NCBI GenBank assembly: GCA_902384685.1
Contig: CABMCU010000108.1
Span: forward strand, 2,344-66,343
DNA from: an uncultured archaeon
Lineage (GTDB): Archaea; Thermoplasmatota; E2; DHVEG-1
Length of the DNA stretch: 64,000 nt
Direction of reading: 5' to 3'
Made by a program: the position numbers and the translations under genes. Under the pieces are notes generated by a model. That model did no database searches, was not told the origin of the DNA, and worked only from the letters and a program-made list of their open reading frames with translations. This document shows, piece after piece, positions 1 through 64,000 of this stretch (position 1 is its first letter; every line of letters starts with the position of its first letter).

Positions 1-244
1 TCCCATTCTTTGCCTTTTTGTCTGGTTGATTGTTTTTTTAACATAATCGGTTCTGGTGGTATAATCAAGCGCGTAGATCATCCCTCATATACATAGTAGA
101 TGGCATATCGTATTGCAAAATCCTATTTATGCTTTTAGGAAAAAATGGCTTCCATTTTCTTTATTAACCGAAGATAAACTATTTATAATCGAGTTATCTA
201 TTATAGACAGACAATAAAAAATTACTATTTAGGGGGTCAATATT

Positions 245-1885
245 ATGAAGAAGTTTGTAAAAATATTATGTACGCTTTTAATTTTAATAACAATGATCCT
301 TTCTACCTCTGCTTTTGCAAAGCAAATACAACCAATCACCTTCACGAAACAATCCAAGGAAATCTATAATCCACAGATCAATCATACTGTGATAACACCA
401 GTATCTTGCACAGATTTCGATCCATTGGATGAAAATATTATTGTGACGGTTACTATCAAGGAAATCAGAGCACTCAAGACAATCGATATCCTTTCTAATC
501 CTGATTTTTATGTAAAAGTCAAAATCAATGATAAAGAATTTATCAGTGATGTTTGGCAAAACATGATATATGTGGAAAACCCAAATTGGTCTGTCTCCTG
601 TGAGATTCCAAAAGATAATGAGTTCGTCAATGTCTCCATTGCACTGTGGGATAAGAGCAATGGATTGGACCGTCTCTGTGATATCAGCCCGGATTCCGGG
701 AATTTTACACAGGCTCGTACGGCCGAGCTAACCTACAGTATCGCCACTGGAATCTGGTTCGGGCGTGCTGATCCTATAAATGATGATTTTCTAGGTGATG
801 ATTATCTCGAGGATCCAAGTGGATATGGACGACTTAGCGGAATTGATGATAACAGCATTTACGAACAAGATAGAGATTGTGAACTCTGGTTTACTATTTC
901 ACAAAATGATTTTGATGGCGATGGGCTTCCATATTGGCTTGAAGTAAATATGTACAACACCAGCCCCTTGATCAATAATCACGGTGAAGATGCAGATAAC
1001 GATGGTGTTCCCATTGAGTGGGAACATACCTTTGGATTAGAATATTCTGAATGGGGGCATAACCAGGGGTACTACATGGTTTGCGACCCCTTCAAATGGG
1101 AGAATCAATCAACCTTAGACCCTGACAAAGAAGCGTTAGACAACATTGAGGAATATAAGACATGGCAATGGGGATCAGATCCCTTCAGACAAGATATTTT
1201 CATTGAAATTGATCAGATGGCATTAGGTCCGAATGGTGAAGGCAGCACTGTTCCAATTCAAGCATATGATATACTAAGAGATTCCTATGCGAGGCACAAC
1301 ATTGTTTGGCATATCGATGATGGTCGTCTTGGTGGTGGTGAATTTATCCCCTTCAAAAATACGTTTAATGACAATGATCTTAATCTATGGTACTGGAACT
1401 ACTTCATGCATGGGGATGCACATAACTGGCGACGAGGAGTTTTCCGCTGGTGCATCACTACATATAATTATTCCTGGGCGAAAGGTTTTACATTTGCATC
1501 AAACATCAATGGGACACATGCCCTTGATTGTTTCTCACTTTCGACAAAATACCATGACATGCGGGCAAAAATCTTTCCTATCATTGATGGATGTTACCGA
1601 CGAACGTTCAATAGGGAAATGAATCGAGCGTTTGTGTATGCGGGAGCCATTATGCATGAAACTGGACATACTTTAAACATTCGTGCTCCCGGATGTGATG
1701 CACCTAATACCGTATGGCCTTGGCAAGTTAATTACTGGCGATATGGGCCATATAAGAGTGTTATGAATTACCGATATATTTACAATGGAATCGATGATTA
1801 TTCAGATGGTTCCCATGGAAAAAACGATTATGATGATTGGGGAAATATCGATCTTACGTTGATCAATCCAGGAATCCATTGGTAA
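245..1885 (+). CDS. Secreted putative zinc metallopeptidase-like protein (HExxH motif, Asp-rich Ca-binding-like repeats)
   Basis: N-terminal signal peptide (MKKFVKILCTLLILITMILSTSAFA). Single HEXXH motif (IMHETGHTL) near the C-terminus. DxDxDG-like repeats (DFDGDGLPYW, DADNDGVPIEW). Family not recognised. Confidence 0.4.
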   Translation: MKKFVKILCTLLILITMILSTSAFAKQIQPITFTKQSKEIYNPQINHTVITPVSCTDFDPLDENIIVTVTIKEIRALKTIDILSNPDFYVKVKINDKEFISDVWQNMIYVENPNWSVSCEIPKDNEFVNVSIALWDKSNGLDRLCDISPDSGNFTQARTAELTYSIATGIWFGRADPINDDFLGDDYLEDPSGYGRLSGIDDNSIYEQDRDCELWFTISQNDFDGDGLPYWLEVNMYNTSPLINNHGEDADNDGVPIEWEHTFGLEYSEWGHNQGYYMVCDPFKWENQSTLDPDKEALDNIEEYKTWQWGSDPFRQDIFIEIDQMALGPNGEGSTVPIQAYDILRDSYARHNIVWHIDDGRLGGGEFIPFKNTFNDNDLNLWYWNYFMHGDAHNWRRGVFRWCITTYNYSWAKGFTFASNINGTHALDCFSLSTKYHDMRAKIFPIIDGCYRRTFNREMNRAFVYAGAIMHETGHTLNIRAPGCDAPNTVWPWQVNYWRYGPYKSVMNYRYIYNGIDDYSDGSHGKNDYDDWGNIDLTLINPGIHW

Positions 1886-1946
1886 TTTGATTATCAATAG
1901 AGGAGACAAAGAGCATCAATATCTATTCTTTTTTTTTATTATTTGA

Positions 1947-3308
1947 TTAGAGTGAGTAATGAATAGGGAGTTTCTGAATTAAAAATTGATATTTCCCCCG
2001 ACTAGTCAGAGGAATAGAATCCATATATATAATAGATAATGAAAATTCGTTTCCTAATCGTGTTTTAAAATTTTCTCTGATATGACGTACATCATCATCC
2101 GAGTATCCTTCTTTTTTTACAATATGAAGAATAATTTCTCCTTCATGATCTTGGTACAATTGATATTCTTTCATATTCGGTGATGATTTTGCAATAAGTT
2201 GAAGCACCCCCATCAATGGTACGAGTCGTTTGGTTTTTGATACCATAAAATCCTGTACCCTTCCTCCGATCGTTTTAAAGACTGGATAGTTTCTTCCGCA
2301 TTCGCAGCGATGTGTCGTATATGTCGCTATGTCTTCTGTTTTATAACGTATAAAAGGAAAAATTCCGGTATGAAAACCTGTAGCAACAATCTCTCCGGAT
2401 TCATCCTCTTTTGTCACTTGTTGACCATTTCTATCAATAAGTTCTACAAGTCCGTAATCTGGGAAGATGTGGTAGGAGTTACTCTTTTCGCAGGTTCCTG
2501 CAAGAATGCATTGTTCTCGATGGCCGTATTGATCGTGTACTCTGCATTTGAAAAATTTTTCGAGAAATTCACGTTGCCAATCGTAGATGTTTTCTCCGAA
2601 GCAAAAAATTGCTTTCAGTTTTTTCAATTCCATGGAGTGGTGTTGCATATATGTCGCAAGCATTGTAATTGCCGATGGATACCCTATAAAATATTGTGGT
2701 TGAAGACGCTTGATTTTTTTTACGTAAATTGGTAGATTTTGATCCGTCATGTGATAAGAGGAAAGAACAAGAGTTCGAGATAATGGGCGATATTCCCAAG
2801 GTTTTTCCCTACCAATGATTTGAACAGATTTGTCCATGGCATGGCAACCAGCACGCTCAAGGAGTATTGTCATATAGGCGAGGTGTTTTGCGAACCATAC
2901 CCCTTTTTCTATTGAGAATCTAAGAAGATAACCGGTTGATCCGCCGGTACTAGTTTCCTCAAAGTTGTACGTTGGGTAATTGATTGCTTTGAGTTCGTTT
3001 GAATATTTTTGTACTATTTCTTTTGTAAGAAATGGTAGTTGTTGAAAGTCATGAAGGGTTTTAATGTTGTCTGGTGTGATACCTTGTGTTTTGAAGAGTT
3101 TTTTATAATACGGCACATGTTCATACGCATGGTTGAGTAACGAGATAAGTTGTTGCCATTGATACTTTTTTATTTGTTCAAGAGACCAGTATTGTGAGTG
3201 TTTAACAAAGTTGTAAGTTTTTTGAAATGATGATCTGTAGATAAGTGTGGTTAATGCCGTTCCACGTCCTGTATCTTCATTGAAGAGGTATTCCCAGAGT
3301 TTTTGCAT
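1947..3308 (-). CDS. Adenylate-forming enzyme, phenylacetate-CoA ligase / CapK / F390-synthetase-like family
   Basis: AMP-binding P-loop-like motif TSTGGSTG, ~450 aa and overall layout typical of PaaK-like ligases. TAA stop. Confidence 0.5.
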   Translation of the reverse strand: MQKLWEYLFNEDTGRGTALTTLIYRSSFQKTYNFVKHSQYWSLEQIKKYQWQQLISLLNHAYEHVPYYKKLFKTQGITPDNIKTLHDFQQLPFLTKEIVQKYSNELKAINYPTYNFEETSTGGSTGYLLRFSIEKGVWFAKHLAYMTILLERAGCHAMDKSVQIIGREKPWEYRPLSRTLVLSSYHMTDQNLPIYVKKIKRLQPQYFIGYPSAITMLATYMQHHSMELKKLKAIFCFGENIYDWQREFLEKFFKCRVHDQYGHREQCILAGTCEKSNSYHIFPDYGLVELIDRNGQQVTKEDESGEIVATGFHTGIFPFIRYKTEDIATYTTHRCECGRNYPVFKTIGGRVQDFMVSKTKRLVPLMGVLQLIAKSSPNMKEYQLYQDHEGEIILHIVKKEGYSDDDVRHIRENFKTRLGNEFSLSIIYMDSIPLTSRGKYQFLIQKLPIHYSL

Positions 3309-3526
3309 ATCTCCTCTGCTTTTGTCTTGTCGTAGGAGTTGATAACTGCTACATAATATTTTCTGTAGAAAGGGAAAAGTGGAAGAGTTATCCTGTTATT
3401 TTCTCTTTTAGCTCAGTTTCATAAAAAACTTCCATAACATTTATATACTCACATAAATAATATTAAACCCAGTGAGGCAAAAAAGCATTAAAAATAAATG
3501 CATATGGACAATACTCGAGGAATTCA

Positions 3527-5443
3527 ATGAAGAAAATCATCCCTATTTTCATAATAGGTACATTGATCTTTTGTGGATTTGGAGTAGCTGCATTTAACTC
3601 TGATAATTTCATGGAAAAAGAATTGATTTCAAAAAGTAATTCAACGTCATTCCAGTTTTCATCAAAACCAATTCTATGTGAAAAAGAAGAATCGGTGCAA
3701 ATAGAAATAAATGGAACGACTTCCCAATTACTTGAACCCAATAAACCAGTATTGCCTATATTCGTGAAATTATATCAATTGCCCTATGGATCAAAAAATA
3801 TAAAAGTAATATGTAATCCAAAAGATATCGGTACTATAATTCTTACAAAAAAGATAATATCTGCTCGAATCGCTCCCTTATCAAAAATAAATAATCTTAA
3901 AATCAGTATGAATGATTGTACAGTCTACAATAGTTCTGCGTTCTATCCAAACAATTGGTATAAATATGATATTAGTGCAGGGTGTGATTCTAATAACACC
4001 GAGGTTATTTTTGTAAAAATTATCTGCTATCCAATTCGATACTCACCAGCAAATGATCAGATTGATTATACAACCCACTTTGATATAATAATATCATATG
4101 ATACTCCGATGATAATATCACAAACCATAGATGAATATGATATGGTGATTATTGCTCCTAAATCATTTGAATCAAATCTACAGCCACTTATTGATTTTAA
4201 GAATAGTAAAGGATTAAAGACGACATTCAAATCAGTAGAAGATATCTTTAATGAATACAATGGAGCTGACCCCCCAGAGCAAGTGAAATACTTCATTAAA
4301 TATGCGTACGACACCTGGGGTATCAAATACGTCATGCTTGTTGGTGGGTTAAAATCTCATATTTACGCGAAAGATAAAGATACCGGATCCGCTGGTTGGA
4401 AAGCGTGGTGGGTCCCAGTTCGATATGTCAATATACCAGAGGAGGATGATGAAGGATGCTTATCTGATCTTTATTATGGATGTTTGTATAATGCAACAGG
4501 TGCTTTTGACAGTTGGGATTCAAATCATGATGGTGTCTACGCCGCATGGGGCGCGCCAGGTGTTGCAAAAGACACATTCGATATGAACCCTGAGGTCTAC
4601 GTAAGTCGGTTACCTGTTGCAAACAAGATAGAAGTAAGTCAAATGGTGAAGAAAATCATTACCTATGAACGCAGTGGTCCAGATGCAAAACCCTGGTATA
4701 AGAACTTTATTGGTATTGGTGGAAAAACATTTGATTATTATGAAGGTAAACCTGATGGTGAGTACCTCTGTGACCTCGAATTTAACTATACAAAGAATGC
4801 GATTCCTGATCTGAACCTGGTGACCGTATACTCAACAAACAGGAACACAAGTGGGTTCGTTCCGATAGCAAAAGATATTCAGAAAGCGATTTCCCAGGGT
4901 GCTGGATATGTTGATTTCGAAGGACATGGGAATCCTCTTGTCTGGGATACGATCTGGTTTGATGGATCTTATCCGAATGATTGGTGCGGAGGCATTCATC
5001 TCTACAATTTTCTGAAGATTTCAAATGGTGCAAAACTCCCTGTTGTCATTGTAGGAGGTTGTCACAATGGTTTATACAACGTATCACTTTTCAAGACGTT
5101 ATTTGATAAAGCGGGCACCCAGTACTTCTGCTATGGTATACCTATCCCAGTTTGTTTCAGCTGGGGACTTGTCGTGAAATCTCCTGGTGGAGCAATTGCT
5201 TCAACCGGTTGCACCGGCTATGGGATGGGATATGAAGGAAATCCAGTAAGTCTTACTGGAGAACTTGAGTCGAACTTCTTCTATGAAATAGGTAATGGTG
5301 CAACTTATCTTGCACAAGCTCACAGTCGTGCAATTCAGAAATTACTTGCTGAAAAAGAAATAGGGCAAATCGAAGCCTTCTGTATCACGAACTGGGCGCT
5401 TTTCGGTGACCCAAGTTTGAGACTTGGCGGGTATCCCTCCTAA
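3527..5443 (+). CDS. Secreted clan CD cysteine peptidase, C25 (gingipain)-like
   Basis: Signal/anchor N-terminus. Segment DMVIIAPKSFESNLQPLIDFKNSKGLKTTFKSVEDIFNEY matches the Peptidase_C25 N-terminal signature. Caspase-fold His...Cys dyad candidates (FEGHGNP ... VVIVGGCHNGLYN). Paralogue of 58398..60320. Confidence 0.55.
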   Translation: MKKIIPIFIIGTLIFCGFGVAAFNSDNFMEKELISKSNSTSFQFSSKPILCEKEESVQIEINGTTSQLLEPNKPVLPIFVKLYQLPYGSKNIKVICNPKDIGTIILTKKIISARIAPLSKINNLKISMNDCTVYNSSAFYPNNWYKYDISAGCDSNNTEVIFVKIICYPIRYSPANDQIDYTTHFDIIISYDTPMIISQTIDEYDMVIIAPKSFESNLQPLIDFKNSKGLKTTFKSVEDIFNEYNGADPPEQVKYFIKYAYDTWGIKYVMLVGGLKSHIYAKDKDTGSAGWKAWWVPVRYVNIPEEDDEGCLSDLYYGCLYNATGAFDSWDSNHDGVYAAWGAPGVAKDTFDMNPEVYVSRLPVANKIEVSQMVKKIITYERSGPDAKPWYKNFIGIGGKTFDYYEGKPDGEYLCDLEFNYTKNAIPDLNLVTVYSTNRNTSGFVPIAKDIQKAISQGAGYVDFEGHGNPLVWDTIWFDGSYPNDWCGGIHLYNFLKISNGAKLPVVIVGGCHNGLYNVSLFKTLFDKAGTQYFCYGIPIPVCFSWGLVVKSPGGAIASTGCTGYGMGYEGNPVSLTGELESNFFYEIGNGATYLAQAHSRAIQKLLAEKEIGQIEAFCITNWALFGDPSLRLGGYPS

Positions 5444-5780
5444 AAAACGTTTAAACTTTTTTTACTTCCTTTCGTTTCTTTTCACATTCTTCTCAATCAT
5501 TTTTTTTTTGAATTTTTGAAAGCTTTGAATTAAAATATCTAAGATGGATGATGAAAAGTGCAGAAATTGCATTGAAAATGCAAACACGATTAAACGTACA
5601 AAACCTCCAACATCCAACATCAAAAATTATTTAAGATTTATTTCAAAAATTCAAAAATACTTTTTAATCGTGTCTGTTATCACTTATCTTATACGAGAAT
5701 TTACGAGTACTTAATCAACTATATCGTGTAGAAATCTTTATATATAAGTTATTTCATTCGGCTTAAAAGCATATCGAAAA

Positions 5781-5790
5781 GTATAAAATA
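5781..5790 (+). promoter_or_regulatory. TATA-box-like element about 25 nt upstream of the tfb start (leaderless-type archaeal promoter)
   Basis: gtATAAAATa motif at -27 relative to ATG 5810 in an AT-rich spacer. Confidence 0.3.
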
Positions 5791-5809
5791 ATTATGGGGG
5801 CGTTGGTAA

Positions 5810-6766
5810 ATGGTACAAATGCAATCCAAAAAGAAAAAAGAGAAGCGACAAAGCATTGAAGAAATCATTCAATGCCCTGAATGTAATAGTACACATTTAA
5901 GTAAAGATTATGCGCGTGCAGAACTTGTCTGCGCAGATTGCGGCCTAGTAATTGATCAAGATTTTATTGACCATGGTCCAGAGTGGAGAGCGTTTGATAG
6001 CGACCAGCGAGAAAAACGAGCACGTGTCGGTGCTCCCATGACATACACGATTCACGATAAAGGTCTTAGTACTATGATCGGATGGAAAAACCGGGATTCC
6101 TATGGAAAATCTATTCCGACAAGAAATCGAGCACAGCTGTATCGACTCAGGAAATGGCAACGACGCATCAGAATTAGTGATGCAACTGAGCGGAACCTTG
6201 CGTTTGCGTTATCAGAACTTGATCGAATGGCATCTGGCATGGGTCTGCCGAGGACCGTACGAGAAACCGCAGCCATGGTGTATCGAAAAGCAGTTCTGAA
6301 GAACTTGATTCGTGGACGTAGCATCGAAGGAGTGTCTGCATCAGCGTTATATGCCGCATGTCGACAATGTAATGTGCCACGAACCCTTGATGAGATTGCT
6401 GCATCCTCTCGCGTCTCTCGGAAAGAAATCGGGAGAACCTACCGATTCATTGCTCGAGAATTAGGGTTGAAACTTATGCCAACATCACCACAGGATTACA
6501 TTTCACGGTTCTGTAGTGAACTGAAGTTGAGCGGTGATGTTCAGGCCAAAGCAATTGAGATATTAAAGGACGCTGCTGATAAAGAACTCACTAGCGGTCG
6601 AGGTCCAACAGGGGTTGCCGCTGCATCGATTTACATTTCATCGATCTTATGCGGAGAACGGAGAACCCAACGAGAAGTTGCAGATGTTGCTGGCGTGACA
6701 GAAGTCACAATCAGAAACCGATACAAAGAACTTGCAGAACGACTCGACATCGACATTATCCTGTAA
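5810..6766 (+). CDS. tfb: Transcription initiation factor IIB (TFB)
   Basis: N-terminal Zn ribbon CPECNS...CADCG, B-finger, two cyclin-like repeats. Strong match to archaeal TFB (e.g. [20 protein letters not shown]...G...AACLY-like repeats). Confidence 0.95.
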
Positions 6767-6772
6767 ACAGTT

Positions 6773-7375
6773 ATGACGCGTTGGTACACCGAAAAAAAGA
6801 AAGAACATTTCTATAAAGAAGCAAAACGAACTGGATATCGAGCCCGCTCTGCCTTTAAATTACTGCAGATTCAACTCCGTTTTCATCTTATTCCAAAAAA
6901 TGGTATCGTCTTAGAAATCTTGGATGCTCCAGGTGTATAAATTAATGTAGCAAAAGAAATAGTTGGCGAACAAGGCATAGTCATTGGTGTGGATCTCTCA
7001 TCGATCCAACCATTAGAGAATGTACAGTTCATCCAGGGTGATATCACTCAAGCTGAAACCATAGTACGTATCAAGGACTTGATGAACAGCAGGAGGGCAG
7101 ATTTGGTATTGTCAGATATGTCTCCAGATATTTCAGGGTGTTATTCGGTTGATCAGGCACGAAGCGCATGGCTGTGTGAATGCGCACTTCGCGTCGTAGA
7201 TCAAATTTTAAAACAGGGCGGTCATTTTATCTGTAAAATCTTTGAAGGGGAAGATACTATAAAATTCATCGAGAAGGTGAAACATCGGTTTATTGTTGTG
7301 AAAACTTTTTCTCCTGAAGCCTCACGAAAAAGTAGCTCCGAGGTCTATATTATCGCAAAATCGTTCAAAAAGTAA
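6773..7375 (+). pseudogene. rlmE: rlmE/ftsJ (23S rRNA U2552 ribose 2'-O-methyltransferase) interrupted by an in-frame TAA at 6938..6940
   Basis: N-terminal piece (MTRWYTEKKKEHFYKEAKRTGYRARSAFKLLQI...LEILDAPGV*) and the 6989..7375 ORF (DLSSIQ...FIQGDIT...LVLSDMSP...) are in the same frame and align along E. coli RlmE. The TAA sits at the position of the conserved Trp of the GxAPGGW SAM motif, which is degenerate here (LDAPGV*). Confidence 0.6.
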
Positions 7376-7469
7376 TATATAGTATAAAATAATTACTTTG
7401 AAAACACTGATGAAAGAGTATATTATATAGGAGTTGATATCTGCTAAGTCTTACTAATCGGTTGAAACA

Positions 7470-8432
7470 ATGACAGACCAATTACTCTCCCTTGAAATAT
7501 TTCTTAAACACACGTATGAAGATATAGAGAAGAAAATAGATGAAACTATTACTGATCAGAATATTTTAGCTATACTAAAGGACGGGAAGCGATTGCGACC
7601 ATTACTTAGTGCGATTTCTTTTAAAACATGTACTGGGGGAGATGAATCATCGCAGCTATACCAACAGTTTTTAGAAGGAGCTGTAGCAATTGAGCTTGCG
7701 CATAGTGCCTCCTTGGTTCATGATGATATCATCGATGGTGATTTAACCAGGAGAGGCGAAGCGGCGTTCTATATTAAGACCGGTATTGATAACGCGATTC
7801 TGGTTGGTCATAAAATGCTGGTGGTTGGATTTAGCATTGCATTGTCTCATGGGGAAAAAATAGCGAAGCTGTATGTAGACGCTTGGGGTGGCACCCTCGA
7901 TGGGCAACTCAATGAAATCAATTTCAACAGTAAAGATCTCCAGGATATCAATTTCACTGCAGATTCAAAGTTCTTCCAGGTTTATAGTCGGATTATAGAT
8001 TTGAAGACAGCTACTTTATTTTCTGCAGCCTGTAAGGCTGCTGCGTATTGGGCAAATTCGTCCGATAAGGTTGCGGATGTCCTCGCAGAGTATGGAAGGG
8101 AAGTGGGATTTGCGTATCAGCTTGCTGATGATTTAGTTGATCTTGAGAAGGGTGAGATGATTGATAGTGTGGTTATCCCCCTCTTGACTCGACTTGAGAA
8201 GCGATCTGCGAAAAACGGTACTCTTAAAACACGATCGATTCGTAAGAAAATTGAGAAGAGATCACCTGAGATTAAAAAACTATATCTTGAGGAAATTTCA
8301 ACCCATGTAAATAAGGCGCGGATGATTTGTCAATCCCCGATTCTTCCGAATAATCAATTTAAGACATTTTTGTTAGATGCACCGTTTTATAGTATTAATA
8401 AAATGCTGGCGGAAATTTACATTAATATATAA
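7470..8432 (+). CDS. trans-Polyprenyl diphosphate synthase (GGPP synthase-like)
   Basis: First aspartate-rich motif LVHDDIIDGDLTRRG and second motif YQLADDLVD. ~320 aa. Confidence 0.75.
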   Translation: MTDQLLSLEIFLKHTYEDIEKKIDETITDQNILAILKDGKRLRPLLSAISFKTCTGGDESSQLYQQFLEGAVAIELAHSASLVHDDIIDGDLTRRGEAAFYIKTGIDNAILVGHKMLVVGFSIALSHGEKIAKLYVDAWGGTLDGQLNEINFNSKDLQDINFTADSKFFQVYSRIIDLKTATLFSAACKAAAYWANSSDKVADVLAEYGREVGFAYQLADDLVDLEKGEMIDSVVIPLLTRLEKRSAKNGTLKTRSIRKKIEKRSPEIKKLYLEEISTHVNKARMICQSPILPNNQFKTFLLDAPFYSINKMLAEIYINI

Positions 8433-8436
8433 TTTG

Positions 8437-9096
8437 TTATTGTGCTATGAGTATTGCCGCGTGATCTTTTTCAAATGGTGCAAGCTCTACTGTTTTTTTG
8501 AGTTTGAATTTCTTTTGTTGGAGGTAGGTGCAGACGAGTTCGTATGCTTGTTTTGGTTTGAGTGCAACATTTATGCTACGTGCTTTGACCATGATAAGCC
8601 CAATTCCTTTTGGTTTAAGGAATGTTGTGATGTTGCGGGTGAAGATTTCCGCTTGGTTTCTTTGGGAGATATCCTGATAGATGAGATCTACTAATGGGAC
8701 AATGCTTTTGTATCGCTCTGGGTGATTTGCATCTGAAAGAATCGGTATGATGTTTGGTCGTTTTTCGCTGACTTTGAGTAGGTCTATTACTGCGATCGGT
8801 GATGTTTCAACTGCGTAGATGGTGCCGTTTGTGATGATATCGGAAAGATGGCTAACCGTTGTTCCTGTTGCTGCACCAAGGTAAAGGATCTGTGCATCTG
8901 CTGCGATGTCAATGGTTAATCCTTTGAGAAGGGCTGCAGCAAGTTTGCTACGGAATGGATTCCAGGATCGATATTCTACGTTGTCTTCAGTGATGAGTTG
9001 TTCGTTGTAGACTCTTATTCCTTTGCAGGCTCCAGGGTTTTGTGTGAAAAGTTTATCGTTTTTTTTGAAAATGCCTGAATGTTCTATCGGTTGCAT
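8437..9096 (-). CDS. flpA: Fibrillarin-like rRNA/tRNA 2'-O-methyltransferase
   Basis: Length ~219 aa. Motifs VLYLGAATGTTVSHLSDI, YAVE.SP, typical archaeal fibrillarin. No nop5 gene adjacent. Confidence 0.9.
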   Translation of the reverse strand: MQPIEHSGIFKKNDKLFTQNPGACKGIRVYNEQLITEDNVEYRSWNPFRSKLAAALLKGLTIDIAADAQILYLGAATGTTVSHLSDIITNGTIYAVETSPIAVIDLLKVSEKRPNIIPILSDANHPERYKSIVPLVDLIYQDISQRNQAEIFTRNITTFLKPKGIGLIMVKARSINVALKPKQAYELVCTYLQQKKFKLKKTVELAPFEKDHAAILIAQ

Positions 9097-9185
9097 AGTT
9101 TTCCCTTATGAAATGTGACTGATAAATAGTTTTGTCGAAATAATTAATTAGGGTTTGTCCTATACAGGCGGGGGGTTTAGATAGT

Positions 9186-10310
9186 ATGGTGTTACGATCT
9201 CCATTATATAAGAATCAAGTGAAACTTAGTGCGAAATTTACTGAGTTTGCTGGTTTTGAGATGCCGATCCAGTATTCGTCGATTCGTGAGGAACATTTCG
9301 CAGTTCGTAGGAAGGTTGGATTGTTTGATGTGTCTCATATGAGTAACGTGTGGATTACTGGTTCGGATGCAGCAAAGCTGATTAGTCTGACGACCGTGGA
9401 GGATACATCTCGAGTGGAGAATGGAAAAAGTCAGTATACCGTGATTTTACGGGAAAATGGGACAATTATCGATGATACGATTTTCATGCATCTTGGCGAA
9501 AAATTCATGATGATTCCGAATGCAGGGATGAATCAGATTGTGACCAAGTGGCTTAATGAGCAGGCAAAAAACTATCATTTGAAGGCAAAAGTCGAGGATG
9601 TTTCCCATGAATATGTAATTCTTGCGATTCAAGGTCCCAAGTCAAAGGAGACATTGCAGAAGACGACTGATGTGAATCTTGATTCAGTGAAATTCTTTGA
9701 TTGTCAGATTGTGAAGGTTGCTGGTGTAGAGTGTATTTTATCGCATACTGGGTATACCGGTGAGCTTGGATTTGAGCTACAGATTACGCCGACGCGGAAA
9801 GCTTCGGTCGTATTTGACGCGCTTCTTTCTGCTGGAGAAGAATATGGGATTCAACCGATTGGACTAGGTGCACGCGATACGTTACGGCTGGAGAAAGCTT
9901 TTATGTTGGCAGGGAATGAATTCGAGGGTGGCCGGACTCCTCTTGAGGCCACGCTTGGATGGACGATTTTCTGGGATCATGAATTCATCGGGAAAGAAGC
10001 ATTATTAAAACAAAAGGAACAAGGGACATATCAGCGGATGACGTGCCTTGAATGCGTTGAGAAAGGTATTCCTCGCCATAAATGTGAGATTCAGAAGGAT
10101 GGCATAGTTGTTGGTAATGTCACGAGTGGAACGTTGTCACCATGTTTGAATATTGGTATCGCGATGGGATATGTCGCGCCTGATAAACGAGAAGTAGGCA
10201 ATATCCTTGATATCATGGTACGAGACAAACCATTAAAGGTAAAGGTGATAAAACCACCGTTTGTTCCGAAGGATTGGGCGCAAAAACACGAAGAGATTGC
10301 TACTAGATAA
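9186..10310 (+). CDS. gcvT: Glycine cleavage system T protein (aminomethyltransferase)
   Basis: GcvT-family sequence (MPIQYSSI.EEH.AVR...GLFDVSHM). Directly followed by gcvH. Confidence 0.85.
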   Translation: MVLRSPLYKNQVKLSAKFTEFAGFEMPIQYSSIREEHFAVRRKVGLFDVSHMSNVWITGSDAAKLISLTTVEDTSRVENGKSQYTVILRENGTIIDDTIFMHLGEKFMMIPNAGMNQIVTKWLNEQAKNYHLKAKVEDVSHEYVILAIQGPKSKETLQKTTDVNLDSVKFFDCQIVKVAGVECILSHTGYTGELGFELQITPTRKASVVFDALLSAGEEYGIQPIGLGARDTLRLEKAFMLAGNEFEGGRTPLEATLGWTIFWDHEFIGKEALLKQKEQGTYQRMTCLECVEKGIPRHKCEIQKDGIVVGNVTSGTLSPCLNIGIAMGYVAPDKREVGNILDIMVRDKPLKVKVIKPPFVPKDWAQKHEEIATR

Positions 10311-10440
10311 AAGATTGTTCGGAAATGAATCTACACATTTTTTGATAATAGCATAATAGGTGTGGTCGTATTCATTCTCTTTTATATTCTTGATGCAGAA
10401 AAGGTTTAAAACAACGAGGAAATACCATGTCTCGATTGCT

Positions 10441-10818
10441 ATGACACATGACGTAAGAGATGGTTTAAAATACACCAAGACACACGAATGGGTGAAACTG
10501 ACTGGATCCAAGGCAAAAATAGGGATCACAGACCACGCACAAGAAGAGCTGACTGATATCGTATTTGTCGAATTACCAACCGTTGGAAAAGAAATTAAAA
10601 AAGGTGAAGAACTCTGCGTCGTTGAATCTGTAAAATCTGTTTCTGAGGTATACGCACCGGTAAGTGGCAAGATTGTAGCGGTGAATACGAAGCTGGATGA
10701 TTCCCCAGAAATCATTAACAAAAGTCCCTATGATGATGGTTGGCTGGTCGAACTTGAAGTCAAAGATAAAGCAGAAGTCAATACACTGTTGGATGCAACT
10801 GCATATAAAAAATTATAA
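10441..10818 (+). CDS. gcvH: Glycine cleavage system H protein
   Basis: Lipoyl-lysine motif ESVKSVSEVYAPVSG. YTKTHEWVK N-terminus. Start moved to ATG 10441 (the ORF-track start is an upstream GTG extension). Confidence 0.85.
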   Translation: MTHDVRDGLKYTKTHEWVKLTGSKAKIGITDHAQEELTDIVFVELPTVGKEIKKGEELCVVESVKSVSEVYAPVSGKIVAVNTKLDDSPEIINKSPYDDGWLVELEVKDKAEVNTLLDATAYKKL

Positions 10819-10980
10819 GATTTCTGAAAAAAGAGGTTCTCTAAAAAAGGATTATTCTTTTTCTATTTCAAACAACACAGTTAATTGTAACATTTTAAAT
10901 ATAAATACGAGTCACTTCTCAACAGGAAATATTTTTATATGGATAATGTATAAGTATAGTAGAGAAGTGGTGGTGATGGG

Positions 10981-11379
10981 ATGAAAGATGACCCGATAGC
11001 GCGGGTGCTTGATGATTTGCTTAAGTTTGATGATATTTTAGCGTGTATGGTTGCACGACGGAATATGATTAGTGTTATGCCGTCTGGTGAGGGATTCAAA
11101 CCAGAGGTGAATCAGATCTGGGATAATATTCATCGTGCCATGGATGATGTGTTTGGCGTGATTGGTGCATATTCTCAGATTGGTCTAGGTGAAATGGAGT
11201 TTCGGTTACAGGACTATGAGGTGTTATTTTACGTGTTTCCCGATACCGAGAATGCGTTAGTTGCGATTGTTCCCGCTCTGGCGAATAAGGGATTGCTTGA
11301 GGTGGCAATGGAGAATGCTAGGCGTGAGATTCTTAAGATTATGAACCCTGAAAAAACCGAGAAAGTAATAAATACATAA
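10981..11379 (+). CDS. Roadblock/LC7 domain protein
   Basis: ~130 aa. Pattern ...GV.GA.LV..DG..I.S.....E...LA....M...V..A.... typical of the Roadblock/LC7/MglB fold. Confidence 0.6.
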   Translation: MKDDPIARVLDDLLKFDDILACMVARRNMISVMPSGEGFKPEVNQIWDNIHRAMDDVFGVIGAYSQIGLGEMEFRLQDYEVLFYVFPDTENALVAIVPALANKGLLEVAMENARREILKIMNPEKTEKVINT

Positions 11380-11391
11380 GAGAGCAGCAAT

Positions 11392-12807
11392 ATGCAAGAT
11401 CTTGAACAACTCCCTGGACCAGTTAAGAAGCAAAACGATGTTACGTCACAGACGGCAGTAACAAAAAAGGATGCCCCCGAAACTTCTGGTTTAGAAGCAG
11501 CAGTTGGGATGAGCCTGAAATGGGATGCACGAGAAGCGGGAAGAGAAGTTGCAGAGACGGCGATACGAAAATTAAAACGGCCACCTAGTTTCTTTGTTCT
11601 ATTTTCAACGATTCACTACGAAAAATATGGGGGTTTTAAGGAATTATTAAATGGCGTGTCGGATGTTTAACCGAAAGATACACCATTAATAGGGGGAACT
11701 GTTAGAGGATTTACAAACAACTATGGTTGTTATACTCGAGGAACAACTGCTCTTGCTGTCTCTTATCCTGATATAGATGTAGCGGTTGGTTATGGAAAAA
11801 ACACAAAAAGAAATCCGATAAAAGCAGCAGAACAGTGTGGAGAAATGATTGAGGCTGGGCTGAAGAATAGTACATTTACAAATAAATTTTTACTAAACAT
11901 AATTTCGGCCTCGGAGCTACCTGATATGCCTCCATTCAATAAGAAAAAAATTATTAGATCAGGTTTTTCAATTAAGTTATTAATAAAACTCTTTGGTTTT
12001 TCGCAATATATGCTCCAAAAAGGAGCAGGACGAGATGATGAAGTAATAAAAGAATTGATAACAAAATTTCCGGATTATCACATGCTGGGTGGTGGAACAG
12101 TAGATGATGGCCCGAATTTGAGAAATTATCAATTTTTTAATAAGAATGTTATGACAAATTCTGTTGTATCTCTTGGAATAAAAACAAATTTCAACCTCGA
12201 TGTAAATACAACTCATAACATGAAAAAAACAGACATTAATTTTACCATCACAAAAAATAGCAAAGATGGAAGAATCATTCACGAAATAAATGGAAAACCA
12301 GCAGCAACTGAATTGTTACGTCTTCTGAGATGGCCAAAAGATATTTTGAATGATGATACTTGGTATAAAACGACATATTATTTCCCGATAGGATTCCATG
12401 ACAATACTTCCGAAAATGATTTTGGCCCAAGGGTTATTGGCGCAATTTACGGCGAATCACTTGTTACGGTGATCGGATCGAAAAATAGGGATGCATGTAT
12501 TTTAACTATCGACGGTAGAAATTTGTTAAAAGCAATTGACGATAACTTGAATACTTTCTCTTGTAAACCAAGTTTCGGATTGATCGCATCATGTACAACT
12601 CGGCTAGAGACTCTTGGAGATAAAGTGTATCAGGCAAGGGGACAGGTGTTAAAATATTTTAATGATTGTCCTTTCATTGAATTTTTTGTTGGTGGTGAAT
12701 CAACATATTCCCCAGAAAAAGGATTAAAATTTGTTAACATTTCCTTTAATACAGCGATTTTTTGGGATAAAAATAATCAAAAATCTTATCATAACGAGTT
12801 TGTTTAA
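11392..12807 (+). pseudogene. FIST-domain protein interrupted by a single in-frame TAA (11668..11670)
   Basis: ORFs 11392..11670 and 11845..12807 share one frame. The 174 nt between them is open in that frame (PKDTPLIGGTVRGFTNNYGCYTRGTTALAVSYPDIDVAVGYGKN...). FIST-N/FIST-C-like sequence features. Confidence 0.5.
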
Positions 12808-12831
12808 AATTGTAGTCAATCCTATAACTTC

Positions 12832-13935
12832 TTAGTGTTTATATGCCATAATTTGAGCAGCTGCATTGATAAGTTTTGTATTATCTGAATATACTAGTTT
12901 TGCGATGTCGGTTAATTTATTGATATATTTACCAAGATAATGATCTCTAACTCGTTTCGTATAATTTTCAAATGAAAAATCGTCAGTCTTAAAAGCATCT
13001 AAAATCGTCGTTGCTGCTACTGCACCGTAAGTCAAAGATAGATGGATGCCTCCACCTAAAAATGGTTCGATACCAGCAGCATCCCCTACTAAAAGAATGT
13101 TAGATTTCGAGAGAATTCCTGAGTCTCGGAAATATGGGATTGGATGGCTTCTCCAGGATTTAGGGCTGTACGGAATATTACGAGATAGTAGTTCTTGACA
13201 AAAAAGTTCTTTCAGATTTGCTCGCTTGATATTTGGAAGAATTCTAGAATCACATATACCATGGTTCATAAATGTTTTTCCGTCTTTGAGACAAGGGAAA
13301 TGCCATACATATCCTTGTAAACCTTTATTTATCGCAGTAAAATCTAACACCGCAGAATGATTATCGAATTCCAGATCGAATCGGGGATTGACTGGGGCAA
13401 ATATTTCAATTGTTGGGGCTAGGTTGGGTTTTTTAAGAAGATTCATTTTCCGACGAACTGTACTAAGTGCACCGTCTGCTCCCACTAGGATTTTAGTATA
13501 GTATTGAGTCTTGTTTGTTTTGACCAACAATCCTTTGGAGGTATGAGTTACATCGAGAAATTTTTCATTTTCTTTTATAAGTAATCCTCGTTGCATTGCA
13601 GTATTTGCAAGATAATGATCAAATTCAATTCGTCGTATAACTCTAAAAAAATCTTTTTCTTTGTAAGTATAAACATCTTCACCTAAACGGATTTCCATAT
13701 TATTTATTGATACAAAAGGTATATTCAAATCGATGTGTAAATTATCAAATATTTTTTGTGTCATCCATTTCTGAAGTCCACCGCCACAGAGCTTATCTCT
13801 AGGATATTTTTCTTTCTCGACAAGAATAGTTTTTGAGGCCAACTCTGGAGCATATTTATGAAGATTTAACCACGTGGAAACACCTGCAGGGCCACCTCCA
13901 ACAATCATAATATCGTAATCATTTCGAGGTATCAT
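12832..13935 (-). CDS. Geranylgeranyl reductase family FAD-dependent oxidoreductase
   Basis: DIMIVGGGPAGVS dinucleotide-binding motif followed by the GGR-family hallmark RDKLCGGGL. ~367 aa. Overlaps the upstream gene by 4 nt (ATGA). Confidence 0.75.
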   Translation of the reverse strand: MIPRNDYDIMIVGGGPAGVSTWLNLHKYAPELASKTILVEKEKYPRDKLCGGGLQKWMTQKIFDNLHIDLNIPFVSINNMEIRLGEDVYTYKEKDFFRVIRRIEFDHYLANTAMQRGLLIKENEKFLDVTHTSKGLLVKTNKTQYYTKILVGADGALSTVRRKMNLLKKPNLAPTIEIFAPVNPRFDLEFDNHSAVLDFTAINKGLQGYVWHFPCLKDGKTFMNHGICDSRILPNIKRANLKELFCQELLSRNIPYSPKSWRSHPIPYFRDSGILSKSNILLVGDAAGIEPFLGGGIHLSLTYGAVAATTILDAFKTDDFSFENYTKRVRDHYLGKYINKLTDIAKLVYSDNTKLINAAAQIMAYKH

Positions 13936-14900
13936 GCCTTCTTAACCTTCTGAATTGGTTCCCCAAAATTCGTTAACTCATTTAATGTAAACCTGTATTT
14001 TTCTCCCCATTGCTCTGTTTTCTTTAAATGACTCAGATCAATAGATCCTACATGGTTTTTCCGTTCGTTCTCTATCGCCTGCATAATTACTTCAACGATG
14101 CAGGCAAAAAGTTTACCCGGTGGCATTCCAGGAATCGGGAGATGATGTTCCTTAGGGAAATCGACGTATCCACCGTCAATTCTACAGATATCAGGTCGCT
14201 TATGACACAGATCATACGACATATTTGGCGGTTGAGAGACATCAACTACTATTGCGTTCTTCTTCAAATTTTTAGATGCAAGTAATCCAGTAGGATGACT
14301 TGTAGCAGTAACAATGATATCTGCTTCCTGTGTTTTGAGATCAACCGTAGTCTCATAATCGCCCTTCAGGTAATGTTCAAGTTCAGATAACTTTTCAGCT
14401 CTTCTCCCGATAAGCACTGTGTGGTCGAATTGTGAAACTAGAATTTTTGATAACGCCTCGCCAATTACTCCGTAGGCTCCGACAATAGCAAGAGTTTGTT
14501 CTACTGTTTTCTTATGAGATAGATTTGCTGCTTTCAGAACAGCTTTACAGGTGACCGCTGCCGTGTAACTATCCCCGTGATTAGTAAATCCAGTGTACTC
14601 CTTCTGTTCAACAACCCATTTTCCTCCCTCAGATACAGAGGTAGTAAGGCCTCCGAGTTGAATCAGGTCGACATTGAATTTTTTTTGTAAAAAACATGCA
14701 GCATCAAGAATTTTTTGTCGGACTTTTTCTCGTGGAAGTGTCATCATCTCTTCTGCGGTCAATAAAAGTCCGGTGATATGACCTAGTGTTCCATTGATGT
14801 TCATCTCAGGAGAGATAACCAGATTATTCTGAATCCATGGTTTTGGAAATTCTTTGAGGTTTTCTTTATTAAGAAGATGACCAATGGTTGCAAATTTCAT
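13932..14900 (-). CDS. NAD(P)-dependent reductase resembling cyanobacterial acyl-ACP reductase (AAR family)
   Basis: N-terminus MKFATIGHLLN (AAR: MFGLIGHLTSL), LGGLTTSV (AAR: LGGFTSI), Rossmann motif AIVGAYGVIGEAL (AAR: AVVGATGDIGSAV), IDGGY and LFACIVEVIM (AAR: MFACFAEAML). ~322 aa. Confidence 0.45.
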   Translation of the reverse strand: MKFATIGHLLNKENLKEFPKPWIQNNLVISPEMNINGTLGHITGLLLTAEEMMTLPREKVRQKILDAACFLQKKFNVDLIQLGGLTTSVSEGGKWVVEQKEYTGFTNHGDSYTAAVTCKAVLKAANLSHKKTVEQTLAIVGAYGVIGEALSKILVSQFDHTVLIGRRAEKLSELEHYLKGDYETTVDLKTQEADIIVTATSHPTGLLASKNLKKNAIVVDVSQPPNMSYDLCHKRPDICRIDGGYVDFPKEHHLPIPGMPPGKLFACIVEVIMQAIENERKNHVGSIDLSHLKKTEQWGEKYRFTLNELTNFGEPIQKVKKA

Positions 14901-14980
14901 AACACCTTTCCCTTGTTATATTAAATCTTGTAATTTACTTATATTCCATTAAATTTTTCCTTTGCGAAAAATAGGATACA

Positions 14981-16228
14981 TTAGATGCTAATATTTGAAG
15001 GTTCGACGGTACGAATCGCCAGATATGCTTTTGCTTTCAGTTTCACCTCATCTGGGTTGTACACGATTTTTATATGGGTGATATATCGAGAAATCACCTT
15101 AAACTGTGAAATTCTTTCCGTATTTGGTTCTGTTCCTTTCTCTGAAAACATCACTGTTTTTTCACTCCCAGGGTAAACAAGGAGATCATCACGTTTCGAA
15201 GGGGCAGCAATTTCTTTTTCTACGAGGTAATTAAGGATTTTCTTCCAGTGATGTTCTTGGTGATAATGGTTTGGGAAAAATGAACATTCCACTGCTACAG
15301 TTCGTCCAACCTTTTTGCTAATATCGAAATCTAAGACAATTCGATTGACGTTAAGAGAAATAAGGTCATTAATTAGTGTTGAAAACGTTTCGGTTTTCTC
15401 AGACCAGCCAAGTTCATGAAGATAAGGAATGATTTGTTTAGGGTCACGAAATTGAATGGACATACGGATATCTGAGATTTTTCGGGATAGCATGACACCT
15501 ACGATAAATAATGAAGCATTCTTTGGCATTTTTTGAATGGATACGTTGAGATTTTGTTCTATTTCTTTTAATAAACGCTGTCCCATCAACGACGGTATTG
15601 CGAGTTTAGTAAACCAAGAAAAGTCAGAAGGATCTCCCATAGTGCTATCTTTTATTTTGGCTGGATTGAAAAAGACACTTGGTATAGATACTGATGGGGG
15701 ATTTTCTGGCATATCAAATTCTAACCATGCTCCCAGGATCTTGTCATGTAATACAGAATTTGGTTTTGTCCACAATTGCGTGAAGTTCAGTATACGATTC
15801 CATTCAGGTGTCTGTTTATATGATGCCGGCAGATGGCCATTACTGAGAAAATTCGCTAGGGCATATCGAGCATTATCTCTTCCAGAAATAGCAAGTGCCC
15901 AGTCTGCTTGTGATTCTTCCCCGTTCAAACGGACTTCAAAACCTAAAAAATCTGTTACACCACTTGGAAAATAAGTTGCTATTGTTTGGATTTTTTTGAA
16001 ATTATCAGGAGAAACAAGCATTTTTGATACGAATGGTTCTGCCATGGAAAAATAATCGTTCGGAGTTAATTTTCCTAGGGGAATACTTTTTTCCTCTGCA
16101 TGAGAGATCTGTTGATGAATTTGATTATGAAGTTGATATTCAGGAGAAATCAATTTATTTTCTAGTTCAATTTCTCGTGCCGCTCCGGCGATCTCGAATG
16201 ATGTTAAATGGCTAATGTACTTATTCAA
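14981..16228 (-). CDS. Hypothetical protein, paralogue A (unknown family) of the radical-SAM operon
   Basis: 415 aa. Shares conserved blocks with 16464..17708 (G.TDF.GFE.RLN...QAD.A...S, SVL..K.LG.W.EFD, IIPYL..LGW, SHIKI.Y.P). TTG start with GGAGGG 9 nt upstream. No recognisable catalytic motif. Confidence 0.5.
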   Translation of the reverse strand: MNKYISHLTSFEIAGAAREIELENKLISPEYQLHNQIHQQISHAEEKSIPLGKLTPNDYFSMAEPFVSKMLVSPDNFKKIQTIATYFPSGVTDFLGFEVRLNGEESQADWALAISGRDNARYALANFLSNGHLPASYKQTPEWNRILNFTQLWTKPNSVLHDKILGAWLEFDMPENPPSVSIPSVFFNPAKIKDSTMGDPSDFSWFTKLAIPSLMGQRLLKEIEQNLNVSIQKMPKNASLFIVGVMLSRKISDIRMSIQFRDPKQIIPYLHELGWSEKTETFSTLINDLISLNVNRIVLDFDISKKVGRTVAVECSFFPNHYHQEHHWKKILNYLVEKEIAAPSKRDDLLVYPGSEKTVMFSEKGTEPNTERISQFKVISRYITHIKIVYNPDEVKLKAKAYLAIRTVEPSNISI

Positions 16229-16463
16229 GGGTGTCAGCCCTCCTGTTTGATTTTATAGTAATTGTTCTATAAGGGTGTTTTTCGCATCTGCGTACGCACA
16301 TGGGTATCTCAATGCGATACTTCTGATCAACTTGGATTGGTTGTTTCATCCTCATATTTAGATGATCATCCTACAAAGCTGTGATTGAATCAACAATTAA
16401 GCGGAGAGGTGAAGTAGTCAAACACCGTCATCAGAAGAGTCGTAAGCATTCCATCTGACCTGT

Positions 16464-17708
16464 TTACTGATAGGATGTTTCTGTGTTGGTTTTGGTTTGT
16501 CCAAAGAGTCGTACTCCAGGGTAGACTTTTGCTTCAATAGCATGATTTGGTTTGTAGCAGATTTTAATGTGGCTGATGTATCGGACAAGTGCAGCTGAGA
16601 AATCTTGCTGTTGAATCCGTACTGCTGTCTGATAGGAGGTCAGGTCAAATTCTTGGGTAGCGTCGTCTTGTTCAACACCAAGGAAATCAAGGAGCAGTAT
16701 TTTTTTCTCTGGGATACAAGTGTTTTTCTCAATGAGATAATCGAAGAATGCTTCCCAGCGTGTCTCAAGGTTGTATTGGTCTGGGTGATACGCGCATTCC
16801 AGCCCGATTTTCTGGTCAATACCGTCTTCGGTGATGTTGATGTGAAGGACAATTCGAGAGGCAACACATTCAATTTCTTTTATAAGCGTTGTGAATTCGT
16901 TTTTATTATCTGTCCAACCGAGTGATTTAAGATAGGGAATGATATCTTCTGGGTTTATTTTGGAAATAATTAGGCGTAAGCCATTAGTTGCCCGGGAGAG
17001 CATGGAAGCTACGTGGAGAACTGATGCGCCTTTTGGTAGTTGCTGAAGCGCGTGGAGGAATCGTTTTTCCATTTTTTCAGAGAGCGGCTGTCCGTTGAGT
17101 AAGGGTAATGCAATGTGCGTAAGCCAGGAGCATTTTTGAATATCCTCTAGGGTATCTATACGAAGGGATGGTACTTGGATGAAGATATTGGGAACCGGTG
17201 TTTCGGATGGAATGGTGGTGTCAAACTCAAACCAGAGGCCGAGTACCTTGTTGTATAAAACGGAAGAAGGATCAGCCCATGCGGCTGCTAACTTCCCGAC
17301 ATTCTGCCATTGATTCATGGAGCGAAATTCTTTTGGAAGTGATTCGTTTGTAAAAACCTGGGCCAACGCCTCTCGTTCTCCCCTCTTGGATGATACCGCG
17401 AACAGGTAATCTGCTTGTGCATCAGAGGAGTTCAGACGAGATTCAAATCCAAAGAAACTGGTGATGCCTCCAGTCAAGTGAGATGCAAGTTTCTTCATTT
17501 CTGTAAAGTTCTGAGCAGAGATCAAATCATCTGGGATATTAGATTCAACTGAGGATAAATACTGAACAGCAGTTAAATTTTTCAGAGAAGTTTTTCGAAG
17601 ATGTATTGTTTCAGAAATGAATGCCTTTCTACTTTGAAAGTCGCTTATTTCTCCAAATGGGAATGATTCGAAGTTAGTTTCAAACCCATATTTATATATT
17701 TCATTCAT
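16464..17708 (-). CDS. Hypothetical protein, paralogue B (unknown family) of the radical-SAM operon
   Basis: Paralogue of 14981..16228. Start set at ATG 17708 (MNEIYKYGFE...). Confidence 0.5.
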   Translation of the reverse strand: MNEIYKYGFETNFESFPFGEISDFQSRKAFISETIHLRKTSLKNLTAVQYLSSVESNIPDDLISAQNFTEMKKLASHLTGGITSFFGFESRLNSSDAQADYLFAVSSKRGEREALAQVFTNESLPKEFRSMNQWQNVGKLAAAWADPSSVLYNKVLGLWFEFDTTIPSETPVPNIFIQVPSLRIDTLEDIQKCSWLTHIALPLLNGQPLSEKMEKRFLHALQQLPKGASVLHVASMLSRATNGLRLIISKINPEDIIPYLKSLGWTDNKNEFTTLIKEIECVASRIVLHINITEDGIDQKIGLECAYHPDQYNLETRWEAFFDYLIEKNTCIPEKKILLLDFLGVEQDDATQEFDLTSYQTAVRIQQQDFSAALVRYISHIKICYKPNHAIEAKVYPGVRLFGQTKTNTETSYQ

Positions 17709-17980
17709 TCTTTTCGTTCCCCAATTCAAACAATACACCTGGAAAACATAAAGCCCTCTTCCGAGAAAATCCTACAAAATGCGAAAAATCCGACTTTTTA
17801 TTTACGTTTGCCGGAAATGGGGGAAAAATTGTGTTCATCCCATATGTGATAATGAACGTAATGAAAGATATCTCTAATTTGGAATTACCTGAATATTTTT
17901 TGTCTAATATACCAGTCTCTCGTGGTGACGCTAATCAGAAGATACAATTGTATCTAAACATTAGAAAAAGTCCTCCCTAT

Positions 17981-19894
17981 TCATAAAGGAACATTCACCT
18001 GACATTCCCTCTGTAATACAGGATGTTCACTAACTGAAAATCGCAATGGTAAACATAGGTAATACTCATTATCCACAAATACCAGTCCGTTTTGTTCAAA
18101 GCTTTGTAAGATTGCAATTAATTCAAACTCAGGTATATTCGTAAACCTCTGTTGCAACTGCTGTAACGACACCGCATCCACACATGCAAGAAACACTGTA
18201 CGTTCCAGTTCATTTAACACAAAAATCCGGATGTTCTGCCGATCCCGCTTGTCATAAATCTTAATGAAACTCCCTCCGTCAACAAAATAAAAAATTAACC
18301 TGTCGACGGTGGTTTGCCGTGTAATACCCTCAAGCTCGAATATCTCCCGTTCTTTTTTCCATTCTTCTACTAACGACTCCCATGGATTTTCTATTGATAG
18401 GATTTTTCGTTTGAAATCATACATAAAAGAAAATCCTTTCTCTAAAACCTCTAAGGGGTACATGATTAGATCGATTGGTGTATGCTCCAATCGTTCAATG
18501 TTAAATTGTTCTGGGTGGCTTTGAATCAAGCTCCCATGCATTACTCTGAGTTCGCAGAGTGTAGGAGCATCTAGGTACCCTTTCAACAGGTGAATAATTT
18601 TTTTCGTTTCATCAAAGTCCATTTGCTCTTCATTTGGATATCTCACCATGAGATTATAGTTATTTTTTATCCCGTTTTCTTTACAAAATTTCAGAACTGC
18701 GATATTATCAATTACTCGTACACCCTTGTTCATCTTCCGGAGATAATTCTGGCTGAACGACTCAATTCCTGTTTGAATTGTGATAAACCCAGCCTCTTTC
18801 ATCATCGTATAATCCTTACTAGTTAATTGTCCTGCACGAGCCTCTACAAAAAACGAAAAATCCCTCCCGAGATTTTTTAATTTTTCAAATAAAGTTCGGT
18901 ACTCTGTCTTCGGAAGCGTGTTTCCAATGAGTTGGAAATCCATGATATGGTACCGTTCGGATAGAGACTGGATTTCCTGAATAATCCGATCTACACTTTT
19001 TTCCTGGTAGCATTGATGCTGAATATTGAGATTGCAGAATGTACACTGATTCCACCAGCACCCCCGAGAAATCTCCACCGGAAGTCGCCCGTAATACTGA
19101 TAATACTTCTGAACATCTTCAGATGTTAAAGCAAGTTCCTTATAGAACTGATCGTAAGAAGGAATAGGTACGGTATTGAGATCAACAACCACATCCGACC
19201 TATTCCAGAATATCTCGTCTCTCATCCTGTACATTAATCGAGGAATTGATCGAAAATTCTCATGGTCCGATGCAAGAAGAAACAATGCATGCTCTCCATC
19301 ACCGGAGACGATAAAATCGACATATTCAAATGCTCGCAACACGTTTATTCCAAGCACATCAGCGGTTCTGCTGCCACCAAAAACAATTTTTTTCTCCGGG
19401 GAAAGTTCCTTGATTTTTTTCGCAATAGCTAACGACGGAAGTAACTGTCCGTAATTTAATGTAAATCCGATGATATCATATGATTGCCAGTTGATATGAT
19501 CAAGTATCCACTGGTATAACAGATCAGTACGGTGTACATATTCATCAAATAAAAACTGTGGTAACTTAGAAGTGTGCACGAAATGATTGTTAAAGAACTC
19601 TCGGAACCTGTCCTTGTTATTCCTCCAGTGTTCAGGAAATACATACTTAGAAAATACCATTTGAGCTGTGTATGAATCATTTGGAGGGTAAATCAAAGTA
19701 TGATACTTCTGTAGACCATACAACTCTACTGCTTTAAGATAGAGATGGCGAGATTCTATCGTTATTCCTCTTTCGCGACAATACCCCTCTAACACTGGAA
19801 GCTGAATCGAAGGTATTGTAATACCAGCAAACGGCATAGCTACAAGTAGTACACTTTTTTTCTCGTCGTGCATTGCCCAATCCAAAGCTATCAA
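17981..19894 (-). CDS. B12-binding domain radical SAM enzyme with C-terminal PqqD/RRE-like domain
   Basis: N-terminal cobalamin-binding-like Rossmann region (KKSVLLVAMPF...IVFGGS...DFIVSGDGE). Cys cluster EISRGCWWNQCTFCN (Cx4Cx2C variant). C-terminal ~110 aa (TVDRLIFYFVDGGSFIKIYD...LNELERTVFLACVDAVSLQQLQQRF...LIAILQSFEQNGLV) resembles PqqD/RiPP recognition elements. Confidence 0.65.
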   Translation of the reverse strand: MIALDWAMHDEKKSVLLVAMPFAGITIPSIQLPVLEGYCRERGITIESRHLYLKAVELYGLQKYHTLIYPPNDSYTAQMVFSKYVFPEHWRNNKDRFREFFNNHFVHTSKLPQFLFDEYVHRTDLLYQWILDHINWQSYDIIGFTLNYGQLLPSLAIAKKIKELSPEKKIVFGGSRTADVLGINVLRAFEYVDFIVSGDGEHALFLLASDHENFRSIPRLMYRMRDEIFWNRSDVVVDLNTVPIPSYDQFYKELALTSEDVQKYYQYYGRLPVEISRGCWWNQCTFCNLNIQHQCYQEKSVDRIIQEIQSLSERYHIMDFQLIGNTLPKTEYRTLFEKLKNLGRDFSFFVEARAGQLTSKDYTMMKEAGFITIQTGIESFSQNYLRKMNKGVRVIDNIAVLKFCKENGIKNNYNLMVRYPNEEQMDFDETKKIIHLLKGYLDAPTLCELRVMHGSLIQSHPEQFNIERLEHTPIDLIMYPLEVLEKGFSFMYDFKRKILSIENPWESLVEEWKKEREIFELEGITRQTTVDRLIFYFVDGGSFIKIYDKRDRQNIRIFVLNELERTVFLACVDAVSLQQLQQRFTNIPEFELIAILQSFEQNGLVFVDNEYYLCLPLRFSVSEHPVLQRECQVNVPL

Positions 19895-19989
19895 TCAAAT
19901 ATGGATTTTTATAATTAACTCAGGGCGATTTTTTTTCATTAATAAAAACACTAAAATACTTTAAAGTTATCTTTCCACTTAAAGAAAAC

Positions 19990-20961
19990 ATGGTAACGAT
20001 TGATTTGAAGGATAGAAAAATTCTCTACGAACTCGATTTAGATAGTCGACAATCGAACACTCAAATAGGTAAAAAAGTTGGCCTGAAAAAAGATGTTATC
20101 TCATATAGAATAAAACGAATGCAAGATGAGGGCGTTATAATAAATTTTTGGACAGCTATCAATACATTTAAACTTGGATATCACGTCTATAGAATTTATA
20201 TTAATTTTCAATATGTTAGCTCACAAATTAAAGAAAAGATTATTCAACATTTTATTGACTATAGAAATGTATGGGCTGTTATCTCTCTAAAAGCAGAAAT
20301 TGATTTTGATATTGTCGTGTGGGTTAAAGATATTTACGAATTTTATCAATTCTGGAATACGACACTTGATGAATTTGAGGATTATTTCGCGAAGTACACC
20401 CTTTCTGTATATGTTGAAGCGTTCAACTATAAAAAATCGTATTTACTTCCAGATAAATCCAACCATGGAGAACGTCTATTGTATGGAACGGCTTGTACTG
20501 GAAAACCAGTAGAAATCGATGAAATTGATTATAAACTATTAGATGAAATTGCCATTAACGCTCGAATGCCGCTAATAGACCTTACTGAAAAACTCGGATG
20601 CTCATCGCAAACCGTGAATTACCGGTTAAAGAACTTGATAAAAAACAACGTGGTTAATGCGTTTCGAGTGAATGTCGATTTATCAAAAATAGGGCTTCAA
20701 CATTATAAATTAGAGATCTATTTAAAGGATCACAAGCAGAAAAACGCTATATGGAATTATTTGAAAGAACAACCGTATTGCGATACACTGAATGTCGCTA
20801 TCGGATGGAGCGATTTAGAATTTGAAATAATTGTAGAAAACGTACAAAAATTAGGGCAGATTATGGAAGAAATCGATGCGAAATTTCCTAATACTATTAA
20901 AAAACAAAGTTTTTGGATTTTTGATAAAGTTCATAAAGAACGATGGCTACCTAAATTTTAA
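19990..20961 (+). CDS. Tandem Lrp/AsnC-type transcriptional regulator (two HTH + two RAM-like halves)
   Basis: Two HTH_AsnC-like segments (DLKDRKILYELDLDSRQSNTQIGKKVGLKKDVISYRIKRMQDEGVI and DEIDYKLLDEIAINARMPLIDLTEKLGCSSQTVNYRLKNL). Divergent to the radical-SAM operon. Confidence 0.55.
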   Translation: MVTIDLKDRKILYELDLDSRQSNTQIGKKVGLKKDVISYRIKRMQDEGVIINFWTAINTFKLGYHVYRIYINFQYVSSQIKEKIIQHFIDYRNVWAVISLKAEIDFDIVVWVKDIYEFYQFWNTTLDEFEDYFAKYTLSVYVEAFNYKKSYLLPDKSNHGERLLYGTACTGKPVEIDEIDYKLLDEIAINARMPLIDLTEKLGCSSQTVNYRLKNLIKNNVVNAFRVNVDLSKIGLQHYKLEIYLKDHKQKNAIWNYLKEQPYCDTLNVAIGWSDLEFEIIVENVQKLGQIMEEIDAKFPNTIKKQSFWIFDKVHKERWLPKF

Positions 20962-21288
20962 CTTAATGCTTCCTTTGACTGTATAATTGACTATTTTATA
21001 AAAAAATACATAGATTGTATATCTAAAAAACTACATGATATAAATAAAAAATAATTGTAGCACCAGATCTTATCTTTCGTTAACACCAGGTCATATTTTT
21101 TTATTAATTCACTTTTTTTTTTATAAGGGGCAAATACGTGGGCAAATACTTGATGCTACTGCGCCAGCTATTACTCCAATCACAATTATTTCCATATTTT
21201 CTCTCACCATCCTTTATTGATATTCATTATCATGATATACTTTATCATTAATAGTATATAAACCTTTCATGACAAAATATCAAAATGA

Positions 21289-21315
21289 AAAAAAAATCTC
21301 AGGAGAATTTCTCCT
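21289..21315 (-). terminator. Hairpin plus T-tract terminator-like element just downstream of fumarase beta subunit
   Basis: Minus strand reads AGGAGAAATTCTCCT followed by T9 immediately 3' of the 21340 stop. Confidence 0.35.
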
Positions 21316-21339
21316 AAAAATACAAAAATATCAGCTGAT

Positions 21340-21882
21340 TCATGAACGTTGATAAAGTGATTGCCCGATAGAATCCATCGCGACAACAAGCGGACCAAAC
21401 TCTTTTACCTCAAGGATCCAGACTGCCTCAGGCATCCCAAATTCCTCAAACCAATAGACTTGGGAAACATTAGTGATTTTCTCTGCTGCAAGCACTCCAG
21501 CACCCCCCGGAAATGCAGTGTACACTGATCCGGTTTTCTTCAATGCTTTTTTGGTTCTTTCCCCCATACCACCCTTCCCAATAATCAAATGAATATTAAA
21601 CCGATCAAGGAGGATGTCTTCAAATTCTTCCATGCGACTGCTCGTCGTAGGACCCGCAGACACTGCGGTCCATCGCCCATTTTCTTTCTTCATCAACGGT
21701 CCGCAATGATACAACGCCATAGGTGACGGATCAAAGGGAAGATCCTTTAGTTTCATCCCCCGCATCTTCGCATGCGCCCTATCACGCGCAGTAAAAATAT
21801 TCCCTGTTACATAAATGATATCGTTCACCCGTAATTTTTTTAAAACATCAGACGATATTGGAATGGTTACATAATACTCCAA
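21340..21882 (-). CDS. fumB: Fumarate hydratase class I, beta (C-terminal) subunit
   Basis: ~180 aa. Fe-S hydro-lyase beta-type sequence. Adjacent to the alpha subunit. Confidence 0.8.
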   Translation of the reverse strand: MEYYVTIPISSDVLKKLRVNDIIYVTGNIFTARDRAHAKMRGMKLKDLPFDPSPMALYHCGPLMKKENGRWTAVSAGPTTSSRMEEFEDILLDRFNIHLIIGKGGMGERTKKALKKTGSVYTAFPGGAGVLAAEKITNVSQVYWFEEFGMPEAVWILEVKEFGPLVVAMDSIGQSLYQRS

Positions 21883-21883
21883 A

Positions 21884-22744
21884 TTATTTCACCTCCCAAC
21901 TCCCATCTTTATGAATAATCATAGATGCTCGGCGATCTGCCCAACACTGAATCACCACACCAACAGGAAGACTTGCCGGGTGGCGGTGTGCAACCTCTAC
22001 ATGAACATCGAGCGCCGTAACCTTTCCACCAAGCCCCATCGGACCGATACCGGTCTTATTAATCATCGTAAGAAGCTCTTCTTCCAAAGTGGCTATGAGT
22101 TTCTCAACATGACGATTACCAACTGGTCGTAACAATGCGCGTTTTCCTAGGTTCATCACTAAATCGGCATTCCCGCCAATACCAACCCCAACTACAATCG
22201 GTGGACATGGTCTGCCACCAGCCTTTTTTACTGTACTAACAACAAATTGTTTTACGCCCTCAAGCCCAGTAATCGGAGATAACATTCCTAACGCACTCAT
22301 ATTCTCGCTACCACTCCCCTTCGGTAACGTCATGATATGAACAGCATCCCCTTGCTCAAAATCCCAGAGAATATGCGGGAGATACGACCCAAGATTATCG
22401 CCATGGTTTGTACTGGTCATGGGATCAACAGTATTCGGTCGTAACGGGATTTCTAGAGTTGCACGAACAACTGCATGTTCAATAGTTTGTTTTAATCTCC
22501 CTATCGCCGGAAACCCAGTTCCGACGTTTACAAAAAACGTTAAAATACCGGTATCCTGACACATAGGACATCGTTTTTTCTTCGCCATTTCAACATTCGC
22601 AAGCATTCCTTCAAGCTGTACCTTCGCAGCCCCGGTTTCAACAGAAAACGCTTGTTTTAAAGCAGCGATAACATCTGGTGGGATCTCTGTTTCTGCTTTC
22701 AATATTAACTGCAGAAGACCAGCTTCAAGATCTTTTCGATCCAT
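21884..22744 (-). CDS. fumA: Fumarate hydratase class I, alpha (N-terminal) subunit
   Basis: Cys ligands CPMCQDTG ... C; hydro-lyase Fe-S alpha-type. Start taken at the ATG giving MDRKDLEAG. Confidence 0.8.
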   Translation of the reverse strand: MDRKDLEAGLLQLILKAETEIPPDVIAALKQAFSVETGAAKVQLEGMLANVEMAKKKRCPMCQDTGILTFFVNVGTGFPAIGRLKQTIEHAVVRATLEIPLRPNTVDPMTSTNHGDNLGSYLPHILWDFEQGDAVHIMTLPKGSGSENMSALGMLSPITGLEGVKQFVVSTVKKAGGRPCPPIVVGVGIGGNADLVMNLGKRALLRPVGNRHVEKLIATLEEELLTMINKTGIGPMGLGGKVTALDVHVEVAHRHPASLPVGVVIQCWADRRASMIIHKDGSWEVK

Positions 22745-22819
22745 TGTGTCTCCACAGAACCATATCACATTGAACAGATAAGTTTTTTCTATTCAAAAAG
22801 GAAAAAAATAAAAGCGGAT

Positions 22820-24805
22820 TTACCGCTTCTTTCCAATCTCATCAACTGCTTCTGGGTTTGCTAATGTTGAGGTATCACCGACTTCTTGACCAAGTGCTTT
22901 TGCTCGGATTACTCGTCGCATAATCTTTCCGCTTCTTGTTTTTGGTACATCAGAGACAAACCAAATCTCGTCAGGTCGAGCGAGTTTTCCCATCTCTTTT
23001 GCAACGTGGTCTCGCAGTATTTTTTTCAGGTCCTCAGTTGCTTCTACACCTTTCTTTAAAACAACATAGGATGTGATCGATTCTCCTTTCTCCTCATGAG
23101 GTTTTCCAATTACTGCAGCTTCTGCAACCAGAGGATGACTGACAAGGGCAGATTCGACTTCTGAGTTTCCGATTCGGTGACCGGAAATCTTCAGTACATC
23201 ATCTGCTCGTCCCTGGATCCAGAAGTATCCGTCGCTATCTTGGCGAGTTACATCACCAGCGAGGTAGACACCTTTGTACTTCCCCCAGTAGGTTTCTTTG
23301 TATCGCTCTGGATTTTTATAAATACCTCTTAGCATCCCTGGCCATGGGTGGAGTAACACGAGGTTTCCACCACCATTTAATACTGGTTGGCCTTGCTCGT
23401 TGTAAACGGCGGCAGCCATCCCAGGTAATGCTCTTGTTGCAGAGCCTGGTTTCAACGGGGTAATCGGTAATGGGGAAATGACGAAATGCCCGGTTTCAGT
23501 TTGCCACCAGGTGTCCATGATTTGACAGCGTTCACCACCAATATTTTTATAGTACCAGATCCAAGCTTCCGGATTGATTGGTTCTCCGACCGATCCAAGT
23601 AATCGCAGACTACTAAGGTCGTGTTTCTTCGGCCAGTCCTCACCGTGTCTCATAAACAATCGAACACTGGTCGGTGATGTGTAGAACACACTTACACCGT
23701 ACCGTTCAATGATATCCCACCAACGATCAGGTTGTGGCCAGTCAGGTGCTCCTTCATAGATTACTGAAGTTGCACCAAGGATAAGCGGTGCATAAGCGAT
23801 ATAGGAATGTCCGGTAACCCAGCCGATATCAGCGGCGCACCAGTACACATCTTCGTCTTTAATATCAAAGACCCATTTCAAGGTTTGTGCAATACCAACT
23901 GCGTATCCTGCATGAGCATGGATAATTCCTTTTGGCTTTCCTGTCGTCCCGGAGGTATAGAGGAAATATAACGGGTCGTTTGCGTCAAGTTTCTCTGTCT
24001 CACATTCACGAGACATACCCTTAGTGATTTCATGCCACCAAACGTCTTTACTTTTATTCCAGTTTACTTCATCTCCGGTTCTTTTATAGACAATTACATG
24101 TTTCACACTAGGTGCTTCTTTGACTGCTTCATCAGTCTGATTCTTTAAAGGAACTTTTTTACCACGTCGCCAAAAACTATCACAGGTAATCACTGCTTTT
24201 GCTTCACAGTCGTTCATCCGGTCACGGAATGCAGATGCGCTGAATCCAGAAAATACTACGGAGTGGATCGCACCAATCTTTGCACAAGCAAGCATTGCCA
24301 TCGGTAATTCTGGTATCATGGGAAGATAAATACCAACACGATCGCCTTTCTTAATACCCATTTTTCGTAAAGCGTTAGCAAATTTATTAACTTCAATATA
24401 CAAATCATTATACGTTAATTTTCGTATGTCACCTGGTTCTCCTTCGAAGATGAAAGCAACTTTGTTTTTACGCCAGGTTTTCACATGCTTGTCAATTGCA
24501 TCGTGGACAATGTTATATTTCGCGTCGACAAACCATTTCACCCAGGGTGCTTCCCATTCAATAGTTTTTTTTGGAGGTGTGTACCATTCTACAAGATCTT
24601 TAGAGACTTCTTCCCAAAACCATTCCCAGTTATCAGCTTTTTTGTACAGGTCGTCGATTGTTTTTATGTTATGTTTATCCATCCACTGCTTCACATTCGT
24701 GTTATTCACAAATTCTTTTGTTGGTTTAAAAACCCGTTTTTCGTCCATGAGGACCGATATGTTTTCGTCAGTCATGTTAAAATCTCTCCCAAGTTCTTCA
24801 TCCAA
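22820..24805 (-). CDS. acs: Acetyl-CoA synthetase (AMP-forming)
   Basis: 661 aa. Motifs [20 protein letters not shown], terminal ...RSGKIMRR. A hairpin (AAGCGGATTTACCGCTT) overlaps the stop, followed by a T-tract. Confidence 0.9.
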
Positions 24806-24966
24806 TTATTCATATTATTATATATATCTAATGTTGGTAGCCTATAAAGACCCTTGAAATGATGGTCTTTAAAGCAGTTCCCTATCAAGTAATAGGGATG
24901 TGCCGCAATAGAGTTGTAGTATAAGTAGTTTTTCATCTTTTCTTTTGATTTTTCTCGATAAAACAT

Positions 24967-26049
24967 CTATGAAACACCACAAATAATCTTGTTGACAAGG
25001 GGTGGAAAATCAAACTCTTTAATCACTTCCATACGCTCTACCATATAAGTACTAATGAATGGTGGGTGGGAGAATAAATTATTTTCTTTTAGAAACCTGA
25101 TTTTATTCATTTCATCTTCTTTGTAATCTTGATAGGTCTGGTAAACTGAGAGGAGAACTGCTTCAAATTTCCTGCTTGCAAAAAATATTGTTGATGGAGA
25201 ATTCAAGAATGAGAAATCATGCGTGCTGGGGGCTTTATTTAAGTTGAATCTGATGTGATAGAATGTGAGGATTTCTACACCTAATGTTTTGAGATTTGGG
25301 AGGATGAGCGTCTGTAACAATCCTTCTTCGAAAAATTCTTTTTTCATGCGAGCGACCGTATGTCGTGAAAGATTAACGAGATTCCCTATTTGTTGTGTAG
25401 TCGCGGTTGGATGCTCTACCAACGCGCTGTACACTTTTTTTTCTTTCGATGTTAATGCAACCGTCGTGACGTTGCGGAAGAGATCAGAGGTTATTGATAT
25501 TTTTTGTGTATCGCCTAGTCCGTATACGTTTTGGAAAAACGCGGAGAAATCAAAAAATCGGTGGATGTAACTTGTTTCAAATGGAAAGATTACTTCATGA
25601 GGATATTCTTTCTCCAGGAGTCCAAGTTTTCCAAATGTTTCTGTTCGTATCTCATTAATTCGTCCAATGTTGGTGTAATTCTGTGAGAGACTAATCGAGA
25701 ATCCTTTTTCTTCTTCTCCTACAGAAAAAAAGATTTCATCGAAAACTTCAATGGTCCGTTTGGTCGTCTCTATCCTCTCTTTTAGTGGAATCACAGGATT
25801 GAATTGCATGTAAATAATCGCGAGGAGTTCACAACCAAGGCGGTTGGGGAGCGGGAAGATGATGGTTCGGTAATATCCTTGTGTCGTGAGTCGTCGTTTG
25901 ATCGATGTGAATGTAGATAGTTTCATCTGTAATATCGCAGAAAGTTCACTGTCGGTGATAGTTGGGTAATTGCAGATTCCGTTTAGGACTTTTTTTTCGT
26001 TTTTGTTTAATATTGGTTGATTCACAGTCCCGGAACGAAAAACACCCAT
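24967..26049 (-). CDS. Putative transcriptional regulator with two winged-helix (MarR/Lrp-like) HTH domains
   Basis: Two HTH-like segments (EKKVLNGICNYPTITDSELSAILQMKLSTFTSIKRRLTTQGYY and EKKVYSALVEHPTATTQQIGNLVNLSRHTVARMKKEFFEEGLL). Sits divergently between acs and the aconitase-idh-acl operon. Confidence 0.45.
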   Translation of the reverse strand: MGVFRSGTVNQPILNKNEKKVLNGICNYPTITDSELSAILQMKLSTFTSIKRRLTTQGYYRTIIFPLPNRLGCELLAIIYMQFNPVIPLKERIETTKRTIEVFDEIFFSVGEEEKGFSISLSQNYTNIGRINEIRTETFGKLGLLEKEYPHEVIFPFETSYIHRFFDFSAFFQNVYGLGDTQKISITSDLFRNVTTVALTSKEKKVYSALVEHPTATTQQIGNLVNLSRHTVARMKKEFFEEGLLQTLILPNLKTLGVEILTFYHIRFNLNKAPSTHDFSFLNSPSTIFFASRKFEAVLLSVYQTYQDYKEDEMNKIRFLKENNLFSHPPFISTYMVERMEVIKEFDFPPLVNKIICGVS

Positions 26050-26233
26050 AAATAATTATCTCATATTACTCAATTATTTTTTAAATTTTAGTAAAAAGAG
26101 CAATAAAATAAATAAATTTTGCTAAATTACTATATATTTTCCTCTGAATCGTCTATATGAGGAAATCATTACCAAAAGTTTATTAAACCTTTTTTATATT
26201 TCCGCACCAACAGCTAACACGAGAGGTTTGATT

Positions 26234-28174
26234 ATGGGAAAAACAATCACAGAAAAAATACTTGCTACCCACATTATAGAAGGAAAATCAGAAAAAGGAA
26301 AAGAAGTCGGTATTAAAATAGACCAAACACTCACCCAAGATGCTACTGGAACCATGGCGTATCTTCAATTTGAAGCAATGAATGTTCCAAAAGTTAAAAC
26401 GGAACTATCTGTTAGTTACGTTGATCACAATACCGTTCAAATCGGTTTTGAAAATGCAGACGACCACAAATATTTACAAAGCGTCGCTGCAAAATACGGC
26501 ATCGTCTACTCACGTGCTGGAAACGGAATCTGTCATCAGATTCATCTCGAGCGATTCGGAAAACCAGGTAAAACACTTCTTGGTTCAGATTCACATACTC
26601 CCACAGGTGGAGGCATCGGTATGATCGCAATTGGTGCCGGAGGACTTGATGTTGCCGTCGCAATGGCTGGAAGACCTTTCTACCTCACCTACCCAAAGGT
26701 TATCAAGATTAATCTTACTGGAAAACTCAGACCCTGGGTGGCTGCAAAAGATGTGATTTTAAAAGTTCTCGAAATTTTCTCGACCAAGGGAAACGTAGGG
26801 TATGTTTTTGAATACGGTGGTGAAGGTGTCAAAACACTCTCTGTTCCAGACCGTGCAACCATCACGAACATGGGTGCAGAATGTGGAGTGACTACTTCGG
26901 TTTTTCCTAGCGATGAGACTACGAAACAATTCCTCAAAGCGCAGGGCAGGGAAAAAGACTGGGTTGAACTTCTCGCAGACGATGATGCAACTTATGACCG
27001 CGTCGTCAACATCAACCTTAGTGAGCTTGAGCCACTCGCAGCAACACCACACAGCCCTGGCAACATTAAGAAAATAAGGGACATCGAAGGCCTAGCTGTT
27101 GATCAGGTCTGTATCGGAAGCTGTACAAACTCCTCCTATACTGACATGATGACAATTGCCAACATTCTGAAAGATAAGAAAGTCCACCCGAATGTCAGTT
27201 TCGTCGTCGCCCCTGGGTCAAAACAAGTACTTGAAAATATTACTCGAGATGGTGGCCTTGCGTATCTCTTTGGTGCTGGCGCGCGACTTGCTGAATCCGC
27301 CTGCGGGTTCTGCATTGGGAATAGCCAGTCGCCAAAATCCGGTGCGATTTCATTACGTACGAGTAATCGAAAATTTCTTGGAAGATCAGGAACCAAATAC
27401 GCACAGGTTTATCTTGTCAGCCCTGAGACCGCTGCTGCAGCTGTTATCACCGGTAAAATCACCGACCCACGAGATTTAGAAAAAATTAACATCCAATATC
27501 CCAAGATGACGATGCCGAAGAAATTCTATATCGACGATGGTATGTTCATTATGCCTCCCGCAGATTCCTCGAAAATCAGAATTCAGCGTGGACCAAACAT
27601 CGGTGAACCACCGAAAAACACCGCGCTTCCTGAGTCAATCAAAGCAGAAGTCACTATCAAAGTCGGTGATGAAATCACCACGGACCACATCATCCCCGCT
27701 GGAGCGAAAATGAAGTATCGCTCTAATATCCCGAAATACGCAGAGTTCCTCTTTGAAGTTGTTGATCCGAAGTTCTATGATCGTGCGAAAAAGATTAAGG
27801 AATCTGGCTTGCAAAATGTTATTGTCGCTGGTGTCAGCTATGGCCAAGGGTCCTCACGGGAACATGCTGCTCTCTGTCCTATGTATATGGGCGTGAAAGT
27901 AGTTATTGCGAAAAGCATGGAACGAATCCATAAGGCAAACCTGATTAACTTTGGAATTATTCCCTTAACCTTCGTAAACAAAGAGGATTACATACTCATT
28001 GATCAGGGAGACCACCTTGAGATACCTGGGATACGTAAAGTACTTTCAGGCAAAGGAAACAGTGTAACAGTCATCGATACGACAAAGGGAAAGGAATTCC
28101 AAACGGCCTTTGATCTTACAGAACGTGACAAGAAAATCATCCTTGTGGGGGGGTCACTCAACTACATAAAATAA
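26234..28174 (+). CDS. acn: Aconitate hydratase (aconitase family, ~650 aa form)
   Basis: Aconitase motifs GSDSHT, Fe-S ligand Cys in IGSCTNSS and CGFCIG, swivel domain at C-terminus. GAGAGG RBS 8 nt upstream of ATG 26234. Confidence 0.85.
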
Positions 28175-28193
28175 GAAAGGAGAAATCAAACAT

Positions 28194-29429
28194 ATGAAAA
28201 AAAGAATTGACACCAAAAACAAGATTAAAATGAAAAATACGATCGTAGAAATCGATGGAGATGAAATGACCAGAGTTATGTGGTCAATGGTCAAAGAGAA
28301 ACTCCTCATTCCGTTTCTTGACATGAATCTTGAGTATTATGATCTCGGATTGAAAACACGTGATGAAACCGATGATAAAATCACTATTGAGGCAGCAAAT
28401 GCGATTAAAAGACATGGTGTAGGTGTCAAATGTGCGACAATCACGCCGAACAAAGATCGTATTAAGGAATACAATTTAAAAAGGGAATGGCCAAGTCCGA
28501 ATGGTACCATTCGAGCAATCCTCGATGGAACAGTATTCCGCAGTCCAATCCTGGCTAAGAACATTCCACCTTGTGTACGGAATTGGACGAAACCAATTCA
28601 TATCGGCAGACACGCATACGGTGACGTCTACAAGAATCAGGAAATTCGTGTTCCTGGGCCAGGAAAAGCAGAGCTATCGTTTACACCCGCTGACGGTGGA
28701 CAACCCATGAAACTAACTATACATGAGTTCAAAGGACCAGGAATCATCCAGGGGATTCACAACACTGACAAGTCCATCAATAGCTTTGCAAAAGCATGTT
28801 TCACCTATGCATTGGATCTCAAAGTACCTCTTTGGTTTGCAGTGAAAGACACCATCTCAAAGACGTATGATGCGCGATTCCGGCAGATTTTCCAGGAGGA
28901 GTTTGAGAAAAACTGGAAGAAAAAATACGAGGAAACAGGAATCGAATATTTCTTTACTTTAATAGATGACGCTGTCGCTCGTATCATGAAATCCGAAGGC
29001 GGTATACTATGGGCATGTAAGAACTATGATGGAGATGTGTTATCTGATATGCTTGGGTCCGCGTACGGGAGTCTTGCGATGATGACCTCTGTCCTTGTAT
29101 CGCCAGAAGGATTCTTTGAATATGAGGCGGCGCATGGGACCGTTCAGAAACATTATTATAAATATTTGAAAGGTGAGAAGACCAGTTCAAATCCCATGGC
29201 TCTTATTTTCGCTTGGACCGGTGCCTTGAAGAAACGAGGGGAGTTGGATAACACCCCGGACGTCGTCGAATTTGCTCATAAACTTGAACAGGCATCATTA
29301 GAGACAATTCAAAGTGGTATCATGACCGGAGATCTTCTCAGGGTAGTATTACCGAATCAGAAAAACAAACAAGTCTACACTGAGGAGTTCATTGATTCAA
29401 TCGCGGATCATTTGAAGAAAAAAATGTAA
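28194..29429 (+). CDS. idh: NADP-dependent isocitrate dehydrogenase, eukaryote-type (subfamily II)
   Basis: Near-collinear match to the IDH1/IDH2-type enzyme ([13 protein letters not shown]..., [38 protein letters not shown]). AGGAG RBS upstream. Confidence 0.9.
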
Positions 29430-29446
29430 AAAAAGGAGGATGAAAT

Positions 29447-30724
29447 ATGGCGCAGAAAGCAATCCGAGAGGCAGACGGAAAACGCATGATCGCACGTTTA
29501 CTAAAAGAGTATACGAATAAGAAATATACCGTCGATGAGAAGTTTGTGACGGTTGGACCACAGACCGATCTAAAGCGACTTCCGGCTATCTACAAATGGC
29601 TTATGAAAGAAAAACTGGTGGTAAAACCAGACCAACTTATCAAAAGACGAGGGAAAAGCAAACTTTTACTTCTGAATGTGGATTGGAAGGAAGCGGAGAA
29701 ATGGATTAAACAGCACATGAACAAACCAGTAACTGTTGGAACTGTAACCGGTACTCTTGATCATTTTATCGTTGAACCATTCGTTCCACATAATGAGAAT
29801 GATGAATATTACCTTGCGATCCTCTCACAGCGAGAAGGTGATCAGATATTATTCCATCGTCAGGGCGGTATTAACGTCGGTGATATTGATGCAAAGGCAG
29901 TTCGTATGAGTATCCCAATTGGGACGTATCCATCCGCTTCAGATATTGAGAAAAAACTTCTTAGCAACGTTCCGAAGGAACGACGAGAACTGATTGCGGG
30001 TTTCATTGAAGGAATGTTTAAATTCTATGCAGATCTCAACTACACCTACCTTGAGATTAACCCATTTGTCGTGAGTAATAATCGTGTTTTCCCCTTAGAT
30101 CTTGCAGCGAAACTCGATGACACCGCTGAGTTTATCAGCGGGAAAAAATGGGGTGGAATAAAATTTCCATCACCGTTTGGACGCACGCTTTCAAAAGAAG
30201 AAGCATATATCGAAGACCTTGATTCTAAGACAGGTGCATCATTAAAACTCACAGTCATCAACCCGGAAGGACGGGTGTGGACCATGGTCGCGGGTGGTGG
30301 AGCATCCGTCATTTACGCAGACACAATTACAGACCTGGGGTTCATGAATGAGATGGCGAACTATGGTGAATACTCTGGTGATCCAAACGAAGAATTCACT
30401 TATCTTTATGCACGAACAATCCTAGATCTGATGACCCGGAAGAAAAATCCGAAGGGAAAATTCTTACTGATTGGTGGTGGTATCGCAAACTTTACCGATG
30501 TTGCGAACACGTTCAAAGGTATAGTAAGAGCCTTGAAAGAATACAAAGAGAAACTCCGTGAAAACAAAGTGAAGATCTATGTTCGTCGAGGTGGACCAAA
30601 CTACAAAGAAGGTCTCCGGGTCATGCGGGAGTTAGGGGAGCAGCTCGGTGTTCCGATTGAAGTCTACGGACCAGAGACACATATGACAAAGATTGTTACA
30701 ATGGCGTTGAAAGGAGGGAAGTAA
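29447..30724 (+). CDS. aclB: ATP-citrate lyase subunit B (ATP-grasp, small subunit)
   Basis: N-terminus aligns with human ACLY N-terminus ([55 protein letters not shown]). AAGGAGG RBS. Confidence 0.85.
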
Positions 30725-30726
30725 CC

Positions 30727-32565
30727 ATGGCAAGAAAAGAATATATTTTGTTTGATAAAGATACCCAGGCGTTCATCTATAACATGCAGACTAATGCCGT
30801 GCAGCGGATGTTGGATTTCGATTATGTTGCAGGCAGAAAAACTCCTTCTGTTGCTGCGATTATCAACCCAACCGGATCTGATGGTTTCCAAAAGTTCTTC
30901 TTCGGGCCAAAAGAAATTCTTGTCCCGGTGTATAAATCAATGAAGAACGCAATGGATCGATATAAAAACGTGGATGTGATGATCAATTTTGCATCATTCC
31001 GGTCCGCTGCAGCGTCAACCGAGGAAGCATTTGCGTTTCCGCAGATTAGAACGGTTGTAATTATCGCAGAAGGTATCCCGGAACGTAGAATGCGGGAGTT
31101 GATTGCAAGAGCAAAACAACTGAATAAAATCATTATCGGGCCAGCGACCGTCGGAGGAATTGTTGCCAGAGCATTTAAAATCGGGAACACCGGGGGAACT
31201 ATTGAGAATATCATGGATTCGAAACTTCATCGACCAGGCTCAGTTGGTTTTGTGTCAAAATCTGGTGGGTTGAGTAACGAGGCATACAACATTGTGGCAC
31301 AGAACACAGATGGTCTCTATGAGGGAATAGCGATTGGTGGCGATCGGTACCCTGGGTCGACTTTACTGGAGCATTTATTACGATTCGAGAAGAACCCTGC
31401 GATTAAAATGCTCGTATGTCTCGGGGAAGTCGGTGGTTCTGACGAATATACAATTGTTGATGCGTTGAAAAAGAAGCAGATCACTAAACCCCTTGTGATG
31501 TGGGTGACGGGGACCTGTTCGAAAGCTTTTAAAACCGAGGTCCAGTTTGGTCATGCGGGAGCAAAGGCAGGCTCAGATTCCGAAACAGCGGATGCGAAGA
31601 ACGATGCACTCAAAGCAGCAGGCGCTGTTGTTCCGAATTCCTTTGATGATTACGGAGAGAAAATTGCGATGGTCTATAGAGACCTCGTGAAAAGGAAAAT
31701 CATCGTCCCTACACTAGAACCCCCTGTTGTGAAGATCCCGATGGATTATAACACAGCCATAAAAGCGAAACTGGTGAGACGGCCAGCGAACTTCATTTCT
31801 ACAATTTCCGATGATCGTGGTGAAGAGCTCCTCTATGGAAATATGCCGATCTCTGAGGTGTTCAAAAAAGATATTGGTATCGGTGGTGTGCTTTCTATCC
31901 TGTGGTTTAAGAAACTATTACCCGACTATGCGACGAAGTTCATTGAAATGGCGATCATGGTGACCGCTGATCATGGACCTGCCGTGTCAGGTGCGCATAA
32001 CACGATTGTTGCGGCTCGCGCAGGCAAAGATCTTATTTCTTCTCTTGTCTCTGGGATGCTTACCATCGGTCCACGGTTCGGTGGTGCTATTGATGGTGCT
32101 GCACAGATGTTCTCTGAGGCGTATGATGCGGGTAAAACACCTCAGCAGTTCGTCGATGATATGAAAATAAAAGGAGTCAATATCCAAGGGATTGGTCATC
32201 TCGTGAAATCCATCCACAATCCTGACATGCGTGTCACAATAATTAGTTCATATGCAAAGAAGCATTTCAAGAGCACCCCGCTTCTTGATTATGCACGAGA
32301 AGTGGAGAAAATCACGACATCAAAAAGGGATAATCTCATTTTGAATGTGGATGGATGCATTGGGATTTGTTTTGTCGATTTACTGAGATCAGAGCTGACG
32401 AAGCAAGAAGCAGATGACTATATCAAAATGGGTGCATTGAACGGCTTGTTCGTCCTTGGTCGGAGTATCGGATTAATCGGACATTATCTTGATCAGAAGC
32501 GTCTGAAACAGGGTTTGTACCGCCACCCCTGGGACGATATTGCATATATGCTTCTAGAAAAATAA
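30727..32565 (+). CDS. aclA: ATP-citrate lyase subunit A (CoA-binding/phosphohistidine + citrate-synthase-like domain)
   Basis: 612 aa. Phosphohistidine motif [11 protein letters not shown]-terminal citrate synthase-like region. 2-nt spacer after aclB with GGAGGG RBS. Confidence 0.85.
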
Positions 32566-32582
32566 TGAAACACATAGATATG

Positions 32583-32612
32583 AGCCGCTCATCTCGGCTT
32601 TTTCTTTTTTTT
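32583..32612 (+). terminator. Hairpin plus T-tract terminator-like element after aclA
   Basis: GAGCCGctcatctCGGCT followed by TTTTCTTTTTTTT. Confidence 0.45.
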
Positions 32613-32672
32613 GTTATATTTTAATTTATTCATGCAATATAAAATAAAAATTGTTATTCCCATTAAATTGTG

Positions 32673-33197
32673 TTATATGTATTCTACGAGGTTTTTTATT
32701 TGAGGGTTCTTGAAACCATTCTTACGGACTGGAAAAAGAGTCTCAAGGAGTTGATATCCTCCAAAATATTTTCCAAGTCTTCCGAATAATCCATCAACTA
32801 CTTTTTTTGCAGTCAAAATATCAGGGGCGTAAAATGTCACGACTGCATCGTGCATTCCATGAGTAATTAAAATATCATCGATTTTTATCCCATTTGGAAG
32901 GCTGTCATCGAGCTTTTCTAAGATTACTTCTTTTTTCATTGCATCATCTAAGTGTAATGTGCTTCTCTTCAATAGCAGGACAAAGTACCTGAGATTTTTT
33001 TCTTCTGCATCCACTAAAGCAGAATACCCCCAAATTCTCTTCTCTTTTTCCAGATTTTTAATAATCCTTGCGATTTTCTGCGGGGATAAACCACATCTCT
33101 TACCCAGCTCACTGATGCTGTCCTTTGCATGTTGCTCTAAAGCATCTAAAACTTTAATCTCATCCCTTTTCATTGATTCTATGCTACTTTTCGACAA
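32673..33197 (-). CDS. Lrp/AsnC family transcriptional regulator
   Basis: HTH (LDALEQHAKDSISELGKRCGLSPQKIARIIKNL) plus RAM-like C-terminal domain. 174 aa. Confidence 0.7.
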   Translation of the reverse strand: MSKSSIESMKRDEIKVLDALEQHAKDSISELGKRCGLSPQKIARIIKNLEKEKRIWGYSALVDAEEKNLRYFVLLLKRSTLHLDDAMKKEVILEKLDDSLPNGIKIDDILITHGMHDAVVTFYAPDILTAKKVVDGLFGRLGKYFGGYQLLETLFPVRKNGFKNPQIKNLVEYI

Positions 33198-33993
33198 GTG
33201 TTCAACCTTCCTTTTCCTGTGTATTCAATAAATCTGTTTTTGAACCAGAGATTATCGCAGAATTATAACTATTTCTTACATAAAAACATATCTTGGCACG
33301 ATGTTTTTGTTAAAATCAATAAAAGCACGCCTAGCGAGAGATTGTTGGCGGTTCTTAATACCTCCAACGCCTCCCCATAGATTAGCATTAGATACTAAAT
33401 ACCCTCTGTTAATCTAACTAGGCATGTTATTATTTGTCATTCCTTATATTTATAATTTACCTTGTTTTTACTTGATTTTAACTGTTTTCCTTTGTTTTTT
33501 CTTACTTTTACTCGAAACTAAGGAAAGAGCAATAATCGTTAAATAAGTCATAAAAAGATCAGAAAAGATGTAACAATATGGTGACAAAAAAGAAGCAGAG
33601 AAGAATTGTGTTTGACGAGCTTTCAGAAAAATAAAAAGTTGGAGACGAATGGAATGACGTCGCCATTCGTCCTAATTCTAAAAACAGTAGAAGGAGAACA
33701 ATGTGAAGACCTCTGCTAGATGTTTTTACCTAAAACAGTATACTATAGGTATCATGCAACCAACGAAGAGGCATTTTCTTTTTTTTAATGGAATAATACT
33801 GGGAGGGACTGGTTCGTTGGTTATCGTAGCTATGAATGGCTGGTTTTGACTGACTGTAAGTTCTTCAGAGGTGAGCAAGAAAATTATCTGATTTAAGCAC
33901 TGTTTCAAACTAATAGAAAAGAAAAAAGAGTTGGTGCTGAATAAGAAAATAATGCTTTGTGCACCAAGTCCTATTCTTTGATAATACTCCTGT

Positions 33994-34281
33994 TTACTTT
34001 GCGAGAACTATCTCGATTGATGAGACGTTTGAGGTTCGTCCTTCTTCGTTGGTGATCGCTTCTGTTCCGATGCGTATTTCTTTGACCTTTGCATCAGAGG
34101 CAAACCGATTTCTGGTTATTTCTGCTGCATCGACTGCTCTGCTAATCGCTCGCCCTCGCGCTTTTATAATCACTTCCGATGATCCGCTGTTGAACTGGGT
34201 AACGACTGCCAGAACGTAGCTCATTGGTGGTTTGTTTCCTACATAGATCACGTTTTCTTCGCTTTCTTCTTTTGCTGTCAT
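33994..34281 (-). CDS. alba: Chromatin protein Alba
   Basis: [22 protein letters not shown]...[21 protein letters not shown]. Start moved to the ATG at 34281 (MTAKEESE...), 95 aa. Confidence 0.85.
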
Positions 34282-34364
34282 ATACTCTACCTCTCTGTTA
34301 GTTTCTAGGTTAGTAAGCGGTCCGATGGGCGTTATCATTTATATACATTTCGTAATTTTATTTC

Positions 34365-35714
34365 TTACGGCATCGGAGCATTTATTAGTTTTCGGAGTTT
34401 GAAAAGCACTTCCTCTGGATTTTTTCCTAAAATACGGATCATTGGTTCCTTCCCAACAGAACCTGTATCATAAATAGCATCTGGTAATCGACCAAGTAAT
34501 GCAATTGCATATTTCGTTCCCCATTCCATGGTTGATGCGGCATCTGATGGTTCGTTCTTTCTGTCAAATGAACCAAGAGTAAAACCAATTTGTTTGCAGA
34601 GATCTACTGTTTTTTGTGAATATCGAATGTTTACCGCTGATCGCATCGACGCATCATACGACATCGCAGCAAGAATAATAGATGCAACATGTTTCGAGAC
34701 ACCAAACTCAATAATACCACAAAGAGTGAGTCGTTCTTTGTTTTTTATGAGTCTTCCATCGACTGCACAAACGTCGTTTCTTGTTTTTGCGTTTGGAAGT
34801 GCGTACGCAAAATTCATCCCAACTTCAGGGATATACTGTGAGGGCAGAAAGGAAACCAACGTATCGATTGCGGTTTTCAGTTGGAGCCAGACCAAGAATT
34901 GTTCATTATTTCGAATAAGAGGCGGGATTTGAATTGCAGAAGAATGATTGAGAACATCAGAACCTTTCCCAGGATAATATCCTTCCTGGATCATACCCCA
35001 GACAATATGCTTTGCTTTCTCGACCGCATTGACCGGTGTTTCTCCTAATGCAAGGAGTCCGGTTATGAGAGCTGAAAGAGTACAGCCAGATCCATGCGCT
35101 TTTTTCTGGGGGATGCGTGGGAGAGTAAATCTATAAAACTGTTTTCCATTATAGAGGAGGTCAGTAACCATATCATCTGGTAAATGCCCGCCTTTGAGTA
35201 AGACGTAATTTGGACCTAGTTTGTAGATTTTTTTGCATGCGTTTTCGCCATCTTTTTGTTGAATGATTTCCATGTTAGTGAGTGCGCATGCCTCAGGAAT
35301 ATTTGCCGTAACCATCAATGCTTGAGGCAAGAGTTCTTTTTTTAGTGAAGCAACAAATGTATGATTTGTAAGTGAGTCACCGCTGGTTGCAACCATCACT
35401 GGGTCAACGACAGGTTTTATATTGTATGCTTTAAGGTTTTTTGCAACAACCCGTATGATTGATTCATCATATAGCATACCGGTTTTTACTGCAGTGATTG
35501 AAAAGTCATCAAACAGACTTTCTATTTGATCTTCAATATTATCAGCAGGTACTGTATAGATAGCTCTGACCTGTCGTGTGTTTTGTGCAGTAATACAGGT
35601 AACCACAGTGATTCCATATACCCCAAGGTATGAAAATGATTTCAGATCTGCTTGTATCCCTGCACCAGCGGATGAGTCGGATCCTGCGATACTGAGTGCA
35701 ATCTTTTTTTCCAT
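34365..35714 (-). CDS. thiDN: Bifunctional hydroxymethylpyrimidine/phosphomethylpyrimidine kinase fused to a ThiN-type thiamine-phosphate synthase domain (ThiDN)
   Basis: ThiD N-half (ALSIAGSDSSAGAGIQADLK, VVDPVMVATSGD). Extra ~180-aa C-terminal domain as in archaeal ThiDN fusions. Confidence 0.7.
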   Translation of the reverse strand: MEKKIALSIAGSDSSAGAGIQADLKSFSYLGVYGITVVTCITAQNTRQVRAIYTVPADNIEDQIESLFDDFSITAVKTGMLYDESIIRVVAKNLKAYNIKPVVDPVMVATSGDSLTNHTFVASLKKELLPQALMVTANIPEACALTNMEIIQQKDGENACKKIYKLGPNYVLLKGGHLPDDMVTDLLYNGKQFYRFTLPRIPQKKAHGSGCTLSALITGLLALGETPVNAVEKAKHIVWGMIQEGYYPGKGSDVLNHSSAIQIPPLIRNNEQFLVWLQLKTAIDTLVSFLPSQYIPEVGMNFAYALPNAKTRNDVCAVDGRLIKNKERLTLCGIIEFGVSKHVASIILAAMSYDASMRSAVNIRYSQKTVDLCKQIGFTLGSFDRKNEPSDAASTMEWGTKYAIALLGRLPDAIYDTGSVGKEPMIRILGKNPEEVLFKLRKLINAPMP

Positions 35715-36451
35715 TCAAACGTCAAATACTATTCAGATTTATATGGATTCTTCCTTTGTGAAATCCTGTATTAGATCATTCGTGCAATGAATTTTTTTGA
35801 AAAAATATTGTCTTTATTTGTCCAAAAATTCGTATGATAAATAGTAAACCACCATAAACCAGATAAATCGCGAAAAAACATTAGGTAAACTGGTTTACAA
35901 TTCCTTGACGTATGGAATGAGATTCCCATCATCTTGTTCTTCGAAAAGCGGTACTTGTTTCGGTATCGTCTTACGTTCCATGATTACATAATTTTTTGCT
36001 GTCATGTGTCCATTCCCTCCAGTGTTTGACGTGGTTAAGAATCGATAAAAATCAGGATGACGAACAGGCTTGGTAGTCGTGTTAGTGATCCCGATAATTC
36101 CTTCTTAATCTCTCCAATTTTTAGGTAACCATCGTTGAGTACATATACTTTCGTATTTGTGCAAAAAAACCATGTATAGTCATGGCAAGAAAAAGATATT
36201 TATAATAAAAAAGGGAAGGATGCTGGTCTCACTAGGAGGGATGGGATGCACTCTACAACTACCAGCTTAATTCCTTCCGGTTCAACGAAAGCGGCGCTGT
36301 TTTAAGAACCTTGTTTGTAGTTGTATAAGCAAGTAGTGATGTAGGTGCGGCACCACAGGCAGTTTGTTCTCCTGATATCTCCGAGTAGAGTTAGATTTAT
36401 ATGCTGTTCTTTTTTTACCACAGTTTGGGGAATTGTACATCTTTTACCTCT

Positions 36452-38341
36452 ATGGTGTTTGTGATGACGAAACTGACCGAGGATAAACCAGGAAAGCAAA
36501 TACTGCTATTAGGAAATGAAGCGATTACCCGCGGTGCTCTTGAGGCAGGGGTAGATGTCGCAACAACTTATCCGGGGACTCCTGCTTCGGAGATCGCTGA
36601 TACGTTTTCTACAATCGCAAAGGAGGCAACCCGACAAAACAAAGATCCTGGTTTTTATTTTCAGTACTCTATCAATGAAAAAGTCGCATTAGAGATCGCT
36701 GCCGCTGCGTCATTCTGTGGATTACGGTCTTTGACATGTATGAAGCACGTTGGTCTGAACGTTGCAAGTGACACATTCATGACGTACATGTACGTGGGTT
36801 GTCGCGGTGGTCATATTATTGTTTCTGCGGACGACCCGTATTGTCATTCGTCTCAAAATGAGCAGGATAACCGGTATTTTGCATTGTTCGGTGGTGCGCC
36901 GATGTTGGAGCCAGCTACACCACAGGAAGCAAAGGAGATGACGCGTATTGGTTTTGATATTTCTGAGAAACTGTCTCTTCCATTATTATTACGTACGACA
37001 ACACGATTGAACCATGTACGAGGGCCGATCACGCTACATGAGATGCAGAGACCTCGGAAAAAAGGGTATTTCAAAAAAGATCCTTTGCTCGTCACGGTTC
37101 CCGCGACAGCACGGGTAAGACACCCGGTGCTCCTCAAACAGCTTGAGGACGCTGAGAAAATCTCTGAAAAATCGCCCTTTAATGAAATAATTTCAATTGG
37201 AAAACCCAAAGACGTTGGAATTGTCTCTTCCGGTGTTTCTTTTACGTATGTCAAGGAGATGGCTGAGGAGCTGAATATGAATGTCAAAATCCTCAAACTT
37301 GGGATCACTCATCCGATTCACCACACCATGTGCGAGAAATTCATTAAGTCATGCTCGTCTCTTGTCATGGTCGAGGAATTGGAACCATTCATCGAAAATC
37401 AATTCAAGGCACTTGCGTTTGATGTCAGTGCTGACGTGAAAATCTATGGAAAGTCCACCGGTCATTTCTCCCGTCTTTATGAGTACAACCCGGATATCGT
37501 TGCGGAGGCATTTTCAAAAATTTTTAAGGTGAAAAACCCGTTCCCTCAGCCAGTTCCATCGACGCTTAAGGCACCACGACGACCGCCTTCACTATGTCCT
37601 GGTTGCCCGCATCGAGCAACCTACTATGCTGTGAAGAAAGCTGCACCGAAAGAAACAATTTATCCGAAGGACATCGGATGTTATACCCTGGGGAAAGAAC
37701 CGCCACTTGAAATGGCTGATGTCTTACTGTGCATGGGTTCGAATGCTGGGATGGCCTGTGGTTTTTCTGTTGCAACTGACCAGAAGATCATCTCGTTTAT
37801 GGGGGATTCCACGTTCTTCCATGCAGGAATCCCACCGATTGTGAATGCGGTGCATCATAACCATGATGTGGTCATCACGATTCTTGATAATCGGACAACG
37901 GCGATGACCGGTCATCAGCCACATCCGGGAACGCCCTACGATGGGATGGGCAGACCAGCCAAACTCATCAAGGTCGAGGATGTTGTAAAAGGCTGTGGCG
38001 TGGAACATATCGAGATTGTCGATCCGAACCAGATAAAAAACACGACCGCGGCGTTCAAACGAGCGTTGGAGTTCAAAGGTCCCTCGGTCGTAGTGAGCAA
38101 GTCGCCCTGCATCTTACTTGAGGTGCAGCGAAAGCGGAAAGCAAAGGAGGAAATTCAACTTTATCACATTAATCAAGAGATTTGTAAACGATGTAAAACC
38201 TGTATCGGCAGGTTTGGTTGTCCTGCATTGTATTTCGCGGAGGATGACTCCGTTCGCATTGATCCGTCCCAGTGCAATGGATGCGGGAACTGCGTGCAGA
38301 TCTGTCCATTTGGTGCGATCTCCGCGGAGGAACACCAATGA
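36452..38341 (+). CDS. iorA: Indolepyruvate:ferredoxin oxidoreductase alpha subunit
   Basis: TPP-binding region and two C-terminal ferredoxin-type Cys clusters (CKRCKTCIGRFGCP ... CNGCGNCVQICP). Start chosen at ATG 36452 (MVFVMTKLTEDKPGKQILLLGNEAITRGALEAG). Stop overlaps the iorB start (ATGA). Confidence 0.85.
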   Translation: MVFVMTKLTEDKPGKQILLLGNEAITRGALEAGVDVATTYPGTPASEIADTFSTIAKEATRQNKDPGFYFQYSINEKVALEIAAAASFCGLRSLTCMKHVGLNVASDTFMTYMYVGCRGGHIIVSADDPYCHSSQNEQDNRYFALFGGAPMLEPATPQEAKEMTRIGFDISEKLSLPLLLRTTTRLNHVRGPITLHEMQRPRKKGYFKKDPLLVTVPATARVRHPVLLKQLEDAEKISEKSPFNEIISIGKPKDVGIVSSGVSFTYVKEMAEELNMNVKILKLGITHPIHHTMCEKFIKSCSSLVMVEELEPFIENQFKALAFDVSADVKIYGKSTGHFSRLYEYNPDIVAEAFSKIFKVKNPFPQPVPSTLKAPRRPPSLCPGCPHRATYYAVKKAAPKETIYPKDIGCYTLGKEPPLEMADVLLCMGSNAGMACGFSVATDQKIISFMGDSTFFHAGIPPIVNAVHHNHDVVITILDNRTTAMTGHQPHPGTPYDGMGRPAKLIKVEDVVKGCGVEHIEIVDPNQIKNTTAAFKRALEFKGPSVVVSKSPCILLEVQRKRKAKEEIQLYHINQEICKRCKTCIGRFGCPALYFAEDDSVRIDPSQCNGCGNCVQICPFGAISAEEHQ

Positions 38342-38931
38342 AGAAAAAAATCAGCATCGTTCTTACTGGTGTCGGTGGACAAGGGGTGATCACAGCTGCG
38401 AATATTTTAGGGAAAGCAGCAGTGAAGGCAAAAGTCGGGGTATTTGTCTCTGAAATCCATGGAATGGCACAACGTGGTGGTGCAGTCGTGTGTACGGTAC
38501 GAATGGGTGATGTTTCCAGTCCGTTGCTTCCGAGTGGAACTGCTGATGTGCTGTTGAGTACAGAACCAGTTGAGGCACTACGAAATATCTGTTATGTGCA
38601 TAAGGAAACAAAGATTATTACTGATATCAATCCTATAATTCCGTTTACTGTCGCAGTAAGTGGTGACCATTACCCGAAGGTTGAAGAGATTTTCAAAGAG
38701 CTGTCATCTCACGGGGAGTTATACGCCATTGATGCGTTGAATATAGCAAGAGATGCAGGTGCGATTATTACGAAAAATACAGTGTTGCTTGGAGCACTTG
38801 CAGCAAGTGGTGTACTGCCGTTCAAACCTGAGATATTGTTAGAGGAGATTCTTGAGGACATCGATGAAAAATATAAAGTGGTTAATAGGAAGGCATTTGA
38901 GGGTGGGATGAAGGCAATAAAAAAAAAATGA
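38338..38931 (+). CDS. iorB: Indolepyruvate:ferredoxin oxidoreductase beta subunit
   Basis: MKKKISIVLTGVGGQGVITAANILGKAA. ~197 aa, translationally coupled to iorA. Confidence 0.8.
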   Translation: MKKKISIVLTGVGGQGVITAANILGKAAVKAKVGVFVSEIHGMAQRGGAVVCTVRMGDVSSPLLPSGTADVLLSTEPVEALRNICYVHKETKIITDINPIIPFTVAVSGDHYPKVEEIFKELSSHGELYAIDALNIARDAGAIITKNTVLLGALAASGVLPFKPEILLEEILEDIDEKYKVVNRKAFEGGMKAIKKK

Positions 38932-38951
38932 TACTCCTATCGAACATTTTT

Positions 38952-41303
38952 TTATCCCATGAAATTCCAAATAGGCTTCAACCAACAATCCCGTAACACA
39001 TTAATACCAAGATCAACCACGTTTTTCTTATTATTCTGAATCACAAGACGGTTCCCATTTGTTTTCCCAAGCAACATAAACAATGCTTTTTCTTTTTTTA
39101 ACAGTTTTTCAAATTCAGCTTCCTTTCCTTTTTTCACTTCGACAACCCATCTCGTATTTGATTCTGAAAACAATTTGAAGTCGATTCGCAGATCATTCCC
39201 AATCTTTGAAACATCGATAGTTGCGCCAATATCTCCGCCAGTTGCCATCTCTGCAAGACAGACTGCAAGGCCGCCTTCGCTAATATCATGACACGCGACA
39301 ACATATTTTTTTTTCATACATGCAAGCAATCCTTTCATGCAGTGTCGCAGAATCGCTGAATCTGTTTTTGGAACAATCCCTCCCTCCACCTTCATATATT
39401 TGTAGTATTCAGAGCCGCCAAGCTCTTTTTCAGTCTGTTTGCCAACAAGATACACAAAATTTTCCTCGACTTTAAAATCACTAGTAACACAAGTTCTAAT
39501 GTCATCGGCGATTCCCACACCGAAGATTTCCGGTGTCGGTGGAACCGCGGTTTTCACTGATTCGTTATAAAAACTCACGTTCCCAGAAACGTACGGCAAA
39601 TCAAGAGCTCGGCCGATATCACCAAGTCCACGGCATGCTTCATAGAATTCACCCATTCTTTCTGGTTTTTCCGGGTTTCCAAAGTTTAGACAATCAAGCA
39701 GCGAGTCTGGTACTGCGCCGACAGCGACCAGATTTCGACAGACTTCATCCACCGCGGACATCGCGCCCCAGTATGGGTCACGTTCCATAAACCGAGGGTT
39801 CACGTCAGCGGTCACTGCAATACCTTTCCAGGATTCTTCTAATGGTTTTATTACGGTTGCATCCCCATGAGTCTGCAGCCCGAGTTTCCCCTGCAATGGT
39901 TTGATAACGGTGTTTCCACGCACCTCATGGTCGTACTGACGGATCACCCATTCTTTTGATGCGATATTTGGGGATGATATCACCTTTTTTAAGCAAGTGT
40001 TCAGATCAGGTAATGGGAAATTTTTTTCAGCAGACTCCTGTTTCTTGATGACCACTGGCCGTGTACATTCATCATAAACCGGGCCGCCAGTCATAAACTC
40101 AAGATTCATCTCAAGAAGCTTATGTCCCTTGTAAAATACTCGGATGATTTGCTCTTTTATCACTTTCCCAACAACAGCTGCAGTGACATCCCATTGTTTG
40201 CAGATATGCAGGACTGTTTCGACGTTTTCTGGTGCCACCAGCATCATCATCCGCTCCTGGCTTTCCGACACCCAGATTTCCCATGGCTTAAGTCCTTCCT
40301 CTTTCAGTGGCACGTTGTCAAGATAGATTTCTGCACCCATGTTCGCGGAATACGCAAGCTCTCCAGAAACACATGATAAACCACCACCGCCGAAATCTTT
40401 GAATCCCTCAAGTAAGCCTTTCCGGTTACACTCTAAACAAGCATGAATCACAGGTTCCTTGGTAATCGGATCCCCAACTTGCACAGCGGATCTACTGCTT
40501 TCCTCACTTTCATCGGTCAGCTCGGCAGATGCGAAATTCACCCCATGGATTCCAACGCGACCGGTTTTACCACCAACGTAAATGTACACATTACCAGGCG
40601 CTTTCGCCCAGCTATGTACCAGTTCACTTTTTTTCATGATACCGACGCAGCCGACATTGACCAGACAGTTACCGGTGTATCCCTCATGGAAATAGACTTG
40701 TCCCGCAAGCGTTGGGATTCCTATTCGATTCCCGTAGTCACGGATGCCGTCAACAACTCCTTTAAAGAGATAGACCGGGTGTTTGACTCCTTTCGGTAGT
40801 TTCTCAGATGGATAATCCAATGGTCCGAAGAACAATGGATCCACGTAAGCAATTGGCTGTGCACCCATGCAGAGGACGTCTCGCACGATACCACCGACAC
40901 CGGTTGCAGCTCCACCATATGGCTCAATCGCAGAAGGATGGTTATGTGATTCCAACGCGACACAGTAGTAATGATCCTTGTCAAACTCCATAACACCCGC
41001 ATCTTCACGGGCGATGATCCGGTTTTCATCGACGTTAAAAACGTATTTTTTTAAGGGTATTTTTGATGATTTATAGCAACAATGTTCAGACCACGCTTGT
41101 CCCAATGCCTGCAGCTCGATATCGGTCGGGTTGCGTTTTTGTTTTCCAAAATAATCTTTGATTCGTTGCATCTCAGGGAGTGCTAATGCAAGCTCCATTC
41201 GGTTGCTGATTTCAAGTAACTCTTCATTAGAGGCAGCACGAAGATCAATTTCGTAGGTCTCAATGTCTGCTCTGATTTTTTTGAATAAGTTGTCTACTAG
41301 CAC
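38952..41303 (-). CDS. purL: Phosphoribosylformylglycinamidine synthase II
   Basis: PurL/AIRS-like tandem domains. 783 aa. Follows purS. Confidence 0.9.
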   Translation of the reverse strand: MLVDNLFKKIRADIETYEIDLRAASNEELLEISNRMELALALPEMQRIKDYFGKQKRNPTDIELQALGQAWSEHCCYKSSKIPLKKYVFNVDENRIIAREDAGVMEFDKDHYYCVALESHNHPSAIEPYGGAATGVGGIVRDVLCMGAQPIAYVDPLFFGPLDYPSEKLPKGVKHPVYLFKGVVDGIRDYGNRIGIPTLAGQVYFHEGYTGNCLVNVGCVGIMKKSELVHSWAKAPGNVYIYVGGKTGRVGIHGVNFASAELTDESEESSRSAVQVGDPITKEPVIHACLECNRKGLLEGFKDFGGGGLSCVSGELAYSANMGAEIYLDNVPLKEEGLKPWEIWVSESQERMMMLVAPENVETVLHICKQWDVTAAVVGKVIKEQIIRVFYKGHKLLEMNLEFMTGGPVYDECTRPVVIKKQESAEKNFPLPDLNTCLKKVISSPNIASKEWVIRQYDHEVRGNTVIKPLQGKLGLQTHGDATVIKPLEESWKGIAVTADVNPRFMERDPYWGAMSAVDEVCRNLVAVGAVPDSLLDCLNFGNPEKPERMGEFYEACRGLGDIGRALDLPYVSGNVSFYNESVKTAVPPTPEIFGVGIADDIRTCVTSDFKVEENFVYLVGKQTEKELGGSEYYKYMKVEGGIVPKTDSAILRHCMKGLLACMKKKYVVACHDISEGGLAVCLAEMATGGDIGATIDVSKIGNDLRIDFKLFSESNTRWVVEVKKGKEAEFEKLLKKEKALFMLLGKTNGNRLVIQNNKKNVVDLGINVLRDCWLKPIWNFMG

Positions 41304-41314
41304 AACAACTCCCC

Positions 41315-41566
41315 TTACTTTTTTTCTTCGATCGTTATCTCATAATGATGGATCACTGGATTTGTGAGCAACCGTTGACAGATCTGTTCGACATCTTTTT
41401 TCACCTGATTTTTATCTGTCCCATCGATAATGAGATCAAAAGTCCTGATAGTTTTCACAATTTGAACCTTCGGAAAACCAAGAAGATGGATTGCTTTTAA
41501 TGTATTTGCACCCTCGGGATCTGAGATGCCTTTCTTTAGCTGAATGGTTACCTTTGCTTCGAACAT
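41315..41566 (-). CDS. purS: Phosphoribosylformylglycinamidine synthase subunit PurS
   Basis: 83 aa. MFEAKVTIQLKKGISDPEG..L. Confidence 0.8.
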   Translation of the reverse strand: MFEAKVTIQLKKGISDPEGANTLKAIHLLGFPKVQIVKTIRTFDLIIDGTDKNQVKKDVEQICQRLLTNPVIHHYEITIEEKK

Positions 41567-41615
41567 ACGAATCGCGGCGCCTTATCTGAAAATAGCTAGA
41601 TTAAAGTATCGTTCC

Positions 41616-42158
41616 TCAGAGTTTTTTGAACACTGTCATAACCTGTTTTTTAAAGTCTATGAGACTCCCGTTGTTCGGAATAATGATATCTGCATCTGCA
41701 ATAACCTTTTGTAGACCCCAGCGGATCTCCCGTTTATCCCGCTCTTCAAGATCTTTGAGGTTCTTACTGTCGTCGGCTCTTCCCCGAGAAATCGCTCGTT
41801 TTCTTCGCAACTCATCAGGCGCATCGATTGCTATTACAAGGAAATCTATGCCAAGCTCTTTTTTAAAATAATCGATTTCCTCCATGTTGCGTACACCATC
41901 GATGACAATGAGCGGTGATTTTTTTAACCGATGGATTTTTTCTACGGTCTTTCGTGCCCAGATATCTAACCCGTGTTTCTCGCGCATGGTCTGTGCGATG
42001 TTTCCGACGTTTTTATCATCGAGTGGTTTTCCTTGTCGTTTGGTCTCCTCCCAGACCAAATCACCCATGCGGATGACCGGGATCCCTTTGTCTTTCGCAA
42101 TGACGACTGCCTCTGATTTTCCTGATGCAGGCATGCCGGTGAATGCGATGATTTTCAT
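41616..42158 (-). CDS. P-loop nucleotide kinase-like protein (archaeal UPF0200/dephospho-CoA-kinase-like family)
   Basis: Walker A GMPASGKSE. ~180 aa. Family assignment tentative. Confidence 0.45.
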   Translation of the reverse strand: MKIIAFTGMPASGKSEAVVIAKDKGIPVIRMGDLVWEETKRQGKPLDDKNVGNIAQTMREKHGLDIWARKTVEKIHRLKKSPLIVIDGVRNMEEIDYFKKELGIDFLVIAIDAPDELRRKRAISRGRADDSKNLKDLEERDKREIRWGLQKVIADADIIIPNNGSLIDFKKQVMTVFKKL

Positions 42159-42181
42159 TGGTTCTCTCTTCTCTGAATAAT

Positions 42182-42266
42182 AATAATTAGTGCAGGGGAC
42201 GAGATTTGAACTCGCGGAGACCTACGTCATAGTGTCCTAAGCCCTACCCCTTAGACCATGCTCGGG
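42182..42266 (-). tRNA. tRNA-Leu (anticodon UAG), class II with long variable arm, no encoded CCA
   Basis: Minus strand GCAGGCG-TA-CCC-GAGCATGGTCTAAG-GGG-...CTTAGGA...-GCGAG-TTCAAAT-CTCGT-CCCCTGC-A. Anticodon loop CUUAGGA and 3' end match canonical archaeal tRNA-Leu(UAG). One C·C acceptor mismatch (pos 6·67) and one G·A in the anticodon stem. Confidence 0.6.
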
Positions 42267-42344
42267 TACGCCTGCAAATCTCGCTGACGCTAATATCATA
42301 TCGTAATGAAAAATGTTTGTAACGAACACCTAGGACGAAAGGGG

Positions 42345-42560
42345 TTACTTTTTTATATCATGCAAGAGTAGTTGTTCGCCGAACTTCATGTAGCATTCTT
42401 CGCAGTACTTCCGCGCGATCAGCGAATGGATATGTACGGTGATGCCTTTTTCGACATAATGGAGGTCATTTGCTGGGATCTGTTTGTTGCAATAAATACA
42501 CACGGTCGGAAATTGTGAATGGCGGGTGACCAAACATGTTTGAAGATTTTTTTCCATCAT
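42345..42560 (-). CDS. Small Cys-rich zinc-ribbon-like protein
   Basis: 71 aa with CxxC-like pairs (CIYCNK ... CEECYMKFG). Confidence 0.3.
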   Translation of the reverse strand: MMEKNLQTCLVTRHSQFPTVCIYCNKQIPANDLHYVEKGITVHIHSLIARKYCEECYMKFGEQLLLHDIKK

Positions 42561-42702
42561 CTCTTCTCCTATTATATTCCGCTGTTTTGGTATTAAAACT
42601 TTCTGTTTTCCCTGGAGTGAAACTAAGAGGATGTAGTAGATTTAAGTATAAGCAACAGTATTCCCGAAAGATACTCCTCTATAATTGGTGGTTTCTCTGT
42701 AT

Positions 42703-42777
42703 AGCGAGGTGGGGTAGTCAGGAAATCCCGACGGGCCCATAACCCGTAGACCAATGGTTCAAATCCATTCCTCGCTA
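42703..42777 (+). tRNA. Initiator tRNA-Met (anticodon CAU), archaeal type
   Basis: AGCGAGG-TG-GGGT...CCC-G-ACGGG-CCCAUAA-CCCGU-AGACC-AATGG-TTCAAAT-CCATT-CCTCGCT-A. A1:U72 pair and three consecutive G:C in the anticodon stem are initiator hallmarks. Position 33 is C rather than U. Confidence 0.75.
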
Positions 42778-42833
42778 CTCCTATTTTCTGCGTGACACCA
42801 TATTTATAAGATGATTTCTTTTCCTTTCATGTT

Positions 42834-43580
42834 GTGAAAAAGACTTCTTCAGAGCGGTTCTGGGAAATTGATTTTCTCCGTGGTATAGCCATCCTCTTGA
42901 TGATCGTATATCATTTTATTTTTGATTTGAACTATTTTAACTTATATATGACGGATTTGGATTCGCCTGCTGCCTTGTTGTTTCTGTATCCTATTGGTAC
43001 TCTGTTTCTCTTGCTTGTGGGTATTTCCCTTGCGATAAGTTATTCTCGTGCACAAAAAAATTTGTCAAAATCACAATTACAGTTAAAATTTCTTAAACGG
43101 GGAATCGGTGTTTTTGGATTCGGATTAATTATCACATTTGTTACTTGGATATATCCTCATAATGGATTTATTTTGTTTGGTGTCCTTCACTGCATTGGTC
43201 TTTCGATTCTCCTGACGTATCCGTTGATTCGATTTCGAAATTTGTCATTCATTCTTGGGATTCTTTGTATTATTCTTGGTGTTTATCTCCGAACTTCAGT
43301 TGTCGTTGATTTCCCTTGGTTGCTATGGCTTGGTTTTATTCCTTCTCAGTTCTACACCCTTGATTATTTTCCCTTGTTTCCCTGGTTTGGTGTCGTGTTA
43401 CTTGGGGTTTTTCTCGGGGCTAGTCTGTATAAAAACAACAAAAGAACATTTCCGCTTCAGGATTATTCATCGTTTGTTGTTGTGCGCGGTGTGTGTTTCT
43501 TAGGTAGACATTCGTTGGTCATCTATCTACTGCATCAGCTCATTATCATTGGGATGCTGTATCTATTGTTCTTGTTGTAA
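42834..43580 (+). CDS. DUF1624-like integral membrane protein (acyltransferase-3/HGSNAT-related fold)
   Basis: N-terminus ERFWEIDFLRGIAILLMIVYHF typical of DUF1624. Several TM segments. GTG start. Confidence 0.45.
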   Translation: MKKTSSERFWEIDFLRGIAILLMIVYHFIFDLNYFNLYMTDLDSPAALLFLYPIGTLFLLLVGISLAISYSRAQKNLSKSQLQLKFLKRGIGVFGFGLIITFVTWIYPHNGFILFGVLHCIGLSILLTYPLIRFRNLSFILGILCIILGVYLRTSVVVDFPWLLWLGFIPSQFYTLDYFPLFPWFGVVLLGVFLGASLYKNNKRTFPLQDYSSFVVVRGVCFLGRHSLVIYLLHQLIIIGMLYLLFLL

Positions 43581-44486
43581 GCGATTCACGTATCGTTTGA
43601 TCCGTGGAATTGTCTGAATCAAATGAACCTTTTTTGTATCTTCTGATGTTTTAAAATCCCGCAGCATCCAAAACACATGATCTGCTACCTCAACAGGTGA
43701 TTGCCTGTTTTCGTACTGCTCATACAATTCGATGAATCGGAGAATCTGCTGTTTGATATCGACCGGTTTTTCATGAAATACCCAGGGGCAATGTTGTGAT
43801 TCTCTTCCGATCATGACCAAGTCACATCCGGTTTTTTGTAAGAGTGCAAGACCATCTCTATAAGTTTTAACGTCACCGTTTGCGATGACCAGAATATGGA
43901 GTTTTTCCTTGACTTGTTTCATAATAGTCCAGTTGACTTTCCCTGCGTATCCTTGATCTACCGTGCGACCATGAATGCTGAGTGCGCTAACGCCAGCGTT
44001 TTCTAACAGCTGTCCGACGGTGACGCCGTTGATATGCTGATTGTCCCATCCGATACGAATTTTTGCGGTTATGGGTTTTTCGGTTGCCTTTACCATTGCT
44101 CTAACGATACTCTCTAGTTTTGGGAGGTCTTTTAAGAGTGCTGCGCCACATCCTTTCTGCAGGTAATCTTCTTCGATACATCCGACATTTAGATCGATGA
44201 TATCAGCGAATTCTTCAACTGCTTGAATCGCTTTGACAAGAACATTTTTTTCACTACTAATGAGTTGAACAGTCACAGGTCGTTCGGCGTCTTGGATGTT
44301 CAGGAACTGTTTTACTTTTTCTGATGTTTTTTCGCTAATGATGTCTGCATCGATCATTTGTGTATATATCAGCCCAGCGCCATTTTCTTTGCACAGCATT
44401 CGAAACGCGGTACAACTAATACCAGCTAAGGGTGCGAGCACAAAACGATTCGGTATCTCAACGGTTCCGATTTTCATAGGGCACAA
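43563..44486 (-). CDS. dus: tRNA-dihydrouridine synthase
   Basis: TIM-barrel Dus motifs (LAPLAGISCTAFR, DLNVGCIEEDY, catalytic Cys region). 307 aa. Confidence 0.8.
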   Translation of the reverse strand: MCPMKIGTVEIPNRFVLAPLAGISCTAFRMLCKENGAGLIYTQMIDADIISEKTSEKVKQFLNIQDAERPVTVQLISSEKNVLVKAIQAVEEFADIIDLNVGCIEEDYLQKGCGAALLKDLPKLESIVRAMVKATEKPITAKIRIGWDNQHINGVTVGQLLENAGVSALSIHGRTVDQGYAGKVNWTIMKQVKEKLHILVIANGDVKTYRDGLALLQKTGCDLVMIGRESQHCPWVFHEKPVDIKQQILRFIELYEQYENRQSPVEVADHVFWMLRDFKTSEDTKKVHLIQTIPRIKRYVNRLQQEQ

Positions 44487-44497
44487 GGAAGAAGGTT

Positions 44498-45529
44498 TTA
44501 ATGATAGTGTAATCTGAGATGTGGTACTTCAACACCGGTTCCTTTTTTGACAGTTCCAACACGTTTGACAGTGGCGTCGGAGTAGTTTTGAAGAATCTTG
44601 ATTGTTTCCTCGACGTCTTCATTCGCGACAATGACAGCAAATCCCATTCCCATATTAAAGATCTGATACATCTCATAATTATCGATATTCCCGAAATCCT
44701 GTAGGAAGGTGAAAATCGGTTGAGGATCTAAGGGGTCATCCACGACATATTTTACTTTCTCTTTTAATCGCGGAATGTTCCATAATCCGCTTCCAGTAAT
44801 ATGAGCAAGACCATGCACGTCAATTTTTTTGAATAATTGGATAATTTCTTTCACATAGATTCTGGTTGGCGTTAACATGATTTCCCCGATGGTTTTTCTT
44901 GGGTACAACTCATCAGGGAACTCATCTGTGTAAGAGAATTCAGCTTCTTCGACTACTCTTCGAGCAAGTGTATAGCCATTGGAGTGAATCCCGCTGCTAC
45001 TCAATCCAATAATAGCATCACCCGGGTGAATCTCATCTCCAAGGATGATCTGGTTCTTCTTCACATACGCGAGGCAGGTACCCGCGAGGTCAAAGCCGTT
45101 GATGAGTTCTGGAAGGTCTGCGGTCTCTCCGCCGACAATCGAAATATTGGATAGTTTCGCGCCTTTTTCAAGGCCTTTCCCAATTTCTTTAGTAATTTTT
45201 GGATTGGGGTTATCCATAGCCAAGTAATCGACAAACGCGAGCGGTTCCGCGCCGACACATAAAGCATCGTTGACATTCATTGCGATGCAATCAATCCCGA
45301 TTGTATCATATTTCTTCAACGCTTCTGCTATTCTCACTTTAGTTCCGACGCCATCTGTGCATAGGACAAGTGCGTAATCGCCAAACTCGATAAGCCCTGC
45401 GTAGTGTCCCCCCATAGGTTTACCAATGGTACCTTTTCTTTTTGTGATGATGCTAGACAGGAGCTGTTTAATTGCTTCTTCTTTTTCTTCGATGTCAACA
45501 CCACTATTTTTATAGGTCATTTTCTTCAA
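44498..45529 (-). CDS. purM: Phosphoribosylformylglycinamidine cyclo-ligase (AIR synthetase)
   Basis: YKNSGVDIEE...GGETADLPEL and overall PurM layout. 343 aa. Confidence 0.9.
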   Translation of the reverse strand: MKKMTYKNSGVDIEEKEEAIKQLLSSIITKRKGTIGKPMGGHYAGLIEFGDYALVLCTDGVGTKVRIAEALKKYDTIGIDCIAMNVNDALCVGAEPLAFVDYLAMDNPNPKITKEIGKGLEKGAKLSNISIVGGETADLPELINGFDLAGTCLAYVKKNQIILGDEIHPGDAIIGLSSSGIHSNGYTLARRVVEEAEFSYTDEFPDELYPRKTIGEIMLTPTRIYVKEIIQLFKKIDVHGLAHITGSGLWNIPRLKEKVKYVVDDPLDPQPIFTFLQDFGNIDNYEMYQIFNMGMGFAVIVANEDVEETIKILQNYSDATVKRVGTVKKGTGVEVPHLRLHYH

Positions 45530-45866
45530 GAAGTATCGCCTCGGTTTTCCTTGTATTGCGAAACTCTCTGGCTGTGATAAACTTTTTTACACCTTTTTAT
45601 TGGTGCAGATAAATTATCCATATCGTTTATCACCCAAATCACATGGTCCTAACTCTTTATATCTTTTGTTTGACGTTAAAAAGGATCCATAGGTTCAAAT
45701 CCCTTCCTCTGCCCTATTATTTTTTATACAGAGTACCATAACTCCTGAGTTCTATGTCCGCTCACATATTAAATTAGGTGGGGAATATGACCTATGCGCA
45801 GTTATCCCTTCGGCTGCTCTCTGAACCTTTTTTATCCTGTAAAAATTTGAAACACATGAAATTTGA

Positions 45867-46262
45867 TTATAAAAAAATAGAGATTGTACAATTCAGAATT
45901 TTCATTGACTCATCCATGAGATCTTTCTCATCAATAACTTTTATAGAGGTACTGCTAGTTGCTTCAGCTACTATTCTTTTTGCATACGGTAATGTTTCTT
46001 TTGAGGCTAAGAGTAAAATTGGTATGCGATGAACAACCCCTGGTGTTAAGAATTCTTTCAATGATTTGGTCATATTCGGGAGTGGAGATACTTTATGTAA
46101 ATATCCAACAATAAGGTCGACTTTGTCTGCTATCGAAATAAAGGCGATATTTTTTCCGTGGTTATCAATATCGTTTCCTATCGGCAGCGTTCTGTACCCC
46201 ATACTTACGAGTTTTGTTAAAAACTCTGAGTCAGTTCCTTCCAAATAACCAACAGTTTTCAT
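45867..46262 (-). CDS. Hypothetical protein
   Basis: 131-aa ORF, no recognisable motif. Confidence 0.3.
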   Translation of the reverse strand: MKTVGYLEGTDSEFLTKLVSMGYRTLPIGNDIDNHGKNIAFISIADKVDLIVGYLHKVSPLPNMTKSLKEFLTPGVVHRIPILLLASKETLPYAKRIVAEATSSTSIKVIDEKDLMDESMKILNCTISIFL

Positions 46263-46942
46263 TCTTTTTTTCCTCCTACATTTTATGTTGCTCTTTATTC
46301 ATTTATAATATGGACTAATTTGATATTATTACATTCCCAACAAGTTCTCATTCTTCTATCGGGGATTGGGCAATCTGAACAAATTTCGTCCATGAAATAC
46401 TATAGTGTAAAAAATAATAATATATCTATTCTTGAAAAATTCATTCAATTGATCGTTATTCTATGAAAAAAAGGTTATTTGTTCAATAATTTACCAGAAA
46501 AGAGCGTAAAAACATTTCAAGTGATAAGCCATTCAGATATATAGATGAATTAGACGATAAAACCTTAGGAAAATTAAACGAGACAAATATGAGTTGAAAT
46601 CTCCCTCCCACTCTTGTTTTATTGAGAGATTAAAGATTACACTTTAAAATAAGAAAGAGATTTGAACTTGAAGTTTAAGTCTATTCCCCTGCACTTTACC
46701 CTCCCTTTTGGAGGGAACCGTAACCCCGGGGGTGTGTTCCCGCCCCCAACATTTCATTATTAATTTAACAGATACACAACCATAATTTTTACTGGTAAAA
46801 TGAAGCACGAATCTCCCTCCCCACGCTATCAATCTTAATTAATTTACCAGTAAATTCGTGTTCCCTTCTCGACGAGATTGTATAAATAAAGTTAAATTGT
46901 TTAATATTTCTGCATAAGCTTTTTTATGTTGTTTAGGTTGTC

Positions 46943-47935
46943 ATGGTTGTGAAGAGATTAGCGGATCTCGGGGAACGAGCAGCGATTCGGCGTATTGCAG
47001 AGATTCTTACCAAAGGAACAAATAGTAAGGGGATTGGTGATGACTGCGCTACGATTGATCTTGGAAAAGAATATTTGCTGGTCACTACTGATATGATGTA
47101 TCAACAAACCCATATTCCTGCCCAGATGACGCCGTATCAAATAGGGTGGTTCCTTGTAGCGATTAACCTTTCTGATATTGCAGCAAAAGGAGGAATCCCG
47201 CTTGGTCTTGTCCTTTCGTTTGGTCTTCCGAAAAAAATCTCTGAGCTTTTTTTCAAAGAGCTTATCAAAGGAGCAGATGCATGCGCAGTTGCTTTTGGAA
47301 CAACGATCGTCGGGGGCGACACGAAGGAGACGCAGGAGATTACGTTATGTGGGACCGCGTTTGGTACAGTTAAAAAAGACCTGTTTATGTCACGAACTGG
47401 TGCACATCCCGGTGATGTCGTCGCGGTGACAGGAACATTGGGTAAAGCTGGTGCTGGGTATTATGCGTTGAAATATCGTGATTCTGAAAAAAAGCTTTTT
47501 AAAGCATTTTTAGAACCTGTTCCTAAACTAAAGGAAGGTCAACTGCTGGCGAAGCAGCGTTCTGTGACGTCATCAATGGATATATCTGATGGGTTATCCG
47601 CTTCTTTATACCAGCTTCAGGAAATCAATAACGTAGGATTTGAAATCAAGAAGAATGCTCTCCCGCTTGCCTCAGAACTGTGCTTCTTTATAGATAAAAA
47701 TCATGGTATTGATCCATACTCAATCGCATTGCATTTCGGTGGGGATTATGAACTCCTGGTAACGATGTCTGTTGAAGCAGTAGAAAAAGCTCAAAAATCG
47801 TTAAAGACACGTGGTGTTAATTTGACCGTAATTGGGACAGTTACAAAGAAAAAAAATATTGTTCTGTTGAATGGTAAGAACAAGCGGATTTTAGAGAATA
47901 AAGGATACGAACACTTCAAAAAACATAATTTTTAA
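46943..47935 (+). CDS. thiL: Thiamine-monophosphate kinase
   Basis: IGDDCATI, AINLSDIAAKG, GGDTKE, TGAHPGD, SMDISDGL, GGDYELL match ThiL blocks. Confidence 0.8.
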   Translation: MVVKRLADLGERAAIRRIAEILTKGTNSKGIGDDCATIDLGKEYLLVTTDMMYQQTHIPAQMTPYQIGWFLVAINLSDIAAKGGIPLGLVLSFGLPKKISELFFKELIKGADACAVAFGTTIVGGDTKETQEITLCGTAFGTVKKDLFMSRTGAHPGDVVAVTGTLGKAGAGYYALKYRDSEKKLFKAFLEPVPKLKEGQLLAKQRSVTSSMDISDGLSASLYQLQEINNVGFEIKKNALPLASELCFFIDKNHGIDPYSIALHFGGDYELLVTMSVEAVEKAQKSLKTRGVNLTVIGTVTKKKNIVLLNGKNKRILENKGYEHFKKHNF

Positions 47936-48008
47936 GAGAAGAAATCAGGTAAGAACTGTTCAACAAAGATTTTAAAGGGGTAGAGAGAAACATACTGTAC
48001 TGAGAAGA

Positions 48009-49319
48009 ATGAAATACAAATGGATTGTCGCTCTTACCGTTATAGTTGTTATTACATTACTTGTGGGAGTGTTCTCAGGGTTTTTTGGCCAGAATTTTAA
48101 TCTTGGTCTAATAAACCAAAAGCCGATCGTCACCATTACCTATCCATCTGATGGAACAACGATTGCACGACTGGTGATGATTAGTGGTACGGCAAGCGAT
48201 CTTGATTTAGGGGATAATATCAGTAGCGTTGAAGTAAAAATCGGCGAGAATGACTGGGCTACTGCAACGGGGACGACACTCTGGAGTTATGATTGGGCTA
48301 CATATACAGCCCAGAACGGGAGATATACAATTAGCGCACGCTCCTATGATGGAAAAGATTACTCTGAGATACAATCAATCACCCTCACTGTTAATAACCC
48401 AACGTCTGTTGCCTCTGGTTCGCACAAATGGGCGATTTTTATTGCAGCTGCAAACTTCCCTAAAGAAAATGATACGAAACTTGGAAACGGTGGTTTGTAT
48501 CTTGCGGAGGACATGGCAGCGTATCTTATTGAGCACGATCAATTTCCAACTTCAAATATTATGATTCTTTTTGATGACGGCTGGATTCGAAGTGAAAATG
48601 GCTATGGAACAAAACAAAAAACACTGCAGGAGCGAACCCATGATTACGACATTACCTATGGGGGTGCGACAAAAGCAAATGTCCTTGCCTCCTTGGAATA
48701 TCTGATAAATGAGTCAAATAAATACCCTGATAGTGAAGTATTTCTCTGGATTTTCAGTCATGGTGTAGGAGATCAAAATCAATCATTCACTGGAGGAAAA
48801 ATTCTCCAAAGCAGTGAAATATTCCTCTGGGATCACACAATGACCGATAAAGAACTTGGGGATATCCTCGCTCCATTGGACTCTAATAAAACAACTATCA
48901 TTGTTGACGCGTGTTATGCAGGTGGATTTGCTGACCGAACCATTTTCAACTTTCGTACTTCGTTATTCTATCGATCTGGAATTCCCCAAAATGGACGAAT
49001 AGTCATCGCAGGGACTAGTAAGTTCCGGACTGGATACGCAAGCACGACCCAAGGGCCGATATTCTCCATTTTATGGTTTGAAGGGTTTACTAGCGGGAAA
49101 GCAGACGGTTTCAGACCAGGACTATTTGATCGAGGAATACCACGAAATCTGAAGATGTTTAAAGATGGGAAAGTGTCCGTCGAAGAAGCATTCTATTATG
49201 CCCGTTATCAACTTCGTACCAATGAGAAATATCAGGATTTTAAATCCATGCAGCCACAGATCAACGATGAATATCCATTCCATGGCATTCTTCGGAGCAG
49301 AGGAGAACTTCTACTGTAA
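48009..49319 (+). CDS. Membrane-anchored clan CD (caspase/legumain-like) cysteine peptidase with N-terminal Ig-like domain
   Basis: N-terminal TM helix. Ig-like TITYPSDGTTI...ISGTASD. Putative His/Cys dyad in IFSHGVGD and IIVDACYAGGF. Confidence 0.5.
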   Translation: MKYKWIVALTVIVVITLLVGVFSGFFGQNFNLGLINQKPIVTITYPSDGTTIARLVMISGTASDLDLGDNISSVEVKIGENDWATATGTTLWSYDWATYTAQNGRYTISARSYDGKDYSEIQSITLTVNNPTSVASGSHKWAIFIAAANFPKENDTKLGNGGLYLAEDMAAYLIEHDQFPTSNIMILFDDGWIRSENGYGTKQKTLQERTHDYDITYGGATKANVLASLEYLINESNKYPDSEVFLWIFSHGVGDQNQSFTGGKILQSSEIFLWDHTMTDKELGDILAPLDSNKTTIIVDACYAGGFADRTIFNFRTSLFYRSGIPQNGRIVIAGTSKFRTGYASTTQGPIFSILWFEGFTSGKADGFRPGLFDRGIPRNLKMFKDGKVSVEEAFYYARYQLRTNEKYQDFKSMQPQINDEYPFHGILRSRGELLL

Positions 49320-49356
49320 AAACATTAATAAAGCCTCAATCATTGAAAACCCTAAA

Positions 49357-50367
49357 ATGAAAAAAGAGGCAATGTTTTGGAAAGCAACTAAGAATGAAAT
49401 GGTGCAGTGTTTACTGTGCCCGCATCATTGTAGTATAGCTCATGAAAAACGTGGGATTTGTGGTGTGCGAAAAAACGAGCACGGAAAATTATTTACCCTT
49501 ATCTACGGAGCATGCTCTTCGATTGCTGATGATCCAATCGAAAAAAAGCCACTGTATCATTTTTATCCAGGATCTCTTGTTTTTTCTTTAGGCTCAGTCG
49601 GGTGTACATTCAGATGTGATCATTGTCAAAACTATTCTATTTCGATGGCACGTCCTGAGGGGTTATCGCTGCAGGAAATTCCCCCGGAAAAAATCAGTGA
49701 AATTGCATATGATCATGGCTGTAGAGGTGTTGCCTGGACATACAACGAGCCAACAATCTGGTATGAGTACACGTTTGATGCTGCGAAGTTGGTGAAGAAC
49801 GCTGGTCTTTATACCGTCTATGTTACTAACGGGTATATTGAGAAAGAACCACTAGAAAAGATTGCCCCGTATTTGGATGCAATGAATATCGACGTCAAAG
49901 CATTCCATGATGAGTTTTATAGAACGGTCTGTAAAGCCAAGTTAGCACCAGTTCTTCAGACTTGTGAGCAAGCGAAAAAACTAGGAATACACATTGAATT
50001 AACCTACCTGGTAATCCCTGGTTTCAATGATGCTGCTCAGGAAATCAAAGAGTTTTGCCAATGGATTGGAGAAAAAATTGGAACAGATACGCCAGTGCAT
50101 TTCTCTCGATTCCATCCGGATTATAAGATGAAAGCCGCCCAGGCTACCCCCATTAACACTCTTCTCAATTGCTATTCTATAGCAAAGGATACTGGTCTTC
50201 AGTTCGTCTATCTTGGGAATATTGCTCATGGTGATTACGATAATACTTACTGTCCCTCCTGTAAAAATCTTTTAATCGAGCGATACGGGTTTTCCACCCA
50301 GATAAAAGGTCTGACAAAAGAAAAATGCAACAAATGCGGTGCTACTATACCCCTAAAAATAGTGTAG
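49357..50367 (+). CDS. AmmeMemoRadiSam-system radical SAM enzyme
   Basis: N-terminal CLLCPHHCSI...GICGVR motif, then radical SAM cluster GCTFRCDHCQN (CxxxCxxC). Start moved to ATG 49357 (the ORF-track start overlaps the upstream gene). Confidence 0.7.
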   Translation: MKKEAMFWKATKNEMVQCLLCPHHCSIAHEKRGICGVRKNEHGKLFTLIYGACSSIADDPIEKKPLYHFYPGSLVFSLGSVGCTFRCDHCQNYSISMARPEGLSLQEIPPEKISEIAYDHGCRGVAWTYNEPTIWYEYTFDAAKLVKNAGLYTVYVTNGYIEKEPLEKIAPYLDAMNIDVKAFHDEFYRTVCKAKLAPVLQTCEQAKKLGIHIELTYLVIPGFNDAAQEIKEFCQWIGEKIGTDTPVHFSRFHPDYKMKAAQATPINTLLNCYSIAKDTGLQFVYLGNIAHGDYDNTYCPSCKNLLIERYGFSTQIKGLTKEKCNKCGATIPLKIV

Positions 50368-50502
50368 TTTGTCTCTTTTTTCCCTTCTGTTGAATTAATA
50401 CATATCGAATTATATAAATTGAGGAAAAATTTAATAAAGGTAGAAGCATACTTATCTATATATAAAAATAAATACGTCTTAAAAATATATACAGGTGACT
50501 CT

Positions 50503-51261
50503 ATGAAAAAGAATGATAAAATAGTCATCATTGTCGCAGTTATAATTCTTGTTTTTGCAGGGGTGGGCGTTGCGATGTATCAATCACCGCAGACCACAAG
50601 CAATATCTCTTCAATAATAACGAGTAAAAGTTATGATGTTAGCTGGACGTTACGGAACGGTTCACTGAGTACAATTTCTGAGTTTGCAGGAAAGAAATCC
50701 CCGTACCAAGGGACGATTATGATTCCTGAGAAAAACGTGAAGAGTATCACGTTTAACCTCAGCTGGACCGATGATCACATGACATTCATGAAACGAATGG
50801 GATTAGACAGTTTGACCTTAGAAGTAACAATGCCCAATGACACTTATTATTTTACAGAAACTAATAAAAGTGCACCAATCACTGGAGAAGGAACTATCTC
50901 TTCCACTATCGTTAACGGAATTATCCCCCCTAGCACACCAATTGAAGCAGACAATGAGCAAGATGCACAAACCAAACTCAAAGAGAAAACCTATAACGAT
51001 GACTCCTGGACTGAGAAAGAAATTACAATCAATGTCAGCGTACAAATAGGTGAAATCCGTATCTTGAAAAAAATGCGAGACAAGGGAAATAACTTTGATT
51101 TAGAAATTACCTATCAGTACTATGAAGGAGTCCTCAAAGAGGATATGAACAAAAACACGGGGGAAGACAACAACTTATCACCTGAGGATCCTTGGGCTCA
51201 GCAAGTGGTACCTCCGTACATATCAATGATCGTTAACACCGGTTGCGGTAGATACGTTTAA
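50503..51261 (+). CDS. Membrane-anchored hypothetical protein
   Basis: N-terminal TM helix (KIVIIVAVIILVFAGVGVAM). Remainder hydrophilic, Asn/Thr/Ser-rich. No known motif. Confidence 0.4.
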   Translation: MKKNDKIVIIVAVIILVFAGVGVAMYQSPQTTSNISSIITSKSYDVSWTLRNGSLSTISEFAGKKSPYQGTIMIPEKNVKSITFNLSWTDDHMTFMKRMGLDSLTLEVTMPNDTYYFTETNKSAPITGEGTISSTIVNGIIPPSTPIEADNEQDAQTKLKEKTYNDDSWTEKEITINVSVQIGEIRILKKMRDKGNNFDLEITYQYYEGVLKEDMNKNTGEDNNLSPEDPWAQQVVPPYISMIVNTGCGRYV

Positions 51262-51267
51262 AATGTA

Positions 51268-52320
51268 TTAATATTTGAAACGGAGCCGTGCCGCAATTCC
51301 TCCTATTCCCTCAAATTTTTTTCCAGCCTCATGTAGGGTGTTAATGATGATAAAATCACTATGTGTTCTTCTAGCGGAATCTAATAAACGTTCTCCGTTT
51401 TTGCTACGAACCATCACGTCCGAAATAAGCAGCATTTCCACAGCACCTCGTGACAACGCATCTTCCACTTCGTTCAAGCCGTAGGTCACCCGCCCGTCTT
51501 TTTTGATCTCTTCAAAGAGCTTCTCAATTGCTTGTGTCTCTTTTGATACCCGGTTTTCTTTTGTGATTTGTTCTACGATTCCAACCTTGAGCGCTTCATG
51601 TACACCGTTCATACCAGCGTTCGCGGTCGCATGGGTAAGACAGTTCTCAAATAGTACAGGTTCTTTTTCCTTTCCTACTTTCATCAAATGCTCCCGCGTA
51701 AACCCAGGACCAATTATTACAAGCGGAGAATCAGATTTTTTTACAGTTTTTACTACAGAAAGAATTTCACCGTAATACTCCGATGTCGTTTCTTTACTTT
51801 CATACATCTTGCCGGATCGATGCGCGTCTATCTCGGCGACGAGTTGTACGCCACTCTGAAATAGCATCGCCACTGTCGCAGCATCATCATCAAGAGATAC
51901 AAACACCAGCATTGGTTGTGTCCGTTGAAGCACTGCCTCATCAATCCGCTGGAGCTGATAAGCTTTCCAGTGTTCTTTTAAAATCGATAGAGGTTGCATC
52001 TCTTCCGCATCGACATTAAATGTGTGATAAGAACCGAGATCCTGCGGTCCCTCCTCAATAATACCTTGCACACGGAGCCTATTTGAAAACTCATGAAAGG
52101 TAACTTTTTCAACACGGATTCCCAGTTTCATTTTTTTCTTCTCTGCTTTTTTAGCCCGAAGCTTATCTGCTTTTTCATCCTCAGAGGTCCGGAATGTCAC
52201 CGCACGAACCAGATCCCCCTCTTCAATGATATTATATAAATGCCAGATGTCATCAAGGTTCTCTGGCACCAGTTTGATTTCGCCACTCTTCGGGTCTTTA
52301 AAGATAACCTTCACAGACAT
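51268..52320 (-). CDS. pelA: mRNA surveillance protein Pelota (Dom34 homologue)
   Basis: DIWHLYNIIEEGDLV N-domain signature, eRF1-like domains 2/3. 350 aa. Confidence 0.85.
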   Translation of the reverse strand: MSVKVIFKDPKSGEIKLVPENLDDIWHLYNIIEEGDLVRAVTFRTSEDEKADKLRAKKAEKKKMKLGIRVEKVTFHEFSNRLRVQGIIEEGPQDLGSYHTFNVDAEEMQPLSILKEHWKAYQLQRIDEAVLQRTQPMLVFVSLDDDAATVAMLFQSGVQLVAEIDAHRSGKMYESKETTSEYYGEILSVVKTVKKSDSPLVIIGPGFTREHLMKVGKEKEPVLFENCLTHATANAGMNGVHEALKVGIVEQITKENRVSKETQAIEKLFEEIKKDGRVTYGLNEVEDALSRGAVEMLLISDVMVRSKNGERLLDSARRTHSDFIIINTLHEAGKKFEGIGGIAARLRFKY

Positions 52321-52324
52321 TCAC

Positions 52325-54295
52325 CTAATGTAGTTCAAAGCCAATAGTTTTCATTATCGTCAGATCCCCTGGAGGAAGTAATTTTTCTACTACATCTGTT
52401 GAGACGTTAAAGGTTTTGGCAAGTTTCTGTGCGATCACGCTTTTTTTCGTTACACCAGGAACAAGGATGACATAACCCCTTACTGCATGTGCAGCAACCG
52501 CTGAAACAGGGCCACCCATGAGCTTTTCCTCGTTTCCGACAGGAATAAGACCAGCAGCAACCTCGAGTTTACAGCGAACATAATTGCGCTTTCCTCGAAT
52601 GATAAAAGCCCCTTTTGGTACATACTCGCCGCTCTCTGGTGTCTTGCTTACCTGCTCGGGGAGCACCCAATAGGCTGAGGCTTCACCGAACTGGTTCCAC
52701 GCCCGCGAATACGATGCAGCAAATAGACATGCTTCCTCAAGTGTTTTCTCAGAAATAGGGAGTTTCTCGTCATTCATCCCTCTGCTTTTGATGACACAGC
52801 TGGGTGCACCATGAATGTCAGCGTGTGCATACCGATCACCATCTGAAAGATATTTCTTGATTACTAAATCATTACTTGATGCATCTCTTCCCGCAACCAC
52901 TAGGTTTCCCTCAGTTGAGACAAACCAACGAAACCGTTCAAACCACCATTGTTTTCCATGTTTGATTTCTTTTTTCTCCTCGACAACGTCTGTTTCCTTT
53001 AGTGTCTCGAGTTTATGTTTTGTCAGTAAGACTGCTTCTTCTGCTCCTTTCAATTTTTCCTGAAGTTTTTTACCCTCCTCGTATATCTGCGCTGCGTTTT
53101 CAGAAACGCTTTTTCGGAAATCTATTGCAACTTCAAAGGTATTTTCTTTCTCATCACAAAGAAATACAGTCAGTTCGTTGGCAGTCGGATCAAATAGTTT
53201 CACCAAAGGGTTCTGACAGATTTTGCTGATTCCATCTACCTTTTCTTTTTGTCTTAGTAGTACTGTAATCTCTTGTAGAATTTTCTCGATTGTTTGAAAA
53301 TGAAAATAAATAAGGTCTGCTTCGAGTTTCTTCCGTGCAATACTTTTCTTGAATCCCTCAATTAATTCCTGCTGTTGCGTTTGCTGTCGCTGTAGCTTTT
53401 CAATGTTTTTTCGATGTTTTGTTTCCTGCGGTTTTATAACTTTTCGAACGTGAATAAACGGTTCAAGACCTTTGGAAAAACGTAGGGTTGTTTCAAATTC
53501 CATGTTTGTGTAACTCAGAAAAGGTACAGGTAGAATATCAATGATGGCGCCATCTTTCTTCACAAATACGGGTTGAATTTTTCCTTGTTGAAATACTATT
53601 AAGAACTTCTCTAGTTCATTATATATTTTTTTAATTGAAATCTCATGTAACGCTGATACTTTTGTATTTTTATCGATACCCGCACGAACACAGATCTCCT
53701 CCGCATACAATCCGCTCAGATTTACCGAGCTTGCAAGCGTTCGAACAAGGTCCTTTGAACTCTTCTGAAGTAACTCTTTAAAATCTTGTTCTGTTAAATG
53801 GAACGGGTTTGTCTGAGGTGGCGGTGGCATATACATCTCGCCACTTTTAATCAGACGGGAGGCCCATTCCTGTTTGATTAGTGGACGGATGATTCTTCCC
53901 TCAGGGTTAAGAAGAATAATATTCCCCTTGGAAAACAACTCGCACACCAGCGTATAGTCCCCTTCTTTTCTTCCTATTTTTATCTTTATGATACGATCGA
54001 ATTCATGCTGTGTAATCTCACTGATTTTACCATTAAGAAGATATTTTCGTAGCGTCATCGCAAACAACGACGGTTTCTCAGGGGCATCAAATTGTTTCTG
54101 TGTAAGGCAGAGGAGTTCTCCGTTTCTTATGAAAATTGATACTTTTTGATTTGCTGTTTTCTGTTGAACTCTCAGCAAGATTTCGTCACGAGAAAGCTGA
54201 TAGATTTTTTCAACATAACAACCAATCAGGTCTTGAAGTTCTGAGACAATAACGTAGATGTCAAATGATGCAAGCCCTCGTTCCATAATTCGCAT
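52325..54295 (-). CDS. NFACT-family protein (archaeal Rqc2/Tae2/FbpA homologue)
   Basis: N-terminal NFACT-N signature LASFDIYVIVSELQDLIGCYVEKIYQLSRDEILLRV, coiled-coil middle region, NFACT-R-like C-terminus. 656 aa. Confidence 0.75.
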   Translation of the reverse strand: MRIMERGLASFDIYVIVSELQDLIGCYVEKIYQLSRDEILLRVQQKTANQKVSIFIRNGELLCLTQKQFDAPEKPSLFAMTLRKYLLNGKISEITQHEFDRIIKIKIGRKEGDYTLVCELFSKGNIILLNPEGRIIRPLIKQEWASRLIKSGEMYMPPPPQTNPFHLTEQDFKELLQKSSKDLVRTLASSVNLSGLYAEEICVRAGIDKNTKVSALHEISIKKIYNELEKFLIVFQQGKIQPVFVKKDGAIIDILPVPFLSYTNMEFETTLRFSKGLEPFIHVRKVIKPQETKHRKNIEKLQRQQTQQQELIEGFKKSIARKKLEADLIYFHFQTIEKILQEITVLLRQKEKVDGISKICQNPLVKLFDPTANELTVFLCDEKENTFEVAIDFRKSVSENAAQIYEEGKKLQEKLKGAEEAVLLTKHKLETLKETDVVEEKKEIKHGKQWWFERFRWFVSTEGNLVVAGRDASSNDLVIKKYLSDGDRYAHADIHGAPSCVIKSRGMNDEKLPISEKTLEEACLFAASYSRAWNQFGEASAYWVLPEQVSKTPESGEYVPKGAFIIRGKRNYVRCKLEVAAGLIPVGNEEKLMGGPVSAVAAHAVRGYVILVPGVTKKSVIAQKLAKTFNVSTDVVEKLLPPGDLTIMKTIGFELH

Positions 54296-54384
54296 AACAT
54301 TATCTATTTCACTGTTAAAAAAGAATAGGATTCAATTTCAAAAAAAAAAATTGAGGTTGTGAAACCTATTTTTGCATTATTCCA

Positions 54385-55707
54385 TCATCTGATCTTTTTA
54401 AAAATATTGATAAAACGGATCTCTCTCCAATCTGATGAATTTCTACCGAGTTGATCATAGATGAGAACGGTAATCTGATGTTTTCCTAAAGAGAATTTGT
54501 TGAACTGCCATTTAAAGGGAGCCTCGGTATCGATAAACACCAATTTTCCGTCATAGTAAAACTCCGCGCGTTTAATAGGGATAGTTGCATCGTCGACTTC
54601 TGCCCAGATCCAGAAATCATTGATTACGATTGTCTTGAATTCACCAATTACGCGTTCTTTCATTCCAGCCCAATAGAGAAAACCAACGCGTGGTGAGGTA
54701 ATCCGAACTTGCGGAGGCGTTTCCTTAAGGTCTGCAAGATGTGCGAGTGTTGCTGCGATGATACGGGTCATATTGACTAGGTAGCTAATGTTCACATTAC
54801 TGAGATTATCTTGTGCTGTATGAAAGTTAGGATCATGATCTCCTTCCCAGCAACAGATAGACTCCCAACCATAGGCAAGAAACGGTGAATAATCACTCCC
54901 CGACATTTTATGTCCCACTCTGTTGATCGTACCGCGATTTACCGTCAGTCCAATCGTGTAATCATTATTAATGGCTTGAAAAATATCTGCTACCCAGCCA
55001 GCATCCTCAGTTGCTCTGACAGTCATATTTCGGCTCCCTTCACCATGACCGACCATATCTGCGTTAATTTCTAAAAGGATGCTCTCATTCCGCTCGTATG
55101 CTTCTTTTGTATAAGCGCGGCTACCGGCAAGTCCGATTTCTTCACCTGCGAACGTCACAAATTTAACAGTTCGGTTAAAACAAAAATGGCTCAGTGCATA
55201 GGCTGCTGCAAGCACCGCGACGGTACCTGATCCGTCATCGTTTGCCCCCGGTCCTTTTGCTACTGAATCATAGTGAGCATTAAAAATAATCGCTGAATTA
55301 TCGTTTGAATCTATTCCAGGTAATATTCCTTCGACGTTTTGGCCACTGTAGAAGTGATGGTAATAGGTATCTCCCCATGACGTCCAGCTTTGATATCGTG
55401 TTTTCAGTCCCATGTCCGAGAATTGCTCATGGATATATTGAGCCGCTTTTTCGCATCCGTAGGTCCCAGTCATACGTGGCCCATATCCAACGATTATTTG
55501 GAGATATTTCCGAATGAGGGTTTCATTGATCATTGATAGAATATCTGTAATTTTCTGGCTAGTATTTGTACTCTGTATTCGTGTGTCAAAGACAGAGGTA
55601 ATTGTATCCTTTTGTTGTGAAAGTGAGATGGACGACGTAGAGGTGCTGAGGGAAATAACAATTAAAAGAGCAATAATTACCTGTAAAGTATTGAACGATT
55701 TCTTCAT
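54385..55707 (-). CDS. Secreted M28-family aminopeptidase
   Basis: Signal peptide. M28 zinc-ligand blocks FNAHYDSV..GPGANDDGSGTVAVL...FVTFAGEEIGLAGS...EINADMVGHG. Confidence 0.8.
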   Translation of the reverse strand: MKKSFNTLQVIIALLIVISLSTSTSSISLSQQKDTITSVFDTRIQSTNTSQKITDILSMINETLIRKYLQIIVGYGPRMTGTYGCEKAAQYIHEQFSDMGLKTRYQSWTSWGDTYYHHFYSGQNVEGILPGIDSNDNSAIIFNAHYDSVAKGPGANDDGSGTVAVLAAAYALSHFCFNRTVKFVTFAGEEIGLAGSRAYTKEAYERNESILLEINADMVGHGEGSRNMTVRATEDAGWVADIFQAINNDYTIGLTVNRGTINRVGHKMSGSDYSPFLAYGWESICCWEGDHDPNFHTAQDNLSNVNISYLVNMTRIIAATLAHLADLKETPPQVRITSPRVGFLYWAGMKERVIGEFKTIVINDFWIWAEVDDATIPIKRAEFYYDGKLVFIDTEAPFKWQFNKFSLGKHQITVLIYDQLGRNSSDWREIRFINIFKKIR

Positions 55708-55777
55708 GATTTTTCCGTCCATTATAAGCATTATTAATATTATATATTTTCGTTAATAGAAATTAAAAAAGTAGTAT

Positions 55778-56185
55778 TTATACTCTTTTCCTTAGAGACG
55801 ATTGCTGCGCTATTTTTTTGACGGTTTGTAAGAGATCATTGATATCAAATGGTTTTGTAATATAATCGTAAATATAGGGGTAGATTTCGTCGAATTCTTC
55901 TCCTTGAACGCGTTTTGCGGTGAGCACAATGATGGTGTTCTGATCGGTGAATCCATCAGCTGTCATTTTCTTTATAGTTTCTGCACCATCCATGATCGGC
56001 ATCATAAGATCGAGGATAATGATCCCCTTGAAACCTTTTTCGAGCTGTAGCAAACAATCTCTACCGTTTTCAGCGGTGGTGACCTGAAAACCATGATTTT
56101 CAAAGAGTTCCTTGAGACTGCTGACGATATCAGGGTCATCATCGACAATCAAAATATTTTTTTGGCAATATGCTTCCTGTTCCAT
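55778..56185 (-). CDS. Stand-alone response regulator receiver (CheY-like) protein
   Basis: ILIVDDDPDIV...IILDLMMPIMDG...VLTAK. 135 aa, no output domain. Confidence 0.75.
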   Translation of the reverse strand: MEQEAYCQKNILIVDDDPDIVSSLKELFENHGFQVTTAENGRDCLLQLEKGFKGIIILDLMMPIMDGAETIKKMTADGFTDQNTIIVLTAKRVQGEEFDEIYPYIYDYITKPFDINDLLQTVKKIAQQSSLRKRV

Positions 56186-56308
56186 ATGAAAATATCTAGT
56201 AATTTATACTATATAAAATTACCTTGTACAATTATCAAAACGGATAAAATACAACAGCTTTAATGGAATGAGAAGAAGTTCTTCTGGGATAGAAGAGATT
56301 AACGCTCA

Positions 56309-56974
56309 TTATTCAACGCATGTTTGTATCGCTATTTTTACTGCATTTATCATAATCTGCAACGGCATCCCCCCTGGATCTTGGGAATCCAGGAGTGGTA
56401 CATGAATAAATCCTACTTTTCTTGAGCTATTCTGTTCATTTACATACTCTAGTAACTGATAGAACAGTGCATTGCAAACGTAGGTTCCAGCAAAGTAGCT
56501 CTGCTGAACAGAAATATTTTCTTCTCGTATTTTTTTTACAATATCAAAAGTATGGATTGATGAGAAATGAAGGAATGGACCAGAGACGTCGATTCTCCGT
56601 GGGAACGACCATGTCCCGTCATCTTTTGGATATCGTTTGAGATTGACCCCGATTTTTTCTATTTCTATACCTCGAGCACGAGCATTAAGCCCAAGACTTA
56701 TCACAAGATCAGGATGATAATGCTGCATCGCATCCGTTGTTATTTCTACTGATTCATCAAAATCAACTGGCAACACCATTCCAACGATTTCTTCATCATT
56801 AAGGATTGATCCATTGAGTGCCTCAGCAATTAATTGAGATGGATTCACTGTATAAGTACCAAAAGGCTCAAACCCCGTGACTAAGACAACATGTGCGCCA
56901 GAAGCACTAAACATTCCTATGGGAAACAACAGGATTAAAATTCCAATAACTTGTGCTATTCGCTGACGTCTCAT
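56309..56974 (-). CDS. pcp: Pyroglutamyl peptidase I (pyrrolidone-carboxylate peptidase, C15) with predicted signal peptide
   Basis: VLVTGFEPFG N-terminal signature and catalytic Cys context AGTYVCNALFY. Start set at the ATG giving MRRQRIAQVIGILILLFPIGMFSASGA, a signal-peptide-like leader. The longer ORF-track start overlaps the upstream gene. Confidence 0.7.
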   Translation of the reverse strand: MRRQRIAQVIGILILLFPIGMFSASGAHVVLVTGFEPFGTYTVNPSQLIAEALNGSILNDEEIVGMVLPVDFDESVEITTDAMQHYHPDLVISLGLNARARGIEIEKIGVNLKRYPKDDGTWSFPRRIDVSGPFLHFSSIHTFDIVKKIREENISVQQSYFAGTYVCNALFYQLLEYVNEQNSSRKVGFIHVPLLDSQDPGGMPLQIMINAVKIAIQTCVE

Positions 56975-57017
56975 CAAATTTTTATATATTATTATCCTAT
57001 AAAACCTTTCGTTCAGA

Positions 57018-58316
57018 TTATCCTTTATACGATGTTGCAAGTGATAGCATAAATATATCCATTTCATCCGATGCTATTTTCCCTGATGTTGTATAGGCAT
57101 ATACCTGTAACATATGTTTTCCATTGATAGGAACAAACCACCCCTGGATTGTCCATTCATAAGGAGGTTGTGTATCCCAGAACATAAAATATCCATCTAT
57201 ACAGAAGATTACATATTGAATAGGTTCATCGGAGAAGACCTCAGCACTCGCAATGGTTTTTCCTCCGAGAATTATCGTTAAGCCTCGTAGGTCCCAAAAC
57301 GGTAGTTTTCCAAAAGAGCTCTCAAAAACAGGATTTTCAAAGAGATACGTGTATCCTTCATAGGGTCGATGGAGAACTACTTGTACATCGATTGGTTTTT
57401 GCGCTATTTCAGCAGTGACTGCAAGCATTAGTTTCGTTGCTTTTATATAATACGTCCAATTCAGATGGTTCGCGGTATCATTGGATGAATGTCCCCATGG
57501 ATAGCCGTCTTGGTGCGCTATCCAAACGCCATCAAACCCGTAATCGACAAATGCTTGACTATCATCGCCGCGATAACTTGGTAGTGTATCAATTTTCATG
57601 TCAATGATTTCGTTGTATTTCTCGCTAATCGTGGTTGCATAGTCAGCAATCCAGCGTGATCGGATTGGTGGGAAAAATCGGAGGATTCGTCCACCTTCTG
57701 TCGTACTTGCATATCCGATCATATCCATGTTCAATACTGCGACGATGTTATCGCCTCGGTGGGATGCATCCCGCGCATAGGTAAAACTCCCATAGGTTCC
57801 GACTTCCTCTCCAGAAAATGTGATAAAACGAATCGTGTGATTAAAATGATATTGACTAAGAATATGTGCAATCGCAAGAACCGCAGCCGTTCCTGAACCG
57901 TCGTCATCTGCACCAGGTGCACTAGCAACGGTATCGTAATGAGCACAGAGAATGTATTCTGCTGTACTATTCACATCAGTTCCATAGAGTGTTGCCACAA
58001 CATTTTTACTATAAAAACCGTCATAGTGCCATTCACGAAACTCGACGTTTAGTCCCATCTGTTCAAACGAGTCATAAATATATTCTGCAGCAAGGGTGCA
58101 ATTGATCGACCCGGTATATCGAGGTCCAAACATCATTAGTTTATGATGGTATTCAAATAAAAGGGACTCATTGATTTGATTGATCATCTGGATAATCGTT
58201 GCTTCATTCGAAGACAGCGGTGTCACCGTTGGTTCAGAATCTCGTGCTGGTATTGTGACGTAAGATGATATAAGAAGCACAGTAATGGAGAGCAAAACGA
58301 AGAGGTCCTTTCGCAT
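57018..58316 (-). CDS. Secreted M28-family aminopeptidase (paralogue)
   Basis: Signal peptide. ILCAHYDTVASAPGADDDGSGTAAVL...FITFSGEEVGTYGS...LNMDMIGY. Confidence 0.8.
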   Translation of the reverse strand: MRKDLFVLLSITVLLISSYVTIPARDSEPTVTPLSSNEATIIQMINQINESLLFEYHHKLMMFGPRYTGSINCTLAAEYIYDSFEQMGLNVEFREWHYDGFYSKNVVATLYGTDVNSTAEYILCAHYDTVASAPGADDDGSGTAAVLAIAHILSQYHFNHTIRFITFSGEEVGTYGSFTYARDASHRGDNIVAVLNMDMIGYASTTEGGRILRFFPPIRSRWIADYATTISEKYNEIIDMKIDTLPSYRGDDSQAFVDYGFDGVWIAHQDGYPWGHSSNDTANHLNWTYYIKATKLMLAVTAEIAQKPIDVQVVLHRPYEGYTYLFENPVFESSFGKLPFWDLRGLTIILGGKTIASAEVFSDEPIQYVIFCIDGYFMFWDTQPPYEWTIQGWFVPINGKHMLQVYAYTTSGKIASDEMDIFMLSLATSYKG

Positions 58317-58397
58317 GAACTATTCCTTACTGAGATGATTCCCCTGTTAATATATAAATATTTCTTTATAAAATATATCAAAAAAGAAAAAGAGGTA

Positions 58398-60320
58398 TTA
58401 TGAGGAATACCCGCCGATTCTCAAGCTTGGGTCACCAAAGAGTTCCCACTCAGTAAGACAGTACGCCTCAAGCTGCCCGATTTGCTCTTCAGCAAGGAAT
58501 TTCTGAATCGCTTTACTATGAGCTTGTCCAAGGTTTGTCGCACCGTTCATACCAATCTGCCAGAAGAAATTAGGATCAAGCTTATAACTGAATGTAGCTG
58601 GGTAATTTTCATCACCCCATGAATAACCGGTGCATCCAGTTGAAGCGATTGCACCCCCACGGGGTTTTACAACAAGACCCCAGCAGAAACAGACGGGGAA
58701 TGGTGTACCATAACAGAAATAGATTGCTCCTGATTTATCTAAGAAACAAGGAATCATCGAAAGATTGTACAGCCCATTGTGACATGCGCAGACAACCACT
58801 ATTGGATACTTATCACCATTCGATATAGATGGGAAGTCACCAACGTTCAAGCCACCAGTCCAATTTTTAGGGTAGACACCATCAAACCAGATCGTATTCC
58901 AAGACAAGGGATTTCCATGACCTGTGAAATCCACAAAACCAGCACCCTGGTTAATAGATTTCGTGATATCCTCTGGTGTCGGAGTGAGACCACCGGTGTC
59001 CCTGTTTGTAGAGTAACATTTTATCTGTTTCAGATCAGGGATCGCGTTCTTTGTATAATTAAATGCGAGGTCACAAAGGTATTCACCATCAGGTATCCCA
59101 GTATAATTAGCAAATGTTTTTCCACCGATCCCAATAAATGTATTGTACCAGGATTTCGCAGCGGGGCCATTACTTTCATAGGTAAGAATCTTATTCACGA
59201 CCACCTTGACTTCACTTACAGTGGTGCAGGGTAATCGTCCGACATAGACCTCAGGGTTCATATCGAAATAATCTCTCTTCGCGCCCATCCAACCCCAGTT
59301 CGCATAGACACCATCGCCACTCGAATCCCAACTATCAAAACCACCAGTTGCATTATACAAACATCCATAATACAAATCAGATAAGGTCCCATGATCATCC
59401 TCCTCAGGTATAGAAACGTATCTGACAGGAACCCACCATGCTTTCCAACCAGCGGATCGGGTATCTTTATCTTTCGCATAGATATGGGATTTCAGACCAC
59501 CGACCAGTAATACATAGGTAATACCCCAAGTGTCATATGCGTATTTAATGAAATATTTCACTTGTTCAGGCGGATCATACCCCGTATATTCGTTGAAAAT
59601 ATCCTCGACACTCTTAAAAATTGTTTTCACGCCTTTCGTGTTTTTTTCATCAATAAGAAGCTGCAGACTTGATTCAAACGCAGCAGGAGCAATGACCACC
59701 ATATCATACGAGGTATCCAAGGTCTTCGGCTGTGTAGTTGGCGCAGTATATTTCACGTTAATCTCAAAACCACCAGCATACGTAACCAGGCTGTTCACTG
59801 GCGAGTACCGAACAGGATAACACACCACTTTCACAAAGGTTACTTCTTGATCGTTCTCATTACGACCCGCACCAAGATCATAACTATACCAACTATCCGG
59901 ATAGAACGCAGCGCTCCCATACACAGAAGCATCCTTCACATATGGAGTGTTCTCACGCAGTGTTGATAATAGAGCGATATGAGCAGGTATAACCTCTTTT
60001 GTAAGAGTCATAGTGCTGATATCCTGGGGACTACAGACGACCTGGATATCTGTAGATCCAAACGGAATCTGATACGTCTTCACATAAATAGGCAACACTG
60101 GTTTATTTTGTTCCAATAACTGTGTCGTCGCACCATTCATCTCTATCTCAACAAACCCATCTTTTTCAAGCTGGGTTGGCTGTGACGAGAAAAAAACCGA
60201 TGTTGACTCATTTTTTCCGATCATCGTTGGTTTATTAGAAACGTTCGTGGTGAACGCAGCAGCTCCGAGTCCACTGAGGACTATTATTCCTACTAACAAT
60301 ATAGTAATAATTTTTTTCAT
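58398..60320 (-). CDS. Secreted clan CD cysteine peptidase, C25 (gingipain)-like, paralogue of 3527..5443
   Basis: Collinear with the 3527..5443 protein along its length, including DMVVIAPAAFESSLQLLIDEKNTKGVKTIFKSVEDIFNEY and FTGHGNP ... VVVCACHNGLYN. Confidence 0.55.
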   Translation of the reverse strand: MKKIITILLVGIIVLSGLGAAAFTTNVSNKPTMIGKNESTSVFFSSQPTQLEKDGFVEIEMNGATTQLLEQNKPVLPIYVKTYQIPFGSTDIQVVCSPQDISTMTLTKEVIPAHIALLSTLRENTPYVKDASVYGSAAFYPDSWYSYDLGAGRNENDQEVTFVKVVCYPVRYSPVNSLVTYAGGFEINVKYTAPTTQPKTLDTSYDMVVIAPAAFESSLQLLIDEKNTKGVKTIFKSVEDIFNEYTGYDPPEQVKYFIKYAYDTWGITYVLLVGGLKSHIYAKDKDTRSAGWKAWWVPVRYVSIPEEDDHGTLSDLYYGCLYNATGGFDSWDSSGDGVYANWGWMGAKRDYFDMNPEVYVGRLPCTTVSEVKVVVNKILTYESNGPAAKSWYNTFIGIGGKTFANYTGIPDGEYLCDLAFNYTKNAIPDLKQIKCYSTNRDTGGLTPTPEDITKSINQGAGFVDFTGHGNPLSWNTIWFDGVYPKNWTGGLNVGDFPSISNGDKYPIVVVCACHNGLYNLSMIPCFLDKSGAIYFCYGTPFPVCFCWGLVVKPRGGAIASTGCTGYSWGDENYPATFSYKLDPNFFWQIGMNGATNLGQAHSKAIQKFLAEEQIGQLEAYCLTEWELFGDPSLRIGGYSS

Positions 60321-60817
60321 ATTATTTCCCCTTTCGTTTTGTGTTACCTATTCTAATTCAAACAATGATTCTTTTTATATACCCCTGCATTTTCTTAATT
60401 ATATAATTCTCTATTTAAATCTATCTCATACGATGGTTTAGGAGAAAAGAGACTAGCTGAGTAGAAACGGCCTAATCGAAATCCATAGAAAAGAAATTCT
60501 ATTAAAGAGATAATTGCTCAAACAGGGTAACCAATCGGATTGATATAAATTCATAATCTGTATGATTTTCTATATTTCAAATTATTATCGGGCCGATAAA
60601 TGTCACTTACTTATCGTGAACAGCATCAGAGACAAATAAGGTCACCGATTCTTCAAAAAGAAAATTCGTTTCAATATTTGACTCCGCCGCCCAATTGCTA
60701 CCTCATTCCTAAGTTTCTGCTCTTTTATTAAATGAAATTTTTCTTATGTTTCTATTATAAGTAAAAAATGTAGCATTCCATAATGTTTATATCCTAAAAC
60801 GCATAATAATAAAGCAG

Positions 60818-61381
60818 ATGACAAAGCAAAACAACCGAAAGACAGAATTAGATTCTCAGAGGACCGAATGGCGAAAAACCCATCGAACACTCAACGGTAG
60901 AATCATTCTGTATCCGGATAAACCACCTGAACATATTAATGCAAGAGGCAGTAAGATATATAACTGGTTCTGGAGGAAAATCCTGCGTGAAATAAAACCG
61001 CAGGAGATCCCAGCCATTGTTTCTGGCTTGCAAGATGCCATTATAGCGGAGAAAGAACCCAGAAAGATACAGGTATTACGAACCATGATTGGGATGGCAG
61101 AAGATGCATACCAGTTCAAACAACTCGAAGATATAAAAGATTGTGACACTGAACTGCAATTAGAGCAGAAATCGGTTTATAATTCAGAAGGTGGAGTCAT
61201 CTATCGGAACGGGAATATTTACACCACTGATTACAATGAAGATGAAAGTGAAATTCTCCTTCGGGATATTGAAGGTATCATTATTGATGTTCTTTCATCG
61301 GAAGAAAAGGCAGGAAAAATCCCACAAAAAACCGTTCGGAACAATGTCTATAAAGACTGGAATTATATGGAGAAACTCTAA
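60818..61381 (+). CDS. Hypothetical protein
   Basis: 187-aa ORF, hydrophilic, no motif recognised. Confidence 0.35.
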   Translation: MTKQNNRKTELDSQRTEWRKTHRTLNGRIILYPDKPPEHINARGSKIYNWFWRKILREIKPQEIPAIVSGLQDAIIAEKEPRKIQVLRTMIGMAEDAYQFKQLEDIKDCDTELQLEQKSVYNSEGGVIYRNGNIYTTDYNEDESEILLRDIEGIIIDVLSSEEKAGKIPQKTVRNNVYKDWNYMEKL

Positions 61382-61659
61382 ATTCGCCAATATATAATAT
61401 AACGAGGATAAGTTTTTTTTATTGTTTTTAGTTTTTTTGTTTAGTTGTTCTGTGCAAATTTTTATTGTAACAATCAGTTTTTCAAGTAGCATACGAAAAA
61501 TCGTGAGTTTCTGTTGTTTTTTTAAAATGTTCGATAATTGTCGAAGATTTGAGGGAAAAATATAAAAGCTTCTTAAAAATATTCTTTTGTAAGGTGATGT
61601 TGGAGAGAGAGGGGAAAGATGAAACTCGTAATGACAAAGCAATGGGATCAGACGTTGTT

Positions 61660-62088
61660 TTATTTGGGAACACTTTCGCTTGTGTTTGTTGGCGGTTGTG
61701 TCCTTCGAATCCTTATGGCATAGAGAAGGATTTTTTCCCCCCTATTTTTTTCATTTGTGATTTTTTCATATAGTTTTTTTAAAACGATGCGTGAGAAAAC
61801 ATCGCCATCTAGAAATGTGTACTCTTTTTTGTTGGATAAACTCGTGATAAGTCGCTCTCGTTCTTTATTCCTATAAAAATATTTGTTTTTAATTGTCATT
61901 CCAAGGTTAGAACGTTGGGAAATACAAAATTCATCGGCTGTCATTTCTTTTATTTTTTCCTGGAATTCCAATGGTAATGTGTTCAGAATGTCATCGAGTA
62001 TTTCTTCCACAGTCGAAAATCCAACTTTTTTAATCCTTTTTTTGCCCCGAATCCTGATAATTTTCACCCCTGTATTATCAGTCCACAC
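61660..62088 (-). CDS. Hypothetical small protein, tandem paralogue 1
   Basis: Shares with 62090..62395 the blocks ST.EEI..DIL..L..E.Q..IKEM....F and KEYTFLDGD.FS.I....LYEK. Confidence 0.35.
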   Translation of the reverse strand: MWTDNTGVKIIRIRGKKRIKKVGFSTVEEILDDILNTLPLEFQEKIKEMTADEFCISQRSNLGMTIKNKYFYRNKERERLITSLSNKKEYTFLDGDVFSRIVLKKLYEKITNEKNRGEKILLYAIRIRRTQPPTNTSESVPK

Positions 62089-62089
62089 A

Positions 62090-62395
62090 TTATTTTTTTT
62101 CAGTTGTGACTTTCTCGTATAACTGATCCATGATCATATGGCTGAATTCGTCACCATCAAGAAACGTGTACTCTTTCGAATCGCTCAGACTTTTAACAAG
62201 CTGTTCTTGTGCGGGATTCTGATGAAGGTATTTGTTTCGAATCCATTGTCCAAAGTTGAAATGTTCGATATCACGAAAATCATTGTTTGACATTTCTTTT
62301 ATTGTTGCTTGGTATTCTGGTGATAGTACCTGTAAGATGTCATTAATGATTTCATCTATTGTCGAATATCCAACATTTTCCAGATTTTCAGTCAT
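62090..62395 (-). CDS. Hypothetical small protein, tandem paralogue 2
   Basis: 101-aa paralogue of 61660..62088, separated by 1 nt. Confidence 0.35.
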   Translation of the reverse strand: MTENLENVGYSTIDEIINDILQVLSPEYQATIKEMSNNDFRDIEHFNFGQWIRNKYLHQNPAQEQLVKSLSDSKEYTFLDGDEFSHMIMDQLYEKVTTEKK

Positions 62396-62530
62396 TTTTA
62401 TTCCCCCTTATACTTACAATATAGCTTATGAAATTCACCATACAATTTAATTTTTTTTTTTTAATCATCAATCAATCTTATTGCAAATAACTTAATTACT
62501 TTTTTTTTTCATCGTTCTAAACCGAGTCAT

Positions 62531-62623
62531 TTAGGCATATCCTTTATTGTGTGCTTTTGTATAGTGTATATGTAGCGCCCTTTTTGTTTTAAAGGATTTA
62601 CCGCACTGTTCACATTTTGGCAT
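62531..62623 (-). CDS. Small (30-aa) classical C2H2 zinc-finger protein
   Basis: MPKCEQCGKSFKTKRALHIHYTKAHNKGYA fits C-x2-C-x12-H-x4-H. GAGGAGGT ribosome-binding site 8 nt upstream of the ATG. Not in the ORF track (<60 aa). Confidence 0.45.
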   Translation of the reverse strand: MPKCEQCGKSFKTKRALHIHYTKAHNKGYA

Positions 62624-62659
62624 TATCCGTTACCTCCTCTAACATTCAATTACCAACGT

Positions 62660-63847
62660 TTACAACACAACTCTTTGTTTTAGATCTTGTAATATATTCA
62701 TATAGTTCATAAAACCTTCATAAGGATTATCATATGGGCTAAAATAGGCATGAACAGCTCCGTCAGCAAGACCTTTTGTTGAACAGTAATATAGATGATC
62801 TGATGTTTGGAGACGACGCCAAGTTTTAAGTAACCGCTCATTACCCGTTCCTTTAAGTTTTCTCCCGATATTTTTTAACTCATTAAAACAAGCTATTTGC
62901 ATATCATTTCCAAGCCATGTTGAGACATTCCGATCTTCATCTGCCCAAGAGATTGCATTAGGGACATCGATATCACCAACCGGGTTGTATAGCTCGACTG
63001 CCTCGCTTACGGTAGCAAAATCAAGGTTATCATGTTTGAAGACTTCCCCCGGGAGATGTTTGAGGAATTCAAAGATCCCGGTTTCTGTCCATTGGTGTTC
63101 CCCGAAGGTTTCGTAATCCATGAACAGGTTAATAACATCGCCAAAGGAGTTGGACATCCAGTTCGCGTATTTATCTGCGGTCAGTGGGAATTCTGGCCAG
63201 TTTCGTGAAGAAAATCGGAACCCAACATCATCACTGAGTTTATAGTTACGCAAAAGGACTTTGATATTTGCGTTCACTGGTTTGTAGACGAAGTTTGGTG
63301 AACGCCATCCTAAAATCTTATCTGCTCCTTCGGTGATAATTCCTTTGTATCCCAACTCAGCGATTTTCCTGGCTATACGGTTATCATAGATTGTTTCCGT
63401 GTTTCTGAACATCTTTGGTTCATAGTTAAATATTTTTTTAATCATCTGACGATGCATGTGCACTTGTTTTTCGAACTCATCCAGATCGTCGTACAAGCTT
63501 GAAAGTGAATGATAATAGGTCTCCTCGATGAGGTCGACAGCACCTGTGGCAAACAGAGTTTTAAAACTATCAAGAACTGAAGGTATATAACGTTCACAAT
63601 ATTCGATGAATGTACCAGTTAAACTAAATGAAACCCGAAATTTACCATCATATTTATTGATTAAATCAAGTAATATTTTATTTGTTGGAAGATAACATTT
63701 TTTTGCAACTTTTTCAAAAATTTCTTGGTTAAGTTTACGATTAAAATAGTCTGAAGATCGATCATGGTTTGCGCCTATGTTAAATACCGTAAAACGATTT
63801 AATCTCATCGGCTGATGAACCTGAAAATAGAGACAGATTGATGGCAT
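62660..63847 (-). CDS. Glycoside hydrolase family 57 protein
   Basis: N-terminal ICLYFQVHQP (GH57 HQP signature) and the Glu/Asp-containing blocks typical of GH57. 395 aa. Confidence 0.7.
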   Translation of the reverse strand: MPSICLYFQVHQPMRLNRFTVFNIGANHDRSSDYFNRKLNQEIFEKVAKKCYLPTNKILLDLINKYDGKFRVSFSLTGTFIEYCERYIPSVLDSFKTLFATGAVDLIEETYYHSLSSLYDDLDEFEKQVHMHRQMIKKIFNYEPKMFRNTETIYDNRIARKIAELGYKGIITEGADKILGWRSPNFVYKPVNANIKVLLRNYKLSDDVGFRFSSRNWPEFPLTADKYANWMSNSFGDVINLFMDYETFGEHQWTETGIFEFLKHLPGEVFKHDNLDFATVSEAVELYNPVGDIDVPNAISWADEDRNVSTWLGNDMQIACFNELKNIGRKLKGTGNERLLKTWRRLQTSDHLYYCSTKGLADGAVHAYFSPYDNPYEGFMNYMNILQDLKQRVVL

Positions 63848-64000
63848 TATATGACCTCCTTATAAACGTCGATTCCTTGACCTTTTTGGTCATTATCTCT
63901 TACTAAATTTCTGCTCATAGCATATACATCTACAAATTTTTACCCTATTTTTCCTTCCAAAAAAAGAGATTTGGACGATATACTCGCCCTTGATATTTCG

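Follow-up and report, generated by a model that had tools for sequence, protein, structure and literature searches.

Two juxtaposed conserved gene units, with predicted PT-barrel prenyltransferases and a B12 radical SAM enzyme, in an uncultured Thermoplasmatota archaeon

In the window, that is, the whole 64,000-nt stretch of DNA analyzed, the five same-direction open reading frames (ORFs) listed in the initial annotation were all found on the minus strand (17981-19894, 16464-17738, 14981-16228, 13932-14900, and 12832-13935). They encode a B12-binding radical SAM enzyme (rSAM), two paralogues (PT1 and PT2), an NAD(P)H reductase, and a geranylgeranyl-reductase (GGR)-family flavoprotein. The gene set proved to be real and conserved and fitted no characterized pathway, as had been stated, and the peptide cues and isoprenoid cues drawn from it were each genuine. 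For synteny, the region was compared among about 40 Thermoplasmatota loci, whose shared ancestry inflates all of the counts given below.

For PT1 (paralogue B; 16464..17708, minus strand), the most likely start is the ATG at 17708, as in database orthologues, which gives 414 aa with an N-terminal extension of 45 residues that is conserved yet disordered. PT2 (paralogue A; 14981..16228, minus strand) has a TTG start preceded by AGGAGGG. The two proteins are 34% identical across 366 residues (E 3e-75), PT2 has every invariant column of the family alignment, and a second copy was observed in about half of the loci. Neither protein matched a Pfam or NCBIfam model at E <= 0.1, the curated Trp_DMAT, PTase_Orf2, and cyanobactin prenyltransferase models included, and the family profile retrieved nothing relevant from all PDB sequences at E <= 10. 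Thus, the initial statement that the paralogues match no family held for Pfam and NCBIfam; however, their superfamily was recognizable, and the predicted structures, with a ten-stranded antiparallel beta-barrel built from five alpha-alpha-beta-beta repeats, showed PT1 and PT2 to be soluble PT-barrel (ABBA-fold) enzymes. In both paralogues, the invariant acidic, basic, and Tyr residues fell on or beside the predicted barrel strands (the invariant set is E89, D100, E161, D163, R239, R245, E304, H380, K382, K394, and Y396). Because no sequence-level link to solved prenyltransferases was found, catalysis by PT1 and PT2 is proposed from the fold and the conserved residues, and as PT-barrel prenyltransferases the paralogues would account for the isoprenoid cue. 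A profile search with the family recovered 3,279 representatives at the 50% identity level, some of them fused to a squalene-hopene-cyclase-like domain or to 2OG oxygenases. Bacterial members occurred in peptide settings: one adjoins an NHLP-type precursor and LanM, relatives also adjoin C39-ABC exporters, and another adjoins a CPBP protease and an S9 peptidase.

The reductase (13932..14900, minus strand) is of the AAR/PigE-N type. In agreement with its initial description as AAR-like, it could be aligned with 6jzu, a cyanobacterial acyl-ACP reductase (E 4e-13), and with the N-domain of PigE (E 1e-25). It also matched TIGR04058 (E 5e-22) at 78.8 bits, below the equivalog cut-off of 449.7; by sequence, it is a relative of the long-chain acyl-ACP reductase and not a member of that family. 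The F-A-C catalytic cysteine and the Rossmann NAD(P)H site are present in the alignment to 6jzu; among the 120 homologues listed, 118 have Cys at the catalytic position, mostly as F-[AS]-C. Wherever a locus includes downstream sequence, the prenyltransferase gene is followed by the reductase gene. No aldehyde-deformylating oxygenase partner was seen among the genes examined. The GGR gene (12832..13935, minus strand), of the prenyl-chain saturase type, overlaps the reductase gene by 4 nt (reductase stop and GGR start, 13932-13935), as previously noted. Its product carries the GxGxxG (FAD-binding) and LCGGG motifs and has TIGR02032 as its best family match (136.4 bits, below the cut-off of 158.8); against the DGGGPL-reductase (lipid saturase) equivalogs it scored only 56.8 versus 580 and 51.7 versus 780. 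About 12 of 32 loci carry GGR genes after the reductase gene, and the copy number ranges from zero to two or more. These scores, together with its optional presence and varying copy number, indicated an accessory tailoring paralogue rather than the housekeeping membrane-lipid saturase, in line with the initial reading.

The rSAM gene (17981..19873, minus strand) encodes 630 aa when read from its most likely start, the ATG at 19873, which agrees with database orthologues. Both an N-terminal cobalamin-binding domain and a radical SAM core are present, and the protein matched TIGR03975, 'RiPP maturation radical SAM C-methyltransferase', over model positions 1-606 of 606 (361.7 bits; cut-off 281.85); we take this family to be of the proteusin PoyB/PoyC type. 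The Cx4Cx2C cluster reported initially was confirmed as RGCWWNQCTFC, with its three Cys invariant in 35 orthologues, and the enzyme is conserved at the housekeeping level (61-92%). The putative RRE-like tail was supported by predicted topology (beta-beta-beta-alpha-alpha-alpha, residues 528-606 of the model) but not by sequence, as no PqqD/RRE sequence or profile match was found. Divergent from this gene lies the tandem Lrp/AsnC-type regulator (19990..20961, plus strand), whose two wHTH domains were confirmed by Pfam HTH_AsnC-type and HTH_24 matches in two stretches each; in 12 loci, its orthologues (49-77% identity) are neighbours of either the rSAM gene or the prenyltransferase operon. Outside the region covered by the initial annotation, a small gene of 24 codons was observed at 21121..21195 on the minus strand (ORF open from 21210); it encodes the hydrophobic peptide MEIIVIGVIAGAVASSICPRICPL and is preceded by a conserved GGTGA Shine-Dalgarno sequence and a TATATCATG box. 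Each of the 10 loci with both rSAM and upstream sequence contained a homologous ORF of 23-31 aa, and in a rearranged locus (L031) it lies immediately upstream of rSAM. Its N-terminal part is conserved and its C-terminal tail hypervariable, and its third-codon positions vary synonymously, a coding-type variation. It is thus a candidate substrate or partner of rSAM, although so hydrophobic a small peptide could simply be a tiny membrane protein.

Between the rSAM and prenyltransferase genes, we found a T5 run and a conserved 68-nt element, P1. The T5 run (17965..17969, minus strand), read from the sequence 12 nt past the rSAM stop codon, is likely an archaeal transcription stop. P1 (17745..17811, minus strand) has the character of an operator plus promoter: its 5' half contains an imperfect palindrome, CAAAnGTAAAnAAAA ... 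TTTTTGGAATTTTG, followed by GGGCTTTATGT, and the prenyltransferase ATG lies 36-38 nt further on. By nhmmer, each locus had a single strong match to it (E 1e-12 to 5e-19), invariably a short way 5' of the first prenyltransferase gene, and it was conserved in about 30 loci. The 44-codon ORF for which a precursor role had been suggested does exist (17701-17838), but its sequence is that of P1, which is conserved over 68 nt at the nucleotide level and is read in three different frames depending on the locus; the precursor role was therefore rejected, and the gene at 21121-21195 appears to be the better rSAM precursor candidate. A second conserved element, P2 (16262..16298, minus strand), precedes PT2. 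From their geometry, we infer promoter roles for P1 and P2 and a terminator role for the T5 run; both promoters sit within what had been described as a single five-gene unit.

The comparison of loci did not support one operon of five genes. The five genes were not found to stay together as a unit among the compared loci, in which only the prenyltransferase and reductase were invariant; in other genomes, rSAM parts from this core. In four loci (L003, L009, L014, and L041), rSAM lies 5-7 kb off, beyond AttH, NosD, Tes, and an HTH gene; in L008, L016, L018, L029, and L034, the 8-10 kb preceding the prenyltransferase revealed no rSAM; and L042 has rSAM and the peptide, with prenyltransferase and reductase absent. 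What had been taken for one operon proved to be two units side by side. Unit 1 (17811 down to 12832, minus strand) comprises P1, PT1, P2, PT2, the reductase, and GGR, and Unit 2 (21195 down to 17981) comprises the 24-aa peptide gene, the tandem Lrp regulator, and the TIGR03975 B12 rSAM. Across loci, Unit 1 consists of the conserved operator/promoter, one or two prenyltransferases, the reductase (always), and zero to two or more GGR genes. Uncultured Thermoplasmatota of anoxic sediments have conserved it in at least 35 species-level genomes. The unit holds no gene for making an aromatic acceptor or for activating an acid to a thioester.

We therefore proposed that two conserved units, one of prenyltransferase, reductase, and GGR and the other of peptide, Lrp regulator, and B12 rSAM, were probably brought together in this genome, where the AttH-NosD-Tes-HTH block that separates them in close relatives would have been deleted. 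In Unit 1, PT1 and PT2 would use a prenyl diphosphate as donor and attach its isoprenoid chain to a nucleophilic acceptor, probably an aromatic or a thiol. The reductase, judged by its catalytic Cys and Rossmann blocks, would turn an acyl group on the acceptor or product, activated as a thioester or in some other way, into an aldehyde, and GGR, where present, would be expected from its family to saturate double bonds in the transferred isoprenoid chain. The pathway would end in a prenyl conjugate, partly or fully saturated and associated with the membrane. We tentatively suggest that the acceptor is lipid-like or a small molecule; that it is a peptide or protein is more doubtful. In Unit 2, the beta3-alpha3 C-terminal domain of rSAM would bind the conserved N-terminal part of the peptide, which rSAM would C-methylate. 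The two units adjoin each other in this lineage, and their regulation may be shared, but they are not one obligatory pathway.

An alternative is a single hybrid RiPP lipopeptide pathway, in which a ribosomal peptide is C-methylated by rSAM and prenylated by PT1 and PT2, its chain saturated by GGR, and the reductase adds further tailoring; the substrate would be the 24-aa hydrophobic peptide or some peptide yet to be found. Besides the score of rSAM above the RiPP-maturase family cut-off and the RiPP clusters around bacterial relatives of the prenyltransferase, this reading is favored by Cys, Trp, or Tyr in most small-peptide tails and by 15 loci in which rSAM precedes the prenyltransferase on the same strand by no more than 10 kb, a recurrence that makes a functional link possible. 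However, the peptide tail of L041, GVLPLQGVLPKLF, lacks a usual prenyl acceptor, yet both prenyltransferases are there; L042 has a near-identical peptide and rSAM without prenyltransferase or reductase; and several loci with the prenyltransferase-reductase pair have no rSAM within 8-10 kb. We also know of no AAR-type reductase or GGR in any RiPP pathway, which counts against this model, and we consider it unlikely.

A further alternative concerns P2, a conserved TGC-RTA-N6-TGCGAAAAA-N3-4-CTTTATAG motif found in 22 loci. It lies inside another 44-codon ORF (16221-16355) that reads C-x3-C-E-K-x-L-Y, and this motif could mark a real small peptide, separate or prenyltransferase-fused depending on the genome, acting as a tethered substrate (compare the enzyme-fused precursors of borosins) or as a metal-binding prenyltransferase subunit. 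In its favor, the motif lies beside or within the prenyltransferase ORF in the 22 loci, being in frame with the prenyltransferase via a variable linker in 7 single-prenyltransferase loci and in a separate overlapping ORF in 4 other single-prenyltransferase loci and all two-prenyltransferase loci. Nevertheless, the Cys, Glu, and Lys codons showed essentially no synonymous variation (TGC in 46 of 46, GAA in 22 of 23, and AAA in 22 of 23), whereas neighbouring genes favor TGT (17 versus 8 TGC) and true prenyltransferase motifs vary synonymously; this invariance indicated a constraint at the nucleotide level. Moreover, the motif resembles a BRE/TATA box at promoter distance from the PT2 start, a distance that matches that of another promoter in the window, and L006 has a stop codon immediately after CEK. 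Thus, P2 most likely serves PT2 as an internal BRE/TATA promoter, and a peptide is improbable.

The weakest alternative, pure membrane-lipid tailoring, would have rSAM methylate an ether lipid and the prenyltransferase, reductase, and GGR modify Tes-made isoprenoid lipids, the small ORF being a mere membrane protein. This option, raised in the initial annotation, gained context from the tetraether synthase Tes in the orthologous locus of close relatives (adjoining Unit 1 in 7 loci; in L041, NF045702 at 500.8 bits versus the cut-off of 450), from tandem GGR paralogues, from the variant operon of L042, in which P1 precedes two DDxxD-motif membrane proteins and two GGR paralogues, from a polyprenyl synthase at 7470-8432, 4.4 kb away, and from the precedent of B12 rSAM lipid methylases clustered with lipid genes, such as Hgm acting on H-GDGTs (bioRxiv 10.1101/2023.10.20.563219). 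It appears quite improbable, as rSAM passes the peptide-maturase cut-off while scoring 57 bits against 360 for the lipid B12-rSAM model TIGR04072, has a predicted RRE-like domain and a strictly co-located small peptide gene, and as PT-barrel enzymes are known with aromatic or peptide acceptors only (PMC3227686).

The reading as two juxtaposed units provides a fold and a likely chemistry for a family of more than 3,000 representatives (50% identity) without a Pfam or NCBIfam model. Its boldest form, which we regard as a long shot, is the first archaeal PT-barrel prenyltransferase conjugate system, tied to Tes, beside the first archaeal proteusin-like C-methylated RiPP. Unit 1 would then yield a conjugate with a saturated isoprenoid, which could be a lipidated peptide or protein or else belong to a new class of membrane lipids or quinone-like compounds, and Unit 2 a membrane-type peptide of 23-31 aa C-methylated by the B12 rSAM. 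To our knowledge, the PT-barrel fold has not previously been described in archaea. In a 2011 survey, both PT-barrel families came solely from bacteria and fungi (PMC3227686); thus, archaeal members would extend the superfamily to Archaea. The lipids of these Thermoplasmatota serve as environmental biomarkers though their producers are uncultured, and Unit 1, adjoining Tes and prenyl reductases, offers a lead that can be tested for sediment lipids or lipopeptides still unassigned. The B12 rSAM and the 24-aa peptide are a defined, directly testable candidate pair for archaeal peptide C-methylation.

Compared with the known ABBA types, namely DMATS (MpnD, CymD, FgaPT2), NphB/CloQ, and cyanobactin F (PatF, PagF), PT1 and PT2 show about 10% identity and differ in their archaeal host, 45-residue N-terminal extension, and obligate AAR-type reductase partner. 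NctPC is described as a fusion of a barrel-fold prenyltransferase and a class II cyclase that geranylgeranylates Trp in a RiPP and has low similarity to cyanobactin prenyltransferases (PMC13290415). Prenyltransferase-cyclase fusions that fit this description occur in the family of PT1 and PT2 in NHLP/LanM clusters, and by this analogy of architecture the NctPC/MppC-type RiPP prenyltransferases may belong to the same sequence family; in contrast to those systems, the archaeal loci are without NHLP/Nif11 precursor, LanM, or exporter. The reductase shares fold blocks, the Rossmann motif, and the F-A-C cysteine with cyanobacterial AAR and the PigE N-domain, implying NAD(P)H-dependent conversion of a thioester to an aldehyde via an acyl-enzyme intermediate, but unlike AAR it is partnered with a prenyltransferase. 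GxGxxG and LCGGG are common to GGR and to archaeal DGGGPL reductase, MenJ, and ChlP. Finally, rSAM, with TsrM and MgmA as structural neighbours, resembles TIGR03975 enzymes in its full-length match, its B12 and radical SAM architecture, and its adjoining small peptide gene; it differs in its archaeal host, in having Cx4Cx2C instead of the CX3CX2C typical of radical SAM enzymes, and in a candidate precursor that is only 23-31 aa long, very hydrophobic, and neither NHLP nor Nif11.

All five minus-strand open reading frames (ORFs) of the initial annotation were recovered, at 17981-19894 (a B12 radical SAM enzyme, rSAM), 16464-17738 and 14981-16228 (the paralogous proteins PT1 and PT2), 13932-14900 (a reductase), and 12832-13935 (a geranylgeranyl-reductase-family flavoprotein, GGR). 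The 4-nt overlap between the reductase and GGR genes was also confirmed, and the divergent plus-strand regulator (19990-20961) does carry the two AsnC-type HTH domains of a tandem Lrp protein. The cluster motif Cx4Cx2C of the rSAM reads RGCWWNQCTFC, as had been noted, and was invariant in 35 orthologues. The protein belongs to TIGR03975 ("RiPP maturation radical SAM C-methyltransferase"), which it matched over its full length at 361.7 bits (cut-off, 281.85), and no RRE was found in it at the sequence level. The proposed likeness of the reductase to AAR held as well: its alignment with a solved AAR structure included the conserved catalytic cysteine (F-A-C), and its matches to the PigE N-terminal domain (E 1e-25) and to acyl-ACP reductase (E 5e-22) were both far under the equivalog cut-offs. 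The GGR assignment was borne out by a superfamily match just under the cut-off (136.4 vs. 158.8); on the membrane-lipid saturase equivalogs the protein scored only 52-57 bits (cut-offs, 580-780). In the operon region, Rfam and tRNA scans gave no match, and in the whole window no Rfam family was found besides tRNA-Leu(TAG) (42190-42275, minus strand) and tRNA-Met(CAT) (42703-42778, plus strand). Taken together, the observations made on the sequence were sustained, and the interpretation was supported in part: the five-gene operon and its 44-aa precursor peptide did not stand.

The middle two proteins are indeed paralogues (34% identity over 366 residues, E 3e-75), and Pfam and NCBIfam models matched neither. 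We addressed their nature with an alignment of 55 homologues and an AlphaFold model of PT1 (pLDDT 79.7, pTM 0.81), in which ten strands alternate with helix pairs. The values listed for this model against known enzymes were 13.3 for an NphB-type enzyme, 12.0 for PatF, 11.5 for PagF, and 10.2 for DciF, at approximately 10% sequence identity; the predicted structures thus show a PT-barrel (prenyltransferase) fold for PT1 and PT2. A profile search of all PDB sequences linked no solved prenyltransferase to this family; given this result and the low identity, the kinship with solved prenyltransferases is at the fold level only. The acidic, basic, His, and Tyr residues that are invariant map to predicted strands or their immediate neighbourhood in both paralogues, a placement that fits an active barrel.

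A profile search of a database of 1.84 billion representatives returned 3,279 relatives of the PT1/PT2 family, of which 842 reached E <= 1e-30. The majority have a length of about 370 aa, without the archaeal 45-residue N-terminal extension, and some carry a fused domain of the 2OG-Fe(II) oxygenase, sulfotransferase, or squalene-hopene-cyclase-like type. Five bacterial contexts were examined, two of which were uninformative. In the other three, one relative adjoins C39-peptidase ABC exporters; another, a prenyltransferase-cyclase fusion, lies among an NHLP-type precursor, two PhyH hydroxylases, and a LanM; and the third adjoins a CPBP/Rce1-like protease, an aldo-keto reductase, and an S9 peptidase.

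The window proteins were mapped onto approximately 40 orthologous loci (35 from GTDB and several from metagenomes), all of them from Thermoplasmatota metagenome-assembled genomes. The reductase directly follows the prenyltransferase in every locus with downstream sequence, forming the core; a second prenyltransferase is present in about half of the loci, and GGR in about 12 of 32, in zero to two or more copies. In 15 loci the rSAM lies upstream of the prenyltransferase on the same strand. The distance between them reaches 5-7 kb in L003, L009, L014, and L041, and no rSAM was seen within 8-10 kb upstream of the prenyltransferase and reductase in L008, L016, L018, L029, and L034. Conversely, L042 retains the regulator and rSAM together with AttH, NosD, Tes, and HTH genes and has neither prenyltransferase nor reductase. 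The five genes had been taken for a single operon; with the rSAM separable and GGR optional, they instead fall into two conserved units, each with its own cis elements or small gene: the prenyltransferases, reductase, and GGR on one side, and a 24-aa peptide gene, the tandem Lrp gene, and the rSAM on the other.

The block between the rSAM and the prenyltransferase comprises AttH-like and NosD-like genes, an opposite-strand radical SAM gene, and the gene of a 227-aa HTH regulator. The intervening radical SAM protein is the tetraether lipid synthase Tes (NF045702, 500.8 bits vs. a cut-off of 450; L041:14723-16240, minus strand; also in L003, L004, L009, L012, L013, L014, and L042), which in these loci carries the Pfam label "Zn_ribbon_HMPTM"; in relatives, Tes and the HTH regulator lie directly upstream of the prenyltransferase operon. 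The block is entirely absent from the window but present in L004, the closest GTDB relative (PT1 89% identical); therefore, the adjacency of rSAM and prenyltransferase genes in the window is a deletion product. In one relative, L041, an inserted AbiEii/AbiEi toxin-antitoxin pair (L041:17297-18603) separates the HTH regulator from the prenyltransferase operon, which shows that this site is a hotspot for insertions and deletions. In other loci, two dissimilar small proteins are encoded in the stretch separating the tandem Lrp gene from the next operon: a Cys-rich 131-aa protein with CxxC...CxxC (L001:2618-3013) and a 135-aa protein with an N-terminal membrane segment (L042:9501-9908).

The region is flanked by housekeeping genes: those for acetate-CoA ligase and fumarase at one end, and those for a FIST protein, a 132-aa protein, GcvH, GcvT, fibrillarin, and a polyprenyl synthase at the opposite end. 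The 132-aa protein (10981-11379, plus strand) matches no family, is 58-91% identical across most loci, and is always encoded between the FIST gene and GcvH; in L008 and L029, the prenyltransferase operon is closely preceded by the gene of a paralogue with 42-43% identity.

A 44-codon ORF upstream of PT1 (17701-17838) had been suggested as a possible precursor peptide. It coincides with a 68-nt element (P1; 17745-17811, minus strand) conserved in about 30 loci, each of which has a single copy, invariably placed 36-38 nt ahead of the start codon of the first prenyltransferase gene. Because the loci read P1 in three frames, the conserved DNA is not coding, and with the fixed distance to the start codon this rules out the precursor. 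The consensus is CAAAnGTAAAnAAAA-N7-GTTTTTGGAATTTTGTAGGATTTTCTnGGAnnnGGGCTTTATGT; its 5' half is an imperfect palindrome that also gives a reverse-strand match, and its 3' end resembles a TATA box and is spaced from the Shine-Dalgarno sequence and start codon as a promoter would be. We therefore read P1 as a putative operator plus promoter. In L042, P1 precedes a different operon (L042:17538-21274), which it would drive on the same reading: two membrane proteins followed by two GGR-family genes. These membrane proteins (about 190 aa) are paralogous, 65% identical, share a YIDDAFDE motif, and have no Pfam or NCBIfam match.

The spacer between PT1 and PT2 holds a second element (P2; 16262-16298, minus strand), found in 22 loci and reading C-x3-C-E-K-x-L-Y inside another 44-codon ORF (16221-16355, minus strand). 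Where a genome has a single prenyltransferase, P2 falls within the enzyme's N-terminal ORF: seven loci (L016, L018, L021, L022, L026, L031, and L033) have it in frame via a variable linker, and in four it forms a separate overlapping ORF. Its codons hardly vary (Cys is TGC in 46 of 46 cases, GAA and AAA each occur in 22 of 23); window genes nearby use TGT 17 times vs. TGC 8 times, and in the same check, synonymous codons were mixed in the usual way at prenyltransferase motifs that are truly conserved. The PT2 start follows the underlying GCGAAAAA-N3-4-CTTTATAG at a distance of 37-40 nt, a geometry shared with another promoter in the window. Because the codons are invariant at the nucleotide level and the geometry is promoter-like, P2 is read as a probable internal promoter; lacking synonymous variation and showing BRE/TATA geometry, the ORF was downgraded as a precursor or tethered substrate. 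In the in-frame loci, the element might both encode protein and act in regulation, or P1 and P2 might give rise to alternative N-terminal isoforms.

Identity among the rSAM orthologues is 61-92%, which exceeds that of the prenyltransferases (45-60%) and is similar to that of the reductase (63-93%). Just past the 3' end of the Lrp gene, on the rSAM strand, lies a small ORF (21121-21210, minus strand) whose likely product, from 21121-21195, is the 24-aa peptide MEIIVIGVIAGAVASSICPRICPL, the start being set by a conserved GGTGA Shine-Dalgarno sequence. Homologues of 23-31 aa were found in all ten loci that hold the rSAM with upstream sequence (the window, L014, L020, L022, L027, L028, L031, L035, L041, and L042), and in the rearranged L031 the ORF is directly upstream of the rSAM gene. 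Third-codon positions vary synonymously, which marks the ORF as a real gene. The N-terminal part is conserved (M-D/E-x-I-V/I-..G.., rich in A, V, G, and I), and the tails are hypervariable (ICPRICPL, YEIVCCL, FYMSSCL, SAWMMAAGL, GYMPGYMPLGVMPK, GVLPLQGVLPKLF, and FSWLWLRSSL). Conservation of the recognition part and variability of the core are typical of RiPP precursors, and the rSAM would C-methylate this small peptide. Alternatively, the peptide could be a tiny membrane protein, and the rSAM might by analogy be a lipid methylase like Hgm, for which there is genuine precedent in B12 radical SAM methylases that act on lipids and are encoded in clusters with lipid genes (bioRxiv 10.1101/2023.10.20.563219). 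Directly after the rSAM stop codon, an 8-codon ORF, MFRYNCIF (17935-17961, minus strand), overlaps a T5 run and has a strong Shine-Dalgarno sequence, AGGGAGGA, just upstream; it may be due to chance.

For the other unit, we propose that PT1 and PT2 would transfer a prenyl chain onto a nucleophilic acceptor, that the reductase would reduce a thioester carried by the acceptor or product to an aldehyde, and that GGR would saturate the prenyl chain. A lipid-like or small-molecule acceptor is quite possible, and several features point to it: the thioester reductase is obligate, Tes and GGR are neighbours, the replacement operon of L042 carries GGR-family genes, and conservation is vertical and lineage-wide amid housekeeping genes. 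Pairs of a reductase and a prenyltransferase are common in meroterpenoid pathways. A peptide or protein acceptor, suggested by the bacterial relatives that sit in RiPP clusters, is somewhat less probable. The 24-aa peptide itself is an unlikely acceptor, as its L041 tail lacks a usual acceptor residue and the L042 peptide persists without prenyltransferases. Acetyl-CoA synthetase (22820-24805) was ruled out as thioester supplier: as an acetate-CoA ligase equivalog with 94% identity among relatives, it is a housekeeping enzyme. A polyprenyl diphosphate synthase (7470-8432, plus strand) lies 4.4 kb from the GGR gene and adjoins fibrillarin; its best NCBIfam matches are short-chain, GGPP, and hexaprenyl synthases, all under cut-off, and it is possibly the donor supplier or simply housekeeping.

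In the literature, we found no description of a prenyltransferase combined with an AAR-type reductase and a GGR, no PT-barrel (ABBA) enzyme in Archaea, and nothing relevant on an archaeal AAR homologue or on TIGR03975. The individual parts resemble ABBA prenyltransferases, AAR/PigE-N reductases, GGRs, and TIGR03975 methylases, and three of the four miss the curated family cut-offs. The primary description of a further enzyme, NctPC, is reportedly that of Hubrich et al. 2024. According to a 2026 review, NctPC is a barrel-fold prenyltransferase with low similarity to cyanobactin enzymes and a class II cyclase fusion, and it geranylgeranylates a RiPP tryptophan (PMC13290415). The prenyltransferase-cyclase fusions of the PT1/PT2 family agree with this published description, the likeness being one of description only.

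What the first reader, a model, noticed from the sequence alone, without database searches (positions are those of the whole stretch)
22820..32625. Eukaryote-like citrate-cleavage/TCA gene cluster: acs, regulator, aconitase, class II NADP-IDH, ATP-citrate lyase aclB/aclA
The aclB N-terminus aligns closely with the N-terminus of human ACLY ([23 protein letters not shown], ...[23 protein letters not shown]). The IDH is the eukaryote-type subfamily II enzyme rather than the usual prokaryotic type. Together with aconitase they form one operon with GGAGG-type ribosome-binding sites and a hairpin/T-tract terminator. A double-wHTH regulator and acs are divergent. Class I fumarase lies just upstream. 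This provides the citrate to acetyl-CoA plus oxaloacetate module, which could serve reductive TCA or cytosolic acetyl-CoA supply, in an archaeon whose other genes in this window suggest peptide fermentation (IOR, glycine cleavage, many peptidases).
Basis: partly seen in the sequence, partly recalled or inferred. Interest (0 to 1): 0.6.

Follow-up and report, generated by a model that had tools for sequence, protein, structure and literature searches.

The report
Archaeal ATP-citrate lyase operon, human-like
An uncultured Thermoplasmata-type archaeon carries a conserved gene cluster for aconitase, isocitrate dehydrogenase and an ATP-citrate lyase that is unusually similar to the human enzyme; the cluster is real, but this kind of archaeal enzyme and its link to eukaryotes are already published.

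Summary
Window 21340-32612 holds a divergent eight-gene cluster. On the minus strand: regulator, AMP-forming acs, fumA and fumB. On the plus strand: aconitase, type II NADP-IDH, aclB and aclA. The plus-strand genes have 17-19 nt or 2 nt gaps, Shine-Dalgarno sites and a hairpin plus T-tract at the end.

The ACL is intact, with all mapped catalytic and citrate-binding residues conserved. It is 55%/62% identical to the two halves of human ACLY. It scores higher against human ACLY than the Methanosaeta concilii enzyme does, and far higher than Chlorobium ACL. In rough NJ trees its clade (Thermoplasmata plus Bathyarchaeia) groups with opisthokont-type ACLY and one bacterial lineage. The order inside that group is unresolved.

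The eukaryote likeness applies to ACL only. The IDH is subfamily II but closest to bacterial members, and the aconitase is not the cytosolic type. The regulator is a tandem-duplicated Lrp/AsnC-like protein conserved next to the operon. Synteny holds across relatives.

The direction of flux cannot be settled from this window. The protein is already annotated as ACL in GenBank, and a Thermoplasmatota-eukaryote ACLY link was published in 2025. Verdict: a new member of a known kind, of moderate-to-low interest.

The parts
21340..21882 (-). fumB, class I fumarate hydratase beta subunit
   Evidence: PF05683 at 8e-42; TIGR00723 scores 202 bits against a cut-off of 145. Synteny is conserved. A terminator-like site lies at 21319-21297.
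21884..22768 (-). fumA, class I fumarate hydratase alpha subunit
   Evidence: PF05681 at 1.6e-95; NF004885 scores 345 bits against a cut-off of 276.
22820..24805 (-). acs, AMP-forming acetate--CoA ligase. The start codon is uncertain.
   Evidence: TIGR02188 scores 906 bits against 725. PDB 8rpk scores 760 bits. A terminator-like hairpin plus T-tract lies at 22830-22810.
24967..26049 (-). Tandem-duplicated Lrp/AsnC-like regulator: two copies of a winged HTH followed by an alpha/beta domain
   Evidence: Weak wHTH Pfam hits at residues 199-246. The two halves align at 28% over 71 aa, E = 3e-10. The AF2 model shows wHTH domains at 16-66 and 201-251. Foldseek top hits are Lrp/AsnC proteins, TM 0.64-0.70. 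Its position divergent from acn is conserved in relatives at 38-85% identity.
26050..26233 (.). Divergent AT-rich control region. It holds a conserved BRE/TATA-like AAAGTTTATTAAA at 26175-26187 for the acn operon and a conserved block at 26146-26165 that may be an operator.
   Evidence: Alignment of 14 orthologous intergenic regions; sequence. The promoter and operator roles are inferred.
26234..28174 (+). acn, aconitate hydratase of about 646 aa (TIGR01342/NF005558 type). The ORF finder starts it at a TTG at 26228; the likely start is the ATG at 26234, preceded by GAGAGG.
   Evidence: NF005558 scores 955 bits against 612, aligned from residue 3; sequence.
28194..29429 (+). icd, homodimeric subfamily II NADP-isocitrate dehydrogenase
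   Evidence: NF006156 scores 647 against 335 and TIGR00127 scores 545 against 397. The best PDB hit is 4aou at 602 bits. AGGAG lies 9 nt upstream.
29447..30724 (+). aclB, ATP-citrate lyase beta subunit (ATP-grasp plus citrate-binding domains)
   Evidence: PF24948 at 3e-94 and PF16114 at 5.5e-91. It is 55% identical to human ACLY residues 1-419. Residues G311, N348, T350 and R381 correspond to human G309, N346, T348 and R379. It is 100% identical to GenBank VVB61893.1.
30727..32565 (+). aclA, ATP-citrate lyase alpha subunit (CoA-binding, CoA-ligase and citryl-CoA-lyase modules)
   Evidence: PF02629, PF00549 and PF00285. It is 62% identical to human ACLY residues 488-1097. Residues E115, H276 and D542 correspond to human E599, H760 and D1026.
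32582..32612 (+). Hairpin (GAGCCG...CGGCTT) followed by a T-tract, the likely end of the operon transcript
   Evidence: The hairpin energy is not significant. The T-tract is the expected archaeal termination signal (established knowledge); its function here is inferred.

Best explanation
The locus is a conserved central-carbon gene cluster of an uncultured Thermoplasmata-related archaeon. One transcription unit, acn-icd-aclB-aclA, encodes three consecutive, individually reversible steps that link 2-oxoglutarate to acetyl-CoA plus oxaloacetate. These steps are NADP-IDH, aconitase, and a heteromeric ATP-citrate lyase of the archaeal type that resembles eukaryotic ACLY.

The operon is read divergently from a dedicated regulator, a tandem Lrp/AsnC-like protein. 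Behind the regulator lie AMP-forming acetyl-CoA synthetase and class I fumarase.

Shown: the gene identities, intact catalytic residues, the operon signals, the conservation of synteny, and the high similarity to eukaryotic ACLY.

Inferred: in this peptide-degrading anaerobe the module runs mainly towards citrate cleavage. 2-oxoglutarate derived from glutamate would be reductively carboxylated, isomerised to citrate, and cleaved with ATP to acetyl-CoA and oxaloacetate. The oxaloacetate could drain through malate and fumarate. This would be a partial reductive branch rather than obligatory autotrophy. The regulator probably senses an amino acid or organic acid.
For: - Family assignments are all above curated cut-offs.
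- Residue-level conservation of the human ACLY catalytic and citrate-binding residues.
- Gaps of 19, 17 and 2 nt with GGAGG-type sites, and a T-tract after aclA.
- The arrangement fumBA-acs-reg / acn-icd-aclBA is conserved in more than 15 Thermoplasmata MAG loci, and reg/acn-icd-aclBA extends to a 71%-identical UBA147 locus.
- Cassettes of acn, aclB and aclA joined to an IDH gene also occur in distant lineages: L036 (acn-icd-aclBA), L038 and, with aclA incomplete, L034 (IDH after aclA).
- In Bathyarchaeia the same icd-aclBA block (76%/70%/79% identity) lies next to a KOR-like 2-oxoacid:ferredoxin oxidoreductase and an AcnA, which is a reductive-TCA-like set.
- A related Thermoplasmatota class was reported to encode rTCA with ACL (PMC12220078).
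- Fumarase adjacency fits a route from oxaloacetate through malate to fumarate.
- Regulator fold.
Against: - Direction is not shown by anything in the window. No 2-oxoglutarate:ferredoxin oxidoreductase, fumarate reductase, malate dehydrogenase or citrate synthase was seen in these 64 kb, and the rest of the genome could not be searched.
- The adjacent acs is the acetate-activating AMP-forming type, which fits citrate synthesis from acetate at least as well.
- ACL is known to run towards citrate in Desulfobacter postgatei (Moller et al. 1987, cited in PMC12137691).
- The regulator's ligand and binding site are unknown, and the N-terminal effector-like domain is poorly modelled (pLDDT below 50 for residues 70-150).
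Confidence: 0.5

Rival explanations
1. The same enzymes run the other way. Acs activates acetate, ACL condenses acetyl-CoA with oxaloacetate to citrate and gains one ATP, and aconitase and IDH then make 2-oxoglutarate for glutamate synthesis. This would be an oxidative 'horseshoe' branch in an organism without citrate synthase.
For: - AMP-forming acs is conserved immediately next to the regulator and operon.
- There is a physiological precedent in Desulfobacter postgatei (reference 26 in PMC12137691).
- No citrate synthase was found in the window.
- An Lrp-type regulator is typical of amino-acid biosynthesis control (established knowledge of the family).
Against: - A peptide fermenter with many peptidases, IOR and glycine cleavage should not lack glutamate.
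- The Bathyarchaeia homologues sit beside a KOR-like enzyme.
- The absence of citrate synthase is untested genome-wide.
Confidence: 0.3
2. The cluster is part of a complete reductive TCA cycle used for autotrophic CO2 fixation.
For: ACL is the classical rTCA marker. Aconitase, IDH and fumarase are co-located. rTCA was proposed for Ca. Penumbrarchaeia. A KOR-like enzyme lies next to the block in Bathyarchaeia.
Against: - The window context is heterotrophic: peptidases, IOR and glycine cleavage.
- No OGOR, fumarate reductase, succinyl-CoA synthetase or pyruvate carboxylase was seen in 64 kb.
- ACL also occurs in non-autotrophs, including all eukaryotes.
Confidence: 0.15
3. The eukaryote likeness is an artefact, caused by eukaryotic contamination or a very recent transfer from a eukaryote.
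For: Identity to human ACLY (55%/62%) is about as high as that between human and a chytrid-like fungus in the trimmed alignments (60%/68%).
Against: - The subunits are split, in a prokaryotic operon with Shine-Dalgarno sites and no introns, and are embedded among archaeal genes.
- The block is conserved in dozens of independent MAGs at 70-93% identity.
- The clade is deep, with 100% bootstrap (under the Kimura distance) and internal divergence down to 70%.
Confidence: 0.02

Closest known systems
Methanosaeta (Methanothrix) concilii ACLY-A/B, PDB 6HXI/6ZNW (Verschueren et al. 2019)
   Same: Both are two-subunit archaeal ACLs with the same domain order. The window proteins score 517 and 852 bits against the two chains over full length.
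   Different: The window enzyme is closer to human ACLY than the M. concilii enzyme is: 522/857 bits against 426/789. It also comes from a different lineage, a Thermoplasmata-type heterotroph.
Human ACLY (e.g. PDB 6HXH, 6POE, 3MWD)
   Same: The two proteins are 55% and 62% identical to the N- and C-terminal halves. The residues corresponding to E599, H760, D1026, G309, N346, T348 and R379 are all conserved.
   Different: The window enzyme is split into two polypeptides without the roughly 60-residue linker at human positions 420-487. It is encoded in an operon with aconitase and IDH.
Thermoplasmatota ACL clades in published phylogenies (Santana-Molina et al. 2025, PMC11976288; Ca. Penumbrarchaeia, PMC12220078)
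   Same: These are ACLs from Thermoplasmatota. The 2025 paper states that the eukaryotic ACLY clade branches with 'Thermoplasmatota-E3' and ACLA/B with DPANN. rTCA with ACL is reported as core in class EX4484-6.
   Different: I could not establish whether the window lineage is the 'E3' group of that paper. No supplement is held and GTDB classification is not available here.
Chlorobium limicola AclAB, PDB 6HXJ (classical bacterial rTCA ACL)
   Same: Same reaction and same subunit and domain architecture.
   Different: Much more distant, at 162 and 398 bits. A classical bacterial representative (L043) is only 36%/38% identical.
Desulfobacter postgatei ACL (Moller et al. 1987)
   Same: It is the precedent for ACL working as an ATP-yielding citrate synthase in an acetate-using anaerobe, which bears on the acs adjacency seen here.
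   Different: It is a bacterial enzyme within a complete oxidative cycle. No sequence comparison was made here.
Bacterial subfamily II NADP-IDHs (Clostridium thermocellum 4AOU, Desulfotalea 2UXQ, Thermotoga 1ZOR) and Lrp/AsnC regulators (e.g. NMB0573 2P5V, PH1519 2CYY, AsnC 2CG4)
   Same: The IDH scores 602, 575 and 563 bits against these bacterial enzymes. Each regulator half superposes on Lrp/AsnC monomers at TM 0.64-0.70.
   Different: The regulator is a single-chain tandem of two such units. It gives no hit to the AsnC-type ligand-binding (RAM) Pfam domain (PF01037; family named from my own knowledge), and only about 300 homologues were found.

Membership tests
Heteromeric ATP-citrate lyase (AclAB, EC 2.3.3.8) | Beta subunit with an ATP-grasp domain and an ACL-specific citrate-binding domain | tested here: met
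   PF24948 scores 315 bits against a cut-off of 83, and PF16114 scores 303 bits against 26.8.
Heteromeric ATP-citrate lyase (AclAB, EC 2.3.3.8) | Alpha subunit that fuses the CoA-binding and CoA-ligase modules to a C-terminal citryl-CoA lyase (citrate-synthase-like) module | tested here: met
   PF02629, PF00549 and PF00285 lie in one 612-aa protein. It aligns end to end with human ACLY 488-1097.
Heteromeric ATP-citrate lyase (AclAB, EC 2.3.3.8) | Catalytic phospho-histidine (human H760), E599, the lyase aspartate D1026, and citrate-binding residues G309/N346/T348/R379 | tested here: met
   AclA E115, H276 and D542, and AclB G311, N348, T350 and R381, are identical in the HMMER alignments. The residue roles come from established literature on human ACLY.
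Heteromeric ATP-citrate lyase (AclAB, EC 2.3.3.8) | ATP- and CoA-dependent cleavage of citrate, measured in vitro | not testable with these tools
   This needs the purified enzyme.
Eukaryote-related ACL subgroup | Groups with eukaryotic ACLY to the exclusion of classical bacterial ACL | tested here: met
   PDB scores are human 522/857 against Chlorobium 162/398. The concatenated NJ group of window clade, opisthokont ACLY and L032 has 79-98% bootstrap, and 72-78% with L034 added.
Eukaryote-related ACL subgroup | Specific sister group of eukaryotic ACLY | tested here: inconclusive
   Bootstrap for 'window clade + eukaryotes' is 0-15% in the concatenated tree when L032 is present, 58-62% without L032, and 12-90% for AclB alone. 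'L032 + eukaryotes' gets 54-85%. The analysis used NJ only, with sparse and mostly unnamed sampling.
Subfamily II homodimeric NADP-IDH | Passes the curated models for the type II enzyme and not those for type I prokaryotic IDH | tested here: met
   NF006156 scores 647 against 335 and TIGR00127 scores 545 against 397. TIGR00183 prok_nadp_idh scores 20.6 against 567.
Lrp/AsnC (feast/famine) regulators | N-terminal HTH_AsnC-type domain plus C-terminal RAM (AsnC_trans_reg) ligand-binding domain, recognised by the family profiles | tested here: inconclusive
   Sequence profiles give only weak generic wHTH hits (HTH_24 at 26.9 bits, with no stretch passing on its own), no RAM-domain hit and no NCBIfam hit. 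The fold does match Lrp/AsnC proteins. So the protein looks and probably works like a fused Lrp dimer, but membership by sequence is not established.
Reductive TCA cycle (pathway) | ACL together with 2-oxoglutarate:ferredoxin oxidoreductase and fumarate reductase in the same genome | not testable with these tools
   Only ACL, aconitase, IDH and fumarase are in the window. The 2-oxoacid oxidoreductase in the window is IOR (TIGR03336, 783 bits). The rest of the genome could not be fetched.

The most novel reading that the evidence does not exclude
The Thermoplasmata/Bathyarchaeia ACL clade represented here could be the closest living prokaryotic relative of the fused opisthokont-type ACLY, closer than the Methanosaeta enzyme used as the structural stand-in. 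Its mobile icd-aclB-aclA block, kept together with acs under a dedicated metabolite-sensing regulator, could be a prokaryotic forerunner of the eukaryotic pairing of ACLY and acetyl-CoA synthetase for acetyl-CoA supply. Alternatively, ACL here could work as an ATP-conserving citrate synthase in a fermenter.
Probability: 0.15. Interest if true: 0.6.

Novelty: new member of a known kind. Interest (0 to 1): 0.3.

Why it matters
The origin of ACLY bears on how the eukaryotic cytosol came to make acetyl-CoA for lipids and for protein acetylation. A prokaryotic ACL that is as similar to the human enzyme as a fungal one is would be a useful comparator and a possible structural or biochemical model. 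Its operon partners suggest which reactions it was coupled to before eukaryotes.

For microbial ecology, the cluster shows how abundant sediment and wetland Thermoplasmata connect amino-acid carbon, acetate and the TCA branch.

The main evolutionary statement is already in the literature, however, so this window adds a well-resolved example rather than a new principle.

Tried and rejected
- **Naming representatives.** I tried to name 20 of the 50%-identity representatives through cluster look-ups. Only four carried names: Paraphysoderma, Sander, Intoshia and Victivallales. Most tree leaves are therefore anonymous.
- **AclB-only tree.** A 94-taxon AclB-only NJ tree left the deep nodes unresolved, with 22% or less support for window plus eukaryotes. 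I replaced it with a smaller concatenated AclB+AclA set, recovering AclA partners from contigs.
- **L032 AclA.** The AclA of L032 is 1004 aa and contains a partial internal duplication. I repeated the trees with the first copy only and without L032.
- **Literature access.** The Verschueren 2019 paper is not held. The supplement of Santana-Molina 2025 is not held. A text search for the GTDB class 'E3' found nothing useful. I therefore could not tie the window lineage to 'Thermoplasmatota-E3'.
- **Promoter and terminator scans.** The sigma-70 promoter scan is irrelevant for an archaeon and was not above shuffles (34 against 27.9). Terminator-like sites overall were not enriched (12 against 10.5). 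The aclA hairpin is not unusually stable (z = -1.2). I therefore rely on the T-tract and its position.
- **Possible operator.** The inverted repeat TTTCCTC/GAGGAAA (26138-26144 / 26159-26165) is complete only in the window. In relatives only the right arm is conserved. It is not claimed as an operator.
- **Contamination.** Rejected because of the operon structure and the archaeal flanks.

Full report
**What is there.**

- On the minus strand, reading away from the centre, lie four genes.
  - A 360-aa regulator (24967-26049).
  - An AMP-forming acetate--CoA ligase (22820-24805; TIGR02188 906 bits against a cut-off of 725).
  - The two subunits of a class I fumarase (fumA 21884-22768 and fumB 21340-21882).
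- On the plus strand lie four more genes.
  - Aconitase (26228/26234-28174; NF005558 955 against 612).
  - A subfamily II NADP-isocitrate dehydrogenase (28194-29429; NF006156 647 against 335, TIGR00127 545 against 397, and the prokaryotic type I model only 20.6 against 567).
  - aclB (29447-30724; PF24948 plus PF16114).
  - aclA (30727-32565; CoA-binding, CoA-ligase and citrate-synthase-like domains).

The rest of the window is plainly archaeal. It holds TFB, fibrillarin, Alba, an aRF1/Pelota-like protein and NFACT. It is also rich in protein-degradation genes: two C25, two M28 and one C15 peptidase, glycine-cleavage T and H, and a true indolepyruvate:ferredoxin oxidoreductase (TIGR03336, 783 bits).

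**Source.** AclB is 100% identical to GenBank VVB61893.1, 'ATP citrate lyase citrate-binding protein [uncultured archaeon]', on a 73-kb contig. The gene is therefore already deposited and annotated. The closest genomic relatives, at 82-93% AclB identity, are MAGs labelled Thermoplasmata, Thermoplasmatales, Thermoplasmatota or 'Euryarchaeota' from lake, wetland and spring sediments. A Methanomassiliicoccales-labelled UBA147 MAG is at 71% and Bathyarchaeia MAGs are at about 70%. A few short contigs in bins labelled as bacteria carry nearly the same gene and are probably binning errors.

**Operon anatomy.**

- The gaps are 19 nt (acn-icd), 17 nt (icd-aclB) and 2 nt (aclB-aclA).
- AGGAG lies upstream of icd, and GGAGG upstream of aclB and aclA. 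GAGAGG lies 7 nt before an in-frame ATG at 26234, which is the likelier acn start because the NCBIfam alignment begins at residue 3.
- After aclA there is a 6-bp GC-rich hairpin (32582-32600) followed by TTTCTTTTTTTT.
- The hairpin is not unusually stable (z = -1.2), and terminator-like patterns are not enriched in the region as a whole. What supports termination is the T-tract, the usual archaeal signal, together with its position. Similar sites lie directly after acs and after fumB.
- The 184-bp divergent intergenic region is AT-rich. In an alignment of 14 orthologous regions the most conserved element is AAAGTTTATTAAA (26175-26187), 47 nt before the acn ATG. That spacing fits an archaeal BRE/TATA box with a short leader carrying the ribosome-binding site. 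A second conserved block (26146-26165) lies just upstream and is a candidate regulator site. These roles are inferred.

**The regulator.** Pfam sees only weak generic winged-helix matches at residues 199-246 and NCBIfam sees nothing.

- The sequence is an internal duplication. Residues 14-84 align with residues 203-273 (18-88 of the C-terminal half) at 28% identity, E = 3e-10.
- An AlphaFold model built on 33 homologues (mean pLDDT 70.8, pTM 0.73) shows two winged-helix domains, at 16-66 and 201-251. Each is followed by an alpha/beta domain. The C-terminal one is confident, while the N-terminal one (70-150) is poorly modelled.
- Foldseek against the PDB returns only Lrp/AsnC 'feast/famine' regulators at the top (NMB0573, PH1519, AsnC, ST1022, E. 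coli Lrp). TM-scores normalised to the target are 0.6-0.7 over about 145 residues, which is one half of the protein.
It is a single-chain tandem of two Lrp/AsnC-like units, too divergent for the family's sequence profiles.
- It has only about 300 detectable homologues. It keeps its position divergent from acn in relatives down to 38-42% identity (L022, L023) and in a further lineage (L034) at 60% identity.

**Conservation of the cluster.** tblastn of the window proteins against the fetched loci gives the following picture.

- The full arrangement fumB-fumA-acs-reg / acn-icd-aclB-aclA recurs in the close Thermoplasmata loci. Most also have thiDN, iorAB and purL downstream.
- The arrangement reg / acn-icd-aclB-aclA recurs in UBA147.
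- In Bathyarchaeia the block is icd-aclB-aclA at 76%/70%/79% identity, without the window-type aconitase. There it lies beside a KOR-like two-subunit 2-oxoacid:ferredoxin oxidoreductase and an 883-aa AcnA.
- Contigs recovered for more distant AclB representatives show the same logic. An archaeal contig has TrmB-like regulator / acn-icd-aclB-aclA (L036). A Victivallales bacterium has acn-aclB-aclA followed by a monomeric IDH (L038). L034 has a reg orthologue (60%), acn (72%), aclB (53%) and a monomeric IDH.

Two conclusions follow. Second, aconitase, an IDH of whatever type and ACL behave as one functional cassette, and the icd-aclBA part appears to move between lineages. L034 shares a similar acn and regulator with the window but has a much more divergent ACL than Bathyarchaeia do.

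**Is the ACL eukaryote-like?** Yes, and specifically so.

| Comparison | AclB / N-half (bits) | AclA / C-half (bits) |
|---|---|---|
| Window vs human ACLY | 522 | 857 |
| Window vs M. concilii | 517 | 852 |
| Window vs Chlorobium limicola | 162 | 398 |
| Human ACLY vs M. concilii | 426 | 789 |

- BLASTP identity to the two halves of human ACLY is 55% and 62%.
- The window enzyme is closer to the human protein than M. concilii ACLY-A/B, the only archaeal ACL among the solved structures found (6HXI/6ZNW, the entries of Verschueren et al. 2019).
- In trimmed alignments, human ACLY is 54-59% (N half) and 59-62% (C half) identical to members of the window clade. It is 60% and 68% identical to a chytrid-like fungal ACLY. 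It is 45% / 55% or less identical to every other paired prokaryotic sequence sampled.
- Mapping from the HMMER alignments shows that AclA E115, H276 and D542 correspond to human E599, H760 and D1026. AclB G311, N348, T350 and R381 correspond to human G309, N346, T348 and R379. The enzyme should therefore be active.

**Trees.** No ML tree program is installed, so I used neighbour-joining with Kimura and gamma-corrected distances and bootstraps.

- With 94 AclB sequences (the window clade, human, and 50%-identity representatives from the 1.8-billion-protein library), the window clade is monophyletic but the deep nodes collapse.
- With 25 taxa for which both subunits were available, rooted on a classical bacterial pair (L043), the group {window clade + opisthokont-type fused ACLY + one bacterial lineage, L032} gets 98/92/79% bootstrap in the concatenation. 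It gets 72-78% when L034 is added.
- Within that group the order is unstable. AclB alone favours window plus eukaryotes (66-90% under Kimura distances, 12-76% with gamma correction). AclA and the concatenation favour L032 plus eukaryotes (54-85%).
- L032 is bacterial by context (bL33 and Mfd as neighbours), and its AclA is an odd 1004-aa protein with a partial internal duplication.
- The result is a real group-level affinity to eukaryotic ACLY, with sisterhood unresolved.

This agrees with the literature. Santana-Molina et al. 2025 report that the eukaryotic ACLY clade branches with 'Thermoplasmatota-E3' and ACLA/B with DPANN (PMC11976288). A 2022 preprint notes ACL in Asgard and Bathyarchaeota, with eukaryotes not monophyletic with Asgard. 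ACL with an rTCA set is described as core in Ca. Penumbrarchaeia (PMC12220078). I could not determine whether the window lineage is the 'E3' group.

**What is not eukaryote-like.** The IDH is indeed the subfamily II enzyme shared with eukaryotes, and from my own knowledge that subfamily is unusual for archaea. Its best solved relatives, however, are bacterial: Clostridium thermocellum 602 bits, Desulfotalea 575 and Thermotoga 563. Eukaryotic IDH1, IDH2 and IDP1 score 455-488. The aconitase is the roughly 650-aa TIGR01342/NF005558 type. It scores 339 bits against mitochondrial aconitase and 176 against cytosolic ACO1/IRP1. The acs is an ordinary prokaryotic Acs. The cluster as a whole is therefore not a eukaryote-like module; only the ACL is.

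**How it probably works.**

- Shown: three consecutive enzymes between 2-oxoglutarate and acetyl-CoA plus oxaloacetate are encoded as one unit, next to acetate activation and fumarase, under a conserved metabolite-type regulator.
- Inferred: the segment is thermodynamically reversible, and direction depends on the rest of the network, which I could not inspect.
- I favour citrate cleavage as a partial reductive branch in a heterotroph (about 0.5). The reasons are the KOR-like neighbour in Bathyarchaeia, the rTCA reading in a related class, the fumarase adjacency, and the fact that a peptide degrader has abundant glutamate and 2-oxoglutarate. From general biochemistry, a route from glutamate through citrate to two acetates would be redox-lighter than the oxidative route through succinyl-CoA.
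- The main rival (about 0.3) is the opposite direction, with ACL as an ATP-yielding citrate synthase fed by Acs, as in Desulfobacter postgatei (reference in PMC12137691).
- Full autotrophic rTCA is less likely (about 0.15), and artefact is essentially excluded.

**Verdict.** 'Eukaryote-like' should be restricted to ACL, and the physiological direction remains open. The kind of system is known: archaeal heteromeric ACL related to eukaryotic ACLY, with solved structures and published phylogenies, and this very protein is annotated in GenBank.

The modest additions made here are these:
- The window clade is more human-like than the M. concilii reference enzyme.
- The icd-aclBA block is shared between Thermoplasmata and Bathyarchaeia.
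- Cassettes of acn, aclB and aclA with an IDH gene recur across distant lineages, with non-orthologous IDH replacement.
- The conserved regulator is a fused double Lrp/AsnC-like protein.

I rate it a new member of a known kind, with interest about 0.3.

Noticed in passing
window 19990-20961 (+): A second tandem regulator: a 323-aa protein with two clear HTH_AsnC-type/HTH_24 domains (two stretches each, E about 1e-21). It sits just beyond fumB and is conserved in several relatives at 50-80% identity. The locus therefore carries two different fused double-Lrp-like proteins.
   Followed up: partly
L024 13387-19388 (Bathyarchaeia MAG): The icd-aclB-aclA block lies next to a KOR-like 2-oxoacid:ferredoxin oxidoreductase (an alpha subunit plus a fused beta-gamma subunit) and an 883-aa AcnA-type aconitase. 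This is a more complete reductive-TCA-like set than the window has.
   Followed up: partly
L034 6347-8581 and L038 8227-10446: In two other lineages a monomeric IDH (PF03971, about 740 aa) follows aclA in place of the type II IDH. This is a non-orthologous replacement within the same cassette.
   Followed up: partly
L032 2907-5921: A bacterial AclA of 1004 aa matches the window AclA twice (residues 1-594, then 144-611). It is either a partial internal duplication or an assembly artefact. This lineage tends to group with eukaryotic ACLY in the AclA and concatenated NJ trees.
   Followed up: partly
proteins P0244, P0277, P0278, P0289 (1012-1084 aa); P0205 (1116 aa): There is a second group of fused single-chain ACLs, only 36-39% (AclB part) and 40-47% (AclA part) identical to the window. 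The group is 100% supported (96-100% for the single-subunit alignments) and sits far from the opisthokont-type ACLY. The source organisms are unknown, so this may be an independent fusion or a separate eukaryotic clade.
   Followed up: no
L001, L021, L026, L029, L031: Short contigs in bins labelled as bacteria (CSSED10-310, Syntrophaceae, Methylomirabilota, Eubacteriales, Trueperaceae) carry ACL genes 70-93% identical to the archaeal window gene. They are most likely mis-binned archaeal contigs.
   Followed up: no
window 3527-5443 (+) and 58398-60320 (-): Two paralogous C25 (gingipain-type) peptidases of about 640 aa lie near opposite ends of the window. With them are two M28 peptidases (54385-55731, 57018-58316) and a pyroglutamyl peptidase (56309-57067).
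   Followed up: no
window 26138-26165: The inverted repeat TTTCCTC-N14-GAGGAAA lies just upstream of the putative acn promoter. In relatives only the right arm and the adjacent TTTATGTG block are conserved.
   Followed up: partly
window 33994-41303: The neighbourhood downstream of the operon is conserved: Alba, the bifunctional ThiD/ThiN, iorA-iorB and purL. thiDN, iorAB and purL recur downstream in many relatives (the order varies in a few loci; Alba was not compared).
   Followed up: partly
window 14981-16228 (-), 16464-17738 (-), 245-1885 (+): Three large ORFs (415, 424 and 546 aa) have no Pfam match at E <= 1e-5. They were not examined further.
   Followed up: no
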